Position numbers and translations under genes: made by a program. A DNA stretch of 64,000 bases from Marsupella aquatica (Eukaryota > Plantae > Marchantiophyta): the NCBI GenBank assembly GCA_973895155.1, contig OZ316899.1, positions 3,431,455 through 3,495,454 of the forward strand, read 5' to 3'. Below, piece by piece: positions 1-64,000 of this stretch (positions are counted from its first letter, which is position 1; each line of letters opens with the position of its first letter). The notes beneath the pieces are model-generated. The model did no database searches and was not told the origin of the DNA. It saw nothing but the letters and a program-made list of their open reading frames with translations.

Positions 1-3000
1 GGCCGGATCCGGCTTAGAGGCCTTTGTAAGATTACCATGGCTGAAGCCGGAGGTACCGGAGTCAGACCTATTAGAATTCGTGGGGTCATGGGAACCCGAG
101 ACCAATTGCACGAGGATATATGGGAAGGATTTCTATCTTACTCCCAAGGTAATTGCCGAAGTGTTTGGCTTGCCGATAGGCAATAAGACCAAAGTTGATA
201 CCAGGAAGACCTTGCCTGACAAGGAGTTCCGGTCGTTCCCTGGGCCATCAACGAAGAATGGCTTCTTCCGGAACACCTGCACCAACCCGCACATAGGAGA
301 GATGATCGACTTCTTGCGGGTGACCATGCATTGTAACTTGCCGAGGGCAGAGATCGGCAAGGCACAGGTCTATCTGGCAGAAAGGCCAGACCCAAGCCGG
401 GACTACAACGGGTACCTCCTCAACCAATTGAAGAAGATCTTAAAGGAGGAGCAGCAGGTAATCGGCATGGGGAGCGTGTCACGGCTTGGCTATCACATGC
501 CGCTGTTGTGCCGGTATGCCAGAGGTCAGACTTTTGCCCCTGTACTTCCCCTGCAGGTAAGGGCACCCGAGGAAGCTCCAACGCCGAGGCCGTTGGCTGA
601 GAAGCCTCAACCACCTGTTAGCCCTACGATCGAGCAGGTGTTTAGGCCCAGGAAGGAGGACTTGCCGATGCAGCAACCAGGCATGCAGAGTCTGCTGAAA
701 CTACTGGAGAAAGAAAAGAAATCGGCATCGGCAACAACAACGGCAACGGCAACAATGCAGGACACTACTACAGAGGTAGGCCTACACCGGCTCACAAGAG
801 AAAACCCCTTTGCTGGAGACAAGGAGAGAATCAGGCCGGAATCCAAGCCAGGTGTTCGAATGTACGTGGGAACCTCAAGCTCCGAATCTGAGGCAGAATT
901 GCCTGAAGCTCTTACCGACGAAGAGGAGAGGGAGAAGCCGGACGTCCAAGAGGTAGAGGAGGCAGTGGAGGACTGCAGCCATGATAATTCCGGCTATGGG
1001 TCGGACCATCACGTTCCAGGAGTAAGGATCTGTGGCCGGTTTGTCCCCACACTTCCAAGGGTAGTGCAAGGGGACCCCAACCAGCAGAGTAGCCCTGAGT
1101 CTCCCCCACTAGATGTTGCTCCCCCGAGCTTCGACGGCATAAAACAGACGGTGCAGGAATTTCAGGAGCGAATCAGGCAGGAAGAGGAGGCAGCCCTGGC
1201 TAAGGAAAAGGATTTACCAGGAGGAGATTGGCCGGAGGACATCAGGCGGCTAGCCAAAAAAGGAAGCAAACCTCTAGCCACGATTGAAGAGATCCGCAGG
1301 ACGGCTTGGGAGCAGAGGCCGCGATGGGCGATGCCGATCACTTCTACTTACTCCACCTACGCTAAGAATAGAGCCATGGAGTATGGTGAGATGTGTGGGG
1401 AACTTGCGCTCGGCATCTTTGGAGAGGAGTTGGAGGTAGGACCCTTTTTCCATAGGGAGCAGTTGGAGAAGCACCAATTAGAAGAAGCGGTGGCTTTAGA
1501 GAGAAGCAAGAAGGACGAGGTCATTCGGCGGCTTAGGAGGATGGAAGCCGAGATTGAAGATCTAAGGGCGGCCAAGAAAGCCCAAGATGAACTGCGGATT
1601 AAACGACATGAGCTGAACATCATGCAGGGGCAGTTGGACACCGCGCAGGCTGATAATCAGAATATCAAGGATAAACTGACTCAGACGCAGGGAGAGTTGG
1701 CCGACACAATCAAAGAGAGGGAGAAGTGGAAGCAAGAGCTGAAGAATACAGAGGAGGCCCACATAACAGCCAACAGCCGGGCCATGGCGGAGACCCAAAG
1801 AAAGGAATGGGCGTTGAAAGGGGAGCTCGAGAAAATCCGCGGAGCCCTTGAGCAGAAGGAGGCCGAGTTAGGGAAATCCTATCAAGGGATTATGGCGCTG
1901 CAGCAGGAGCTTGCGTCCCTGACGGCCAGCTTCAAGGCCGACCTAAGGGAGAAGGACGAGATGCTCGAACAGACTTACGCCAAGATGAACCAGATGGAGT
2001 CTGTCATCATTGCAGAGCTCGACAAGGAGCTAAGAGCAACCCAGGTGGAGAGGACTACCTTGAAACAAGAACGGGAGGAAGCCCAGAAGGAACTAGAGGA
2101 GGCGCGCAAGGACCTGGATGAGACCCAGGAGGAGTTGGAGGAAATCACGAGGAAGATGGAGAACCTCCAGAGGCGGGCCGACAACCAAACGGAGCGGCTG
2201 AAGAAACAAGCCGCAGTATTTAAGTGCTTGTCTTCATCAGGCCCAACTCCAATTGGGGCAACCAAGTTACCAGGAGTGGTACTGGCCGAAGAAAAAGCCG
2301 CGCCAACTGCACCAGTGCCGGAAGTAAGTGGGAAGGGGAAGGGACCAGTTGCCAAAAACAGAAAAGAAGAAAAAGCGGAAACCTTCAGGGTCAAGGAGTA
2401 ATCCGACTCCACAAGCCGTGGTGACCAAAGAGGTAGAACCAGCACCATCCTCCGGCATGAATACAACAATATATCCCGCTATCATCACAGGTGGGGGTGG
2501 TGCGGCCCAAGCCGAACTACTCAGTAATGAGGCCGGTATTCCAGATCCGCCTCTTGAGCAGGCCGGGGAGACCGTAGCCGAGGCTGAGGCCGTAACCGAT
2601 TCCCGAGCCGATGCCGACGCCGATGGTGGACCCAGTCAGGCCGATGGAGAGTTGACTCAGTCAAGGGCAGGTAATCTGTCAGGGAATGAGCCTACGGCAG
2701 TGGCTGAGGAGGAAGCGTTGGGGGCGTCCATTAAGGATCCACCACCGGTGTCGTGACGGTGCAAGGGCACCGTTCCTTTTAGGGAGGGCGGACGTGGAGG
2801 GAGGAGGCGTGAGTGGGCAGGGCGGGCGCGGATCTCCACGTTTAGGATTAGGATCAGAACCAGGAGCGGCCCTGACACTTAGCTTAGTGGGATTGCGGTC
2901 CCACTGGTAGGAGCAACACTTGTGCTCCTGCCTTGCTGTACATAGGTAGATTCAGGCAAGTAGATTACTGTTAAGTAGATTAGGCTTACGATGCAAAGAA

Positions 3001-3668
3001 TGGCGGATCCACTACCAGGATAAGTACCTGGGCAGCGGGGAGCTCAGGGCCTCTTCTTTAGCAAGTTTTTAGTTTGCACCAGCCGGGCTGGGATCAAGTA
3101 GTACGAGAAGCTCTCGGTTAGTCATACAATGACCCTTGTGTATATTCATGTTTCCTCATGCCTAAGAGCTGAATAGAGTTGGCCTCACGGCTTAGTTCGC
3201 AGAACTTGTGTATGAGATGTACTGTTTGTATGGCAAGTGCATGGTATGACTCAGTCAGAATGAGTCATTTTGGTATTTGTGTGTCGCATTAACTTGTGTG
3301 AAGAGTGCCCACATCAACCAGAAGGAAGGAAAGTAAGCAGGGGAGTGAGAGTTGGATGTGTCGAGCTGAGAGAGGTCTTAGCGGCTTAACCAAGCCTATT
3401 GGGGATCATTCCGGCGGTGGAATCCAAACATACCTAACAAGACGGAGGGGAAGACAGGGGAAGGCCTAGATTAGGCCGGCTACGTATCTCATGACCCGAT
3501 GAAGGATCTGTCCAGTATATGTGTATAAAATGTTAATAGTAGTAGTAGAAGGTTAGCAGCGTCCCATGCCGCTAAGCCGCGGAAATGGCCTCGCCAAGCG
3601 CGAAACCCGTGGGAATCGGCTTGAGCTGGGGGGTTTCTTGGGTTTAGGGAGCCATGGGACGCACCACA
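1..3668 (+). repeat. 3' part of a family A LTR (cut by window start)
   Basis: Matches 16240-19907 (offset 16239) apart from a few SNPs seen by eye; ends GCACCACA like the other A LTRs. Confidence 0.95.
2..2401 (+). CDS. LTR-encoded ORF of family A, 5'-partial; a +1 frameshift near 2355 separates its C-terminus (2328-2756)
   Basis: Same protein as the 15359-18640 ORF; the 2328-2756 frame matches the C-terminus of the intact 1211-aa copy. Confidence 0.85.
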   Translation, partial: AGSGLEAFVRLPWLKPEVPESDLLEFVGSWEPETNCTRIYGKDFYLTPKVIAEVFGLPIGNKTKVDTRKTLPDKEFRSFPGPSTKNGFFRNTCTNPHIGEMIDFLRVTMHCNLPRAEIGKAQVYLAERPDPSRDYNGYLLNQLKKILKEEQQVIGMGSVSRLGYHMPLLCRYARGQTFAPVLPLQVRAPEEAPTPRPLAEKPQPPVSPTIEQVFRPRKEDLPMQQPGMQSLLKLLEKEKKSASATTTATATMQDTTTEVGLHRLTRENPFAGDKERIRPESKPGVRMYVGTSSSESEAELPEALTDEEEREKPDVQEVEEAVEDCSHDNSGYGSDHHVPGVRICGRFVPTLPRVVQGDPNQQSSPESPPLDVAPPSFDGIKQTVQEFQERIRQEEEAALAKEKDLPGGDWPEDIRRLAKKGSKPLATIEEIRRTAWEQRPRWAMPITSTYSTYAKNRAMEYGEMCGELALGIFGEELEVGPFFHREQLEKHQLEEAVALERSKKDEVIRRLRRMEAEIEDLRAAKKAQDELRIKRHELNIMQGQLDTAQADNQNIKDKLTQTQGELADTIKEREKWKQELKNTEEAHITANSRAMAETQRKEWALKGELEKIRGALEQKEAELGKSYQGIMALQQELASLTASFKADLREKDEMLEQTYAKMNQMESVIIAELDKELRATQVERTTLKQEREEAQKELEEARKDLDETQEELEEITRKMENLQRRADNQTERLKKQAAVFKCLSSSGPTPIGATKLPGVVLAEEKAAPTAPVPEVSGKGKGPVAKNRKEEKAETFRVKE

Positions 3669-3716
3669 CGCAGTTAGACCGAATCACTCATTAACCGCCG
3701 TACCGGTGGCGTCACA
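3669..3716 (-). mobile_element. First 48 bp of a family B LTR, antisense, cut by the A insertion
   Basis: Reverse complement TGTGACGCCACCGGTACGGCGG...CTAACTGCG matches the B LTR start at 57661 with 2 mismatches in 48; duplicated at 19908-19955. Confidence 0.92.
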
Positions 3717-4156
3717 CCGCCCCAAAAAACGGGACTTGGGGTCTTACCCTAAAAATAAAAAAGCACCGCTTATCCTGCCCTGATTACTTAGGCAAAGCAC
3801 CCCGGGGGTATTCTATGCTACAAAACAGTCTTCAGTCACTAAACAGTGCTTACACTATACGAAGATCCTAAATGCTTTGGCTGCTTTACGAACCATGCTC
3901 TGGCAGAGCTACGCACAACACTCTGCAACCTAAAGGGAATCGTGGCTCCATACTGAGCACTACTCGTGGGAGGGGACAACAGCATTTGTGCAAGCTCTGA
4001 CCTGTATACCATGGGCAACAAAAACAAAAAGGTGATATGACTTGAGGCATAAGATGGTCATTTTTTCGTTCATCTTACAACTTGATTTCTTATGGTAATC
4101 GTTTAGAATATGGCCAATGCCTAAAAATGGTGATGTGACTCTTTTTTTCCTAGACC

Positions 4157-4670
4157 ATGTCTCCCCGTAGCCGTCTGGACAATGCTACAGAAACATGGAA
4201 CATGAAATCACGACATTTACGTCTAATTTCTGCCCGGTGATGGGGGCTGAATGAAGGCACCGGGTATGTGGATCATCTCGGTCACATGATCCCTAGGGAA
4301 AAAGTATGGCCTATGCTCTGTGTCTATGACCTGACATTTGAGTAAGCTGTCCGTCGCACTGCAATCTCAATACAGTTGATTGCAATAGGATATCGTCTTA
4401 TAGTTAGGCGCAGTTCAAACTAACCCTCTGTCGCTGAAGACATCGACACTATTTTTCTTTAATGGTGCTATGCAAAATCTATTGTCTTATGCACATAAAG
4501 TTATATGCGCTAACAAGAAACTTACGGAGCAACCGTCTCCATAAGTGTATGGGTTGTATTTATGGATCTATGATATAGATATATTTATTTATAAGGATAT
4601 TTACATTGGTAACAATCGGACCCAATATTTACCAGGGTGTGATGGTATGTGTATACATATGTTTTTAGAT
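4157..4670. repeat. Diverged direct duplication in flanking non-coding DNA (period about 1.14 kb)
   Basis: CATGTCTCCCCGTAGC at 4157 and 5293. The second copy continues after the A element at 36147 (CAGAAACATGG.ACATGAAAT, GGGGCTGAATGAAG, GTAACAAT.GG...CAGGGTGTGAT). Confidence 0.7.
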
Positions 4671-5433
4671 CTGTGTGTGTGTGTATCTCGAGAGTCACAT
4701 GGAAGACGAATGATTGCAACCATCACAAAAAGAAATGGGATGCAAATATAAGCCTGGACAAGTTCCCATGGAGGACATAACCCCCGTAACACTCCAAACC
4801 ATACACAACAATATTGGTTTATATAAAGTAACCTAGACTATCGGAGTAGAACCCACAAACCTAGACGCCCATGTTTGGCAATGGTAAAATACCCTAATAA
4901 CGCCGCCAAAACTACGGCATGGCCATTCTTACTACTCTGGATTGTGCTACTTGTCTCCTAATTCCCATTTTATATTGAGCAAGATACCACACACAAAAGA
5001 TTTGACAGTGCATACACACTGAAACAAGCTCGTGCCAGCTCTGGCAAGGATCAATTTCAGCCTACGGCAACTCGTGGGGGCAACCTATACACAGATTGTG
5101 AGGGAGAAAAGTTGTTGGTTGTGCAAGAATCACTGGAATCCAATGGGTGATAAAAATAAACAAGTATATTACATGACTCCGCATGATAAAACAGTCATAT
5201 CCATTGCTTTCAAACTTTTTTAGCATTGCTTATAATATAATCGCTCCAGTAAATTGGATGCTTAGGATGAAGTGACTAATCTATCCCTAGCCCATGTCTC
5301 CCCGTAGCTATCCAAACGTGTGATGCCTAGACAGGAATCACTTGGCCAGTTAAGTGGGTAAAGCAGGAAGGCACCCTGGGAACACCTTAGTATAGGGACA
5401 AAACAAGGAAAATATAAACAATTAGGGGCAACC

Positions 5434-8028
5434 ATGGAACCCGGGCCGAGGCCGGAGGTAAGGACGCTGAGGGTGAAAACTCGATTAGGGTTAGGGCACG
5501 TTAAGCGTCGGCGGCTAGGAAGGATCAATGGGAAGAAGGACCGGCAGAGGAGAGGGGTAAGGAGCGCTTGCAGGAGATGGTGGCTCATTTGCGAGCACGA
5601 ACTAGGCAGACGACTACGGGAGGCCAACTACTGTCAGCTGCTTAGGCAAGCACTCGGGGAGAGAGTAGATACCGACGATCGACCTAAGGAGGGTATGAGC
5701 AACGTCAATCAAGCGGCACATTTCTGGGGATGCCTGTTCGAACGGGCAACTGAGTACATCAAGACTTACCAGGACGAGGAATCAGAAAGGGCAGCTCGAG
5801 AACGGCAGGAGCTCGCTCGATTGTGGGAGCTGCAGAAGACGGCTTTCTTAGGAGGCGAACTCATCAAGGACGAGTTCCTGTGGACGCCTACTTCCAATCA
5901 ACTCGACGATCTTCTGTTTTGCAAAGACAGCGTCGTCGGCATCCGAGAGGCCATCAAGAACTGCAATGACATACACTGGGAATTAAAGGGTAGCACGGAA
6001 AGGTGGACCCAGGCAACGGTGCTAGGAGAAACCTCCACGGCAGCAGAGATGAAGAGGAAGGGAGCCGTCAACGATGAAGCCACCCCGGCAAAAAGAACGA
6101 GGTCGGCGGCACCAAAGAAGCCAACCGGGCAGCAGAGCAGGAGGCAGGGAGAAGCCGAAGAGGAGGAGGTCGATCCCATCAAGGCCATTCCAACCAGGGA
6201 TGACACCTGGAAGGGCTGGGCGGCAACCCTACCGGTGGAGGTGCAACTACATTTTGCACGGGAGGAGGATGCATGCTTTATGGCCATGGAGACCAAGAAG
6301 TACCAAGGCTTCATCGCCGGATCCGGCTTAGAGGCCTTTGTAAGATTACCATGGCTGAAGCCGGAGGTACCGGAGTCAGACCTATTAGAATTCGTGGGGT
6401 CATGGGAACCCGAGACCAATTGCACGAGGATATATGGGAAGGATTTCTATCTTACTCCCAAGGTAATTGCCGAAGTGTTTGGCTTGCCGATAGGCAATAA
6501 GACCAAAGTTGATACCAGGAAGACCTTGCCTGACAAGGAGTTCCGGTCGTTCCCCGGGCCATCAACGAAGAATGGCTTCTTCCGGAACACCTGCACCAAC
6601 CCGCACATAGGAGAGATGATCGACTTCTTGCGGGTGACCATGCATTGTAACTTGCCGAGGGCAGAGATCGGCAAGGCACAGGTCTATCCGGCAGAAAGGC
6701 CAGACCCAAGCCGGGACTACAACGGGTACCTCCTCAACCAATTGAAGAAGATCTTAAAGGAGGAGCAGCAGGTAATCGGCATGGGGAGCGTGTCGCGGCT
6801 TGGTTATCACATGCCGCTGTTGTGCCGGTATGCCAGAGGTCAGACTTTTGCCCCAGTACTTCCCCTGCAGGTAAGGGCACCCGAGGAAGCTCCAACGCCG
6901 AGGCCGTTGGCTAAGAAGCCTCAACCACCTGTTAGCCCTACGATCGAGCAGGTGTTTAGGCCCAGGAAGGAGGACTTGCCGATGCAGCAACCAGGCATGC
7001 AGAGTCTGCTGAAACTACTCGAGAAAGAAAAGAGATCGGCATCGGCAACAACAACGGCAACGGCAACAATGCAGGACACTACTACAGAGGTAGGCCTACA
7101 TCGGCTCACAAGAGAAAACCCCTTTGCTGGAGACAAGGAGAGAATCAGGCCGGAATCCAAGCCAGGTGTTCGAATGTATGTGGGAATCTCAAGCTCCCAA
7201 TCTGAGGCAGAATTGCCTGAAGCTCCTACCGACGAAGAGGAGAGGGAGAAGCCGGACGTCCAAGAAGTAGAGGAGGCAGTGGAGGACTGCAGCCATGATA
7301 ATTCCGGCTATGGGTCGGACCATCACGTTCCAGGAGTAAGGACCTGTGGCCGGTTTGTCCCCACACTTCCAAGGGTAGTGCGAGGGGACCCCAACCAGCA
7401 GAGTAGCCCTGAGTCTCCCCCACCAGATGTTGCTCCCCCGAGCTTTGACGGCATAAAACAGACGGTGCAGGAATTTCAGGAGCGAATCAGGCAGGAAGAG
7501 GAGGCAGCCCTGGCTAGGGAAAAGGATTTACCAGGAGGAGATTGGCCGGAGGACATCAGGCGGCTAGCCGAAAAAGGAAGCAAACCTCTAGCCACGATTG
7601 AAGAGATCCGCAAGACGGCTTGGGAGCAGAGGCCGCGATGGGCGATGCCGATCACTTCTACTTACTCCACCTACGCTAAGAATAGAGCCATGGAGTATGG
7701 TGAGATGTGTGGGGAACTTGCGCTCGGCATCTTTGGAGAGGAGTTGGAGGTAGGACCCTTTTTCCATAGGGAGCAGTTGGAGAAGCACCAATTAGAAGAA
7801 GCGGTGGCTTTAGAGAGAAGCAAGAAGGACGAGGTCATTCGGCGGCTTAGGAGGATGGAAGCCGAGATTGAAGATCTAAGGGCGGCCAAGAAAGCCCAAG
7901 ATGAACTGCGGATTAAACGGCATGAGCTAAACATCATGCAGGGGCAGTTGGACACCGCGCAGGCTGATAATCAGAATATCAAGGATAAACTGACTCAGAC
8001 GCAGGGAGAGTTTAGGGTTAAACCCTAA
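5434..8028 (+). CDS. LTR-encoded ORF, truncated to 864 aa by the telomere-repeat scar
   Basis: Open frame wholly inside the LTR; stop TAA lies within the CCCTAAA filler. The real start may be the second ATG (MSNVNQ, 5695). Confidence 0.85.
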   Translation: MEPGPRPEVRTLRVKTRLGLGHVKRRRLGRINGKKDRQRRGVRSACRRWWLICEHELGRRLREANYCQLLRQALGERVDTDDRPKEGMSNVNQAAHFWGCLFERATEYIKTYQDEESERAARERQELARLWELQKTAFLGGELIKDEFLWTPTSNQLDDLLFCKDSVVGIREAIKNCNDIHWELKGSTERWTQATVLGETSTAAEMKRKGAVNDEATPAKRTRSAAPKKPTGQQSRRQGEAEEEEVDPIKAIPTRDDTWKGWAATLPVEVQLHFAREEDACFMAMETKKYQGFIAGSGLEAFVRLPWLKPEVPESDLLEFVGSWEPETNCTRIYGKDFYLTPKVIAEVFGLPIGNKTKVDTRKTLPDKEFRSFPGPSTKNGFFRNTCTNPHIGEMIDFLRVTMHCNLPRAEIGKAQVYPAERPDPSRDYNGYLLNQLKKILKEEQQVIGMGSVSRLGYHMPLLCRYARGQTFAPVLPLQVRAPEEAPTPRPLAKKPQPPVSPTIEQVFRPRKEDLPMQQPGMQSLLKLLEKEKRSASATTTATATMQDTTTEVGLHRLTRENPFAGDKERIRPESKPGVRMYVGISSSQSEAELPEAPTDEEEREKPDVQEVEEAVEDCSHDNSGYGSDHHVPGVRTCGRFVPTLPRVVRGDPNQQSSPESPPPDVAPPSFDGIKQTVQEFQERIRQEEEAALAREKDLPGGDWPEDIRRLAEKGSKPLATIEEIRKTAWEQRPRWAMPITSTYSTYAKNRAMEYGEMCGELALGIFGEELEVGPFFHREQLEKHQLEEAVALERSKKDEVIRRLRRMEAEIEDLRAAKKAQDELRIKRHELNIMQGQLDTAQADNQNIKDKLTQTQGEFRVKP

Positions 8029-8043
8029 ACCCTAAACCCTAAA
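8011..8043. repeat. Head-to-head plant telomere repeats (TTTAGGG TT / AAACCCT x3) at a deletion junction
   Basis: 31 bp of filler replaces the about 992 bp seen at 1699-2690 in the undeleted LTR; duplicated at 24252-24284. Confidence 0.9.
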
Positions 8044-9024
8044 CCTACGGCAGTGGCTGAGGAGGAAGCGTTGGGGGCGTCCATTAAGGATCCACCACCG
8101 GTGTCGTGATGGTGCAAGGGCGCCGTTCCTTTTAGGGAGGGTGGATGTGGAGGGAGGAGGCGTGAGTGGGCAGGGCGGGCGCTGATCTCCAAGTTTAGGA
8201 TTAGGATCAGGACCAGGAGCGGCCCTGACACTTAGCTTAGTGGGATTGCGGTTCCACTGGTAGGAGCAACACTTGTGCTCCTGCCTTGCTGTACATAGGT
8301 AGATTCGGGCAAGTAGATTACTGTTAGGTAGATTAGGCTTACGATGCAAAGAATGGCGGATCCACTACCAGGATAAGTACCTAGGCAGCGAGGAGCTCAG
8401 GGCCTCTTCTTTAGCAAGTTTTTAGTTTGCACCAGCCGGGCTGGGATCAAGTAGTACGAGAAGCTCTCAGTTAGTCATACAATGACCCTTGTGTATATTC
8501 ATGTTTCCTCATGCCTAAGAGCTGAATAGAGTTGGCCTCACGGCTTAGTTCGCAGAGCTTGTGTATGAGATGTACTGTTTGTATGGCAAGTGCATGGTAT
8601 GACTCAATCAGAATGAGTCATTTTGCTATTTGTGTGTCGCATTAACTTGTGTGAAGAGTGCCCACATCAACCAGAAGGAAGGAAAGTAAGCAGGGGAGTG
8701 AGAGTTGGATGTGTCGAGCTGAGAGAGGTCTTAGCGGCTTAACCAAGCCTATTGGGGATCATTCCGGCGGCGGAATCCAAACATACCTAACAAGACAGAG
8801 GGGAAGACAGGGGAAGGCCTAGATTAGGCCGGCTACGTATCTCATGACCCGATGAAGGATCTGTCCAGTATATGTGTGTAAAATGTTAATAGTAGTAGTA
8901 GAAGGTTAGCAGCGTCCCATGCCGCTAAGCCGCGGAAACAGCCTCGCCAAGCGCGAAACCCGCGGGAATCGGCTTGAGCTGGGGGTTTCTTGGGTTTAGG
9001 GAGCCATGGGATGCACCACATTTT

Positions 9025-9042
9025 TGGCGCTAGATGGAGGGG
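9025..9042 (+). promoter_or_regulatory. Primer-binding site, probably tRNA-Asn(GUU)
   Basis: TGGCGCTAGATGGAGGGG 4 nt after the LTR end. It matches 17/18 to the 3' end of plant tRNA-Asn as I recall it (CCCCTCCTTCTAGCGCCA); the tRNA identity needs checking. Confidence 0.8.
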
Positions 9043-9088
9043 CATTTCTTAAGCCGTGAGATATGAAGTTAGAACGGAAGAGTAGGTA

Positions 9089-12082
9089 ATGACTGACCTT
9101 ACGCCGAGGGAAGAAAGAGTGATTCAACGGGAGAGAGCTCGACTGCAGCAGCTCGCCGGGTGGCATGATACACAGCGACTGAGAGGGGCAGAAAGAGCTG
9201 GTAGCTCCGAAACTGGAAGTGGCGTCGAAGAAGACATACCAGAAGAAGAGTTGGTAAGGAGAAGTGAGTCTCCAACCGACATGGGGGAACCAGAGGCACG
9301 GCCAGACGAGAGGCTAGGGACCAGACTGAGCCAGCGGTCACGCATACATTACAAGGCATTTCATGGGAGAGGAGATGAGGATCCAGACGAATGGTTGGAT
9401 GATTTCGAGGGAACCGCTGCAGCAAATGGAGAATCGGCCATCAAGATGCAGATTCTTCCCGACCTGTTCAAGGGTGAGGCTAGGCCTTGGTACAGAGCAT
9501 TAGATGTGGAAGATCAAGCCATCTGGGATATCTTCAAAACACTCTTTCTTAAGGAGTTTCGACCCATTGGAACTTCAGAACTAGCAGTGCTGAAGTTGGG
9601 ACAACTTCGGTTCAAGGAGAACAAATCCTTCAGGAAGTTCTTGCAACGCTTTCAGAAACTGGTAAGACGTACAAAGACCAATGCATCTGAAGGTATGCAA
9701 CTTCAATGGTTGGTGAATGCTTTGCCACAGAAGATGAGTTTTGCAATTAGGAAGGAGAACCCAGAGACTTTAGCCGAAGCAATTAAGGATATTCAATTAT
9801 ACATTAATGCAGATATCACAAGCCGGAAGAAACAGCTTAAGTCTGAGAGTTCCTCATCAGAAGAGGGATCACCCCATAAGAAAAAAGATAAGAAGAAGAA
9901 ACATTCTAAGAAGTCTAGAAGTGATAACTCAAGCTCGGATAGTGGAAGTAGCAAGAGTGAGTCATCTTCTAGATCTGAAGAAGAAAAAACTACCAAAAGG
10001 AAGGGCAGAAGGAGAGGGAAGACGAAAGTCAAGCTGGAGGCTAAGCCACCAGATAACATCGTAGCCCTTACCGAGCAACTTAAGGCTATCATTGCAGAGG
10101 TAAAACCGAAGAAGAAGGTAGTACAGGAGGATAGCTCTGTATGGTGTGCCTTATGTTATAAAACCGGACACCATAAAGATGCGTGTCCTAAGCTTAATAC
10201 TAATCATGTTCAACATGTGGCCGAGATCAGACCATGTCAAGGAGAAGTAGAGTACTTTTTAGGAGATGCCGCTGATAGTGTTTTCGGCATCAGTGAGACT
10301 GGAGCACCAGACCTATCCAACCGACCTGCATCTCTATGGTCAGGGTTAAGGAACAATCCAGGAGAGATATATCCTCGGATTATTCAGAACCCGTCAGTAC
10401 CTCCTAGGCCAAATGTGCAAAGATTTGCGGCATGCTATAATTGTGGTCAACCTGGCCATTTCGCTAGAGAATGCCCGAATGCACGCAAACAGGGTGATGG
10501 ACAACCAGCTCAGCTATGTATGGGATGCCGACAGGAAGGTCATATGCTAGGGCAATGTCCTACTTGGTTGGCAGGCCTGGCCACAAATCATAAACTTTTG
10601 CCGGTCAAGATCTTACCGCCAGGTACTACCCCCGGAGGAGTTCAAATCAACCACATTGAACTAGGATGGCAAGAGGATGCCAAGGCAGAGTTTGTACCAT
10701 CTGATGATGAGGCCGAAGCCCTATCAACCTTCTCAGAAGAGGATTTAGATCATGATTGCTACCGGGTCTCTACTCGATCTACCAGAAGGAAGGAAAGGTG
10801 GGATGGGCTGGCCAAAAATAAAGGGAAGGTTACGGAGGAAAAGATCGACTCTTCGTCAACATCAACGGAAGGAGAAGGGAGGGCTCCGGCAATACAGGTA
10901 AGCCATGAGCCCACCAGTGAACCCAATCCTTCACAAGATAGCGACTTCAATCGAGATCATCCTAAGTTGTTCTACCCCTCTGTTACGGCTAGTGTTAAGG
11001 AACAACTAAGAGAATTAGAAACCCTGGAGAATACCGAAGCCATTGCCAAGGATGTAAAACGAGCAAAAGCATTGTTTGCTTCGGAGGACCCAATAGCTGT
11101 GGAGACTAGCGTGGCAAAACTGGCCGAATCCAAGATGGAGACACCACCAGAGGAGAAGCCAATTGTTCCCTATGACCTGGCTAAAGATGTACTAGAATCT
11201 AGAGTCTCGGCAACAGTAGGTCAACTATTGAAAAATAGCCCGTACTTCCGGAAGCAATTAAGGAAGGCTATTCTCGGCAAGCCGAGATTACCCAAGGTAG
11301 CAACCAGATCCGACGTACTAATGATAGAAGAAGATCAAGGAGCCCCAGCATTACCATTAATGATTCAAGGAGAATTATTACTACGGGTACCCATCGATGG
11401 AGGATCAGGGGTATGTATTATGATTGATTCAACAGCAAAAAGGTGGGGTCTAACACCGGAGATGACTGGAAGAGTGTTGAACATGGCCAATGGATATCAG
11501 GTCATTCCCACGGGAGTGTTAACCGGCATCAAGACAGAGATAGGAGGTATCTTCTTTAGCATTAACTATGTAGTAATGAAGCCGGTAAATCCTACGTCAT
11601 TCCGGCTATTGATTGGTAGGCCATGGCTGTACCTAGCCGAGGTAATAGAAGATTGGGGTAAAAAGCAGTTCACTTTCGGGACCCCCTCTATCACGGTATC
11701 CTGGGACACTAAGGATGACCGTAGGAAAAGCATAAGGGAAGCAGATGGGTACAACAGTGGACTGGAGTCAGCCGATGAAGTACGTTGGTTAGAATGCCTC
11801 ACTGACCTAACCGAAGAAAGTGTCTTTGGACCAGAGGTACCCCCCAGCGGATTATGGCAAGAACCAATGGAAGGTGACTTGGAAGAAGAAGACGAAGAGG
11901 TCGAGGACTGCTTTACAATAGAATCCACCTTTTTAGCTGCAATTCCGGAGGAAGTAAAGGATGTAGACCAATTGGATGAAACGGCTAAGTGGGGAGCAGT
12001 AGCAGGGACAGTGGATTTTCTGCAGGCGTTGTGGCAGAGCCGGCAGGGTTCACAACGCCATCGATCATCGGCAAGGAATTAA
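9089..12082 (+). CDS. gag: Gag-protease polyprotein (997 aa)
   Basis: Gag core (FHGRGDEDPDEWLDDFE), three CX2CX4HX4C knuckles, aspartic protease motif PIDGGSGV and flap LLIGRPWL. Confidence 0.93.
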   Translation: MTDLTPREERVIQRERARLQQLAGWHDTQRLRGAERAGSSETGSGVEEDIPEEELVRRSESPTDMGEPEARPDERLGTRLSQRSRIHYKAFHGRGDEDPDEWLDDFEGTAAANGESAIKMQILPDLFKGEARPWYRALDVEDQAIWDIFKTLFLKEFRPIGTSELAVLKLGQLRFKENKSFRKFLQRFQKLVRRTKTNASEGMQLQWLVNALPQKMSFAIRKENPETLAEAIKDIQLYINADITSRKKQLKSESSSSEEGSPHKKKDKKKKHSKKSRSDNSSSDSGSSKSESSSRSEEEKTTKRKGRRRGKTKVKLEAKPPDNIVALTEQLKAIIAEVKPKKKVVQEDSSVWCALCYKTGHHKDACPKLNTNHVQHVAEIRPCQGEVEYFLGDAADSVFGISETGAPDLSNRPASLWSGLRNNPGEIYPRIIQNPSVPPRPNVQRFAACYNCGQPGHFARECPNARKQGDGQPAQLCMGCRQEGHMLGQCPTWLAGLATNHKLLPVKILPPGTTPGGVQINHIELGWQEDAKAEFVPSDDEAEALSTFSEEDLDHDCYRVSTRSTRRKERWDGLAKNKGKVTEEKIDSSSTSTEGEGRAPAIQVSHEPTSEPNPSQDSDFNRDHPKLFYPSVTASVKEQLRELETLENTEAIAKDVKRAKALFASEDPIAVETSVAKLAESKMETPPEEKPIVPYDLAKDVLESRVSATVGQLLKNSPYFRKQLRKAILGKPRLPKVATRSDVLMIEEDQGAPALPLMIQGELLLRVPIDGGSGVCIMIDSTAKRWGLTPEMTGRVLNMANGYQVIPTGVLTGIKTEIGGIFFSINYVVMKPVNPTSFRLLIGRPWLYLAEVIEDWGKKQFTFGTPSITVSWDTKDDRRKSIREADGYNSGLESADEVRWLECLTDLTEESVFGPEVPPSGLWQEPMEGDLEEEDEEVEDCFTIESTFLAAIPEEVKDVDQLDETAKWGAVAGTVDFLQALWQSRQGSQRHRSSARN
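12013..12072 (+). promoter_or_regulatory. Putative -1 ribosomal frameshift signal
   Basis: G GAT TTT in the gag frame, 5-nt spacer, perfect 9-bp stem GGCGTTGTG/CACAACGCC; pol is in the -1 frame and open from 11980. Confidence 0.75.
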
Positions 12083-15000
12083 ATACCAAGGGATCGGCAT
12101 ACAAGCCGATTATGAGGGCAGAACAAATTGAGGCCCTATTAGAAGCCGGGAGAGCACAGCGGCCTGACTCTCAGGAGCAAGAGGTGGATGAGATGGACAG
12201 ACACAATCCAGAGCCAAGGCAGGAAGGGGAGCCGACCACCAATTCAAAACCGGATAGACCGGCAAGGGGACAATCTATGGACACCAAGGAAGGGACCGAC
12301 TCGGCTAGTCCAGCCGAGATTCCAGTTTATGGAGGTATGAGATTGGAGAGACTGGAAGCCGAACTGGACCCGAATTTGAAGAAGCAGATTAATATGATCC
12401 AAGCACGGCAATATCGGAAGCTCGACTTAGGAGAGGGAAGAGAACTGAACTTAGGGAGAAACCTAGCACCTGAGCTCGAGAAAGAGATCAGTGACTTATT
12501 GATTGAATTTCAGGATGTGTTTGCATGGAGTCACCAAGATCTAAAGGGAGTAGATCCAACACTAGGGGAACATTGAATTGATCTCATGTTAGGAGCCAAA
12601 TCATTTCGACAACCAATTCGAAGGATGAACCCGAAGTATTCCCTGCTGGTCAAAACGGAAATCGACAAACTAGTGGAAGCTGGATTCATCACTCCAGTCC
12701 TGCATTCAGACTGGGTGTCTCCAATTGTGATAGTTCCCAAGAAAGCTGGACCCGATGGTAAACCCAAGATCCGGGTTTGTCAGGATTACAGGAAGCTGAA
12801 TGAAGCAACATTAAAAGACCATTTTCCTTTACCGTTTACTGATATGGTACTAGACATGGTAGCCAGTCATGAACTATATTCATTCATGGATGGATACTCT
12901 GGTTATAACCAAATCAGGATTCGGCAGGAAGACCAAATCAAGACGGCCTTCATCACGGAATGGGGGATCTATGTCTTCAATCGTATGCCGTTTGGACTCT
13001 GCAACGCACCAGCTATGTTTCAACGATTAATGGTGAACATTTTTCATGATTACTTGAGAAAGTTCATGGAAATCTTCATTGATGACTTTGCAGTATTCGG
13101 GAAGGCATCGAAACATGCTAAATACCTCAGGAAAACCTTCATGAGATGTAGAGAGGTGGGTCTCAAGTTACACCCAGATAAATGTTTCTTTGCAGTAACC
13201 GAGGGGGTGCTACTAGGTCACAAGGTATCAAGGAAGGGCATTGAGATTGACAAAGGTAAGCTAGCAGTATGGCTAGATATCATGCAACCTAAGAACATAA
13301 AGGATGTAAGATCCTTCTTGGGATGCATTGGTTACTATCGCCGGTTCATCAAGGATTTTGCCAAGCTAGCTTTACCATTAACCAACATGCTCAAGGCAGG
13401 AGCAGACTTCGAACCCACACCCGAACAAGTCACAACGGTGGTAGAATTGAAGCAGATGTTAGTAGAGGCCCCAGTCATGATAGCACCGGACTGGAACAAA
13501 GATTTTCATGTTTTTGTAGATGTCTCGGGCTTCTGTATCGGCTCAGTACTAAGTCAGTTGGATGGAAAAGGAAGGGACCATCCCATATACTTCGCAAGCC
13601 GTCAGCTTGCCGATGCCGAACGGAACTACTCCACCACAGAGAGAGAAGCATTAGGAGTCATTTATTCTTGTAAAAAGTTTAGGCATTATTTACTAGGGTA
13701 CAAGGTAATCTTTCATACCGATCATGAAAGTTTGAAGTACCTAGTCAATAAGCCGGACCTTACAGGCAGAGTAGCAAGATGGATTTTGCTATTACAGGAG
13801 TTTGACTATGAGCTGAGAATCAAGCCGGGAAAGTTACATGCCAATGCCGACTTCTTTTCAAGGATCACAGGTAAACCAGCCACGGATTGCATCGATGATC
13901 GATTCCCCGACGAGGAGCTATTCATTGTGGAAATAGCTGGTACATGGTACCCTGAAATTTTACAATTTCTCAGCACTTCCAGATTACAGCCAGGATTAAG
14001 CCGAGAGCAAGCCGTAGTCTTTGTGCGGAAGGTCAGACAGTATCAGTGCATTAAAGGCATACTGCACAAGCATGGAATCAACGGCACGATTCAAAGATGT
14101 TTGGAAAAGAGAGAGGTAAAACGAGTCCTACGGGCCATGCATGGAGAGGAGGTCGGAGGACATTTTGCCCCAGTAACCACGTCTAAGAAGATATTAAATG
14201 CCGGTTACTGGTGGCCCACCTTGCACAAAGATGTCTATCAGTTTATCAAACAATGCGATCCTTGTCAACGAGCGGGAGGACCAAGGGCGTCCACCAGGCA
14301 TCCACTGCACCCTATTCTACCTCTGGCACCATTCGAGAAGTGGGGTATTGATTACATTGGACCTCTGAAACCACTGACCCACCCTCGACGGAACAAGTAC
14401 ATAATCCTGGCTACGGATTATGCAACTAAATGGGTAGAGGCCAGACCAACAACGAAGGATGATGCAATTACTACGGCTAGATTCATGTATGAGCAGATCT
14501 TCACCAGGTATGGAGCACCCCTAGAATTAGTTAGTGATAGAGGAACCCATTTTTTGAATGATATAATTAGTCGTTTAAATGAGCAGTATTTAGTTAAACA
14601 TAGGCCTACTACTCCCTACCATCCAAAGGCAAACGGGTTGACAGAACGAGCAAACGGAATTATAGGAAAGATATTGAACAAAACAGTAGCTCAGAACAAA
14701 CTTGATTGGGATGATAAATTGTTTGCTGCTGTTTTTGCTTACAATCTTGCCTATAAATCCACTACCGGTCATACACCCTTCTTCTTAACCTTTGGACAAG
14801 AAGCCCTGGTACCCATGCAACTTGAGATACCGACATTTCAAGTTACAATTGAGGAAAGAGCCTCAGCGGAGGAGAGCCTAAAGGAGCGAGAATATAGGTT
14901 AGAAGCTTTAGAGGAAGCGAGAATGATTTCAGCCGAGAGAGTAGAATATAGACAGAATATCATGAAGCAGCAGTATGATAAAAAGTTGAAAGTAGTTAGT

Positions 15001-15230
15001 ATTCATACCGGTGATCTTGTGCTACTTTATGACAGTAGGTATAGTAGGTTTCCAGGAAAGCTTTACACTCGCTGGTTAGGACCCTTTAGAGTAACCATGA
15101 TGTTCCCCAATGGCTCCGTACAATTGGCCGACATTACGGGAGAGGTATATCCAGTTCGCATCCATTATGACCGCCTCAAGAAATACTATATGGACGAAGA
15201 TGAAGTTGTTCGCGAGGACGCTTCACAATT

Positions 15231-15243
15231 AAGTGGGGAGCTA
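15231..15243 (+). promoter_or_regulatory. Polypurine tract
   Basis: AAGTGGGGAG-CTA directly before the TGTGATG LTR start. Confidence 0.85.
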
Positions 15244-18200
15244 TGTGATGCCTAGACAGGAATCACTCGGCCAGTTAAGTGGGTAAAGCAGGAAGGCACC
15301 CTAGGAACACCTTAGTATAGGGACAAAACAAGGAAAATATAAACAATTAGGGGCAACCATGGAACCCGGGCCGAGGCCGGAGGTAAGGACGCTGAGGGTG
15401 AAAACCCGATTAGGGTTAGGGCGCGTTAAGCGTCGGCGGCTAGGAAGGATCAACGGGAAGAAGGACCGGCAGAGGAGAGGGGTAAGGAGCGCTTGCAGGA
15501 GATGGTGGCTCATTTGCGAGCACGAACTAGGCAGACGACTACGGGAGGCCAACTACTGTCAGCTGCTTAGGCAAGCACTCGGGGAGAGAGTAGATACCGA
15601 CGATCGACCTAAGGAGGGTATGAGCAACGTCAATCAAGCGGCACATTTCTGGGGATGCTTGTTCGAACGGGCAACTGAGTACATCAAGACTTACCAGGAC
15701 GAGGAATCAGAAAGGGCAGCTCGAGAACGGCAGGAGCTCGCTCGATTGTGGGAGCTGCAGAAGACGGCTTTCTTAGGAGGCGAACTCATCAAGGACGAGT
15801 TCCTGTGGACGCCTACTTCCAATCAACTCGACGATCTTCTGTTTTGCAAAGACAGCGTCGTCGGCATCCGAGAGGCCATCAAGAACTACAACGACATACA
15901 CTGGGAATTAAAGGGAAGCACGGAAAGGTGGACCCAGGCAACGGTGCTAGGAGAAACCTCCACGGCAGCAGAGATGAAGAGGAAGGGAGCCGTCAACGAT
16001 GAAGCCACCCCGGCAAAAAGAACGAGGTCGGCGGCACCAAAGAAGCCAGCCGAGCAGCAGAGCAGGAGGCAAGGAGAAGCCGAAGAGGAGGAGGTCGATC
16101 CCATCAAGGCCATTCCAACCAGGGATGACACCTGGAAGGGCTGGGCGGCAACCCTACCGGTGGAGGTGCAACTACATTTTGCACGGGAGGAGGATGCATG
16201 CTTCACGGCCATGCAGACCAAGAAGTACCAAGGCTTCATGGCCGGATCCGGCTTAGAGGCCTTTGTAAGATTACCATGGCTGAAGCCGGAGGTACCGGAG
16301 TCAGACCTATTAGAATTCGTGGGGTCATGGGAACCCGAGACCAATTGCACGAGGATATATGGGAAGGATTTCTATCTTACTCCCAAGGTAATTGCCGAAG
16401 TGTTTGGCTTGCCGATAGGCAATAAGACCAAAGTTGATACCAGGAAGACCTTGCCTGACAAGGAGTTCCGGTCGTTCCCTGGGCCATCAACGAAGAATGG
16501 CTTCTTCCGGAACACCTGCACCAACCCGCACATAGGAGAGATGATCGACTTCTTGCGGGTGACCATGCATTGTAACTTGCCGAGGGCAGAGATCGGCAAG
16601 GCACAGGTCTATCTGGCAGAAAGGCCAGACCCAAGCCGGGACTACAACGGGTACCTCCTCAACCAATTGAAGAAGATCTTAAAGGAGGAGCAGCAGGTAA
16701 TCGGCATGGGGAGCGTGTCACGGCTTGGCTATCACATGCCGCTGTTGTGCCGGTATGCCAGAGGTCAGACTTTTGCCCCTGTACTTCCCCTGCAGGTAAG
16801 GGCACCCGAGGAAGCTCCAACGCCGAGGCCGTTGGCTGAGAAGCCTCAACCACCTGTTAGCCCTACGATCGAGCAGGTGTTTAGGCCCAGGAAGGAGGAC
16901 TTGCCGATGCAGCAACCAGGCATGCAGAGTCTGCTGAAACTACTGGAGAAAGAAAAGAAATCGGCATCGGCAACAACAACGGCAACGGCAACAATGCAGG
17001 ACACTACTACAGAGGTAGGCCTACACCGGCTCACAAGAGAAAACCCCTTTGCTGGAGACAAGGAGAGAATCAGGCCAGAATCCAAGCCAGGTGTTCGAAT
17101 GTACGTGGGAACCTCAAGCTCCGAATCTGAGGCAGAATTGCCTGAAGCTCTTACCGACGAAGAGGAGAGGGAGAAGCCGGACGTCCAAGAGGTAGAGGAG
17201 GCAGTGGAGGACTGCAGCCATGATAATTCCGGCTATGGGTCGGACCATCACGTTCCAGGAGTAAGGATCTGTGGCCGGTTTGTCCCCACACTTCCAAGGG
17301 TAGTGCAAGGGGACCCCAACCAGCAGAGTAGCCCTGAGTCTCCCCCACTAGATGTTGCTCCCCCGAGCTTCGACGGCATAAAACAGACGGTGCAGGAATT
17401 TCAGGAGCGAATCAGGCAGGAAGAGGAGGCAGCCCTGGCTAAGGAAAAGGATTTACCAGGAGGAGATTGGCCGGAGGACATCAGGCGGCTAGCCAAAAAA
17501 GGAAGCAAACCTCTAGCCACGATTGAAGAGATCCGCAGGACGGCTTGGGAGCAGAGGCCGCGATGGGCGATGCCGATCACTTCTACTTACTCCACCTACG
17601 CTAAGAATAGAGCCATGGAGTATGGTGAGATGTGTGGGGAACTTGCGCTCGGCATCTTTGGAGAGGAGTTGGAGGTAGGACCCTTTTTCCATAGGGAGCA
17701 GTTGGAGAAGCACCAATTAGAAGAAGCGGTGGCTTTAGAGAGAAGCAAGAAGGACGAGGTCATTCGGCGGCTTAGGAGGATGGAAGCCGAGATTGAAGAT
17801 CTAAGGGCGGCCAAGAAAGCCCAAGATGAACTGCGGATTAAACGACATGAGCTGAACATCATGCAGGGGCAGTTGGACACCGCGCAGGCTGATAATCAGA
17901 ATATCAAGGATAAACTGACTCAGACGCAGGGAGAGTTGGCCGACACAATCAAAGAGAGGGAGAAGTGGAAGCAAGAGCTGAAGAATACAGAGGAGGCCCA
18001 CATAACAGCCAACAGCCGGGCCATGGCGGAGACCCAAAGAAAGGAATGGGCGTTGAAAGGGGAGCTCGAGAAAATCCGCGGAGCCCTTGAGCAGAAGGAG
18101 GCCGAGTTAGGGAAATCCTATCAAGGGATTATGGCGCTGCAGCAGGAGCTTGCGTCCCTGACGGCCAGCTTCAAGGCCGACCTAAGGGAGAAGGACGAGA

Positions 18201-19907
18201 TGCTCGAACAGACTTACGCCAAGATGAACCAGATGGAGTCTGTCATCATTGCAGAGCTCGACAAGGAGCTAAGAGCAACCCAGGTGGAGAGGACTACCTT
18301 GAAACAAGAACGGGAGGAAGCCCAGAAGGAACTAGAGGAGGCGCGCAAGGACCTGGATGAGACCCAGGAGGAGTTGGAGGAAATCACGAGGAAGATGGAG
18401 AACCTCCAGAGGCGGGCCGACAACCAAACGGAGCGGCTGAAGAAACAAGCCGCAGTATTTAAGTGCTTGTCTTCATCAGGCCCAACTCCAATTGGGGCAA
18501 CCAAGTTACCAGGAGTGGTACTGGCCGAAGAAAAAGCCGCGCCAACTGCACCAGTGCCGGAAGTAAGTGGGAAGGGGAAGGGACCAGTTGCCAAAAACAG
18601 AAAAGAAGAAAAAGCGGAAACCTTCAGGGTCAAGGAGTAATCCGACTCCACAAGCCGTGGTGACCAAAGAGGTAGAACCAGCACCATCCTCCGGCATGAA
18701 TACAACAATATATCCCGCTATCATCACAGGTGGGGGTGGTGCGGCCCAAGCCGAACTACTCAGTAATGAGGCCGGTATTCCAGATCCGCCTCTTGAGCAG
18801 GCCGGGGAGACCGTAGCCGAGGCTGAGGCCGTAACCGATTCCCGAGCCGATGCCGACGCCGATGGTGGACCCAGTCAGGCCGATGGAGAGTTGACTCAGT
18901 CAAGGGCAGGTAATCTGTCAGGGAATGAGCCTACGGCAGTGGCTGAGGAGGAAGCGTTGGGGGCGTCCATTAAGGATCCACCACCGGTGTCGTGACGGTG
19001 CAAGGGCACCGTTCCTTTTAGGGAGGGCGGACGTGGAGGGAGGAGGCGTGAGTGGGCAGGGCGGGCGCGGATCTCCACGTTTAGGATTAGGATCAGAACC
19101 AGGAGCGGCCCTGACACTTAGCTTAGTGGGATTGCGGTCCCACTGGTAGGAGCAACACTTGTGCTCCTGCCTTGCTGTACATAGGTAGATTCAGGCAAGT
19201 AGATTACTGTTAAGTAGATTAGGCTTACGATGCAAAGAATGGCGGATCCACTACCAGGATAAGTACCTGGGCAGCGGGGAGCTCAGGGCCTCTTCTTTAG
19301 CAAGTTTTTAGTTTGCACCAGCCGGGCTGGGATCAAGTAGTACGAGAAGCTCTCGGTTAGTCATACAATGACCCTTGTGTATATTCATGTTTCCTCATGC
19401 CTAAGAGCTGAATAGAGTTGGCCTCACGGCTTAGTTCGCAGAACTTGTGTATGAGATGTACTGTTTGTATGGCAAGTGCATGGTATGGCTCAGTCAGAAT
19501 GAGTCATTTTGGTATTTGTGTGTCGCATTAACTTGTGTGAAGAGTGCCCACATCAACCAGAAGGAAGGAAAGTAAGCAGGGGAGTGAGAGTTGGATGTGT
19601 CGAGCTGAGAGAGGTCTTAGCGGCTTAACCAAGCCTATTGGGGATCATTCCGGCGGTGGAATCCAAACATACCTAACAAGACGGAGGGGAAGACAGGGGA
19701 AGGCCTAGATTAGGCCGGCTACGTATCTCATGACCCGATGAAGGATCTGTCCAGTATATGTGTATAAAATGTTAATAGTAGTAGTAGAAGGTTAGCAGCG
19801 TCCCATGCCGCTAAGCCGCGGAAATGGCCTCGCCAAGCGCGAAACCCGTGGGAATCGGCTTGAGCTGGGGGGTTTCTTGGGTTTAGGGAGCCATGGGACG
19901 CACCACA
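15244..19907 (+). repeat. 3' LTR of A copy 1 (4664 bp)
   Basis: Starts after the PPT with the same TGTGATGCC as 5319; ends GCACCACA. Confidence 0.93.
15359..18640 (+). CDS. LTR-encoded ORF (1093 aa; +1 frameshift near 18595, C-terminus at 18567-18995)
   Basis: Long ORF inside the LTR; one extra A relative to the 1211-aa copy (GCCAAAAACAG vs GCCGAACCAG). Confidence 0.85.
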   Translation: MEPGPRPEVRTLRVKTRLGLGRVKRRRLGRINGKKDRQRRGVRSACRRWWLICEHELGRRLREANYCQLLRQALGERVDTDDRPKEGMSNVNQAAHFWGCLFERATEYIKTYQDEESERAARERQELARLWELQKTAFLGGELIKDEFLWTPTSNQLDDLLFCKDSVVGIREAIKNYNDIHWELKGSTERWTQATVLGETSTAAEMKRKGAVNDEATPAKRTRSAAPKKPAEQQSRRQGEAEEEEVDPIKAIPTRDDTWKGWAATLPVEVQLHFAREEDACFTAMQTKKYQGFMAGSGLEAFVRLPWLKPEVPESDLLEFVGSWEPETNCTRIYGKDFYLTPKVIAEVFGLPIGNKTKVDTRKTLPDKEFRSFPGPSTKNGFFRNTCTNPHIGEMIDFLRVTMHCNLPRAEIGKAQVYLAERPDPSRDYNGYLLNQLKKILKEEQQVIGMGSVSRLGYHMPLLCRYARGQTFAPVLPLQVRAPEEAPTPRPLAEKPQPPVSPTIEQVFRPRKEDLPMQQPGMQSLLKLLEKEKKSASATTTATATMQDTTTEVGLHRLTRENPFAGDKERIRPESKPGVRMYVGTSSSESEAELPEALTDEEEREKPDVQEVEEAVEDCSHDNSGYGSDHHVPGVRICGRFVPTLPRVVQGDPNQQSSPESPPLDVAPPSFDGIKQTVQEFQERIRQEEEAALAKEKDLPGGDWPEDIRRLAKKGSKPLATIEEIRRTAWEQRPRWAMPITSTYSTYAKNRAMEYGEMCGELALGIFGEELEVGPFFHREQLEKHQLEEAVALERSKKDEVIRRLRRMEAEIEDLRAAKKAQDELRIKRHELNIMQGQLDTAQADNQNIKDKLTQTQGELADTIKEREKWKQELKNTEEAHITANSRAMAETQRKEWALKGELEKIRGALEQKEAELGKSYQGIMALQQELASLTASFKADLREKDEMLEQTYAKMNQMESVIIAELDKELRATQVERTTLKQEREEAQKELEEARKDLDETQEELEEITRKMENLQRRADNQTERLKKQAAVFKCLSSSGPTPIGATKLPGVVLAEEKAAPTAPVPEVSGKGKGPVAKNRKEEKAETFRVKE

Positions 19908-19955
19908 CGCAGTTAGACCGAATCACTCATTAACCGCCGTACCGGTGGCGTCACA
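19908..19955 (-). mobile_element. Duplicated 48-bp B LTR start
   Basis: Same as 3669-3716. Confidence 0.92.
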
Positions 19956-21674
19956 CCGCCCCAAAAAATGGGACTTGGGGTCTTACCCTAAAAATAAAAA
20001 AGCACCGCTTATCCTGCCCTGATTACTTAGGCAAAGCACCCCGGGGGTATTCTATGCTACAAAACAGTCTTCAGTCACTAAACAGTGCTTACACTATACG
20101 AAGATCCTAAATGCTTTGGCTGCTTTACGAACCATGCTCTGGCAGAGCTACGCACAACACTCTGCAACCTAAAGGGAATCGTGGCTCCATACTGAGCACT
20201 ACTCGTGGGAGGGGACAACAGCATTTGTGCAAGCTCTGACCTGTATACCATGGGCAACAAAAACAAAAAGGTGATATGACTTGAGGCATAAGATGGTCAT
20301 TTTTTCGTTCATCTTACAACTTGATTTCTTATGGTAATCGTTTAGAATATGGCCAATGCCTAAAAATGGTGATGTGACTCTTTTTTTCCTAGACCATGTC
20401 TCCCCGTAGCCGTCTGGACAATGCTACAGAAACATGGAACATGAAATCACGACATTTACGTCTAATTTCTGCCCGGTGATGGGGGCTGAATGAAGGCACC
20501 GGGTATGTGGATCATCTCGGTCACATGATCCCTAGGGAAAAAGTATGGCCTATGCTCTGTGTCTATGACCTGACATTTGAGTAAGCTGTCCGTCGCACTG
20601 CAATCTCAATACAGTTGATTGCAATAGGATATCGTCTTATAGTTAGGCGCAGTTCAAACTAACCCTCTGTCGCTGAAGACATCGACACTATTTTTCTTTA
20701 ATGGTGCTATGCAAAATCTATTGTCTTATGCACATAAAGTTATATGCGCTAACAAGAAACTTACGGAGCAACCGTCTCCATAAGTGTATGGGTTGTATTT
20801 ATGGATCTATGATATAGATATATTTATTTATAAGGATATTTACATTGGTAACAATCGGACCCAATATTTACCAGGGTGTGATGGTATGTGTATACATATG
20901 TTTTTAGATCTGTGTGTGTGTGTGTATCTCGAGAGTAACATGGAAGACGAATGATTGCAACCATCACAAAAAGAAATGGGATGCAAATATAAGCCTGGAC
21001 AAGTTCCCATGGAGGACATAACCCCCGTAACACTCCAAACCATACACAACAATATTGGTTTATATAAAGTAACCTAGACTATCGGAGTAGAACCCACAAA
21101 CCTAGACGCCCATGTTTGGCAATGGTAAAATACCCTAATAACGCCGCCAAAACTACGGCATGGCCATTCTTACTACTCTGGATTGTGCTACTTGTCTCCT
21201 AATTCCCATTTTATATTGAGCAAGTTACCACACACAAAAGATTTGACAGTGCATACACACTGAAACAAGCTCGTGCCAGCTCTGGCAAGGATCAATTTCA
21301 GCCTACGGCAACTCGTGGGGGCAACCTATACACAGATTGTGAGGGAGAAAAGTTGTTGGTTGTGCAAGAATCACTGGAATCCAATGGGTGATAAAAATAA
21401 ACAAGTATATTACATGACTCCGCATGATAAAACAGTCATATCCATTGCTTTCAAACTTTTTTAGCATTGCTTATAATATAATCGCTCCAGTAAATTGGAT
21501 GCTTAGGATGAAGTGACTAATCTATCCCTAGCCCATGTCTCCCCGTAGCTATCCAAACGTGTGATGCCTAGACAGGAATCACTTGGCCAGTTAAGTGGGT
21601 AAAGCAGGAAGGCACCCTGGGAACACCTTAGTATAGGGACAAAACAAGGAAAATATAAACAATTAGGGGCAACC

Positions 21675-24269
21675 ATGGAACCCGGGCCGAGGCCGGAGGT
21701 AAGGACGCTGAGGGTGAAAACTCGATTAGGGTTAGGGCACGTTAAGCGTCGGCGGCTAGGAAGGATCAATGGGAAGAAGGACCGGCAGAGGAGAGGGGTA
21801 AGGAGCGCTTGCAGGAGATGGTGGCTCATTTGCGAGCACGAACTAGGCAGACGACTACGGGAGGCCAACTACTGTCAGCTGCTTAGGCAAGCACTCGGGG
21901 AGAGAGTAGATACCGACGATCGACCTAAGGAGGGTATGAGCAACGTCAATCAAGCGGCACATTTCTGGGGATGCCTGTTCGAACGGGCAACTGAGTACAT
22001 CAAGACTTACCAGGACGAGGAATCAGAAAGGGCAGCTCGAGAACGGCAGGAGCTCGCTCGATTGTGGGAGCTGCAGAAGACGGCTTTCTTAGGAGGCGAA
22101 CTCATCAAGGACGAGTTCCTGTGGACGCCTACTTCCAATCAACTCGACGATCTTCTGTTTTGCAAAGACAGCGTCGTCGGCATCCGAGAGGCCATCAAGA
22201 ACTGCAATGACATACACTGGGAATTAAAGGGTAGCACGGAAAGGTGGACCCAGGCAACGGTGCTAGGAGAAACCTCCACGGCAGCAGAGATGAAGAGGAA
22301 GGGAGCCGTCAACGATGAAGCCACCCCGGCAAAAAGAACGAGGTCGGCGGCACCAAAGAAGCCAACCGGGCAGCAGAGCAGGAGGCAGGGAGAAGCCGAA
22401 GAGGAGGAGGTCGATCCCATCAAGGCCATTCCAACCAGGGATGACACCTGGAAGGGCTGGGCGGCAACCCTACCGGTGGAGGTGCAACTACATTTTGCAC
22501 GGGAGGAGGATGCATGCTTTATGGCCATGGAGACCAAGAAGTACCAAGGCTTCATCGCCGGATCCGGCTTAGAGGCCTTTGTAAGATTACCATGGCTGAA
22601 GCCGGAGGTACCGGAGTCAGACCTATTAGAATTCGTGGGGTCATGGGAACCCGAGACCAATTGCACGAGGATATATGGGAAGGATTTCTATCTTACTCCC
22701 AAGGTAATTGCCGAAGTGTTTGGCTTGCCGATAGGCAATAAGACCAAAGTTGATACCAGGAAGACCTTGCCTGACAAGGAGTTCCGGTCGTTCCCCGGGC
22801 CATCAACGAAGAATGGCTTCTTCCGGAACACCTGCACCAACCCGCACATAGGAGAGATGATCGACTTCTTGCGGGTGACCATGCATTGTAACTTGCCGAG
22901 GGCAGAGATCGGCAAGGCACAGGTCTATCCGGCAGAAAGGCCAGACCCAAGCCGGGACTACAACGGGTACCTCCTCAACCAATTGAAGAAGATCTTAAAG
23001 GAGGAGCAGCAGGTAATCGGCATGGGGAGCGTGTCGCGGCTTGGTTATCACATGCCGCTGTTGTGCCGGTATGCCAGAGGTCAGACTTTTGCCCCAGTAC
23101 TTCCCCTGCAGGTAAGGGCACCCGAGGAAGCTCCAACGCCGAGGCCGTTGGCTAAGAAGCCTCAACCACCTGTTAGCCCTACGATCGAGCAGGTGTTTAG
23201 GCCCAGGAAGGAGGACTTGCCGATGCAGCAACCAGGCATGCAGAGTCTGCTGAAACTACTCGAGAAAGAAAAGAGATCGGCATCGGCAACAACAACGGCA
23301 ACGGCAACAATGCAGGACACTACTACAGAGGTAGGCCTACATCGGCTCACAAGAGAAAACCCCTTTGCTGGAGACAAGGAGAGAATCAGGCCGGAATCCA
23401 AGCCAGGTGTTCGAATGTATGTGGGAATCTCAAGCTCCCAATCTGAGGCAGAATTGCCTGAAGCTCCTACCGACGAAGAGGAGAGGGAGAAGCCGGACGT
23501 CCAAGAAGTAGAGGAGGCAGTGGAGGACTGCAGCCATGATAATTCCGGCTATGGGTCGGACCATCACGTTCCAGGAGTAAGGACCTGTGGCCGGTTTGTC
23601 CCCACACTTCCAAGGGTAGTGCGAGGGGACCCCAACCAGCAGAGTAGCCCTGAGTCTCCCCCACCAGATGTTGCTCCCCCGAGCTTTGACGGCATAAAAC
23701 AGACGGTGCAGGAATTTCAGGAGCGAATCAGGCAGGAAGAGGAGGCAGCCCTGGCTAGGGAAAAGGATTTACCAGGAGGAGATTGGCCGGAGGACATCAG
23801 GCGGCTAGCCGAAAAAGGAAGCAAACCTCTAGCCACGATTGAAGAGATCCGCAAGACGGCTTGGGAGCAGAGGCCGCGATGGGCGATGCCGATCACTTCT
23901 ACTTACTCCACCTACGCTAAGAATAGAGCCATGGAGTATGGTGAGATGTGTGGGGAACTTGCGCTCGGCATCTTTGGAGAGGAGTTGGAGGTAGGACCCT
24001 TTTTCCATAGGGAGCAGTTGGAGAAGCACCAATTAGAAGAAGCGGTGGCTTTAGAGAGAAGCAAGAAGGACGAGGTCATTCGGCGGCTTAGGAGGATGGA
24101 AGCCGAGATTGAAGATCTAAGGGCGGCCAAGAAAGCCCAAGATGAACTGCGGATTAAACGGCATGAGCTAAACATCATGCAGGGGCAGTTGGACACCGCG
24201 CAGGCTGATAATCAGAATATCAAGGATAAACTGACTCAGACGCAGGGAGAGTTTAGGGTTAAACCCTAA
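21675..24269 (+). CDS. LTR-encoded ORF truncated to 864 aa
   Basis: Translation identical to 5434-8028. Confidence 0.85.
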   Translation: MEPGPRPEVRTLRVKTRLGLGHVKRRRLGRINGKKDRQRRGVRSACRRWWLICEHELGRRLREANYCQLLRQALGERVDTDDRPKEGMSNVNQAAHFWGCLFERATEYIKTYQDEESERAARERQELARLWELQKTAFLGGELIKDEFLWTPTSNQLDDLLFCKDSVVGIREAIKNCNDIHWELKGSTERWTQATVLGETSTAAEMKRKGAVNDEATPAKRTRSAAPKKPTGQQSRRQGEAEEEEVDPIKAIPTRDDTWKGWAATLPVEVQLHFAREEDACFMAMETKKYQGFIAGSGLEAFVRLPWLKPEVPESDLLEFVGSWEPETNCTRIYGKDFYLTPKVIAEVFGLPIGNKTKVDTRKTLPDKEFRSFPGPSTKNGFFRNTCTNPHIGEMIDFLRVTMHCNLPRAEIGKAQVYPAERPDPSRDYNGYLLNQLKKILKEEQQVIGMGSVSRLGYHMPLLCRYARGQTFAPVLPLQVRAPEEAPTPRPLAKKPQPPVSPTIEQVFRPRKEDLPMQQPGMQSLLKLLEKEKRSASATTTATATMQDTTTEVGLHRLTRENPFAGDKERIRPESKPGVRMYVGISSSQSEAELPEAPTDEEEREKPDVQEVEEAVEDCSHDNSGYGSDHHVPGVRTCGRFVPTLPRVVRGDPNQQSSPESPPPDVAPPSFDGIKQTVQEFQERIRQEEEAALAREKDLPGGDWPEDIRRLAEKGSKPLATIEEIRKTAWEQRPRWAMPITSTYSTYAKNRAMEYGEMCGELALGIFGEELEVGPFFHREQLEKHQLEEAVALERSKKDEVIRRLRRMEAEIEDLRAAKKAQDELRIKRHELNIMQGQLDTAQADNQNIKDKLTQTQGEFRVKP

Positions 24270-24284
24270 ACCCTAAACCCTAAA
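24252..24284. repeat. Head-to-head telomere-repeat scar (duplicate)
   Basis: Same sequence as 8011-8043. Confidence 0.9.
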
Positions 24285-25265
24285 CCTACGGCAGTGGCTG
24301 AGGAGGAAGCGTTGGGGGCGTCCATTAAGGATCCACCACCGGTGTCGTGATGGTGCAAGGGCGCCGTTCCTTTTAGGGAGGGTGGATGTGGAGGGAGGAG
24401 GCGTGAGTGGGCAGGGCGGGCGCTGATCTCCAAGTTTAGGATTAGGATCAGGACCAGGAGCGGCCCTGACACTTAGCTTAGTGGGATTGCGGTTCCACTG
24501 GTAGGAGCAACACTTGTGCTCCTGCCTTGCTGTACATAGGTAGATTCGGGCAAGTAGATTACTGTTAGGTAGATTAGGCTTACGATGCAAAGAATGGCGG
24601 ATCCACTACCAGGATAAGTACCTAGGCAGCGAGGAGCTCAGGGCCTCTTCTTTAGCAAGTTTTTAGTTTGCACCAGCCGGGCTGGGATCAAGTAGTACGA
24701 GAAGCTCTCAGTTAGTCATACAATGACCCTTGTGTATATTCATGTTTCCTCATGCCTAAGAGCTGAATAGAGTTGGCCTCACGGCTTAGTTCGCAGAGCT
24801 TGTGTATGAGATGTACTGTTTGTATGGCAAGTGCATGGTATGACTCAATCAGAATGAGTCATTTTGCTATTTGTGTGTCGCATTAACTTGTGTGAAGAGT
24901 GCCCACATCAACCAGAAGGAAGGAAAGTAAGCAGGGGAGTGAGAGTTGGATGTGTCGAGCTGAGAGAGGTCTTAGCGGCTTAACCAAGCCTATTGGGGAT
25001 CATTCCGGCGGCGGAATCCAAACATACCTAACAAGACAGAGGGGAAGACAGGGGAAGGCCTAGATTAGGCCGGCTACGTATCTCATGACCCGATGAAGGA
25101 TCTGTCCAGTATATGTGTGTAAAATGTTAATAGTAGTAGTAGAAGGTTAGCAGCGTCCCATGCCGCTAAGCCGCGGAAACAGCCTCGCCAAGCGCGAAAC
25201 CCGCGGGAATCGGCTTGAGCTGGGGGTTTCTTGGGTTTAGGGAGCCATGGGATGCACCACATTTT

Positions 25266-25283
25266 TGGCGCTAGATGGAGGGG
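25266..25283 (+). promoter_or_regulatory. Primer-binding site
   Basis: TGGCGCTAGATGGAGGGG after the LTR and TTTT. Confidence 0.8.
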
Positions 25284-25329
25284 CATTTCTTAAGCCGTGA
25301 GATATGAAGTTAGAACGGAAGAGTAGGTA

Positions 25330-28323
25330 ATGACTGACCTTACGCCGAGGGAAGAAAGAGTGATTCAACGGGAGAGAGCTCGACTGCAGCAGCTCGCCGG
25401 GTGGCATGATACACAGCGATTGAGAGGGGCAGAAAGAGCTGGTAGCTCCGAAACTGGAAGTGGCGTCGAAGAAGACATACCAGAAGAAGAGTTGGTAAGG
25501 AGAAGTGAGTCTCCAACCGACATGGGGGAACCAGAGGCACAGCCAGACGAGAGGCCAGGGACCAGACTGAGCCAGCGGTCACGCATACATTACAAGGCAT
25601 TTCATGGGAGAGGAGATGAGGATCCAGACGAATGGTTGGATGATTTCGAGGGAACCGCTGCAGCAAATGGAGAATCGGCCATCAAGATGCAGATTCTTCC
25701 CGACCTGTTCAAGGGTGAGGCTAGGCCTTGGTACAGAGCATTAGATGTGGAAGATCAAGCCATCTGGGATATCTTCAAAACACTCTTTCTTAAGGAGTTT
25801 CGACCCATTGGAACTTCAGAACTAGCAGTGCTGAAGTTGGGACAACTTCGGTTCAAGGAGAACAAATCCTTCAGGAAGTTCTTGCAACGCTTTCAGAAAC
25901 TGGTAAGACGTACAAAGACCAATGCATCTGAAGGTATGCAACTTCAATGGTTGGTGAATGCTTTGCCACAGAAGATGAGTTTTGCAATTAGGAAGGAGAA
26001 CCCAGAGACTTTAGCCGAAGCAATTAAGGATATTCAATTATACATTAATGCAGATATCACAAGCCGGAAGAAACAGCTTAAGTCTGAGAGTTCCTCATCA
26101 GAAGAGGGATCACCCCATAAGAAAAAAGATAAGAAGAAGAAACATTCTAAGAAGTCTAGAAGTGATAACTCAAGCTCGGATAGTGGAAGTAGCAAGAGTG
26201 AGTCATCTTCTAGATCTGAAGAAGAAAAAACTACCAAAAGGAAGGGCAGAAGGAGAGGGAAGACGAAAGTCAAGCTGGAGGCTAAGCCACCAGATAACAT
26301 CGTAGCCCTTACCGAGCAACTTAAGGCTATCATTGCAGAGGTAAAACCGAAGAAGAAGGTAGTACAGGAGGATAGCTCTGTATGGTGTGCCTTATGTTAT
26401 AAAACCGGACACCATAAAGATGCGTGTCCTAAGCTTAATACTAATCATGTTCAACATGTGGCCGAGATCAGACCATGTCAGGGAGAAGTAGAGTACTTTT
26501 TAGGAGATGCCGCTGATAGTGTTTTCGGCATCAGTGAGACTGGAGCACCAGACCTATCCAACCGACCTGCATCTCTATGGTCAGGGTTAAGGAACAATCC
26601 AGGAGAGATATATCCTCGGATTATTCAGAACCCGTCAGTACCTCCTAGGCCAAATGTGCAAAGATTTGCGGCATGCTATAATTGTGGTCAACCTGGCCAT
26701 TTCGCTAGAGAATGCCCGAATGCACGCAAACAGGGTGATGGACAACCAGCTCAGCTATGTATGGGATGCCGACAGGAAGGTCATATGCTAGGGCAATGTC
26801 CTACTTGGTTGGCAGGCCTGGCCACAAATCATAAACTTTTGCCGGTCAAGATCTTACCGCCAGGTACTACCCCCGGAGGAGTTCAAATCAACCACATTGA
26901 ACTAGGATGGCAAGAGGATGCCAAGGCAGAGTTTGTACCATCTGATGATGAGGCCGAAGCCCTATCAACCTTCTCAGAAGAGGATTTAGATCATGATTGC
27001 TACCGGGTCTCTACTCGATCTACCAGAAGGAAGGAAAGGTGGGATGGGCTGGCCAAAAATAAAGGGAAGGTTACGGAGGAAAAGATCGACTCTTCGTCAA
27101 CATCAACGGAAGGAGAAGGGAGGGCTCCGGCAATACAGGTAAGCCATGAGCCCACCAGTGAACCCAATCCTTCACAAGATAGCGACTTCAATCGAGATCA
27201 TCCTAAGTTGTTCTACCCCTCTGTTACGGCTAGTGTTAAGGAACAACTAAGAGAATTAGAAACCCTGGAGAATACCGAAGCCATTGCCAAGGATGTAAAA
27301 CGAGCAAAAGCATTGTTTGCTTCGGAGGACCCAATAGCTGTGGAGACTAGCGTGGCAAAACTGGCCGAATCCAAGATGGAGACACCACCAGAGGAGAAGC
27401 CAATTGTTCCCTATGACCTGGCTAAAGATGTACTAGAATCTAGAGTCTCGGCAACAGTAGGTCAACTATTGAAAAATAGCCCGTACTTCCGGAAGCAATT
27501 AAGGAAGGCTATTCTCGGCAAGCCGAGATTACCCAAGGTAGCAACCAGATCCGACGTACTAATGATAGAAGAAGATCAAGGAGCCCCAGCATTACCATTA
27601 ATGATTCAAGGAGAATTATTACTACGGGTACCCATCGATGGAGGATCAGGGGTATGTATTATGATTGATTCAACAGCAAAAGGGTGGGGTCTAACACCGG
27701 AGATGACTGGAAGAGTGTTGAACATGGCCAATGGATATCAGGTCATTCCCACGGGAGTGTTAACCGGCATCAAGACAGAGATAGGAGGTATCTTCTTTAG
27801 CATTAACTATGTAGTAATGAAGCCGGTAAATCCTACGTCATTCCGGCTATTGATTGGTAGGCCATGGCTGTACCTAGCCGAGGTAATAGAAGATTGGGGT
27901 AAAAAGCAGTTCACTTTCGGGACCCCCTCTATCACGGTATCTTGGGACACTAAGGATGACCGTAGGAAAAGCATAAGGGAAGCAGATGGGTACAACAGTG
28001 GACTGGAGTCAGCCGATGAAGTACGTTGGTTAGAATGCCTCACTGACCTAACCGAAGAAAGTGTCTTTGGACCAGAGGTACCCCCCAGCGGATTATGGCA
28101 AGAACCAATGGAAGGTGACTTGGAAGAAGAAGACGAAGAGGTCGAGGACTGCTTTACAATAGAATCCACCTTTTTAGCTGCAATTCCGGAGGAAGTAAAG
28201 GATGTAGACCAATTGGATGAAACGGCTAAGTGGGGAGCAGTAGCAGGGATAGTGGATTTTCTGCAGGCGTTGTGGCAGAGCCGGCAGGGTTCACAACGCC
28301 ATCGATCATCGGCAAGGAATTAA
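25330..28323 (+). CDS. gag: Gag-protease polyprotein (997 aa), copy 2
   Basis: Differs from copy 1 at four residues that I could see; frameshift signal at 28254-28300. Confidence 0.93.
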   Translation: MTDLTPREERVIQRERARLQQLAGWHDTQRLRGAERAGSSETGSGVEEDIPEEELVRRSESPTDMGEPEAQPDERPGTRLSQRSRIHYKAFHGRGDEDPDEWLDDFEGTAAANGESAIKMQILPDLFKGEARPWYRALDVEDQAIWDIFKTLFLKEFRPIGTSELAVLKLGQLRFKENKSFRKFLQRFQKLVRRTKTNASEGMQLQWLVNALPQKMSFAIRKENPETLAEAIKDIQLYINADITSRKKQLKSESSSSEEGSPHKKKDKKKKHSKKSRSDNSSSDSGSSKSESSSRSEEEKTTKRKGRRRGKTKVKLEAKPPDNIVALTEQLKAIIAEVKPKKKVVQEDSSVWCALCYKTGHHKDACPKLNTNHVQHVAEIRPCQGEVEYFLGDAADSVFGISETGAPDLSNRPASLWSGLRNNPGEIYPRIIQNPSVPPRPNVQRFAACYNCGQPGHFARECPNARKQGDGQPAQLCMGCRQEGHMLGQCPTWLAGLATNHKLLPVKILPPGTTPGGVQINHIELGWQEDAKAEFVPSDDEAEALSTFSEEDLDHDCYRVSTRSTRRKERWDGLAKNKGKVTEEKIDSSSTSTEGEGRAPAIQVSHEPTSEPNPSQDSDFNRDHPKLFYPSVTASVKEQLRELETLENTEAIAKDVKRAKALFASEDPIAVETSVAKLAESKMETPPEEKPIVPYDLAKDVLESRVSATVGQLLKNSPYFRKQLRKAILGKPRLPKVATRSDVLMIEEDQGAPALPLMIQGELLLRVPIDGGSGVCIMIDSTAKGWGLTPEMTGRVLNMANGYQVIPTGVLTGIKTEIGGIFFSINYVVMKPVNPTSFRLLIGRPWLYLAEVIEDWGKKQFTFGTPSITVSWDTKDDRRKSIREADGYNSGLESADEVRWLECLTDLTEESVFGPEVPPSGLWQEPMEGDLEEEDEEVEDCFTIESTFLAAIPEEVKDVDQLDETAKWGAVAGIVDFLQALWQSRQGSQRHRSSARN

Positions 28324-31300
28324 ATACCAAGGGATCGGCATACAAGCCGATTATGAGGGCAGAACAAATTGAGGCCCTATTAGAAGCCGGGAGAGCACAG
28401 CGGCCTGACTCTCAGGAGCAAGAGGTGGATGAGATGGACAGACACAATCCAGAGCCAAGGCAGGAAGGGGAGCCGACCACCAATTCAAAACCGGATAGAC
28501 CGGCAAGGGGACAATCTATGGACACCAAGGAAGGGACCGACTCAGCTAGTCCAGCCGAGATTCCAGTTTATGGAGGTATGAGATTGGAGAGACTGGAAGC
28601 CGAACTGGACCCGAATTTGAAGAAGCAGATTAATATGATCCAAGCACGGCAATATCGGAAGCTCGACTTAGGAGAGGGAAGAGAACTGAACTTAGGGAGA
28701 AACCTAGCACCTGAGCTCGAGAAAGAGATCAGTGACTTATTGATTGAATTTCAGGATGTGTTTGCATGGAGTCACCAAGATCTAAAGGGAGTAGATCCAA
28801 CACTAGGGGAACATCGAATTGATCTCATGTTAGGAGCCAAATCATTTCGACAACCAATTCGAAGGATGAACCCGAAGTATTCCCTGCTGGTCAAAACGGA
28901 AATCGACAAACTAGTGGAAGCTGGATTCATCACTCCAGTCCTGCATTCAGACTGGGTGTCTCCAATTGTGATAGTTCCCAAGAAAGCTGGACCCGATGGT
29001 AAACCCAAGATCCGGGTTTGTCAAGATTACAGGAAACTGAATGAAGCAACATTAAAAGACCATTTTCCTTTACCGTTTACTGATATGGTACTAGACATGG
29101 TAGCCAGTCATGAACTATATTCATTCATGGATGGGTACTCTGGTTATAACCAAATCAGGATTCGGCAGGAAGACCAAATCAAGACGGCCTTCATCACGGA
29201 ATGGGGGATCTATGTCTTCAATCGTATGCCGTTTGGACTCTGCAACGCACCAGCTATGTTTCAATGATTAATGGTGAACATTTTTCATGATTACTTGAGA
29301 AAGTTCATGGAAATCTTCATTGATGACTTTGCAGTATTCGGGAAGGCATCAAAACATGCTAAATACCTCAGGAAAACCTTCATGAGATGTAGAGAGGTGG
29401 GTCTCAAGTTACACCCAGATAAATGTTTCTTTGCAGTAACCGAGGGGGTGCTACTAGGTCACAAGGTATCAAGGAAGGGCATTGAGATTGACAAAGGTAA
29501 GCTAGCAGTATGGCTAGATATCATGCAACCTAAGAACATAAAGGATGTAAGATCCTTCTTGGGATGCATTGGTTACTATCGCCGGTTCATCAAGGATTTT
29601 GCCAAGCTAGCTTTACCATTAACCAACATGCTCAAGGCAGGAGCAGACTTCGAACCCACACCCGAATGAGTCACAGCGGTGGTAGAATTGAAGCAGATGT
29701 TAGTAGAGGCCACAGTCATGATAGCACCGGACTGGAACAAAGATTTTCATGTTTTTGTAGATGTCTCGGGCTTCTGTATCGGCTCAGTACTAAGTCAGTT
29801 GGATGAGAAAGGAAGGGACCATCCCATATACTTCGCAAGCCGTCAGCTTGCCGATGCCGAACGGAACTACTCCACCACAGAGAGAGAAGCATTAGGAGTC
29901 ATTTATTCTTGTAAAAAGTTTAGACATTATTTACTAGGGTACAAGGTAATCTTTCATACCGATCATGAAAGTTTGAAGTACCTAGTCAATAAGCCGGACC
30001 TTACAGGCAGAGTAGCAAGATGGATTTTGCTATTACAGGAGTTTGACTATGAGCTGAGGATCAAGCCGGGAAAGTTACACGCCAATGCCGACTTCTTTTC
30101 AAGGATCACAGGTGAACCTGCCACGGATTGCATCGATGATCGATTCCCCGACGAGGAGCTATTCGTTGTGGAAATAGCTGATACATGGTACCCTGAGATT
30201 TTACAATTTCTCAGCACTTCCAGATTACAGCCAGGATTAAGCCGAGAGCAAGCCGCGGTCTTTGTGCGGAAGGTCAGACAGTATCAGTGCATTAAAGGCA
30301 TACTGCACAAGCATGGAATCAACGACATGATTCAAAGGTGTTTGGAAATGGGAGAGGTAAAACGAGTCCTACGGGCCATGCATGGAGAGGAGGCCGGAGG
30401 ACATTTTGCCCCAGTAACCACGTCTAAGAAGATATTAAATGCCGGTTACTGGTGGCCCACCTTGCACAAGGATGTCTATCAGTTTATCAAACAATGCGAT
30501 CCTTGTCAACGAGCGGGAGGACCAAGGGCGTCCACCAGACATCCACTGCACTCTATTCTACCTCTGGCACCATTCGAGAAGTGGGGTATTGATTACATTG
30601 GACCTCTGAAACCACTGACCCACACTCGACGGAACAAGTACATAATCCTGGCTATGGATTATGCAACTAAATGGGTAGAGGCCAGACCAACAACAAAGGA
30701 TGATGCAATTACTACGGCTAGATTCATGTATGAGCAGATCTTCACCAGGTATGGAGCACCCCTAGAATTAGTTAGTGATAGAGGAACCCATTTTTTGAAT
30801 GATATAATTAGTCGTTTAAATGAGCAGTATTTAGTTAAACATAGGCCTACTACTCCCTACCATCCAAAGGCAAATGGGTTGACAGAACGAGCAAACGGAA
30901 TTATAGGAAAGATATTGAACAAGACAGTAGCTCAGAACAAACTCGATTGGGATGATAAATTGTTTGCTGCTGTTTTTGCTTACAATCTTGCCTATAAATC
31001 CACTACCGGTCATACACCCTTCTTCTTAACCTTTGGACAAGAAGCCCTGGTACCCATGCAACTTGAGATACCGACATTTCAAGTTACAATTGAGGAAAGA
31101 GCCTCAGCGGAGGAGAGCCTAAAGGAGCGAGAATATAGGTTAGAAGCTTTAGAGGAGGCGAGAATGATTTCAGCCGAGAGAGTAGAATATAGACAGAATA
31201 TCATGAAGCAGTAGTATGATAAAAAGTTGAAAGTAGTTAGTATTCACACCGGTGATCTTGTGCTACTTTATGACAGTAGGTATAGTAGGTTTCCAGGAAA

Positions 31301-31496
31301 GCTTTACACTCGCTGGTTAGGACCCTTTAGAGTAACCATGATGTTCCCCAATGGCTCCGTACAATTGGCCAACATTACGGGAGAGGTATATCCAGTTCGC
31401 ATCCATTATGACCGCCTCAAGAAATACTATATGGACGAAGATAAAGTTGTTCGCGAGGACGCTTCACAATTAAGTGGGGAGCTATGTGATGCCTAG
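28254..31496 (+). pseudogene. pol: pol of A copy 2 with stops at 29265, 29667 and 31212
   Basis: Same domains as copy 1; two CGA>TGA and one CAG>TAG changes. Confidence 0.93.
31472..31484 (+). promoter_or_regulatory. Polypurine tract
   Basis: AAGTGGGGAGCTA before the LTR start at 31485. Confidence 0.85.
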
Positions 31497-34400
31497 ACAG
31501 GAATCACTCGGCCAGTTAAGTGGGTAAAGCAGGAAGGCACCCTAGGAACACCTTAGTATAGGGACAAAACAAGGAAAATATAAACAATTAGGGGCAACCA
31601 TGGAACCCGGGCCGAGGCCGGAGGTAAGGACGCTGAGGGTGAAAACTCGATTAGGGTTAGGGCGCGTTAAGCGTCGGCGGCTAGGAAGGATCAACGGGAA
31701 GAAGGACCGGCAGAGGAGAGGGGTAAGGAGCGCTTGCAGGAGATGGTGGCTCATTTGCGAGCACGAACTAGGCAGACGACTACGGGAGGCCAACTACTGT
31801 CAGCTGCTTAGGCAAGCACTCGGGGAGAGAGTAGATACCGACGATCGACCTAAGGAGGGTATGAGCAACGTCAATCAAGCGGCACATTTCTGGGGATGCT
31901 TGTTCGAACGGGCAACTGAGTACATCAAGACTTACGAGGACGAGGAATCAGAAAGGGCAGCTCAAGAACGGCAGGAGCTTGCTCGATTGTGGGAGCTGCA
32001 GAAGACGGCTTTCTTAGGAGGCGAACTCATCAAGGACGAGTTCCTGTGGACGCCTACTTCCAATCAACTCGACGATCTTCTGTTTTGCAAAGACAGCGTC
32101 GTCGGCATCCGAGAGGCCATCAAGAACTGCAATGACATACACTGGGAATTAAAGGGTAGCACGGAAAGGTGGACCCAGGCAACGGTGCTAGGAGAAACCT
32201 CCACGGCAGCAGAGATGAAGAGGAAGGGAGCCGTCAACGATGAAGCCACCCCGGCAAAAAGAACGAGGTCGGCGGCACCAAAGAAGACAGTCGGGCAGCA
32301 GAGCAGGAGGCAAGGAGAAGCCGAAGAGGAGGAGGTCGATCCCATCAAGGCCATTCCAACCAGGGATGACACCTGGAAGGGCTGGGCGGCAACCCTACCG
32401 GTGGAGGTGCAACTACATTTTGCAAGGGAGGAGGATGCATGCTTTACGGCCATGCAGACCAAGAAGTACCAAGGCTTCATGGCCGGATCCGGCTTAGAGG
32501 CCTTTGTAAGATTACCATGGCTGAAGCCGGAGGTACCGGAGTCAGACCTATTAGAATTCGTGGGGTCATGGGAACCCGAGACCAATTGCACGAGGATATA
32601 TGGGAAGGATTTCTTTCTTACTCCCAAGGTAATTGCCGAAGTGTTTGGCTTGCCGATAGGCAATAAGACCAAAGTTGATACCAGGAAGACCTTGCCTGAC
32701 AAGGAGTTCCGGTCGTTCCCCGGGCCATCAACGAAGAATGGCTTCTTCCGGAACACCTGCACCAACCCGCACATAGGAGAGATGATCGACTTCTTGCGGG
32801 TGACCATGCATTGTAACTTGCCGAGGGCAAAGATCGGCAAGGCACAGGTCTATCTGGCAGAGAGGCCAGACCCAAGCCGGGACTACAACGGGTACCTCCT
32901 CAACCAATTGAAGAAGATCTTAAAGGAGGAGCAGCAGGTAATCGGCATGGGGAGCGTGTCGCGGCTTGGCTATCACATGCCGCTGTTGTGCCGGTATGCC
33001 AGAGGTAAGACTTTTGCCCCAGTACTTCCCCTGCAGGTAAGGGCACCCGAGGAAGCTCCAACGCCGAGGCCGTTGGCTGAGAAGCCTCAACCACCTGTTA
33101 GCCCTACGATCGAGCAGGTGTTTAGGCCCAGGAAGGAGGACTTGCCGATGCAGCAACCAGGCATGCAGAGTCTGCTGAAACTACTGGAGAAAGAAAAGAG
33201 ATCGGCATCGGCAACAACAACGGCAACGGCAACAATGCAGGACACTACTACAGAGGTAGGCCTACACCGGCTCACAAGAGAAAACCCCTTTGCTGGAGAC
33301 AAGGAGAGAATCAGGCCGGAATCCAAGCCAGGTGTTCGAATGTATGTGGGAATCTCAAGCTCCCAATCTGAGGCAGAATTGCCTGAAGCTCCTACCGACG
33401 AAGAGGAGAGGGAGAAGCCGGACGTCCAAGAAGTAGAGGAGGCAGTGGAGGACTGCAGCCATGATAATTCCGGCTATGGGTCGGACCATCACGTTCCAGG
33501 AGTAAGGACCTGTGGCCGGTTTGTCCCCACACTTCCAAGGGTAGTGCGAGGGGACCCCAACCAGCAGAGTAGCCCTGAGTCTCCCCCACCAGATGTTGCT
33601 CCCCCGAGCTTTGACGGCATAAAACAGACGGTGCAGGAATTTCAGGAGCGAATCAAGCAGGAGGAGGAGGCAGCCCTGGCTAAGGAAAAGGATTTACCAG
33701 GAGGAGATTGGCCGGAGGACATCAGGCGGCTAGCCAAAAAAGGAAGCAAACCTCTAGCCATGATTGAAGAGATCCGCAGGACGGCTTGGGAGCAGAGGCC
33801 GCGATGGGCGATGCCGATCACTTCTACTTACTCCACCTACGCTAAGAATAGAGCCATGGAGTATGGTGAGATGTGTGGGGAACTTGCGCTCGGCATCTTT
33901 GGAGAGGAGTTGGAGGTAGGACCCTTTTTCCATAGGGAGCAGTTGGAGAAGCACCAATTAGAAGAAGCGGTGGCTTTAGAGAGAAGCAAGAAGGACGAGG
34001 TCATTCGGCGGCTTAGGAGGATGGAAGCCGAGATTGAAGATCTAAGGGCGGCCAAGAAAGCCCAAGATGAACTGCGGATTAAACGGCATGAGCTGAACAT
34101 CATGCAGGGGCAGTTGGACACCGCACAGGCTGATAATCAGAATATCAAGGATAAACTGACTCAGACGCAGGGAGAGTTGGCCGACACGATCAAAGAGAGG
34201 GAGAAGTGGAAGCGAGAGCTGAAGAATACAGAGGAGGCCCACATAACAGCCAACAGCCGGGCCATGGCGGAGACCCAAAGAAAGGAATGGGCGTTGAAGG
34301 GGGAGCTCAAGAAAATCCGCGGAGCCCTTGAGCAGAAGGAGGCCGAGTTAGGGAAATCCTATCAAGGGATTATGGCGCTGCAGCAGGAGCTTGCGTCCCT

Positions 34401-36146
34401 GACGGCCAGCTTCAAGGCCGACCTAAGGGAGAAGGACGAGATACTCGATCAGACTTACGCCAAGATGAACCGAATGGAGTCTGTCATCATTGCAGAGCTC
34501 GACAAGGAGCTAAGAGCAACCCGGGAGGAGAGGACTACCTTGAAACAAGAACGGGAGGAAGCCCAGAAGGAACTAGAGGAGGCGCGCAAGGACTTGGATG
34601 AGACCCAGGAGGAGTTGGAGGAAATCACGAGGAAGATGGAGAACCTCCAGCGGCGGGCCGACAACCAAACGGAGCGGCTGAAGAAACAAGCCGCAGTATT
34701 TAAGTGCTTGTCTTCATCAGGCCCAACTCCAACTGGGGCAACCAAGTTACCAGGAGTGGTACTGGCCGAAGAAAAAGTCGCGCCACCTGCACCAGTGCCG
34801 GAAGTAAGTGGGAAGGGGAAGGGACCAGCTGCCGAACCAGAAAAGAAGAAGAAGCGGAAACCTTCAGGGTCAAGGAGTAATCCGACTCCACAAGCCGTGG
34901 TGACCAAGGAGGTAGAACCAGCACCATCCTCCGGCATAAATACGGCAATAGATCTCGCTATCATCACAAGTGGGGGTGGTGCGGCCCAAGCCGAACTACT
35001 CAGTAATGAGGCCGGTATCCCAAATCCGCCTCTTGAGCAGGCCAGGGAGACCGTAGCCGAGGCTGAGGCCGTAACCGATTCCCGAGCCGATGCCGACGCC
35101 GATGGTGGACCCAGTCAGGCCGATGGAGAGTTGACTCAGTCAAGGGCAGGTAATCTGTCAGAGAATGAACCTACGGCAGTGGCTGAGGAGGAAGCGTTGG
35201 GGGCGTCCATTAAGGATCCACCACCGGTGTCGTGACGGTGCAAGGGTGTCGTTCCTTTTAGGGAGGGCGGACGTGGAGGGAGGAGGCGTGAGTGGGCAGG
35301 GCGGGCGCTGATCTCCAAGTTTAGGATTAGGATCAGGACCAGGAGCGGCCCTGACACTTAGCTTAGTGGGATTGCGGTTCCACTGGTAGGAGCAACACTT
35401 GTGCTCCTGCCTTGCTGTACATAGGTAGATTCGGGCAAGTAGATTACTGTTAGGTAGATTAGGCTTACGATGCAAAGAATGGCGGATCCACTACCAGGAT
35501 AAGTACCTGGGCAGCGGGGAGCTCAGGGCCTCTTCTTTAGCAAGTTTTTAGTTTGCACCAGCCGGGCTGGGATCAAGTAGTACGAGAAGCTCTCGGTTAG
35601 TCATACAGTGACCCTTGTGTATATTCATGTTTCCTCATGCCTAAGAGCTGAATAGAAATGGCCTCACGGCTTAGTTCGTAGAGCTTGTGTATGAGATGTA
35701 CTGTTTGTATGGCAAGTGCATGGTATGACTCAGTCAGAATGAGTCATTTTGCTATTTGTGTGTCGCATTAACTTGTGTGAAGAGTGCCCACATCAACCAG
35801 AAGGAAGGAAAGTAAGCAGGGGAGTGAGAGTTGGATGTGTCGAGCTGAGAGAGGTCTTAGCGGCTTAACCAAGCCTATTGGGGATCATTCCGGCGGCGGA
35901 ATCCAAACATACCTAACAAGACGGAGGGGAAGACAGGGGAAGGCCTAGATTAGGCCGGCTACGTATCTCATGACCCGATGAAGGATCTGTCCAGTATATG
36001 TGTGTAAAATGTTAATAGTAGTAGTAGAAGGTTAGCAGCGTCCCATGCCGCTAAGCCGCGGAAACGGCCTCGCCAAGCGCGAAACCTGCGGGAATCGGCT
36101 TGAGCTGGGGGTTTCTTGGGTTTAGGGAGCCATGGGACGCACCACA
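31485..36146 (+). repeat. 3' LTR of A copy 2 (4662 bp)
   Basis: TGTGATG...GCACCACA between the PPT and the TSD. Confidence 0.94.
31600..35235 (+). CDS. Intact LTR-encoded protein of family A (1211 aa, or 1124 aa from ATG 31861)
   Basis: Uninterrupted frame with a bipartite NLS-like motif (KRK-x10-KRTR), a central domain shared with the B protein, a long heptad coiled coil and no obvious transmembrane stretch. Confidence 0.88.
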   Translation: MEPGPRPEVRTLRVKTRLGLGRVKRRRLGRINGKKDRQRRGVRSACRRWWLICEHELGRRLREANYCQLLRQALGERVDTDDRPKEGMSNVNQAAHFWGCLFERATEYIKTYEDEESERAAQERQELARLWELQKTAFLGGELIKDEFLWTPTSNQLDDLLFCKDSVVGIREAIKNCNDIHWELKGSTERWTQATVLGETSTAAEMKRKGAVNDEATPAKRTRSAAPKKTVGQQSRRQGEAEEEEVDPIKAIPTRDDTWKGWAATLPVEVQLHFAREEDACFTAMQTKKYQGFMAGSGLEAFVRLPWLKPEVPESDLLEFVGSWEPETNCTRIYGKDFFLTPKVIAEVFGLPIGNKTKVDTRKTLPDKEFRSFPGPSTKNGFFRNTCTNPHIGEMIDFLRVTMHCNLPRAKIGKAQVYLAERPDPSRDYNGYLLNQLKKILKEEQQVIGMGSVSRLGYHMPLLCRYARGKTFAPVLPLQVRAPEEAPTPRPLAEKPQPPVSPTIEQVFRPRKEDLPMQQPGMQSLLKLLEKEKRSASATTTATATMQDTTTEVGLHRLTRENPFAGDKERIRPESKPGVRMYVGISSSQSEAELPEAPTDEEEREKPDVQEVEEAVEDCSHDNSGYGSDHHVPGVRTCGRFVPTLPRVVRGDPNQQSSPESPPPDVAPPSFDGIKQTVQEFQERIKQEEEAALAKEKDLPGGDWPEDIRRLAKKGSKPLAMIEEIRRTAWEQRPRWAMPITSTYSTYAKNRAMEYGEMCGELALGIFGEELEVGPFFHREQLEKHQLEEAVALERSKKDEVIRRLRRMEAEIEDLRAAKKAQDELRIKRHELNIMQGQLDTAQADNQNIKDKLTQTQGELADTIKEREKWKRELKNTEEAHITANSRAMAETQRKEWALKGELKKIRGALEQKEAELGKSYQGIMALQQELASLTASFKADLREKDEILDQTYAKMNRMESVIIAELDKELRATREERTTLKQEREEAQKELEEARKDLDETQEELEEITRKMENLQRRADNQTERLKKQAAVFKCLSSSGPTPTGATKLPGVVLAEEKVAPPAPVPEVSGKGKGPAAEPEKKKKRKPSGSRSNPTPQAVVTKEVEPAPSSGINTAIDLAIITSGGGAAQAELLSNEAGIPNPPLEQARETVAEAEAVTDSRADADADGGPSQADGELTQSRAGNLSENEPTAVAEEEALGASIKDPPPVS

Positions 36147-36689
36147 AAATGTCACTGCAGAAACATGGGACATGAAATTTTGTTCTTATCACAATATTTC
36201 TACCCTGTGACGGGGGCTGAATGAAGTCGCAGGGTTTGTGGATCACTTGAGTCAAGTGATTCCTAGGGACAGAGTATGGCCCATGCTCAATGTCCCTGAC
36301 TAGACATTGGAGTATGCCGTCACTTATCAAAAAATTGCATGTGTAAATGAATACACTGGATTTATTTTGAAGGTTATGTGAAGATACAATTGATCCAGTG
36401 TTTTAGTCTATGATGAATGTCGTTCATTCGGACCTGTATGAATGATAAATATACTGATTGACAGCTACCTATATGGATATATTAATAAAAGTGAACAGCA
36501 ATCGGGATGTATGTATGAGATTATGAGTATGCCATTACCATCTATATGGTATATGTATGGAAATAAATATAAGTATGGGCGATGCGCTTGAATGGAGAAT
36601 ATAAAGTGGATCTTGGAATGCTATGTTGTCAGTAACAATTGGTCCTGAAGTTATGTCAGGGTGTGATTCTATGTGTATGGACACAAGTT

Positions 36690-38444
36690 TATCTCTCTCG
36701 TCTATGGTTGGTACGACCCCTAACAATCTCCACCGCAGGGGAGAGGTCAAAAGAAGACCGGCCCTGTGTACCTAAACTGCCCTCCTGCCCACAGTCTACT
36801 AGGGCCTCCTCTTGCGTATTAGGCTCCTCCCCTCTATGATCTGCCTCCTCATCCTCCGCGATGGGCCGTGCCACTAACCCCTCCGAAGGAGTCCAATCCT
36901 CATGCACATGACATAAGATTTCATTTTCCCTTGTGCAAATAGTGGATGCAAAACCTAGCATAGCAAGAACCTAACCTGACTATGTAACTTACCACTGGGT
37001 GGTCCTCCGGGAGAGAGTTCAGCTTAGCCTGGAGGGCCACCGGGCCATAGCGTTTTGAATAGAGCTGCTCTTGCTCACTTGGCTCGGCATTGGCTCCAAA
37101 CTTGCGTTTCTGCAGGAAATTGGAGAACGTCATCACCACCATCATTAGTTACAGAGGTGCAAACGACGTTTTTGACTTAACGTCATCCAAATCAAGGTTT
37201 AGTGTTTAGCTGCCATATTAACGATTCAAGAACAACGTTAATTAAATGTAAAGTTGTGAGAGACAACGTTAGGTAGGAAGAACGTAGGATGGGGAGACGT
37301 AAATTGTGGCATGTACAACGTTAGAGGGGAAAAATGACGTTAAGTTAGTGTTCTCACCGCAGCGGCCAAAGCATGAACAAGCTGTGCTTTGAAGAGGGTG
37401 GGGGACTTACATAGGTTGCAAGGAAGCCTCGCCAGCCTCCCTGGCCCCAAAAATTGGTCACACGCAAGTGGCCATTCGATTTGCGGGCTGCAGCAGCTTT
37501 GTCCCCCATGTGTACTCGCTTGCCTACTGGGGTGTTAGGTGTTGCTTCCAACTCAGTCATGATCAACTTGAAGTTGGCCTCGCTCATTCCTTCTGGTTTC
37601 AGGTATTGCTCTATCCTTGGGCATCTCCTTTTTCAAACCTTGTGTCTCCATCTAAACCTCCAATCTGCAAGGTAGCCTACGATCTTCTGTCTGATGTGCC
37701 TGTAGTCTATTTCACGGCCGTTCCTAAACCCAGCCTGCACATCATTCAGGAGGAGCTAAAACTTCTTTGGGTTTTGCGCAAGATCCTTCCAAGTTGTCCA
37801 ACCAGGACAGTGCTTGGCACAACACGTCTGCACTTGATTTATGAGGGCCTTCTCATCCAAAACATCCGGCCTAGCATCAAATGCATCCAAGGTGATGGTT
37901 GGTAGTTTGTCTTGACTCACAGCAGTAGTTACAGGTCGCACAGGAGAAGGTCATCACTTCTTGTGGGAGTGACATTCACGTTGAGGTGAGTACCTCTCTC
38001 TTCTGTCTGCCCTTGCATCTCGCTCTGTTCTTCTTCTTTTGTATCTGCCTCTATTGTGTGTATCTGCATCTCTATGCTCCTTCCCTTTCCCCTTCCGTCT
38101 TCTCTCATCAAGGTTGCTATTGCTGCTGTGTGGTCTATCACAATGCCTCCTCTGCCTATGAGAGTCCTGATCCTGATTAGGCTGGAATCTATCATGTGCT
38201 ACCCTGACCACACTCTTGATTGGGGTCCCACTAGGTGCCTAAGAATCAGGCTGCATTCCATTGAAGGTAGGATCACCCCATCCATCATCTGGTAGGGATG
38301 AGAAGGAGTTGAGAGCATCAAACAAAGGCCCCCCAACCTCCCCCAAGAGCGCTGCATCTTTGGTTTCCACATAACATCGAGGGCAGGAGCATTGGCCTCT
38401 ATATTTTCCAGGTACTCCAGAAACTAAGACTCCTTGCTTCCTTT
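36690..38444 (-). pseudogene. Decayed multi-exon gene, possibly CACTA TnpA/Ptta-like; its 5' part lies beyond element B at 61675-61845
   Basis: Broken frames with W.WK and KPEGMSEANFKLIM...ARKSNGHLRVTNFWGQGG motifs; a possible GT-AG intron at 37358-37113; the frame reads across the empty site of B. Confidence 0.35.
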
Positions 38445-38802
38445 TGTGACGCTGCCGGTACGGCGGTTAATGAGTGATTCAGTCTAACTGCGCTCGGCAC
38501 GTGCGTTAGGTGGGTCTTAGGCCGCTATTATTAGCATAACAACAGTATTTAGGTAATCATTAGGGGTAGGACATCATTAGGCAATAAGGGGGACTTCAGG
38601 TTCGGGCTGGCGGCGGGTCGCTATTCGCACACCCGGGTTACGAGCGTGGAGGGGCCCCTCCCTCGGGTCCGTATAACGAACTTAAGGAAGCGGCCACTGA
38701 CGCACGCTGACTCAGACCGGCGGAGTGGCCGGTACACCACAAGCGTGAGCGGTTCAACCTATGGGCGTCGAGGAGACGTCGGGGATCGACAAGCCCTCAA
38801 AG

Positions 38803-38810
38803 TATAAAAG
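38803..38810 (+). promoter_or_regulatory. Candidate TATA box for the LTR gene
   Basis: TATAAAAG about 100 nt before ATG 38911, followed by a CT-rich leader; also present at about 58019. Confidence 0.5.
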
Positions 38811-38910
38811 GGGCGTCAACCCTTTGTAGTGCACCAGTCCATCAGTCCGCGCGCCAGCTTCGACCCCAGCTCTCTCGTTCTCTCTAGGTTGCCACTACTA
38901 TCTCCTCTGA

Positions 38911-41565
38911 ATGTCGCACACGATCCTCTCCAGCTCGGCCATTCGATTCTGGACGCAGTTCCTATCTACCGGAAGGCACTTGGCCGATTCATTGAAACAC
39001 GCCAACCCGCGCCGATACGAGATCGAACGCGAATACGAGAGAGCCATCCGCCTAGCAGGACGACACCACTACATCCTTAACTTTGACTACCCGTCTCAGA
39101 GCGAGCTTTACCGACCAGCTGAGGTATCTGGGTACTTCTTCAACGGAGACAAATATATCGGGTTCTGGGAAGCATTGCTTCGGCTTCCGGATGAGGTCTT
39201 CAATATCCCGGGTACAATCGACCTGCAGCGACATCACTTCGACCACATCCCTGCCCAGGTTTGGGCTGTCATTAACGGCGAGTCCAGTACCAACCGTTCG
39301 ACAAGGGCGTCCGCACTCGCTTCGGAGAACTTCTACCAGCACCTGCAGAGCTTCATGGGAACTCGGCCATCAACCAACATGACCAACTCAGCCGGACCTG
39401 TACCCGTACCCGTACCCGTGCCCGTGCCCATGCAACCCCAGCCTCAACTTCAGCTTCAGCCTCAGCCGCAGCCTAGCCAAACCCCACCACCTATCACCCA
39501 GCCAGCACAGGTACGCTCCGTCATCAACGCTGTGGATCTTAGCGATGATGACGAGGCTACCCCACCCTTGACCAGGCGGCCCAGAGGAACAAGCGCGCGG
39601 GGGGCCGACACTATATCGTCCCCACCCCCTGCTCTGACCCCAGGAGCGGCCCCAGCAGACAACATAGTGATCGTGGCCGCCCCGGGCCCGTTACCAACCG
39701 CAGTGGCACTCCCCAGGCCCGATCGGGAGGATGGGGAAGTATCACCTTCCCCGAGTCAGTCACGGGGAAAGAAGAGGAAGGAATCCGCCACTGCATCCGG
39801 GTTACCGTTGGCCACGGTAGCCGTAGCCAAGGTGTCGATGCATTGCATGGGGGAAAACGTTCATAGCAACATCCTCCATCCCAAGCATGCGGTGTATCTG
39901 AAGACTCAGGGATTTGAGCACCTCACCTCTCTCCCCTGGAACACTTGCAGGTACTACGGGGAGGACATGACAGAATTCGTCAAGAATTATGACGACGTAC
40001 GTCAACAAACTCGGCTGCGGGGAAGGAATATGTCCCTCACAGAAGAACGGCTCAAGATGATCTTCGTGTTACCCAAAGGTGACCATCGAGTCGAATCACG
40101 GGCTCCCGGGGGCAAGGAGGCCAAGTACCAATCTTCAAGTTTTCCCTCAGAGGGATCAGTAGACAACGGGTTCGTGATGAGGACCTGCCTCATGCCCGAG
40201 ATAGCTGAGCGGCTGGAGTTCCAGAGGTACGCTCTCCACATGATGGAACCCCGGGGGGAGATCTCCGCCACCCAGGTTATCCAGGTCGAGAACTATCGAC
40301 CTAGGAAATGGGCGTCGTACTTCGCTAAGAAATTCCATGAAGAGATGGAGCGGCGAAGGAAGACGCTGTACATTGGCGGGAAGGCGTATTTTGCTAGCCA
40401 TATCAAAATCATTCTTGAGTGGTACGCCCGGTTTGATCGACGAACCCTTCCCCGCATCAACGTTACAAAGCTGGTCCCAGCTAGGTGGGTTTTTCCGGCA
40501 TTGGAGAGACGGCCCCAACCCGAGGCCCGAAGTCCAGTGGACACGCCAGCTTCACCCACCCCACCTCCACAAATAGCTGTAATCGTAACCGAGGAGGCGC
40601 CGGAGGGGTCGGTCGTCGCAACCGTTGATGCGATCCAACTAGCCGGGCTAAGTACAGAAGTTGGTACGGCAGAGGTCTTACCCGAACCCGGGTCTCCCAA
40701 GGACCCGCCGGTGGCAATTCCGGAGAACCGGACATCGCTGCAGGAGGACACTCCAGCCCCTTCCAACGTTATGTCCCCAGGGCTGGACGTCACTGCCCCG
40801 GCCCCTGCGCGTGTTGATGTCTGCCCGTGCCCAAATCCGGACAGGCACAACTTGGACCACCCGGAACTCTTCGTACAGGGTACGTTTCTGAACGGGCTTC
40901 TGGGAGATTTCTCTCATCAAATTGCCCGGGATACCGGGGAGTTCATGGCCCAGAAGGTAGCCTGTTTCTTCAATCAGGAGTTGGTTGCCGCCGTAAAGGC
41001 AGGTCGGGCCCAGTCGGAGGCCCTTCAGAGGATAGAGCGGTACCGGGTGGAGTCCGTGTACCTAAAGAACGAAGTGGCGGCTCAAGAGGCTGAGCTTCTG
41101 CAACTACGACCCAAGGTTGTAGCCGCCGATGAGTTGTTAGCAAAGGCGTACGCTCTTACCGCCCTAGCCGAACAGGCCAAAGCTGGGAACGAGGCCGAGA
41201 TTACACGACTCCGGAACCAGATTGACAGTTTGAAGAAACAAGCTGTCACCTGGCAGAAAGACCTGGAGGAGGCCGAGGAGCGAGCCCAGCGGGACGCGAC
41301 AGAGATAGCCACGCTGCAGGCCGAGATGGCGCGGCTCCAAACCGAGGCCGAGAAGCAGGACCAGCTGGCGAGTAAACTGACGAGCGACGCCCAGCAGCTG
41401 GAGGAGGCATGTCAGGAGGCAGCAGAGGAGACGGACGCGGCGAGGCGAGAGAACGAATCTCTGCTGGACCAGGTCCAGCTCCTCAAAGCGGACAATGACA
41501 GGCTTCGAAGGCAGCGGGATGGCCGTTCCCATTCGGGCGGCTCTGGCAAGCGTGCCAGGCATTAG
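38911..41565 (+). CDS. Intact LTR-encoded protein of family B (884 aa)
   Basis: Open frame wholly inside the LTR; RGKKRK and KRARH basic motifs; central domain alignable with the A protein; C-terminal coiled coil. Confidence 0.88.
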   Translation: MSHTILSSSAIRFWTQFLSTGRHLADSLKHANPRRYEIEREYERAIRLAGRHHYILNFDYPSQSELYRPAEVSGYFFNGDKYIGFWEALLRLPDEVFNIPGTIDLQRHHFDHIPAQVWAVINGESSTNRSTRASALASENFYQHLQSFMGTRPSTNMTNSAGPVPVPVPVPVPMQPQPQLQLQPQPQPSQTPPPITQPAQVRSVINAVDLSDDDEATPPLTRRPRGTSARGADTISSPPPALTPGAAPADNIVIVAAPGPLPTAVALPRPDREDGEVSPSPSQSRGKKRKESATASGLPLATVAVAKVSMHCMGENVHSNILHPKHAVYLKTQGFEHLTSLPWNTCRYYGEDMTEFVKNYDDVRQQTRLRGRNMSLTEERLKMIFVLPKGDHRVESRAPGGKEAKYQSSSFPSEGSVDNGFVMRTCLMPEIAERLEFQRYALHMMEPRGEISATQVIQVENYRPRKWASYFAKKFHEEMERRRKTLYIGGKAYFASHIKIILEWYARFDRRTLPRINVTKLVPARWVFPALERRPQPEARSPVDTPASPTPPPQIAVIVTEEAPEGSVVATVDAIQLAGLSTEVGTAEVLPEPGSPKDPPVAIPENRTSLQEDTPAPSNVMSPGLDVTAPAPARVDVCPCPNPDRHNLDHPELFVQGTFLNGLLGDFSHQIARDTGEFMAQKVACFFNQELVAAVKAGRAQSEALQRIERYRVESVYLKNEVAAQEAELLQLRPKVVAADELLAKAYALTALAEQAKAGNEAEITRLRNQIDSLKKQAVTWQKDLEEAEERAQRDATEIATLQAEMARLQTEAEKQDQLASKLTSDAQQLEEACQEAAEETDAARRENESLLDQVQLLKADNDRLRRQRDGRSHSGGSGKRARH

Positions 41566-42478
41566 CGGCGGAGTAGGAATAGATTAGGATTAGGATTGGC
41601 TTAGTCAGGCTCTTGGGACAGGCACCTGCCTTAGGTACAGTAGCGCTGCCCTACTATCCAGCCTGCGTAGATTAGGATCTTCTAATAAGACACAGCCGTT
41701 TTCCGGCCTGACTGTCAGCTTAGTTAGGACCTTAGTCAGCGAATCTTCGGCGAGAGGACACCCCGTTCCTCGGCTCTTAGTATTTAGTGCACCCCTCGGT
41801 AGAGGCAAGGGGGGGGGGTTTTTAGTTTCAGAGTCGGACATCCGCGGGACATGCGGGGAGTCCCGACCTCTGGGAATGACAGAGTACCAAGGGGAGGGGG
41901 TAGGACTAAGCTCGCCGGGCGAGTGCGGAGCCGGGCTCCGTTGTAGTGTGCACCCTCGGCCTTGAACCTGTGCATTCCAGGGCTGTCGTGTCAACTAAGT
42001 GTACGCATATGTTCCCTTTGTAGTAAAATCCTTTCCCATCATTTTCCTTCGTGTAAATCGAGATTGTATGCATGTGTGTGCATATGTGTGTGGGTTTCTC
42101 GTATATGGGTGGCAGCGCCAGGCCGAACGCACTACCCGAGACGTGCACAGGGTGCAGCCTGCGGGTAAGTGGTTGCGAGCACGGGTTGAGGACCTGTATC
42201 ATCGAATCCGGATCGAAGGCGGACAACACGAAGGCTTAGAAGCCCTTAAGCCGGGGTTGATCCTGCTATCGACTAAGGTACGTTCCGGCGGCGAAACACA
42301 AACCATACCTAGGTGGTGTTTGTATTTAGCAGTATGCGCACTTAGCGCTAGTTTACGAGAATAAGGTGCATTACGTGCTTCCCTTCCTGCCCGAACCCTC
42401 AGATTTACGAGGGATGTGCCCGTCTAAGCTGAAGTCTGAGTTAAGGCCGAAGCCTACGACGTGACATAGCCTTTGTTT

Positions 42479-42496
42479 TGGCGCTAGATGGAGGGG
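42479..42496 (+). promoter_or_regulatory. Primer-binding site of B (identical 18-mer to A)
   Basis: TGGCGCTAGATGGAGGGG 12 nt after the LTR end. Confidence 0.8.
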
Positions 42497-42589
42497 GCAC
42501 TCTACATATCGTAGAGGGGAGACATGTGCGTATTCACCTAGGCAGGATACATCAGGACGTAGTACTAACCATTGCATTTATATGAGTAA

Positions 42590-43359
42590 ATGCCCGTCAC
42601 TCGTTCTCAAGCAGCTTACTTGAGGAGATTGACCAGCGAACGAGAAAGTGCAACCACAACAAGCTCCGACTCGTCGGGCTCGGAGGACTCGCAATCGTCC
42701 CGACGTATGAACATACCCCCGGGATCTTCGGGGTCCGGTTCGACCGGCCCTGCTGCGGTTCCACCACCACCACCACCACCACCACCACCTATGGCAGCCG
42801 CTCCACCGGTGGCCCGCGCTGCTCAGGCGCCTCCACAAATATCACAACGATCGCGATTTCATTATCGACCTTTCAAAGGGCGTCATGGGGATGATCCGGA
42901 TGAATGGTTGGATGAGTTTGAAGCCACTGCTAAAGCTAATGGGGAAGACGCCATTAAGCTAACCGTCCTCCCGGGAGTGATGCGGGGAGAAGCTCGTCCA
43001 TGGTACAACTCGTTACCACCCGGGACTACCTGGGCACAATTCCAAGCTGCATTGCTGCAGGAGTTTCGTGCCATTGGATCAGAACAGCGTTCTCTATTAA
43101 AGATTGGCCAGCTTCGCATGGGAAAAAAAGAGTCCCTGCGGAAGTTCATTCATAAGTTTCAGAAACTTGCGGCCAAGATCCCGCCCAGGCCAGGAGACGC
43201 GCTCCAGCTTACATGGTTCCTTCATGGTTTGCCCACGAATATGCAATTCTGGGTACACCAGAATAATCCAATTTCAATGCAGGCGGCCATAGCGTGCGCC
43301 GAAACTTACCGGGAATCCACCTATAACTCCCGACGGAGCCAGCGAGCACGCCGCAAGAA
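42590..43359 (+). pseudogene. gag: gag of B, 3'-truncated
   Basis: ISQRSRFHYRPFKGRHGDDPDEWLDEFE aligns with A gag; the sequence switches to antisense A integrase at 43360. Confidence 0.9.
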
Positions 43360-46300
43360 CCTGGAAACCTACTATACCTACTGTCATAAAGTAGCACAAG
43401 ATCACCGGTATGAATACTAACTACTTTCAACTTTTTATCATACTGCTGCTTCATGATATTCTGTCTATATTCTACTCTCTCGGCTGAAATCATTCTCGCT
43501 TCCTCTAAAGCTTCTAACCTATATTCTCGCTCCTTTAGGCTCTCCTCCGCTGAGGCTCTTTCCTCAATTGTAACTTGAAATGTCGGTATCTCAAGTTGCA
43601 TGGGTACCAGGGCTTCTTGTCCAAAGGTTAAGAAGAAGGGTGTATGACCGGTAGTGGATTTATAGGCAAGATTGTAAGCAAAAACAGCAGCAAACAATTT
43701 ATCGTCCCAATCAAGTTTGTTCTGAGCTACTGTTTTGTTCAATATCTTTCCTATAATTCCGTTTGCTCGTTCTGTCAACCCGTTTGCCTTTGGATGGTAG
43801 GGAGTAGTAGGCCTATGTTTAACTAAATACTGCTCATTTAAACGACTAATTATATCATTCAAAAAATGGGTTCCTCTATCACTAACTAATTCTAGGGGTG
43901 CTCCATACCTGGTGAAGATCTGCTCATACATGAATCTAGCCGTAGTAATTGCATCATCCTTCGTTGTTGGTCTGGCCTCTACCCATTTAGTTGCATAATC
44001 CGTAGCCAGGATTATGTACTTGTTCCGTCGAGGGTGGGTCAGTGGTTTCAGAGGTCCAATGTAATCAATACCCCACTTCTCGAATGGTGCCAGAGGTAGA
44101 ATAGGGTGCAGTGGATGCCTGGTGGACGCCCTTGGTCCTCCCGCTCGTTGACAAGGATCGCATTGTTTGATAAACTGATAGACATCTTTGTGCAAGGTGG
44201 GCCACCAGTAACCGGCATTTAATATCTTCTTAGACGTGGTTACTGGGGCAAAATGTCCTCCGGCCTCCTCTCCATGCATGGCCCGTAGGACTCGTTTTAC
44301 CTCTCTCTTTTCCAAACATCTTTGAATCGTGTCGTTGATTCCATGCTTGTGCAGTATGCCTTTAATGCACTGATACTGTCTGACCTTCCGCACAAAGACT
44401 GCGGCTTGCTCTCGGCTTAATCCTGGCTGTAATCTGGAAGTGCTAAGAAATTGTAAAATCTCAGGGTACCATGTACCAGCTATTTCCACAACGAATAGCT
44501 CCTCGTCGGGGAATCAATCATCGATGCAATCCGTGGCAGGTTTACCTGTGATCCTTGAAAAGAAGTCGGCATTGGCATGTAACTTTCCCGGCTTGATTCT
44601 CAGCTCATAGTCAAACTCCTGTAATAGCAAAATCCATCTTGCTACTCTGCCTGTAAGGTCCGGCTTATTGACTAGGTACTTCAAACTTTCATGATCGGTA
44701 TGAAAGATTACCTTGTAAACTAGTAAATAATGCCTAAACTTTTTACAAGAATAAATGACTCCTAATGCTTCTCTTTCCGTGGTAGAGTAGTTCCGTTCGG
44801 CATCGGCAAGCTGACGGCTTGCGAAGTATATGGGATGGTCCCTTCCTTTTTCATCCAACTGACTTAGTACTGAGCCAATACAGAAGCCCGAGACATCTAC
44901 AAAAACATGAAAATCTTTGTTCCAGTCCGGTGCTATCATGACTGGGGCCTCTACTAACATCTGCTTCAATTCTACCACCGCTGTGACTCGTTCGGGTGTG
45001 GGTTCGAAGTCTGCTCCTGCCTTGAGCATGTTGGTTAATGGTAAAGCTAGCTTGGCAAAATCCTTGATGAACCGGCGATAGTAACCAATGCATCCCAAGA
45101 AGGATCTTACATCCTTTATGTTCTTAGGTTGCATGATATCTAGCCATACTGCTAGCTTACCTTTGTCAATCTCAATGCCCTTCCTTGATACCTTGTGACC
45201 TAGTAGCACCCCCTCGGTTACTGCAAAGAAACATTTATCTGGGTGTAACTTGAGACCCACCTCTCTACATCTCATGAAGGTTTTCCTGAGGTATTTAGCA
45301 TGTTTCGATGCCTTCCCGAATACTGCAAAGTCGTCAATGAAGATTTCCATGAACTTTCTCAAGTAATCATGAAAAATGTTCACCATTAATCGTTGAAACA
45401 TAGCTGGTGCGTTGCAGAGTCCAAACGGCATACGATTGAAGACATAGATTCCCCATTCCGTGATGAAGGCCGTCTTGATTTGGTCTTCCTGCCGAATCCT
45501 GATTTGGTTATAACCAGAGTATCCATCCATGAATGAATATAGTTCATGACTGGCTACCATGTCTAGTACCATATCAGTAAACGGTAAAGGAAAATGGTCT
45601 TTTAATGTTGCTTCATTCAGCTTCCTGTAATCCTGACAAACCCGGATCTTGGGTTTACCATCGGGTCCAGCTTTCTTGGGAACTATCACAATTGGAGACA
45701 CCCAGTCTGAATGCAGGACTGGAGTGATGAATCCAGCTTCCACTAGTTTGTCGATTTCTGTTTTGACCAGCAGGGAATACTTCGGGTTCATCCTTCGAAT
45801 TGGTTGTCGAAATGATTTGGCTCCTAACATGAGATCAATTCGATGTTCCCCTAGTGTTGGATCTACTCCCTTTAGATCTTGGTGACTCCATGCAAACACA
45901 TCCTGAAATTCAATCAATAAGTCACTGATCTCTTTCTCGAGCTCAGGTGCTAGGTTTCTCCCTAAGTTCAGTTCTCTTCCCTCTCCTAAGTCGAGCTTCC
46001 GATATTGCCGTGCTTGGATCATATTAATCTGCTTCTTCAAATTCGGGTCCAGTTCGGCTTCTAGTCTCTCTCATCTCATGCCTCCATAAACTGGAATCTC
46101 GGCTGGACTAGCCGAGTCGATCCCTTCCTTGGTGTCCATAGATTGTCCCCTTGCCGGTCTATTCGGTTTTGAATTGGTGGTCGGCTCCCCTTCCTGCCTT
46201 GGCTCTGGATCGTGTCTGTCCATCTCATCCACCTCTTGCTCCTGAGAGTTAGGCCGTTGTGCTCTCTCGGCTTCTAATAGGGCCTCAATTTGTTCTGCCC

Positions 46301-46403
46301 TCGTAATCGGCTTGTATGTCGATCCCTTGGTATTTAATTCCTTGCCGATGATCGATGGCGTTGTGAACCCTGCCGGCTCTGCCACAACGCCTGCAGAAAA
46401 TCC
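43360..46403 (-). pseudogene. pol: pol of A copy 3 (stops at 46071 and 44514; 3'-truncated)
   Basis: RT-RH-INT fragments in ORFs 46071-46427, 44514-46040 and 43209-44489. Confidence 0.9.
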
Positions 46404-49327
46404 ACTGTCCCTGCTACTGCTCCCCACTTAGCCGTTTCATCCAATTGGTCTACATCCTTTACTTCCTCCGGAATTGCAGCTAAAAAGGTGGATTCTATTG
46501 TAAAGCAGTCCTCGACCTCTTCGTCTTCTTCTTCCAAGTCACCTTCCATTGGTTCTTGCCATAATCCGCTGGGGGGTACTTCTGGTCCAAAGACACCTTC
46601 TTCGGTTAGGTTAGTGAGGCATTCTAACCAACGTACTTCATCGGCTGACTCCAGTCCACTGTCGTACCCATCTACTTCCCTTATGCTTTTCCTACGGTCA
46701 TCCTTACTGTCCCAGGATACCGTGATAGAGGGGGTCCCGAAAGTGAACTGCTTTTTACCCCAATCTTCTATTACCTCGGCTAGGTACAGCCATGGCCTAC
46801 CAATCAATAGCCGGAATGACGTAGGATTTACCGGCTTCATTACTACATAGTTAATGCTAAAGAAGATACCTCCTATCTCTGTCTTGATGCCGGTTAACAC
46901 TCCCGTGGGAATGACCTGATATCCATTGGCCATGTTCAACACTCTTCCAGTCATCTCCGGTGTTAGACCCCACCCTTTTGCTGTTGAATCAATCATAATA
47001 CATACCCCTGATCCTCCATCGATGGGTACCCGTAGTAATAATTCTCCTTGAATCATTAAGGGTAATGCTGGGGCTCCTTGATCTTCTTCTATCATTAGTA
47101 CGTCGGATCTGGTTGCTACCTTGGGTAACCTCAGCTTGCCGAGAATAGCCTTCCTTAATTGTTTCCGGAAGTACGGGCTATTTTTCAATAGTTGACCTAC
47201 TGTTGCCGAGACTCTAGATTCTAGTACATCTTTAGCCAGGTCATAGGGAACAATCGGCTTCTCCTCTGGTGGTGTTTCCGTCTTGGATTCGGCCAGTTTT
47301 GCCACGCTAGTCTCCACAGCTGTTGGGTCTTCCGAAGCAAACAATGCTTTTGCTCGTTTTACATCCTTGGCAATGGCTTCGGTATTCTCCAGGGTTTCTA
47401 ATTCTCTTAGTTGTTCCTTAACACTAGCCGTAACAGAGGGGTAGAACAACTTAGGATGATCTCGATTGAAGTCGCTATCTTGTGAAGGATTGGTTTCACT
47501 GGTGGGCTCATGGCTTACCTGTATTGCCGGAGCCCTCCCTTCTCCTTCTGTTGATGTTGACGAAGAGTCGATCCTTTCCTCCGTAACCTTCCCTTTATTT
47601 TTGGCCAGCCCATCCCACCTTTCCTTCCTTCTGGTAGATCGAGTAGAGACCCGGTAGCAATCATGATCTAAATCCTCCTCTGAGAAGGTTGATAGGGCTT
47701 CGGCCTCATCATCAGATGGTACGAACTCTGCCTCGGCATCCTCTTGCCATCCTAGTTCGATGTGGTTGATTTGAACTCCTCCGGGGGTAGTACCTGGCGG
47801 TAAGATCTTGATCGGCAAAAGCTTATGATTTGCGGCCAGGCCTGCCAACCAAGTAGGACATTGCCCTAGCATATGACCTTCCTGTCGGCATCCCATACAT
47901 AGCTGAGCTGGTTGTCCATCACCCTGTTTGCGTGCATTCGGGCATTCTCTAGCAAAATGGCCAGGTTGACCACAATTATAGCACGCCGCAAATCTTTGCA
48001 CATTCGGCCTAGGAGGTACTGACGGGTTCTGAATAATCCGAGGATACATCTCTCCTGGATTGTTCCTTAACCCTGACCATAGAGATGCAGGTCTGTTGGA
48101 TAGGTCTCGTGCTCCAGTCTCACTGATGCCGAAAACACTATCAGCGGCATCTCCTAAAAAGTACTCTACTTCTCCCTGACATGGTCTGATCTCGGCCACA
48201 TGCCGAACATGATTAGTATTAAGCTTAGGACACGCATCTTTATGGTGTCCGGTTTTATAACATAAGGCACACCATACAGAGCTATCCTCCTGTACTACCT
48301 TCTTCTTTGGTTTTACCTCTGCAATGATAGCCTTAAGTTGCTCGGTAAGGGCTACGATGTTATCTGGTGGCTTAGCCTCCATCTTGACTTTCGTCTTCCC
48401 TCTCCTTCTGCCCTTCCTTTTCCTAGTTTTTTCTTCTTCAGAACTAGAAGATGACTCACTCTTGCTACTCCCACTATCCGAGCATGACTTATCACTTCTA
48501 GACTTCTTAGAATGTTTCTTCTTCTTATCTTTTTTCTTATGGGGTGATCCCTCCTCTGATGAGGAACTCTCAGACTTAAGCTGTTTCTTCCGGCTTGTGA
48601 TATCTGCATTAATGTATAATTGAATATCCTTAATTGCTTCGGCTAAAGTCTCTGGGTTCTCCTTCCTAATTGCAAAACTCATCTTCTGTGGCAAAGCATT
48701 CACCAACCATTGAAGTTGCATACCTTCAGATGCATTGGTCTTTGTACGTCTTACCAGTTTCTGAAAGCGTTGCAAGAACTTCCTGAAGGATTTGTTCTCC
48801 TTGAACCGAAGTTGTCCCAACTTCAGCACTGCTAGTTCTGAAGTTCCAATGGGTCGAAACTCCTTAACAAAGAGTGTTTTGAAGATATCCCAGATGGCTT
48901 GATCTTCCACATCTAATGCTCTGTACCAAGGCCTAGCCTCACCCTTGAACAGGTCGGGAAGAATCTGCATCTTGATGGCCGATTCTCCATTTGCTGCAGT
49001 GGTTCCCTCGAAATCATCCAACCATTCGTCCGGATCCTCATCTCCTCTCCCATGAAATGCCTTGTAATGTATGCGCGACCGCTGGCTCAATCTGGTCCCT
49101 GGCCTCTCGTCTGGCCGTGCCTCTGGTTCCCCCATGTCGGTTGGAGACTCACTTCTCCTTACCGACTCTTCTTCTGGTATGTCTTCTTCGACACCACTTC
49201 CAGTTTCGGAGCTACCAGCTCTTTCTGCCCCTCTCAGTCGCTGTGTATCATGCCACCCGGCGAGCTGCTGCAGTCGAGCTCTCTCCCGTTGAATCACTCT
49301 TTCTTCCCTCGGCGTAAGGTCAGTCAT
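46334..49327 (-). CDS. gag: Gag-protease polyprotein (997 aa), copy 3
   Basis: Same motifs as the other copies; frameshift heptamer at 46397-46403 with the stem conserved. Confidence 0.92.
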   Translation of the reverse strand: MTDLTPREERVIQRERARLQQLAGWHDTQRLRGAERAGSSETGSGVEEDIPEEESVRRSESPTDMGEPEARPDERPGTRLSQRSRIHYKAFHGRGDEDPDEWLDDFEGTTAANGESAIKMQILPDLFKGEARPWYRALDVEDQAIWDIFKTLFVKEFRPIGTSELAVLKLGQLRFKENKSFRKFLQRFQKLVRRTKTNASEGMQLQWLVNALPQKMSFAIRKENPETLAEAIKDIQLYINADITSRKKQLKSESSSSEEGSPHKKKDKKKKHSKKSRSDKSCSDSGSSKSESSSSSEEEKTRKRKGRRRGKTKVKMEAKPPDNIVALTEQLKAIIAEVKPKKKVVQEDSSVWCALCYKTGHHKDACPKLNTNHVRHVAEIRPCQGEVEYFLGDAADSVFGISETGARDLSNRPASLWSGLRNNPGEMYPRIIQNPSVPPRPNVQRFAACYNCGQPGHFARECPNARKQGDGQPAQLCMGCRQEGHMLGQCPTWLAGLAANHKLLPIKILPPGTTPGGVQINHIELGWQEDAEAEFVPSDDEAEALSTFSEEDLDHDCYRVSTRSTRRKERWDGLAKNKGKVTEERIDSSSTSTEGEGRAPAIQVSHEPTSETNPSQDSDFNRDHPKLFYPSVTASVKEQLRELETLENTEAIAKDVKRAKALFASEDPTAVETSVAKLAESKTETPPEEKPIVPYDLAKDVLESRVSATVGQLLKNSPYFRKQLRKAILGKLRLPKVATRSDVLMIEEDQGAPALPLMIQGELLLRVPIDGGSGVCIMIDSTAKGWGLTPEMTGRVLNMANGYQVIPTGVLTGIKTEIGGIFFSINYVVMKPVNPTSFRLLIGRPWLYLAEVIEDWGKKQFTFGTPSITVSWDSKDDRRKSIREVDGYDSGLESADEVRWLECLTNLTEEGVFGPEVPPSGLWQEPMEGDLEEEDEEVEDCFTIESTFLAAIPEEVKDVDQLDETAKWGAVAGTVDFLQALWQSRQGSQRHRSSARN

Positions 49328-49396
49328 TACCTACGCTTCCGTTCTAACTTCATATCTCACGGCTTAAGAAATGCCCCCTCCATCTAGCGCCAAAAA

Positions 49397-52300
49397 TGTG
49401 GTGCGTCCCATGGCTCCCTAAACCCAAGAAACCCCCCAGCTCAAGCCGATTCCCGCGGGTTTTGCGCTTGGCCAGGCCGTTTCCGCGGTTTAGCGGCATG
49501 GGACGCTGCTAACCTTCTACTACTACTATTAACATTTTACACACATATACTGGACAGATCCTTCATCGGGTCATGAGATACGTAGCCGGCCTAATCTAGG
49601 CCTTCCCCTGTCTTCCCCTCCGTCTTGTTAGGTATGTTTGGATTCCGCCGCCGGAATGATCCCCAATAGGCTTGGTTAAGCCGCTAAGACCTCTCTCAGC
49701 TCGACACATCCAACTCTCACTCCCCTGCTTACTTTCCTTCCTTTGGTTGATGTGGGCACTCTTCACACAAGTTAATGCGACACACAAAAAGCAAAATGAC
49801 TCATTCTGACTGAGTCATACCATGCACTTGCCATACAAACAGTACATCTCATACACAAGTTCTGCGAACTAAGCCGTGAGGCCAACTCTATTCAGCTCTT
49901 AGGCATGAGGAAACATGAATATACACAAGGGTCACTGTATGACTAACCGAGAGCTTCTCGTACTACTTGATCCCAGCCCGGCTGGTGCAAACTAAAAACT
50001 TGCTAAAGAAGAGGCCCTGAGCTCCCCGCTGCCCAGGTACTTATCCTGGTAGTGGATCCGCCATTCTTTGCATCGTAAGCCTAATCTACTTAACAGTAAT
50101 CTACTTGCCCGAATCTACCTATGTACAGCAAGGCAGGAACACAAGTGTTGCTCCTACCAGTGGGACCGCAATCCCACTAAGCTAAGTGTCAGGGCCGCTC
50201 CTGGTTCTGATCCTAATCCTAAACGTGGAGATCCGCGCTCGCCCTGCCCACTCACGCCTCCTCCCTCCACGTCCGCCCTCCCTAAAAGGAACGGCGCCCT
50301 TGCACCGTCACGACACCGGTGGTGGATCCTTAATGGACGCCCCCAACGCTTCCTCCTCAGCCACTGCCGTAGGCTCATTCCCTGACAGATTACCTGCCCT
50401 TGACTGAGTCAACTCTCCATCGGCCTGACTGGGTCCACCATCGGCGTCGGCATCGGCTCGGGAATCGGTTATGGCCTCAGCCTCGGCTACGGTCTCCCCG
50501 GCCTGCTCAAGAGGCGGATCTGGAATACCGGCCTCCTTACTGAGTAGTTCGGCTTGGGCCGCACCACCCCCACCTGTGATCATAGCGGGATCTATTGCCG
50601 TATTCATGTCGGAGGATGGTGCTGGTTCTACCTCTTTGGTCACCACGGCTTGTGGAGTCGGATTACTCCTTGACCCTGAAGGTTTCCGCTTTTTCTTCTT
50701 TTCTGGTTCGGCAGCTGGTCCCTTCCCCTTCCCACTTACTTCCGGCACTGGTGCAGTTGGCGCGGCTTTTTCTTCGGCCAGTACCACTCCTGGTAACTTG
50801 GTTGCCCCAATTGGAGTTGGGCCTGATGAAGACAAGCACTTAAATACTGCGGCTTGTTTCTTCAGCCGCTCCGTTTGGTTGTCGGCCCGCCGTTGGAGGT
50901 TCTCCATCTTCCTCGTGATTTCCTCCAACTCCTCCTGGGTCTCATCCAGGTCCTTGCGTGCCTCCTCTAGTTCCTTCTGGGCTTCCTCCCGTTCTTGTTT
51001 CAAGGTAGTCCTCTCCTCCTGGGTTGCTTTTAGCTCCTTGTCGAGCTCTGCAATGATGACAGACTCCATCTGGTTCATCTTGGCGTAAGTCTGTTCGAGC
51101 ATCTCGTCCTTCTCCCTTAGGTCGGCCTTGAAGCTGGCCGTCAGGGACGCAAGCTCCTGCTGTAGCGCCATAATCCCTTGATAGGATTTCCCTAACTCGG
51201 CCTCCTTCTGCTCAAGGGCTCCACGGATTTTCTCGAGCTCCCCTTTCAACGCCCATTCCTTTCTTTGGGTCTCCTCCATGGCCCGGCTGTTGGCTGTTAT
51301 GTGGGCCTCCTCTGTATTCTTCAGCTCTTGCTTCCACTTCTCCCTCTCTTTGATCGTGTCGGCCAACTCTCCCTGCGTCTGAGTCAGTTTATCCTTGATA
51401 TTCTGATTATCAGCCTGCGCGGTGTCCAACTGCCCCTGCATGATGTTCAGCTCATGTCGTTTAATCCGCAGTTCATCTTGGGCTTTCTTGGCCGCCCTTA
51501 GATCTTCAATCTCGGCTTCCATCCTCCTAAGCCGCCGAATGACCTCGTCCTTCTTGCTTCTCTCTAAAGCCACCGCTTCTTCTAATTGGTGCTTCTCCAA
51601 CTGCTCCCTATGGAAAAAGGGTCCTACCTCCAACTCCTCTCCAAAGATGCCGAGCGCAAGTTCCCCACACATCTCACCATACTCCATGGCTCTATTCTTA
51701 GCGTAGGTGGAGTAAGTAGAAGTGATCGGCATCGCCCATCGCGGCCTCTACTCCCAAGCCGTCCTGCGGATCTCTTCAATCGTGGCTAGAGGTTTGCTTC
51801 CTTTTTTGGCTAGCCGCCTGATGTCCTCCGGCCAATCTCCTCCTGGTAAATCCTTTTCCTTAGCCAGGGCTGCCTCCTCCTCCTGCTTGATTCGCTCCTG
51901 AAATTCCTGCACCGTCTGTTTTATGCCGTCGAAGCTCGGGGGAGCAACATCTGGTGGGGGAGACTCAGGGCTACTCTGCTGGTTGGGATCCCCTCGCACT
52001 ACCCTTGGAAGTGTGGGGACAAACCGGCCACAGGTCCTTACTCCTGGAACGTGATGGTCCGACCCATAGCCGGAATTATCATGGCTGCAGTCCTCCACTG
52101 CCTCCTCTACCTCTTGGACGTCCGGCTTCTCCCTCTCCTCTTCGTCGGTAGGAGCTTCAGGCAATTCTACCTCAGATTCGGAGCTTGAGGTTCCCACGTA
52201 CATTCGAACACCTGGCTTGGATTCCGGCCTGATTCTCTCCTTGTCTCCAGCAAAGGGGTTTTCTCTTGTGAGCCGGTGTAGGCCTACCTCTGTAGTAGTG

Positions 52301-53919
52301 TCCTGCATTGTTGCCGTTGCCGTTGTTGTTGCCGATGCCGATTTCTTTTCTTTCTCCAGTAGTTTCAGCAGACTCTGCATGCCTGGTTGCTGCATCGGCA
52401 AGTCCTCCTTCCTGGGCCTAAACACCTGCTCGATCGTAGGGCTAACAGGTGGTTGAGGCTTCTCAGCCAACGGCCTCGGCGTTGGAGCTTCCTCGGGTGC
52501 CCTTACCTGCAGGGGAAGTACCGGGGCAAAAGTCTGACCTCTGGCATACCGGCACAACAGCGGCATGTGATAGCCAAGCCGCGACACGCTCCCCATGCCG
52601 ATTACCTGCTGCTCCTCCTTTAAGATCTTCTTCAATTGGTTGAGGAGGTACCCGTTGTAGTCCCGGCTTGGGTCTGGCCTTTCTGCCAGATAGACCTGTG
52701 CCTTGCCGATCTCTGCCCTCGGCAAGTTACAATGCATGGTCACCCGCAAGAAGTCGATCATCTCTCCTATGTGCGGGTTGGTGCAGGTGTTCCGGAAGAA
52801 GCCATTCTTCGTTGATGGCCCGGGGAACGACCGGAACTCCTTGTCAGGCAAGGTCTTCCTGGTATCAACTTTGGTCTTATTGCCTATCGGCAAGCCAAAC
52901 ACTTCGGCAATTACCTTGGGAGTAAGATAGAAATCCTTCCCATATATCCTCGTGCAATTGGTCTCGGGTTCCCATGACCCCACGAATTCTAATAGGTCTG
53001 ACTCCGGTACCTCCGGCTTCAGCCATGGTAATCTTACAAAGGCCTCTAAGCCGGATCCGACCATGAAGCCTTGGTACTTCTTGGTCTGCATGGCCGTAAA
53101 GCATGCATCCTCCTCCCGTGCAAAATGTAGTTGCACCTCCACCGGTAGGGTTGCCGCCCAGCCCTTCCAGGTGTCATCCCTGGTTGGAATGGCCTTGATG
53201 GGATCGACCTCCTCCTCTTCGGCTTCTCCCTGCCTCCTGCTCTGCTGCTTCCCTTTAATTCCCAGTGTATGTCGTTGCAGTTCTTGATGGCCTCTCGGAT
53301 GCCGACGACGCTGTCTTTGCAAAACAGAAGATCGTCGAGTTGATTGGAAGTAGGCGTCCACAGGAACTCGTCCTTGATGAGTTCGCCTCCTAAGAAAGCC
53401 GTCTTCTGCAGCTCCCACAATCGAGCGAGCTCCTGCCGTTCTCGAGCTGCCCTTTCTGATTCCTCGTCCTCGTAAGTCTTGATGTACTCAGTTGCCCGTT
53501 CGAACAGGCATCCCCAGAAATGTGCTGCTTGATTGACGTTGCTCATACCCTCCTTAGGTCGATCATCGGTATCTACTCTCTCCCCGAGTGCTTGCCTAAG
53601 CAGCTGACAGTAGTTGGCCTCCCGTAGTCGTCTGCCTAGTTCGTGCTCGCAAATGAGCCACCATCTCCTGCAAGCGCTCCTTACCCCTCTCCTCTGCCGG
53701 TCCTTCTTCCCGTTGATCCTTCCTAGCCGCCGACGCTTAACGCGCCCTAACCCTAATCGGGTTTTCACCCTCAGCCTTACCTCCGGCCTCGGCCCGGGTT
53801 CCATGGTTGCCCCTAATTGTTTATATTTTCCTTGTTTTGTCCCTATACTAAGGTGTTCCTAGGGTGCCTTCCTGCTTTACCCACTTAACCGGCCGAGTGA
53901 TTCCTGTCTAGGCATCACA
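49397..53919 (-). repeat. 5' LTR of A copy 3 (4523 bp)
   Basis: Reverse complement of TGTGATG...GCACCACA; 136-bp and 3-bp deletions account for the shorter length. Confidence 0.93.
50308..53804 (-). pseudogene. LTR-encoded ORF of A copy 3 (frameshifting deletion near 53250, stop at 51748)
   Basis: Fragments 53046-53804, 51748-53418 and 50308-51732 rebuild the 1211-aa protein. Confidence 0.87.
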
Positions 53920-56459
53920 GGGGAACCCACCGTATGGGTATCCTGGGCAATGGACGATTATCAGGGAGAAACCCCACAAGGACCCGAGGAATATGATTCG
54001 GAGACCTCGGAGGAAGAGGAACTCAATATGATCGAACTCATCTCGTCCCTATCCGAGGAAGATGTCTTCGGAGTTGAAGCAACCCGAGAAACACATCTCC
54101 TAAATTACCCGAGGGCTGCCATTGAGTCCACCCCAAGTACATCTACTGTCGGGGATGAGGAAACGCACGAACAACTCGTCGAGACGGAGGACACGGCTCC
54201 AGCTAAGCAGGGAGCCGAGGCTACTCCTTCCATTTCAGAGCCTCGTAACCATGAACCAGCCCAACAACCGCCTGAGGCCGAAAACTCGAGACCGAGACAT
54301 AAAAAGCGAGTCTCATGGGATCCGTCCATTCCACAATTGGAGGAAGTAAACCCCATCCCGAGACCAATCCCGGTCCCACCCATGTACGGAGGGGTTCGGT
54401 TAGCTGAGCTTGACGCGAGCCTGGACCCAAGTCTGCGAAACCAGGTTGAAGTCATCAGGAAGGAGCACTACCGGAAGTACACTATTGGGATGGACAAATC
54501 TTTTAACCTGGGCCACGCTCTGACGGGGAAGGCTGAAAAATCCATCCAAGCTTTGCTCAAGGAATATGAAGATGTGTTTGCATGGAGTCATCATGATTTA
54601 ACAGGCGTCTCCCCCGAGTTGGGAGAACACACAATCGATCTGAACCTAGGAGCCCATGCGGTACGACAGCGACAACGTCGCATGAATCCGAGGTACTCCA
54701 TCTTAGTGAAGGAGGAAATTGATCGTCTCCTCGCCGCCGATATCATTTACCCGGTAATGGCCAGCGACTGGGTCTCTCCCATTGTCATTGTACCAAAGAA
54801 GGGAGGTACGGATGGAAAACCTAAGATTCGTATCTGTCAGGACTACCGTAAGCTGAATGACGCAACCCGAAAAGACCATTACCCATTACCATTCACGGAT
54901 ATGGTTCTAGATATGGTGGCCCAAAATGAAATCTATACATTTCTTGACGGGTATTCAGGTTATAACCAAATCTGGAATCGTCTCACGGATCAGCTCAAAA
55001 CAACTTTCACTACGGAGTGAGGAACGTTCGCATTTCGGAGGATGCCTTTTGGTCTGTGTAACGCCCCGGCTATGTTTCAGCGCCTTATGATGAATATCTT
55101 CCACGATTTCCTACGGGAATTTTTGGAGATATTTATCGATGACTTTGCCATCTTCGGAACCGTTGCCATGCACCCCGAACACCTACGACGAACGTTGCAA
55201 CGATGCCGAGATGTTAACCTCAAACTACATCCCCGCCAAATGCTTCTTCGGGGTAGAGGAGGGGGTGTTACTCGGGCATCGTGTGTCCAAACGGGGCATT
55301 GAGGTGGACCAAGAGAAAGTTGCGGCCTGGATGGCGGTGGTGTTCCCCTTGGATCAAAAAGCAGTACGATCCTTCTTGGGCTGCGTAGGGTATTACCGCC
55401 GGTTCATTAAAGACTTTGCTAAAATTGCGTTGCCCTTAACTAAGATGATGAAGAAGGACGCAGCGGTCGAGGAGACACCCCGGAGACGGATTGCTTTTGA
55501 GGAACTCCGTAAACGACTCACCACCGCGCCTATCATGGTCACCCCAGACTGGAATAAGGAGTTCCACGTGTATGTCGATGTGTCAGGGTTCTGTATCGGA
55601 TCCGTACTTAGTCAGCTAGATGAGGATGGACGTGATCACCCCATCTATTTCGCTAGCCGTCAACTATTTGCAGCCGAAAAGAATTATTCCCCCACTGATC
55701 GAGAAGCTTTGGGAATAATCTACTCGTGTAAAAAGTTCCGACACTATCTGCTAGGCTACAAGGTCATTTTCCACACGGATCATGATAGCCTGAAGTACAT
55801 GGTCAACAAAGCGGATGTGACAGGACGGATAGCCCGGTGGGTGCTACTTCTCCAGGAATTTAATTACGAAGTTCGGGTTCGGCCAGGAAGGGTACACCTC
55901 AATGCCGATTTCTTTTCACGACTGGACGGCGTACCAGTCGATCAGCCAATTGATGATATTTTTCCGGATGAGGAGTTGTTCCACGTGGGGGAAGGGACAC
56001 CAACGTGGTACGGCTTAATAATCACCTTCCTTTTAACGGGCCGCATCCCTGACGGCATCAATCAGGAGGCCGCCGCTGTGTTTTTACGGAAAGCCGGGCC
56101 TTACGTCATGATACAGGGTCACCTACATAAGGAAGGTATTAACGGAAAGTTACGACGCTGCTTAGAGTATAAGGAGACACTTATCGTGATACGGGCCCTG
56201 CATGAAGAAGAAGCTGGAGGCCATTTCGCGGCAGTTACGACAGCCCGAAAGATTATGGACTCGGGGTATTGGTGGCCTACGTTGCATCGGGATGTACAGC
56301 GCTTCATTAAGGGCTGTGACTTGTGTCAGCGAGCGGGGGCCCCGAGGCGGGCTCATCATCACCCGCTCACATCTGTGCTTCCATTGGCACCATTCGAAAA
56401 ATGGGGAATTGATTATATCGGACCGTTCACTCCCGTTACCCGAAGGCGAAGGTGCAGGT

Positions 56460-56802
56460 ATCACCCTATTCATTAAAAGTGTATTTTATTTTGTTCACTT
56501 TTAGTCCTCTAAATGTTCACTTTTTGGTCTCTAAATGTACACTTTTTAAACCCAAAAGGTACACTATGGTATAATACTCTACACCTAAATGATCAATTGT
56601 AAACTTGAGGTGACAAAAATGATCTTGACTAGAAGAAGTCTCATCCTAGTTCATTTACAAAGGATGAACATGGTGGTACATCTGATGGCCATCAACTTTG
56701 TTTCTTGCCTAATTGTACACTTTTTGAAGGCCAAATGTACACTTTGTGTTGCCCAAATGTTCATAAATTGAATAATAATTCACTTTTAATGAATAGATTG
56801 AT
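56460..56802. mobile_element. 343-bp MITE with 22-bp terminal inverted repeats
   Basis: ATCA(CC/AT)CTATTCATTAAAAGTG TIRs, AT-rich body, subterminal AAATGT(A/T)CACTTT repeats. Removing it plus one AGGT restores RCRYILLAIDY of the integrase. Confidence 0.85.
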
Positions 56803-57647
56803 AGGTACATCCTATTAGCTATTGATTACTCCACCAAATGGGTCGAAGCGCGGGCTACGGTAAAGGACGACGCCGCAACCAGTGCCAGATTCTTATACGA
56901 ACAGATTTTCACCCGATTCGGACCGCCCTTAGAATTGGTAAGCGACCGTGGAACCCACTTCCTCAATGACACCGTAGCCCAGCTTACGGAGCGTTACCTA
57001 GTCAAGCACCGCAAGACTACCCCATATCATCCTAAAGCCAACGGGATGGCAGAGAGAGCAAATGGTATCATTGGGAAGATCCTCAACAAAACTGTAGCTG
57101 CGCACAAAACGGATTGGGATGATAAGTTGTACGCGGCGGTGTACTCGTATAATCTAGCTTACAAAACTACTACGAGTCACAGCCCGTACTTTCTGGTGTT
57201 CGGCCAACATTCGTTGGTGCCCGTCGAATTTGAAGTGCACACTCCACGGGTCAGCATTCGGGATCGCTTACCTGAATCTGAAAGTCTGTCAGACCGAGCT
57301 TATCAAATTGAAGCCTTGGAAGAAGCACGGCTACTGGCAGCTCGACACACCGTGAAGAAACAGGCAACTTCGAAGAAGCAGCACGACAAAGGACTATGGA
57401 GGGTCGACGTCGTGGCAGGCGATCTAGTCCTTCTGTACGATAGTAGGTACATGCAGTTTCCAGGGAAGCTGCATACCCGGTGGTTGGGGCCCTTCCTTGT
57501 CAATCAGATCTACCGAAACGGATCTTTGGAGCTTGCGACGTATGCCGGCGATTTACTCCCCACGCGAATCAGCTACGATCGTGTAAAAAAGTACCACCAT
57601 CAAGATGACGACGCCGATAGCGATGTTCGCGAGGACGCTTCACAATT

Positions 57648-57660
57648 AAGCAGGGAGCTA
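57648..57660 (+). promoter_or_regulatory. Polypurine tract of B
   Basis: AAGCAGGGAG-CTA directly before TGTGACG. Confidence 0.85.
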
Positions 57661-60600
57661 TGTGACGCCGCCGGTACGGCGGTTAATGAGTGATTCAGTC
57701 TAACTGCGCTCGGCACGCGCGTTAGGTGGGTCTTAGGCCGCTATTATTAGCATAACGACAGTATTTAGGTAATCATTAGGGGTAGGACATCATTAGGCAA
57801 TAAGGGGGACTTCAGGTTCGGGCTGGCGGCGGGTCGCTATTCGCACACCCGGGTTACGAGCGTGGAGGGGCCCCTCCCTCGGGTCCGTATAACGAACTTA
57901 AGGAAGCGGCCACTGACGCACGCTGACTCAGACCGGCGGAGTGGCCGGTACACCACAAGCGTGAGCGGTTCAACCTATGGGCGTCGAGGAGACGTCGGGG
58001 ATCGACAAGCCCTCAAAGTATAAAAGGGGAGCCAACCCTTTGTAGTGCACCAGTCCATCAGTCCGCGCGCCAGCTTTGACCCCAGCTCTCTCGTTCTCTC
58101 TAGGTCGCCACTACTATCTCCTCTGAATGTCGCACACGATCCTCTCCAGCTCGGCCATTTGATTCTGGACGCAGTTCCTATCTACCGGAAGGCACTTGGC
58201 CGATTCATTGAAACACGCCAACCCGCGCCGATACGAGATCGAACGCGAATACGAGAGAGCCATCCGCCTAGCAGGACGACACCACTACGTCCTTAACTTT
58301 GACTACCCGTCTCAGAGCGAGCTTTACCGACCAGCTGAGGTATCTGGGTACTTCTTCAACGGAGACAAATATATCGGGTTCTGGGAAGCATTGCTTCGGC
58401 TTCCGGACGAGGTCTTCAATATCCCGGGTACAATCGACCTGCAGCGACATCACTTTGACCACATCCCTGCCCAGGTTCGGGCTGTCATTAACGGCGAGTC
58501 CAGTACCAACCGTTCGACAAGGGCGTCCGCACTCGCTTCGGAGAACTTCTACCAGCACCTGCAGAGCTTCATGGGAACTCGGCCATCAACCAACATGACC
58601 AACTCAGCCGGACCTGTACCCGTACCCGTATCCGTGCCCATGCAACCCCAGCCTCAACTTCAGCTTCAGCCTCAGCCGCAGCCTAGCCAAACCCCACCAC
58701 CTATCACCCAGCCAGCACAGGTACGCTCCGTCATCAACGCTGTGGATCTTAGCGATGATGACGAGGCTACCCCACCCTTGACCAGGCGGCCCAGAGGAAC
58801 AAGCGCGCGGGGGGCCGACACTATATCGTCCCCACCCCCTGCTCTGACCCCAGGAGCGGCCCCAGCAGACAACATAGTGACCGTGGCCGCCCCGGGCCCG
58901 TTACCAACCGCAGTGGCACTCCCCAGGCCCGATCGGGAGGATGGGGAAGTATCACCTTCCCCGAGTCAGTCACGGGGAAAGAAGAGGAAGGAATCCGCCA
59001 CTGCATCCGGGTTACCGTTGGCCACGGTAGCCGTAGCCAAGGTGTCGATGCATTGCATGGGGGAAAACGTTCATAGCAACATCCTCCATCCCAAGCATGC
59101 GGTGTATCTGAAGACTCAGGGATTTGAGCACCTCACCTCTCTCCCCTGGAACACTTGCAGGTACTACGGGGAGGACATGACAGAATTCGTCAAGAATTAT
59201 GACGACGTACGTCAACAGACTCGGCTGCGGGGAAGGAATATGTCCCTCACAGAAGAACGGCTCAAGATGATCTTCGGGTTACCCAAAGGTGACCATCGAG
59301 TCGAATCACGGGCTCCCGGGGGCAAGGAGGCCAAGTACCAATCTTCAAGTTTTCCCTCAGAGGGATCAGTAGACAACGGGTTCGTGATGAGGACCTGCCT
59401 CATGCCCGAGATAGCTGAGCGGCTGGAGTTCCAGAGGTACGCTCTCCACATGATGGAACCCCGGGGGGAGATCTCCGCCACCCAGGTTATCCAGGTCGAG
59501 AACTATCGACCTAGGAAATGGGCGTCGTACTTCGCTAAGAAATTCCATGAAGAGATGGAGCGGCGAAGGAAGACGCTGTACATTGGCGGGAAGGCGTATT
59601 TTGCTAGCCATATCAAAATCATTCTTGAGTGGTACGCCCGGTTTGATCGACGAACCCTTCCCCGCATCAACGTTACAAAGCTGGTCCCAGCTAGGTGGGT
59701 TTTTCCGGCATTGGAGAGACGGCCCCAACCCGAGGCCCGAAGTCCAGTGGACACGCCAGCTTCACCCACCCCACCTCCACAAATAGCTGTAATCGTAACC
59801 GAGGAGGCGCCGGAGGGGTCGGTCGTCGCAACCGTTGATGCGATCCAACTAGCCGGGCTAAGTACAGAAGTTGGTACGGCAGAGGTCTTACCCGAACCCG
59901 GGTCTCCCAAGGACCCGCCGGTGGCAATTCCGGAGAACCGGACATCGCTGCAGGAGGACACTCCAGCCCCTTCCAACGTTATGTCCCCAGGGCTGGACGT
60001 CACTGCCCCGGCCCCTGCGCGTGTTGATGTCTGCCCGTGCCCAAATCCGGACAGGCACAACTTGGACCACCCGGAACTCTTCGTACAGGGTACGTTTCTG
60101 AACGGGCTTCTGGGAGATTTCTCTCATCAAATTGCCCGGGATACCGGGGAGTTCATGGCCCGGAAGGTAGCCTGTTTCTTCAATCAGGAGTTGGTTGCCG
60201 CCGTAAAGGCAGGTCGGGCCCAGTCGGAGGCCCTTCAGAGGATAGAGCGGTACCGGGTGGAGTCCGTGTACCTAAAGAACGAAGTGGCGGCTCAAGAGGC
60301 TGAGCTTCTGCAACTACGACCCAAGGTTGTAGCCGCCGATGAGTTGTTAGCAAAGGCGTACGCTCTTACCGCCCTAGCCGAACAGGCCAAAGCTGGGAAC
60401 GAGGCCGAGATTACACGACTCCGGAACCAGATTGACAGTTTGAAGAAACAAGCTGTCACCTGGCAGAAAGACCTGGAGGAGGCCGAGGAGCGAGCCCAGC
60501 GGGACGCGACAGAGATAGCCACGCTGCAGGCCGAGATGGCGCGGCTCCAAACCGAGGCCGAGAAGCAGGACCAGCTGGCGAGTAAACTGACGAGCGACGC

Positions 60601-61674
60601 CCAGCAGCTGGAGGAGGCATGTCAGGAGGCAGCAGAGGAGACGGACGCGGCGAGGCGAGAGAACGAATCTCTGCTGGACCAGGTCCAGCTCCTCAAAGCG
60701 GACAATGACAGGCTTCGAAGGCAGCGGGATGGCCGTTCCCATTCGGGCGGCTCTGGCAAGCGTGCCAGGCATTAGCGGCGGAGTAGGAATAGATTAGGAT
60801 TAGGATTGGCTTAGTCAGGCTCTTGGGACAGGCACCTGCCTTAGGTACAGCAGCGCTGCCCTGCTGTCCAGCCTGCGTAGATTAGGATCTTCTAATAAGA
60901 CACAGCCGTTTTCCGGCCTGACTATCAGCTTAGTTAGGACCTTAGTCAGCGAATCTTCGGCGAGAGGACACCCCGTTCCTCGGCTCTTAGTATTTAGTGC
61001 ACCCCTCGGTAGAGGCAAGGGGGGGGTTTTTAGTTTCAGAGTCGGACATCCGCGGGACATGCGGGGAGTCCCGACCTCTGGGAATGACAGAGTACCAAGG
61101 GGAGGGGGTAGGACTAAGCTCGTCGGGCGAGTGCGGAGCCGGGCTCCGTTGTAGTGTGCACCCTCGGCCTTGAACCTGTGCATTCCAGGGCTGTCGTGTC
61201 AACTAAGTGTACGCATATGTTCCCTTTGTAGTAAAATCCTTTCCCATCATTTTCCTTCGTGTAAATCGAGATTGTATGCATGTGTGCGCATATGTGTGTG
61301 GGTTTCTCGTATATGGGTGGCAGCGCCAGGCCGAACGCACTACCCGAGACGTGCACAGGATGCAGCCTGCGGGTAAGTGGTTGCGAGCACGGGTTGAGGA
61401 CCTGTATCATCGAATCCGGATCGAAGGCGGACAGCACGAAGGCTTAGAAGCCCTTAAGCCGGGGTTGATCCTGCTATCGACTAAGGTACGTTCCGGCGGC
61501 GGAACACAAACCATACCTAGGAGGTGTTCGTATTTAGCAGTATGCGCACTTAGCGCTAGTTTACGAGAATAAGGTGCATTACGTGCTTCCCTTCCTGCCC
61601 AAACCCTCAGATTTACGAGGGATGTGCCCGTCTAAGCTGAAGTCTGAGTTAAGGCCGAAGCCTACGACGTGACA
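57661..61674 (+). repeat. 3' LTR of B (4014 bp)
   Basis: Near-identical to 38445-42466; ends CGTGACA followed by CCTTT. Confidence 0.95.
58127..60775 (+). pseudogene. LTR-encoded ORF in the 3' LTR of B, with CGA>TGA at codon 12 (58160)
   Basis: Otherwise open and nearly identical to 38911-41565. Confidence 0.85.
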
Positions 61675-62263
61675 CCTTTTCCTCCCAAGAACTTCCAACT
61701 CTGGTTGAAAGCATGTATCAGTGAATGTGTCGATAGCATAGCTTTACGCACCTTTTCTAACTCCCCTGGATCATCCATAGCCACCAAGTCTGCATCAAAA
61801 TCTCCATTGGAAGGAAGATAGCTTGGATGAGCCATAGTCATTCACTGTTAAGATAGGAGGTTGAGAGGGGAGAGGGGAGAGGGGAAGTGTTGAATGTTGA
61901 ATGTGAGTCACATTCAAGTCACGACCCAATGTTTTGTTAAAGGAAAACAGCCACAGCCCAGGAACCTTGGAGACCCGCTGTTACCCTAATTTAACATTGC
62001 AACTTACAACGTTGACTAGGGGTGAAGGGTTTAGGGACACTGTTACCCACAATAACATCCTATGGAACGACGTTAACTGATTAAATATGTAGTACAGAAC
62101 TACATTAATTAAATTCAACAAATTCCCTGCAACCTCAAAAACAACGTTAATTTGTGAAGAACGTCGTGTGGCTAAACGCTATTTGGGTTAATGTTGCAAG
62201 ATACGTTGATGCTTGGGGTTTTATACATCGTGGGGGCCTTTGTAAATTTTTCTCACAGGGGAC

Positions 62264-64000
62264 ATGGCAACCTATGCATCGGACCATGATGGGGGCAGGC
62301 ATCGTTGGCATAGATACCATCATCATCATAGGGGGACGTATGAATTGTTGGATAGGCGGAGGGATGACTTGTCTGTCGATGACAATGAGCATGGTGGTAG
62401 TTCTCACCGACACAAACACCATCATTGGCATAGGGGGAGTTAAGCTTCATTGGGCTATAGGAGCGATGACGAGCGGCGGAGGAGGAGGGATGACAAGGGA
62501 GGGAGGGAGGAGGAGGGATGACTCATCCTATGAGGACCATGGTGGGTCTACTTACACCCAACGCAGAGACAACCATCATCATAGGGGGAGGGACGACCTA
62601 TCGGCCTGGGAGAGAGATTACTCACCAGACATGTATGATCAATCTAGGCATCATCGATCCAGGAGTCATTGACGCAGACATCGTTCCGAGGGCAAGAACG
62701 GCTGGAGCCCCCATCGTGCAGATGGATTTGGAGAGGCCATGGCTGCTCTTCAGGGGATTGGGCCAGTTCGCAAGATGCCTTGCCCTTGCAAATGATGCAA
62801 GGGTGTTGTCTTACATGAGAGGACCACTATCCTTAGCCATTTAGGGATCCATGGTAGTTACATCCCCCCGACCCAAGAGGTAATACAATTTTCTTGGGTA
62901 TTGCAATTATGATAACATCTCCTTTAATTATTTTTTGATTGTCATATTCTGAACTTGTTTTGGTGAACATGTGGAACAGATTCCTGTTGTAGTGCGATCT
63001 TTGCCTGTGGACCGCTTGAGAGACATTGCATGTCGTGCGCTCACACCACTCGTCCATCCATCAGCATTGCGAGCCACATTGAGGGCAATAGACCGTGTAT
63101 TTTGTAGGAGGAGGAGAGTGTTTAGGATGTATCCTATTGAGAGGGAGTAGTGGTGACCTAGGATTGTTTCGCCCCAATGCCCTTTTCTTGATGCATCTTG
63201 TCCCGACAGTGTCCAACCTTTAGTCAATATGGCATGTCACTAAAGTTGGACCCTAGGTATGCTCAGATTGATGGTTACCTGCCTCGCACGGGGAACTTGG
63301 CGGGTTACATCAACAACACTATTGGTTCTTGGCGTTTAGGGTTTAGGCCAAACGCTGAGTGGCACAAGTACCATGACCTGAGTCACCCTCGTTTTCCTGT
63401 AGCATGCACGCATTACATCTTGACACATGCTACCCACACCATTAGAGCAGGGGAAGAGATTCTTGTAGATTATGATTGGCATTGATGTTTACATGTGTAC
63501 ATGACATATTCATTATGGGGTGACCCTTGCATTTTTCATTATTGACGTTTCATTGTAAGCTTTATCACGGAAACCCTTTCTCTAATTGTGATCTGTCATT
63601 GCATATTGAGAACTCTAGGATGGTGTACATATTACTCCCACACCTCACCCATCAATGATGACTACATCAGCCCGTGCCTTTCACGTACGTGCCACCTTAA
63701 ATTTCTCAAATGAGGAGGATGTTGAGGGTCATCCCCTTGACCATGATGAGATGGATGATCAGGATGAGGAGTACCATGATGCATATGATGGAGAGTTGGA
63801 TGATGATGGAGAGTTGGATGATGATGTTGACGATGAGGGAGATGTGACCCTATCCTTGAAGAAGATGCCTTTGCCCACCTTGTTGACGTTCACTTTGGAC
63901 CTCATGCACCTGACGCCGAGCACCCTATCATGGAAGTGGATCAAGAAGATTGGGATCACTTGGAAACTGAAGCCAAAACACCACTATTTGAGGGATCTCC
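62264..64000 (+). pseudogene. Decayed CACTA/EnSpm-like transposase 5' region
   Basis: MPCPCK*CKG...TILSHLGIHG (transposase-associated Zn motif, 62775-62855), an acidic linker, and LETEAKTPLFEGS at the window end, resembling the PLY.G motif ahead of Tnp2 cores. Motif-level only. Confidence 0.5.
63152..63485 (+). pseudogene. SET-domain-like coding segment
   Basis: GDLGLF, then (frameshifted) IDGYLPRTGNLAGYINN...PNAEW...HATHTIRAGEEILVDY, following the SET pattern GxGLF / IDA..GN.ARFINHS..PN / A.RDI..GEEL..DY. Confidence 0.6.

Follow-up and report, generated by a model that had tools for sequence, protein, structure and literature searches.

The LTRs of a very abundant liverwort retrotransposon, family A, carry a large gene, and the central domain of its product has a predicted fold resembling the DNA-binding part of VANC21, an anti-silencing protein. 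The best explanation, to which as a whole we give a probability of about one half, is that family A is a young Ty3/gypsy retrotransposon whose LTRs likely carry the element's own counter-defence gene, with a protein that would bind the element's own DNA and shield the family from host silencing. The gene was analysed in the window, meaning the whole 64,000-nucleotide stretch of Marsupella aquatica DNA, which also contains a second family, B, with a related gene.

Structure and insertion of the A2 element

Positions 31485 to 36146 form the 3' LTR of A2, a Ty3/gypsy element (21560-36146) with the following parts.

21555..21559, + strand: left TSD, AAACG
21560..25261, + strand: 5' LTR, 3,702 bp
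25266..25283, + strand: primer-binding site (PBS), identical in A and B
25330..28323, + strand: gag-protease ORF, 997 aa
28353..31496, + strand: pol (RT, RNase H, integrase), interrupted in A2
31472..31481, + strand: polypurine tract (PPT) at the pol end, 3 nt upstream of the LTR TG at 31485
31485..36146, + strand: 3' LTR, 4,662 bp, TG...CA
36147..36151, + strand: right TSD, AAATG

Both LTRs (21560/25261 and 31485/36146) have the same first and last 20 nt. They align collinearly at each end and differ at 52 of 3,693 aligned bases (1.41%), and the 5' copy is shorter by a deletion of ~960 bp. The 5' LTR ends with CA at 25261 and the PBS, TGGCGCTAGA..., begins 4 nt later; we take this site to be tRNA-Asn-like in both families. 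The two TSDs differ by one C>T change at a CpG. Outside them, the flanks of A2 together form a host repeat, an empty copy of which lies at ~20390-20590; in a public contig, 21549 is followed directly by 36158, with the element absent. The boundaries that a sequence-only reading had fixed by PPT/TG, CA/PBS and TSD are thus borne out, with the empty copy and the element-free contig as additional evidence. The two copies of this small host repeat (20390-20590 and 36147-36321) are ~75% alike.

Paired TG...CA LTRs, PBS, PPT and a 5-bp TSD give A2 the structure of a Ty3/gypsy LTR retrotransposon. Pfam matches on the near-identical A1 copy follow the order gag-PR-RT-RNase H-integrase and include Retrotrans_gag and zf-CCHC in the gag-protease. 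A single RNase H was present in that copy, and an additional archaeal-type RNase H (aRH) was not found. Among the Pfam models checked, which include none for the CHDCR type, no chromodomain family matched after the integrase at E<=1 in the 889-aa pol. A viral-contig scan with the element RT gave no match. Gag-protease and pol lie in different frames (-1) in both A1 (12050-12120) and A2 (28290-28360). The pol stop codon lies 10-12 nt within the 3' LTR. An internal 3' region is thus lacking, and the extra gene truly belongs to the repeat.

Several rearrangements surround A2. Positions 1-36146 of the window hold a tandem duplication of 16.24 kb. Element A1 (5319-19907) is chimeric: up to ~12,500 it matches A2 (11 differences in 8.8 kb), beyond that point it diverges (42 in 2.7 kb), and the match of its 3' LTR is the upstream LTR that ends at 3668. 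An unequal crossover within pol, involving two A elements, explains its mismatched flanks (AAACG/CGCAG). At 3669-3716 and at 19908-19955, an A LTR is directly followed by the inverted first 48 nt of a family B LTR. A third A element, A3 (43360-53919, - strand), lies inverted within the B gag; it has no 3' LTR, and part of the B gag-protease is also gone. The ~960-bp deletion is present in the 5' LTRs of both A1 and A2, and in A2 it truncates the LTR gene at 864 aa. Its junction (24252-24286, with a copy near 8011-8045) is filled with plant telomere repeats in both orientations, TTTAGGG followed by 3.9 units of TAAACCC, which suggests telomerase-type filler at a repaired break.

The LTR gene of family A

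The following features were assigned in the A2 3' LTR.

31579..31584, + strand: sole TATA-box match (LTR position 95), a pattern match and putative promoter
31600..35235, + strand: open frame of 1,211 codons, of which 1-87 are likely 5' leader
31861..35235, + strand: likely CDS, 1,124 aa from M88
31861..32172, + strand: N-terminal helical domain, aa 88-191, common to B and liverwort homologs
32251..32268, + strand: NLS-like motif PAKRTR, aa 218-223
32374..33027, + strand: central domain, aa 259-476, predicted VANC21-like fold, net basic
33940..34716, + strand: predicted coiled coil, aa 781-1039
34843..34860, + strand: NLS-like motif KKKKRK, aa 1082-1087

A 1211-aa ORF had been proposed, and a frame of that length is indeed present, but translation likely starts at M88 (31861). 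When B and four homologs, but not A, were used to build an N-terminal domain profile, it matched A at residues 88-191 (E 5e-6 among 83 proteins); because this match begins at M88, the protein is likely 1,124 aa long. Codons 1-87, which start 21 nt after the TATA match, are probably a leader. Within them, a common 3-nt deletion in public contigs preserves the frame and three of four variants are synonymous (P=0.14), and M1 may instead be the start. The N-terminal domain itself gave no clear fold match.

The order of N domain, low-complexity linker, core and coiled coil is common to A, B and the homologs P0082 and P0074, and a basic C-terminal tail is present in A, B and P0082. In B the basic motifs are KKRK and KRAR. 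Heptad-rich, proline-free stretches span residues 776-1041 of A and 735-884 of B, with 144 and 49 heptad windows against maxima of 39 and 16 in 100 shuffles. Neither protein has a transmembrane segment (Kyte-Doolittle 19-residue maxima of 1.09 and 1.33). The earlier description of NLS-like motifs and a coiled coil with no transmembrane helix is therefore confirmed by these counts.

Homology between the A and B proteins

Family B is represented in the window by an element with the following relevant parts.

38445..42466, + strand: 5' LTR, 4,022 bp, TSD CCTTT/CCTTT with the partner LTR at 57661-61674
38911..41565, + strand: LTR gene, 884 aa, with N domain, core, coiled coil and basic tail

The B PBS begins 12 nt past the LTR end, compared with 4 nt in A, and the branch-point-like word TACTAAC lies just upstream of the gag ATG (both within 42467-42590 of the window); this word is a possible splice acceptor signal for gag mRNA.

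Residues 289-468 of A align with 325-507 of B (nucleotides 32464-33003 and 39883-40431) at 52 of 186 identical positions (28%, E 1e-17). The Smith-Waterman score of 188 was reached by none of 500 global and none of 500 windowed shuffles, whose maxima were 78 and 117, and the score of the domain alone was reached by none of 2000 shuffles of each type. The homology in the central domain that had been noticed by eye thus exceeds every shuffle control. Of the motifs quoted for it, KDFYLT and PRAEI come from other A copies, A2 having KDFFLT and PRAKI.

An HMM of the A and B cores, searched against 1.84 billion proteins at E<=0.001, matched 66 proteins; the 20 of these that were checked include eight from Calypogeia fissa and one from Riccia sorocarpa. 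The A and B cores belong to different well-supported subgroups of a deep family. As first proposed, the simplest reading of this arrangement is that the gene predates the split between the families, and a later swap of the gene between A and B may also have occurred. We regard as real the presence of this extra gene, of predicted PMD/VANC fold, within the LTRs of two diverged gypsy families, which have retained it since its probable move into the LTR.

Predicted fold and rival functions

For the core shared by A and B, the predicted fold resembles the DNA-binding part of VANC21 (PDB 9LNJ, 9LNK), the sole solved structural match, at 8-12% identity. This structure was reportedly the work of Tanaka in 2026. 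In the predicted structure, the fold shared with VANC21 places the core in the PMD/DUF1985 (VANC) structural group. According to the text available from PMC13547354 and bioRxiv 2024.09.27.615353, VANC, DUF1985 and PMD/MAIN are connected by structure. The likeness to Transposase_32, PMD and Athila ORF1 that was first pointed out survives as a remote lead: Atlas scores for these are 0.81-0.91, and one of the 66 homologs matches Transposase_32 (E 0.006, 16.9 bits against a cut-off of 45). However, PF03078, PF20167, PF10536 and PF09331 (DUF1985) gave no Pfam match above cut-off in A or B. The structural link to VANC21 is the stronger one, and through it the anti-silencing role first raised as a hypothesis, while still hypothetical, gains backing from the predicted fold.

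The absence of a hydrophobic segment, the basic motifs, the coiled coil and the predicted fold of a DNA-binding protein together support the original proposal of a nuclear accessory factor rather than an envelope. An env-like or particle-associated factor, acting in particle assembly or cell-to-cell movement, would fit the long coiled coil and the sense-strand position downstream of pol, which is that of env-like ORFs as described in PMC7264820. We consider such a role very unlikely, since the protein has neither a transmembrane nor a signal-like hydrophobic segment, had no viral structure match at E<=0.001, and combines NLS-like motifs with the fold predicted above.

A nuclear factor of the same fold that binds DNA or chromatin might instead serve as a plain LTR trans-activator or an integration tether while leaving silencing marks in place. 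The fold, NLS-like motifs and coiled coil also fit this possibility, and a tether is further suggested by an integrase with no chromodomain match and by the nesting of the two families: an A element is, judging by the junctions, inserted into a B LTR at 3668/19907, and A3 lies in the B gag, as targeting could give. Nesting is nevertheless expected wherever high-copy families are dense, and the sole solved structural match is an anti-silencing protein. We therefore hold the activator or tether to be possible but rather doubtful.

The opposite activity, that of a MAIN/MAIL1-like repressor limiting its own copy number or silencing rival families, would draw on the identification of host PMD proteins as TE-silencing factors, as given in PMC5418596, and a gene in every LTR would scale with copy number. 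However, the accessible text of bioRxiv 2024.09.27.615353 ties MAIL1/MAIN to opposing Polycomb silencing and assigns part of their TE effect to MORC1 expression. Since family A is also young and very abundant, repression seems unlikely.

Selection and copy integrity

The distribution of variants indicates that the A LTR gene from M88 is under purifying selection. Among independent A LTRs in the window, codons 88-1035 carry 73 distinct variants, of which 34 are synonymous against 23.2 expected (P=0.005) when base change and CG/CHG context are preserved. Codons 1036-1211 show no such excess in the same LTRs (5 of 23, 6.1 expected). In contigs from four of the six listed public runs, only one of the 12 indels among those listed falls between M88 and the stop, a region that makes up 72% of the LTR (P=6e-6).

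A passenger frame, captured and now functionless, that stays open only through recent amplification would be consistent with the broken state of most copies in the window. The full LTR-gene frame is intact in one of six A LTR copies (one of four independent ones) and in one of two B copies; pol is interrupted in all three A elements. The excess of synonymous changes is also modest among the 35 best-supported coding substitutions in public contigs, 16 of which are synonymous (378 further rows). The selection tests above speak against a passenger, as does the same three-part layout in A, B and the full-length homologs P0082 and P0074 despite ~28% identity, and we give this explanation very little weight.

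Non-coding regions of the LTR

Two further features lie downstream of the A gene.

35236..36146, + strand: 3' non-coding LTR part, with a TTAGG cluster after the stop and a TGTA/T-rich stretch
35888..35915, + strand: ~28-nt non-coding motif near the LTR 3' end

The TATA match lies at LTR position 95 in A and 359 in B, and the TGTA/T-rich stretch at ~35618-35710 (LTR position 4134-4222) contains putative 3'-end signals. A second TATAAA match at 19763 (position 4520 of the A1 3' LTR), missing from the intact LTR, marks a putative alternative promoter position near the LTR 3' end.

All eight A and B LTR copies contain the ~28-nt motif (chance mean 0.01). TTAGG occurs on the + strand 11 times in A and 10 times in B against 2.6 and 2.4 expected, although it was chosen after viewing all 5-mers, remains below the best shuffle in A, and is also raised in the flanks. 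Both are candidate cis-elements, and neither is family-specific. With one copy per family and hence little power, GGATTA is enriched 4.8-fold in B only, and no tandem motif array was found in the intact A non-coding parts.

Across the pol end, PPT and LTR start, ~60 nt are 87% alike between the families (31434-31493 and 57610-57669), unlike their pol DNA, which is only ~67% alike. This stretch represents either a conserved cis-element or recombination between A and B. The impression that the LTR DNAs are otherwise without similarity does not hold, given the ~28-nt motif, the TTAGG clusters and these ~60 nt.

A possible mechanism

Because the predicted core fold resembles the DNA-binding part of VANC21, the protein likely binds element DNA and shields it from silencing. 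A common ancestor of A and B might have absorbed into its LTR an accessory gene from between pol and the 3' LTR, as plus-strand priming moved to a PPT at the pol end. Transcription would begin at the lone TATA close to the start of the LTR and stop at the TGTA/T-rich stretch, which would make every LTR, even a solo one, a complete gene. The protein would then enter the nucleus, oligomerise through its coiled coil, bind to short motifs of the LTR's non-coding parts, and block or remove repressive marks (DNA methylation or H3K27me3). Since it would act in trans, a few intact LTRs could serve many broken copies. Two arrangements would allow gag-pol expression. In one, the gene occupies a very long R/U5, and gag would depend on splicing or on a second promoter; in the other, the gene belongs to U3, and the genomic RNA would begin close to the 3' end of the LTR. 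More tentatively, the liverwort gypsy LTR might be a self-contained anti-silencing cassette of promoter, VANC-fold gene and target motifs, each copy or solo LTR adding a family-specific de-silencer that acts in trans.

Comparison with known systems

Exact-phrase matching in open-access text found no paper on a plant LTR that holds a whole gene. Liverwort lineages are listed in PMC10508981 and PMC12885004. PMC7264820 places the extra ORFs of plant LTR retrotransposons in the internal region; there and in PMC6317226 their function is an open question, on which a VANC-like fold in such an ORF bears.

PMD plus coiled-coil extra ORFs are described for Tat lineages in PMC4408406, and gypsy-encoded PMD-A for angiosperms in PMC5418596. 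Like the A gene, the Tat/Ogre extra ORFs in these accounts and in PMC6317226 are large and combine a PMD-like globular domain with a C-terminal coiled coil; both sit in non-chromovirus-type gypsy elements and lack a membrane segment. However, Tat/Ogre extra ORFs are internal (5' sense or 3' antisense), whereas the A gene is wholly within the LTR, and is thus present twice and stays in solo LTRs. The A protein also has no PF10536 match and an extra N-terminal domain, and no additional RNase H was found in its element. The Athila 3' extra ORF (PF03078, with PF20167 as a related lead) shares with A the sense orientation downstream of pol, the coiled coil, and an element that lacks both a chromodomain and an additional RNase H; the Atlas leads to it score 0.88-0.89. 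Athila ORFs lie between pol and the PPT, whereas in A the PPT abuts the pol end and the gene follows it, with no Pfam match and no transmembrane segment.

VANC21 belongs to VANDAL21 Mutator-like DNA transposons of dicots, whereas the A gene resides in the LTR of a liverwort gypsy retrotransposon. VANC motifs, as defined in the available text of PMC5735166, are often in tandem arrays and family-specific; such a family-specific array was not found in A. If the more tentative cassette reading is true, family A would have, within the literature searched, the first anti-silencing system with sequence specificity in a plant retrotransposon.

As a precedent for a gene within an LTR, MMTV sag, as presented in PMC3026287, is likewise a complete accessory gene in an unusually long LTR. 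MMTV is a mammalian retrovirus with an LTR of 1.3 kb rather than 4.66 kb, and its Sag, an unrelated protein that acts on immunity, is translated from spliced RNAs begun upstream, whereas the A LTR seemingly has its own TATA before the gene.

Solo-LTR formation is the host's normal way of removing elements. A gene within the LTR alters the cost of this process, because the leftover repeat would keep the gene.

Finding the domain in elements of a liverwort is relevant to the origin of the PMD/VANC fold, a question left open in the accessible part of PMC5418596. PMC13547354 derives VANC from capture of a MAIN-like host gene. The cassette reading, if true, would extend the VANC/PMD fold to transposons beyond the flowering plants and favour its origin in retrotransposons.

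Follow-up and report, generated by a model that had tools for sequence, protein, structure and literature searches.

The 5′ LTR of a Ty3/gypsy (Metaviridae) LTR retrotransposon in the liverwort Marsupella aquatica contains an intact 884-codon open reading frame (ORF) that fills 66% of its length. The element (family B) spans positions 38445–61674 of the window, the 64,000-nucleotide stretch of DNA that was analyzed, and 38445–42466 is its 5′ LTR. Very probably, the LTR cistron belongs to the element lineage, in which it takes the same position in several families, and is not a passenger. LTRs are usually viewed as non-coding, regulatory U3-R-U5 modules, whereas here a conserved gene of 2.7–3.6 kb, maintained by selection, is found inside them. 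The features of the family B element are as follows.

Positions 38440–38444, no strand: left target-site duplication (TSD) CCTTT, read directly; the same pentamer is at 61675–61679.
Positions 38445–42466, plus strand: family B 5′ LTR, 4022 bp, TG...CA, 99.1% identical to 57661–61674.
Positions 38803–38811, plus strand: candidate TATA box TATAAAAGG, the sole TATA[AT]A of the LTR, present in both LTR copies.
Positions 38911–41565, plus strand: intact ORF of 884 codons inside the LTR, with homologues in the family A LTR and among database proteins (64).
Positions 39883–40431, plus strand: conserved globular core (residues 325–507), the sole conserved stretch when families A and B are compared.
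Positions 41011–41562, plus strand: C-terminal coiled-coil region (residues ∼701–884), from sub-threshold Pfam matches and composition.
Positions 41684–41689, plus strand: AATAAG, candidate polyadenylation signal from a motif scan, 119 nt past the ORF stop.
Positions 42479–42496, plus strand: primer-binding site (PBS) TGGCGCTAGATGGAGGGG; the same 18-mer follows the family A and Calypogeia fissa 5′ LTRs.
Positions 42590–43359, plus strand: family B gag, N-terminal part only (Pfam Retrotrans_gag, 3.8e-9).
Positions 43360–53919, minus strand: nested family A fragment (5′ LTR and internal region), 98.1–98.7% identical to family A copies.
Positions 49397–53919, minus strand: LTR belonging to the nested family A fragment; its LTR ORF is broken (compared to 31600–35235).
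Positions 53950–57693, plus strand: family B pol (RT, RNase H, integrase and C-terminal region; Pfam RVT_1, RT_RNaseH, Integrase_H2C2).
Positions 57648–57657, plus strand: polypurine tract (PPT) AAGCAGGGAG, with homologous context in family A, C. fissa and an environmental contig (L007).
Positions 57661–61674, plus strand: family B 3′ LTR, 4014 bp, from alignment to the 5′ LTR with its ends read.
Positions 58127–60775, plus strand: ORF copy in the 3′ LTR, broken (compared to the 5′ LTR copy).
Positions 61675–61679, no strand: right TSD CCTTT, read directly.

The two direct repeats aligned over their full length with 28 mismatches and three gaps (8 nt in sum), and both copies started with TGTGACGC and ended with GTGACA. 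The CCTTT pentamer flanks the element on both sides (the chance of a random 5-nt match is ∼1/1024). The PBS, which begins with TGG, is located 12 nt beyond the 5′ LTR, and the PPT 3 nt ahead of the 3′ LTR. The first-pass annotation had reported a TSD, TG/CA ends, a PBS and a PPT at these positions, and all four boundary marks were found there. When tRNA genes were sought in the window and the other loci, none was found, and the PBS remained without a matching primer tRNA. In the Pfam analysis, gag adjoins the PBS and integrase adjoins the PPT. Family A shows the Ty3/gypsy domain order, with integrase last; the same order is seen piecewise in family B, where a nested element splits the gag/pol interior. 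This insertion cut gag, the rest of which is missing together with the protease region. Family B pol (∼67% nucleotide identity to family A pol) has at least two breaks and now consists of three ORFs in two frames, with its final codons extending 33 nt inside the 3′ LTR. The nested fragment, which was compared with family A copies 8044–15056 and 16053–19907, is in the opposite orientation, truncated on its 3′ side and devoid of a 3′ LTR, and has Gag, RT-RNase H and integrase domains. The ORF in its LTR differs from that at 31600–35235 by one frameshifting indel, one in-frame indel and one premature stop. Neither intact elements nor solo LTRs were seen within the window.

The 884-codon ORF is wholly within the 5′ LTR, upstream of the PBS, and its copy in the 3′ LTR is downstream of the PPT. 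Given the base composition, a run of 884 open codons has a chance of ∼4e-15. A stop codon is present in frame directly 5′ of the ATG, hence the ORF is an independent cistron rather than a continuation of pol. The copy in the 3′ LTR is broken by a single premature stop together with a 6-nt indel that keeps the frame, with a further three synonymous and six non-synonymous differences, and in this element the intact ORF is found solely in the 5′ LTR. It had been proposed that the ORF is part of the LTR, not an internal extra ORF, and that every element carries two copies of it. The former is borne out, with the same layout in family A and C. fissa; the latter applies to the design of the element, but not to this decayed insertion.

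A second family with the same layout (family A) is present in the window, and its best preserved LTR and ORF are as follows.

Positions 31485–36146, plus strand: family A LTR, 4662 bp.
Positions 31600–35235, plus strand: family A LTR ORF, 1211 codons, open, homologous to the family B ORF and with equal domain order.

Further family A LTR copies were found at 1–3668 (cut by the window start) and 15244–19907, together with 3702-bp deletion variants at 5319–9020 and 21560–25261; the window contains a large tandem duplication (1–19907 = 16240–36146). The LTR ORFs of families A and B showed 28% identity over 185 residues (E 4e-19), and comparison of their LTR DNAs yielded no HSP, even at E 1e-3. 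In both families the ORF measures 2.7–3.6 kb and makes up 66–78% of the LTR, and the PBS 18-mer and the PPT context are common to both. Among the families that share the LTR gene, pol proteins are 56–67% identical and the LTR DNA is unalignable.

The layout extends to other genomes. In Calypogeia fissa (locus L002), a ∼4.9-kb 5′ LTR starting at ∼8748 contains an ORF homologue (10001–11557), followed by a PBS (13656) and a PPT/LTR start (∼19937), and both PPT and PBS match those of family B. The direct repeat of this locus (8902–10288 = 20172–21557) enters the ORF before the locus ends. The environmental contig L007 probably shares the layout, as judged from a homologous PPT context, a TGTG start at 12942 directly after pol, and a 679-codon ORF that begins 453 nt past 12942 and aligned with the family profile (hhalign probability 80%, E 1.4e-5, 186 columns). 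The 5′ LTR of L007 is apparently truncated, and repetition of the ORF was not seen there. When 1.84 billion representatives were searched, 64 relatives of the ORF were obtained at E≤1e-3. Every one of the 30 named relatives looked up is from Calypogeia fissa or Riccia sorocarpa, both transposon-rich liverwort annotations, and the closest pol relatives are also liverworts. In Riccia sorocarpa gene models, the core domain adjoins a DDE_Tnp_4 fragment. The PBS 18-mer also follows LTR-like ends in 14 unrelated metagenome contigs. Gene predictors take such LTR ORFs for host genes, examples being the annotations of Calypogeia and Riccia, and elements of this kind would be overlooked or wrongly split by LTR finders run with a default upper limit on LTR length.

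The sole TATA[AT]A of each LTR precedes the ORF in both families (position 359 of 4022 in family B and 95 of 4662 in family A). In family B, TATAAAAGG is located 108 nt 5′ of the ATG and is followed by a CT-rich leader, so that the candidate promoter proposed in the first-pass annotation is present; another AATAAG is found at LTR position 3916. The family A TATA lies just 21 nt 5′ of the first ATG, and a later start codon would therefore be needed. In the C. fissa LTR, no TATA[AT]A precedes the ORF, the putative L007 LTR has none throughout, and the TATA argument concerns two related families.

These signals point to a model in which a TATA-type promoter in the first few hundred bases of the LTR would drive a monocistronic mRNA that would encode the accessory protein and end at the signal 3′ of the ORF, and transcripts reading through the 5′ LTR would provide the genomic RNA. 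The ORF would then be in R/U5, 5′ of gag, like the upstream extra ORF of Ogre or Retrosat2, but with the PBS after the ORF, and every LTR, future solo LTRs included, would be an expressible gene. That the LTR is such a complete RNA polymerase II transcription unit, with the ORF in R/U5, is to us only slightly short of an even chance. We know of no precedent for a kilobase-long R or a 3.5-kb U5.

It is also possible, at a probability clearly below even, that the ORF is an accessory gene embedded in U3, comparable to MMTV sag or HIV nef, with promoter, R and U5 all in the ∼900 bp past the ORF. The ORF would be within a 3.1–3.7-kb U3 and 3′-terminal on the genomic RNA. Its mRNA would be a spliced or a subgenomic transcript, or would start at an internal promoter of the ORF itself, and the arrangement would have originated by a shift of the polypurine tract upstream of a former 3′ extra ORF. 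Athila and Tat, which are related lineages, often have such 3′ extra ORFs (PMC7264820, PMC11963269). The ∼900 bp left after the ORF in families A (35236–36146) and B (41566–42466) is an ordinary plant LTR size, the ORF is always directly behind pol and PPT, and the 115 nt from the family A LTR start to the first ATG leave scant room for a promoter. However, the LTR tail is devoid of TATA[AT]A in family B and in most family A copies, the sole motif being upstream of the ORF, and in family B a textbook TATA with a pyrimidine-rich leader is directly 5′ of the ORF, although promoters without TATA are frequent in plants.

Whichever segment holds the ORF, the LTR is an extreme stretch in terms of the limits of reverse transcription, and U3 or R/U5 necessarily measures several kilobases. 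Each insertion would bring two copies of the accessory gene, which would persist in solo LTRs after LTR-LTR recombination. Survival in solo LTRs offers a route to disperse, and perhaps domesticate, a transposon protein.

The first-pass annotation had suggested a dN/dS analysis of the ORF across copies. Among family A copies, the LTR ORF yielded dN/dS values of 0.32–0.51 (Nei-Gojobori), not near 1, with synonymous change in excess (p from 2e-5 to 0.05). The comparison values were 0.29–0.38 for gag and 0.23 for pol by the same method. In family A copies, then, the LTR gene is under purifying selection on par with gag. Since two thirds of the LTR are coding and selected in an active lineage, neutral-clock LTR dating is questionable.

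It is very unlikely that a gene of the host or of another transposon was captured by the LTR and has no role for the retrotransposon. Capture of gene fragments by LTR retrotransposons is known, and the DDE_Tnp_4 neighborhood in Riccia sorocarpa indicates that the domain is not bound to one kind of element. Against capture, at least three and probably four families, in at least two species, have the gene in the same place, its dN/dS among recently active family A copies is like that of gag, and 30 of the 30 named relatives looked up come from transposon-rich liverwort annotations. That the 4-kb repeats are not LTRs, but a segmental duplication or two gene-bearing 4-kb elements flanking retrotransposon debris, is hardly credible: a large tandem duplication does occur elsewhere in the window and the family B interior is disrupted, but the exact TG/CA ends, the matching 5-bp TSD, a PBS and PPT that are correctly placed and oriented and common to family A and C. 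fissa, and gag beside the PBS with integrase beside the PPT argue against it.

Genes in LTRs are known from retroviruses, where MMTV sag is wholly in U3, and HIV/SIV nef and foamy-virus bet overlap U3. As in the liverwort elements, these accessory ORFs are in the terminal repeat and are consequently duplicated at both ends. In contrast, the retroviral ORFs measure ∼0.6–1 kb, compared with 2.7–3.6 kb and 66–78% of the LTR in the liverwort elements, and the liverwort carrier is a plant retrotransposon without env. Functional gene sequence inside LTRs is also present in Cassandra TRIMs, whose LTRs hold a 5S rRNA gene, and in Ty1, whose gag start codon is in the 5′ LTR. However, the gene in Cassandra is short and yields a Pol III RNA, and that in Ty1 comprises just the first gag codons; neither is a complete multi-kilobase protein gene. 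Searches of Pfam, the PDB (sequence and fold) and BFVD revealed no similarity of the ORF to retroviral accessory proteins. MMTV sag is mentioned in two earlier papers (PMC4667437, PMC9412291).

Plant Ty3/gypsy elements carry extra ORFs, namely ORF0/ORF1 5′ of gag in Retrosat2, RIRE3/8 and Ogre, and 3′ ORFs in Athila and Retand (PMC3485330, PMC7264820, PMC11963269). These elements resemble the liverwort ones in their long LTRs (>3 kb in Retrosat2) and in having a lineage-specific accessory ORF beside gag-pol. The extra ORFs of Retrosat2, RIRE3/8, Ogre, Athila and Retand are nevertheless between PBS and PPT, in the internal region, whereas the liverwort ORF is within the repeat. This agrees with the earlier statement that the extra ORFs of Athila, Ogre and Retand are outside the LTRs. 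The accompanying suggestion that the layout had not been described also stands within the sources covered: no earlier account was found in the full-text literature or the plant extra-ORF reviews searched (Repbase, REXdb and GyDB were outside this search).

The encoded protein comprises a variable N-terminal part, proline-rich linkers, a well-folded core of ∼190 residues and, at its C-terminus, a long coiled coil. Several basic clusters occur in it, and the family B product has no transmembrane segment. AlphaFold2 modeled the family B core (39865–40440) with a mean pLDDT of 94.1 and a pTM of 0.89, and the family A core with a pLDDT of 85.7. In the coiled-coil region, Pfam matches to coiled-coil families at residues 754–868 were below threshold, E/K/R/Q/L/A account for 67–70% of the residues, and Pro for 0–1%. 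No significant known relative of the core was found in Pfam, the PDB (sequence and fold) or BFVD.

In the PDB fold search with both cores, the sole match with TM >0.2 was VANC21, an anti-silencing factor of a transposon, in its DNA-bound form (9lnj_A); this match is weak and not significant (TMq 0.43 and 0.44, Foldseek E 0.9–2.2, probability 0.15–0.30), and a PDB sequence-profile search with the ORF did not match VANC. VANC is reported to resemble the PMD protein MAIN in structure and to have a coiled-coil oligomerisation helix (PMC13547354). It is a transposon accessory protein with a globular domain and a coiled-coil helix, as predicted for the liverwort ORF, but its carrier is a dicot DNA transposon of the Mutator-like type. 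We tentatively suggest, while regarding it as doubtful, that the LTR-gene protein could be a nuclear, oligomeric, nucleic-acid- or chromatin-binding factor, VANC/PMD-like and acting in trans for its own family. The full combination is unlikely, namely that in this liverwort Ty3/gypsy lineage the LTR would be a whole gene (promoter, 2.7–3.6-kb ORF and terminator), whose short transcript would yield a VANC/PMD-like chromatin or anti-silencing factor and whose read-through transcript would yield the genomic RNA. If it holds, R (or U5) would be kilobases long, and each insertion and solo LTR would seed another expressible copy of the factor. Were the weak VANC/PMD link true, anti-silencing-type transposon factors would extend to retrotransposons of an early-diverging lineage of land plants.

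Collinear sub-threshold matches to PF20167 (Transposase_32) were obtained with 2 of 35 family members, the best with E 0.0058 and 16.9 bits vs. a cut-off of 45. With a true Transposase_32 member, hhalign aligned the domain start alone (E 0.077, probability 0.7%). PF20167 occurs in a Ty3/gypsy protein model of Vicia villosa, and the similarity of the liverwort core to this domain is weak and collinear.

In a self-comparison of the window, the Ty3/gypsy element of family B (38445-61674) was bounded by direct repeats of 4022 bp (38445-42466) and 4014 bp (57661-61674), which differ by 28 mismatches and 3 gaps (8 nt in all), giving 99.1% identity. Both repeats start with TGTGACGC and end with GTGACA, and a CCTTT pentamer lies directly outside them (38440-38444 and 61675-61679). 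The first-pass annotation had proposed such a self-comparison, had placed the four boundary marks (target-site duplication, TG/CA ends, primer-binding site [PBS] and polypurine tract [PPT]) at these repeats, and had described an 884-aa ORF filling about two thirds of the LTR. All four marks were found at the positions claimed, and the whole ORF lies between the repeat ends. The features of the element are as follows.

38911-41565, LTR ORF, 884 open codons, entirely within the first repeat, 66% of repeat length
42479-42496, PBS TGGCGCTAGATGGAGGGG, 12 nt past the first repeat
42590 onward, gag (Pfam), after the PBS
43360-53919, nested family A fragment of ~10.6 kb in opposite orientation, 5′ LTR and internal region without 3′ LTR
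53950-57693, reverse transcriptase (RT), RNase H and integrase (Pfam), up to the PPT
57648-57657, PPT AAGCAGGGAG, 3 nt ahead of the second repeat
58127-60775, copy of the LTR ORF in the 3′ LTR, with a single premature stop and a 6-nt indel that keeps the frame

An open frame of this length would be expected by chance with a probability of ~4e-15, given the base composition. An in-frame stop stands directly ahead of the ATG, so the ORF is a separate cistron; a pol extension or frameshift product was ruled out, because stop codons close the frame between the LTR start and the ATG. It is highly probable that 4-kb LTRs here contain a complete long gene. The location of gag after the PBS, followed by RT, RNase H and integrase up to the PPT, gives the Ty3/gypsy order. 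The C-terminal part of gag and the protease region are absent, pol is broken at least twice, and the two LTRs diverge by 0.7%. The damaged interior and the broken ORF copy in the 3′ LTR show that this element is a decayed insertion.

The same layout was observed in family A, the second Ty3/gypsy family, which makes up the bulk of the rest of the window and whose pol shares ~67% nucleotide identity with family B pol. Its LTRs and LTR ORF are the following.

15244-19907 and 31485-36146, family A LTRs, 4662-4664 bp
5319-9020 and 21560-25261, deletion variants of the LTR, 3702 bp
31600-35235, LTR ORF of up to 1211 codons, beginning 116 nt into the LTR

No nucleotide similarity between family A and family B LTR DNA was detected even at E 1e-3. 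The two ORFs have a common core of ~185 residues (28% identity, E 4e-19) and an identical domain order, and the families share the PBS 18-mer and the PPT context. Homology of the N-terminal regions was considered and rejected, since no significant similarity was found there.

Positions 1-36146 form a tandem segmental duplication with a period of 16,239 bp (1-19907 matches 16240-36146 at 99.27%), in which every unit comprises 1.65 kb of spacer and one full family A element, and which extends over at least 2.2 units. Both array copies have a 5′ LTR of 3702 bp and a 3′ LTR of ~4663 bp. The ~990-bp deletion in the 5′ LTRs cuts out the coiled-coil part of the ORF and leaves an 864-codon frame open. 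The family A gag ORF (997 codons) is intact in three of three copies (9089-12082, 25330-28323, and 46334-49327 on the minus strand), and pol is interrupted in each of the same three. The frame that follows, in the -1 register, shares 94 nt with the gag end, the arrangement that a programmed frameshift would call for. The units diverge unevenly (gag dS 0.0045 vs. pol dS 0.0355), a mosaic pattern suggestive of recombination or gene conversion. Flanks resembling a target-site duplication were seen only at the outermost edges of the array (AAACG / AAATG). Directly past the family A 3′ LTR (3669-3716 and 19908-19955) are 48 nt that match, in reverse complement, the beginning of a B-type LTR (93.8%); the remainder of that LTR was not found. 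It thus seems that a family A element either landed in a B-like LTR or recombined with one.

Relatives of the ORF were then recorded in other genomes. A word-indexed protein search with the whole family B ORF, or with residues 315-515, returned no matches, and no identical record turned up for three window proteins in an exact look-up. An exhaustive HMMER search of 1.84 billion representatives with an alignment of the ~190-residue conserved core yielded 64 relatives (25 of them below E 1e-10), and all the named ones belong to two liverworts, Calypogeia fissa and Riccia sorocarpa. The nearest pol relatives are likewise liverwort sequences, from C. fissa (64-66% identity), Riccia (51-56%) and Marchantia (44-47%). 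A liverwort is therefore almost certainly the source of the window. The loci were searched for the core with a profile HMM of the core alignment. One C. fissa locus (L002) has the ORF homologue inside the LTR, as listed here.

~8748, start of the 5′ LTR, ~4.9 kb
10001-11557, ORF homologue, within the 5′ LTR
13656, PBS, identical to the window PBS
~19937, PPT context and TGTGAGGC start on the 3′ side, directly after pol

The direct repeat of this locus (8902-10288 and 20172-21557, 93.9%) has already entered the ORF where the fetched DNA stops. At the other C. fissa locus (L001) the homologue lies ~4 kb downstream of pol, and the LTR limits could not be set. An environmental contig (L007), with a pol 56% identical to that of family A, provides a probable further case.

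12942, homologous PPT context and TGTG start
16825, LTR end

A 679-codon ORF begins 453 nt past the TGTG start; hhalign aligned it to the family profile with 80% probability (E 1.4e-5). The 5′ LTR of this contig is cut by another element, so that only the last 1.7 kb is present twice; uncut, the LTR would probably measure 3.9 kb. An intermediate state, with the ORF outside a 1.7-kb LTR, was rejected because the PPT context and TGTG lie directly after pol and the nested element accounts for the cut 5′ LTR. The inserted element, a different Ty3/gypsy element, occupies 1-5403 on the minus strand, and a gene with DUF659/ZBED-type (hAT-like) domains lies downstream (21862-22958, minus strand).

The ORF homologues on two Logan contigs and one ENA contig (L003, L004 and L005; DNA or RNA assemblies) lie on stretches with none of gag, pol, PBS or PPT nearby and carry no information on the layout. 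The Riccia locus (L006, CM100799.1) is a multi-exon gene model combining a DDE_Tnp_4 fragment and the core, with no clear LTR context. Two Riccia gene models (P0050 and P0058) hold a DDE_Tnp_4 (Harbinger-type) transposase fragment and the core as separate exons; such models reflect either chimeric annotation or the presence of the core in a second kind of transposon. Recurrence of the layout in family A, C. fissa L002 and probably L007 marks it as a lineage trait, not an accident of one copy.

The first-pass annotation had also proposed measuring dN/dS across ORF copies. Global statistics from MAFFT are unreliable for the deletion-variant LTRs, and the Nei-Gojobori comparison of family A copies was used instead. 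The values for the LTR ORF were 0.32-0.51, below 1 (synonymous excess, p from 2e-5 to 0.05), with 0.29-0.38 for gag and 0.23 for pol. The two family B copies differ by 3 synonymous and 6 non-synonymous changes, too few for dN/dS. The core is kept between families A and B despite saturation of the surrounding LTR DNA, which indicates selection over a longer time as well. We show that the layout is real, recurrent and selected, and the LTR ORF is likely to be a functional accessory gene of the lineage.

Coding sequence can lie inside LTRs, as in retroviral sag, nef and bet, and those ORFs are several times shorter than the liverwort ones. No homology between sag, nef or bet and the liverwort ORF was found with Pfam, PDB sequence, PDB fold or BFVD searches. 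The extra ORFs of plant Ty3/gypsy elements, which the earlier reading had placed outside the LTRs, are indeed internal in all the cases reviewed (PMC7264820; PMC11963269), as is ORF0 of Retrosat2, a family with long LTRs; in contrast, the liverwort ORF is inside the LTR. A recent survey of Tat elements that covers liverworts makes no mention of LTR ORFs, and a phrase search of the literature for ORFs in or within retrotransposon LTRs gave nothing relevant. The novelty suspected in the first-pass annotation thus stands within the literature searched (Repbase, REXdb and GyDB being outside that scope), where a long gene borne by the LTR appears to be undescribed so far.

The family B ORF matched no Pfam family above threshold, only sub-threshold coiled-coil entries, and its product has no transmembrane or hydrophobic segment, which rules out an Env-like protein. 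Its sequence contains proline-rich linkers and several basic clusters, and the C-terminal region has coiled-coil character. AlphaFold2 models of the core, given the family alignment, reached a mean pLDDT of 94.1 (family B) and 85.7 (family A, longer construct). A PDB sequence-profile search returned coiled-coil noise only, a BFVD fold search found nothing, and Foldseek gave no significant PDB match to either core model. The only true superposition in both Foldseek searches was DNA-bound VANC21 (9lnj_A), with TMq 0.43 and rmsd 6.6 for family B, and TMq 0.44, rmsd 6.1 and top rank for family A; all others had TM <0.2. Pfam Transposase_32 gave a below-threshold match, collinear with the start of the core, in 2 of 35 family members, and hhalign aligned the same stretch, not significantly, to a true Transposase_32 carrier (a Vicia villosa Ty3/gypsy model). 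A recent atlas of Arabidopsis transposon proteins (PMC13547354) reports a structural relationship between VANC and the PMD protein MAIN, an oligomerisation helix of coiled-coil type in VANC, and a globular part joined to a long helix in the accessory proteins of Athila and ATLANTYS. The three leads are weak and agree in direction; we take them as grounds for a hypothesis, not for assigning the protein to a family. A VANC/PMD-like role in chromatin is conceivable, at clearly less than an even chance.

The candidate LTR promoter noticed earlier finds a counterpart in a canonical TATA, TATAAAAGG, located 108 nt ahead of the family B ATG and followed by a pyrimidine-rich leader. In the LTRs of each family, the sole TATA[AT]A motif common to all copies is the one located upstream of the ORF (position 359 of 4022 in family B, 95 of 4662 in family A). 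An AATAAG lies 119 nt past the family B stop codon and a second one ~100 nt before the LTR end; in both families ~900 bp of LTR are left after the ORF. A bacterial promoter/terminator scan was disregarded, this being a plant genome. We tentatively favor, at somewhat below an even chance, the LTR as a single transcription unit: a 5′-terminal promoter would produce the mRNA of the accessory protein, read-through of the 5′ LTR would produce genomic RNA, and the ORF would lie upstream of gag on that RNA. The extra ORF would then be placed as in Retrosat2/Ogre (ORF0/ORF1, PMC3485330), although there the PBS precedes the extra ORF and in the liverwort elements it follows it. Against such a unit, the C. 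fissa and L007 LTRs are without an upstream TATA and the family A TATA is too near the first ATG. Furthermore, we know of no precedent for a kilobase-scale R or U5. The alternative, a U3 gene like sag or nef whose genomic promoter would lie within the final 900 bp of the LTR, is a serious possibility that we hold less probable. DNA sequence by itself does not show where the ORF stands relative to U3, R and U5, and both the mechanism and the role of the protein are inferred.

Exact matches to the PBS 18-mer were present in 14 JGI metagenome contigs (L008-L021), usually 1-2 nt past an LTR-like "...TTCTTAAC" end, and none of the 14 resembled the liverwort elements in gag, pol or the core. These matches look like the PBS of unrelated elements, which seem to use the same primer tRNA in other organisms. 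ARAGORN found no tRNA genes in the window or the loci. The 12-nt spacer between the family B 5′ LTR and the PBS (42467-42478) holds CCTTT at 42470-42474, the pentamer that also forms the target-site duplication, probably by chance; the family A spacer has only 4 nt (TTTT). In both families the pol frame runs into the 3′ LTR, by 12 nt in family A (15244-15255) and 33 nt in family B (57661-57693), so that the PPT and the first LTR bases are coding.
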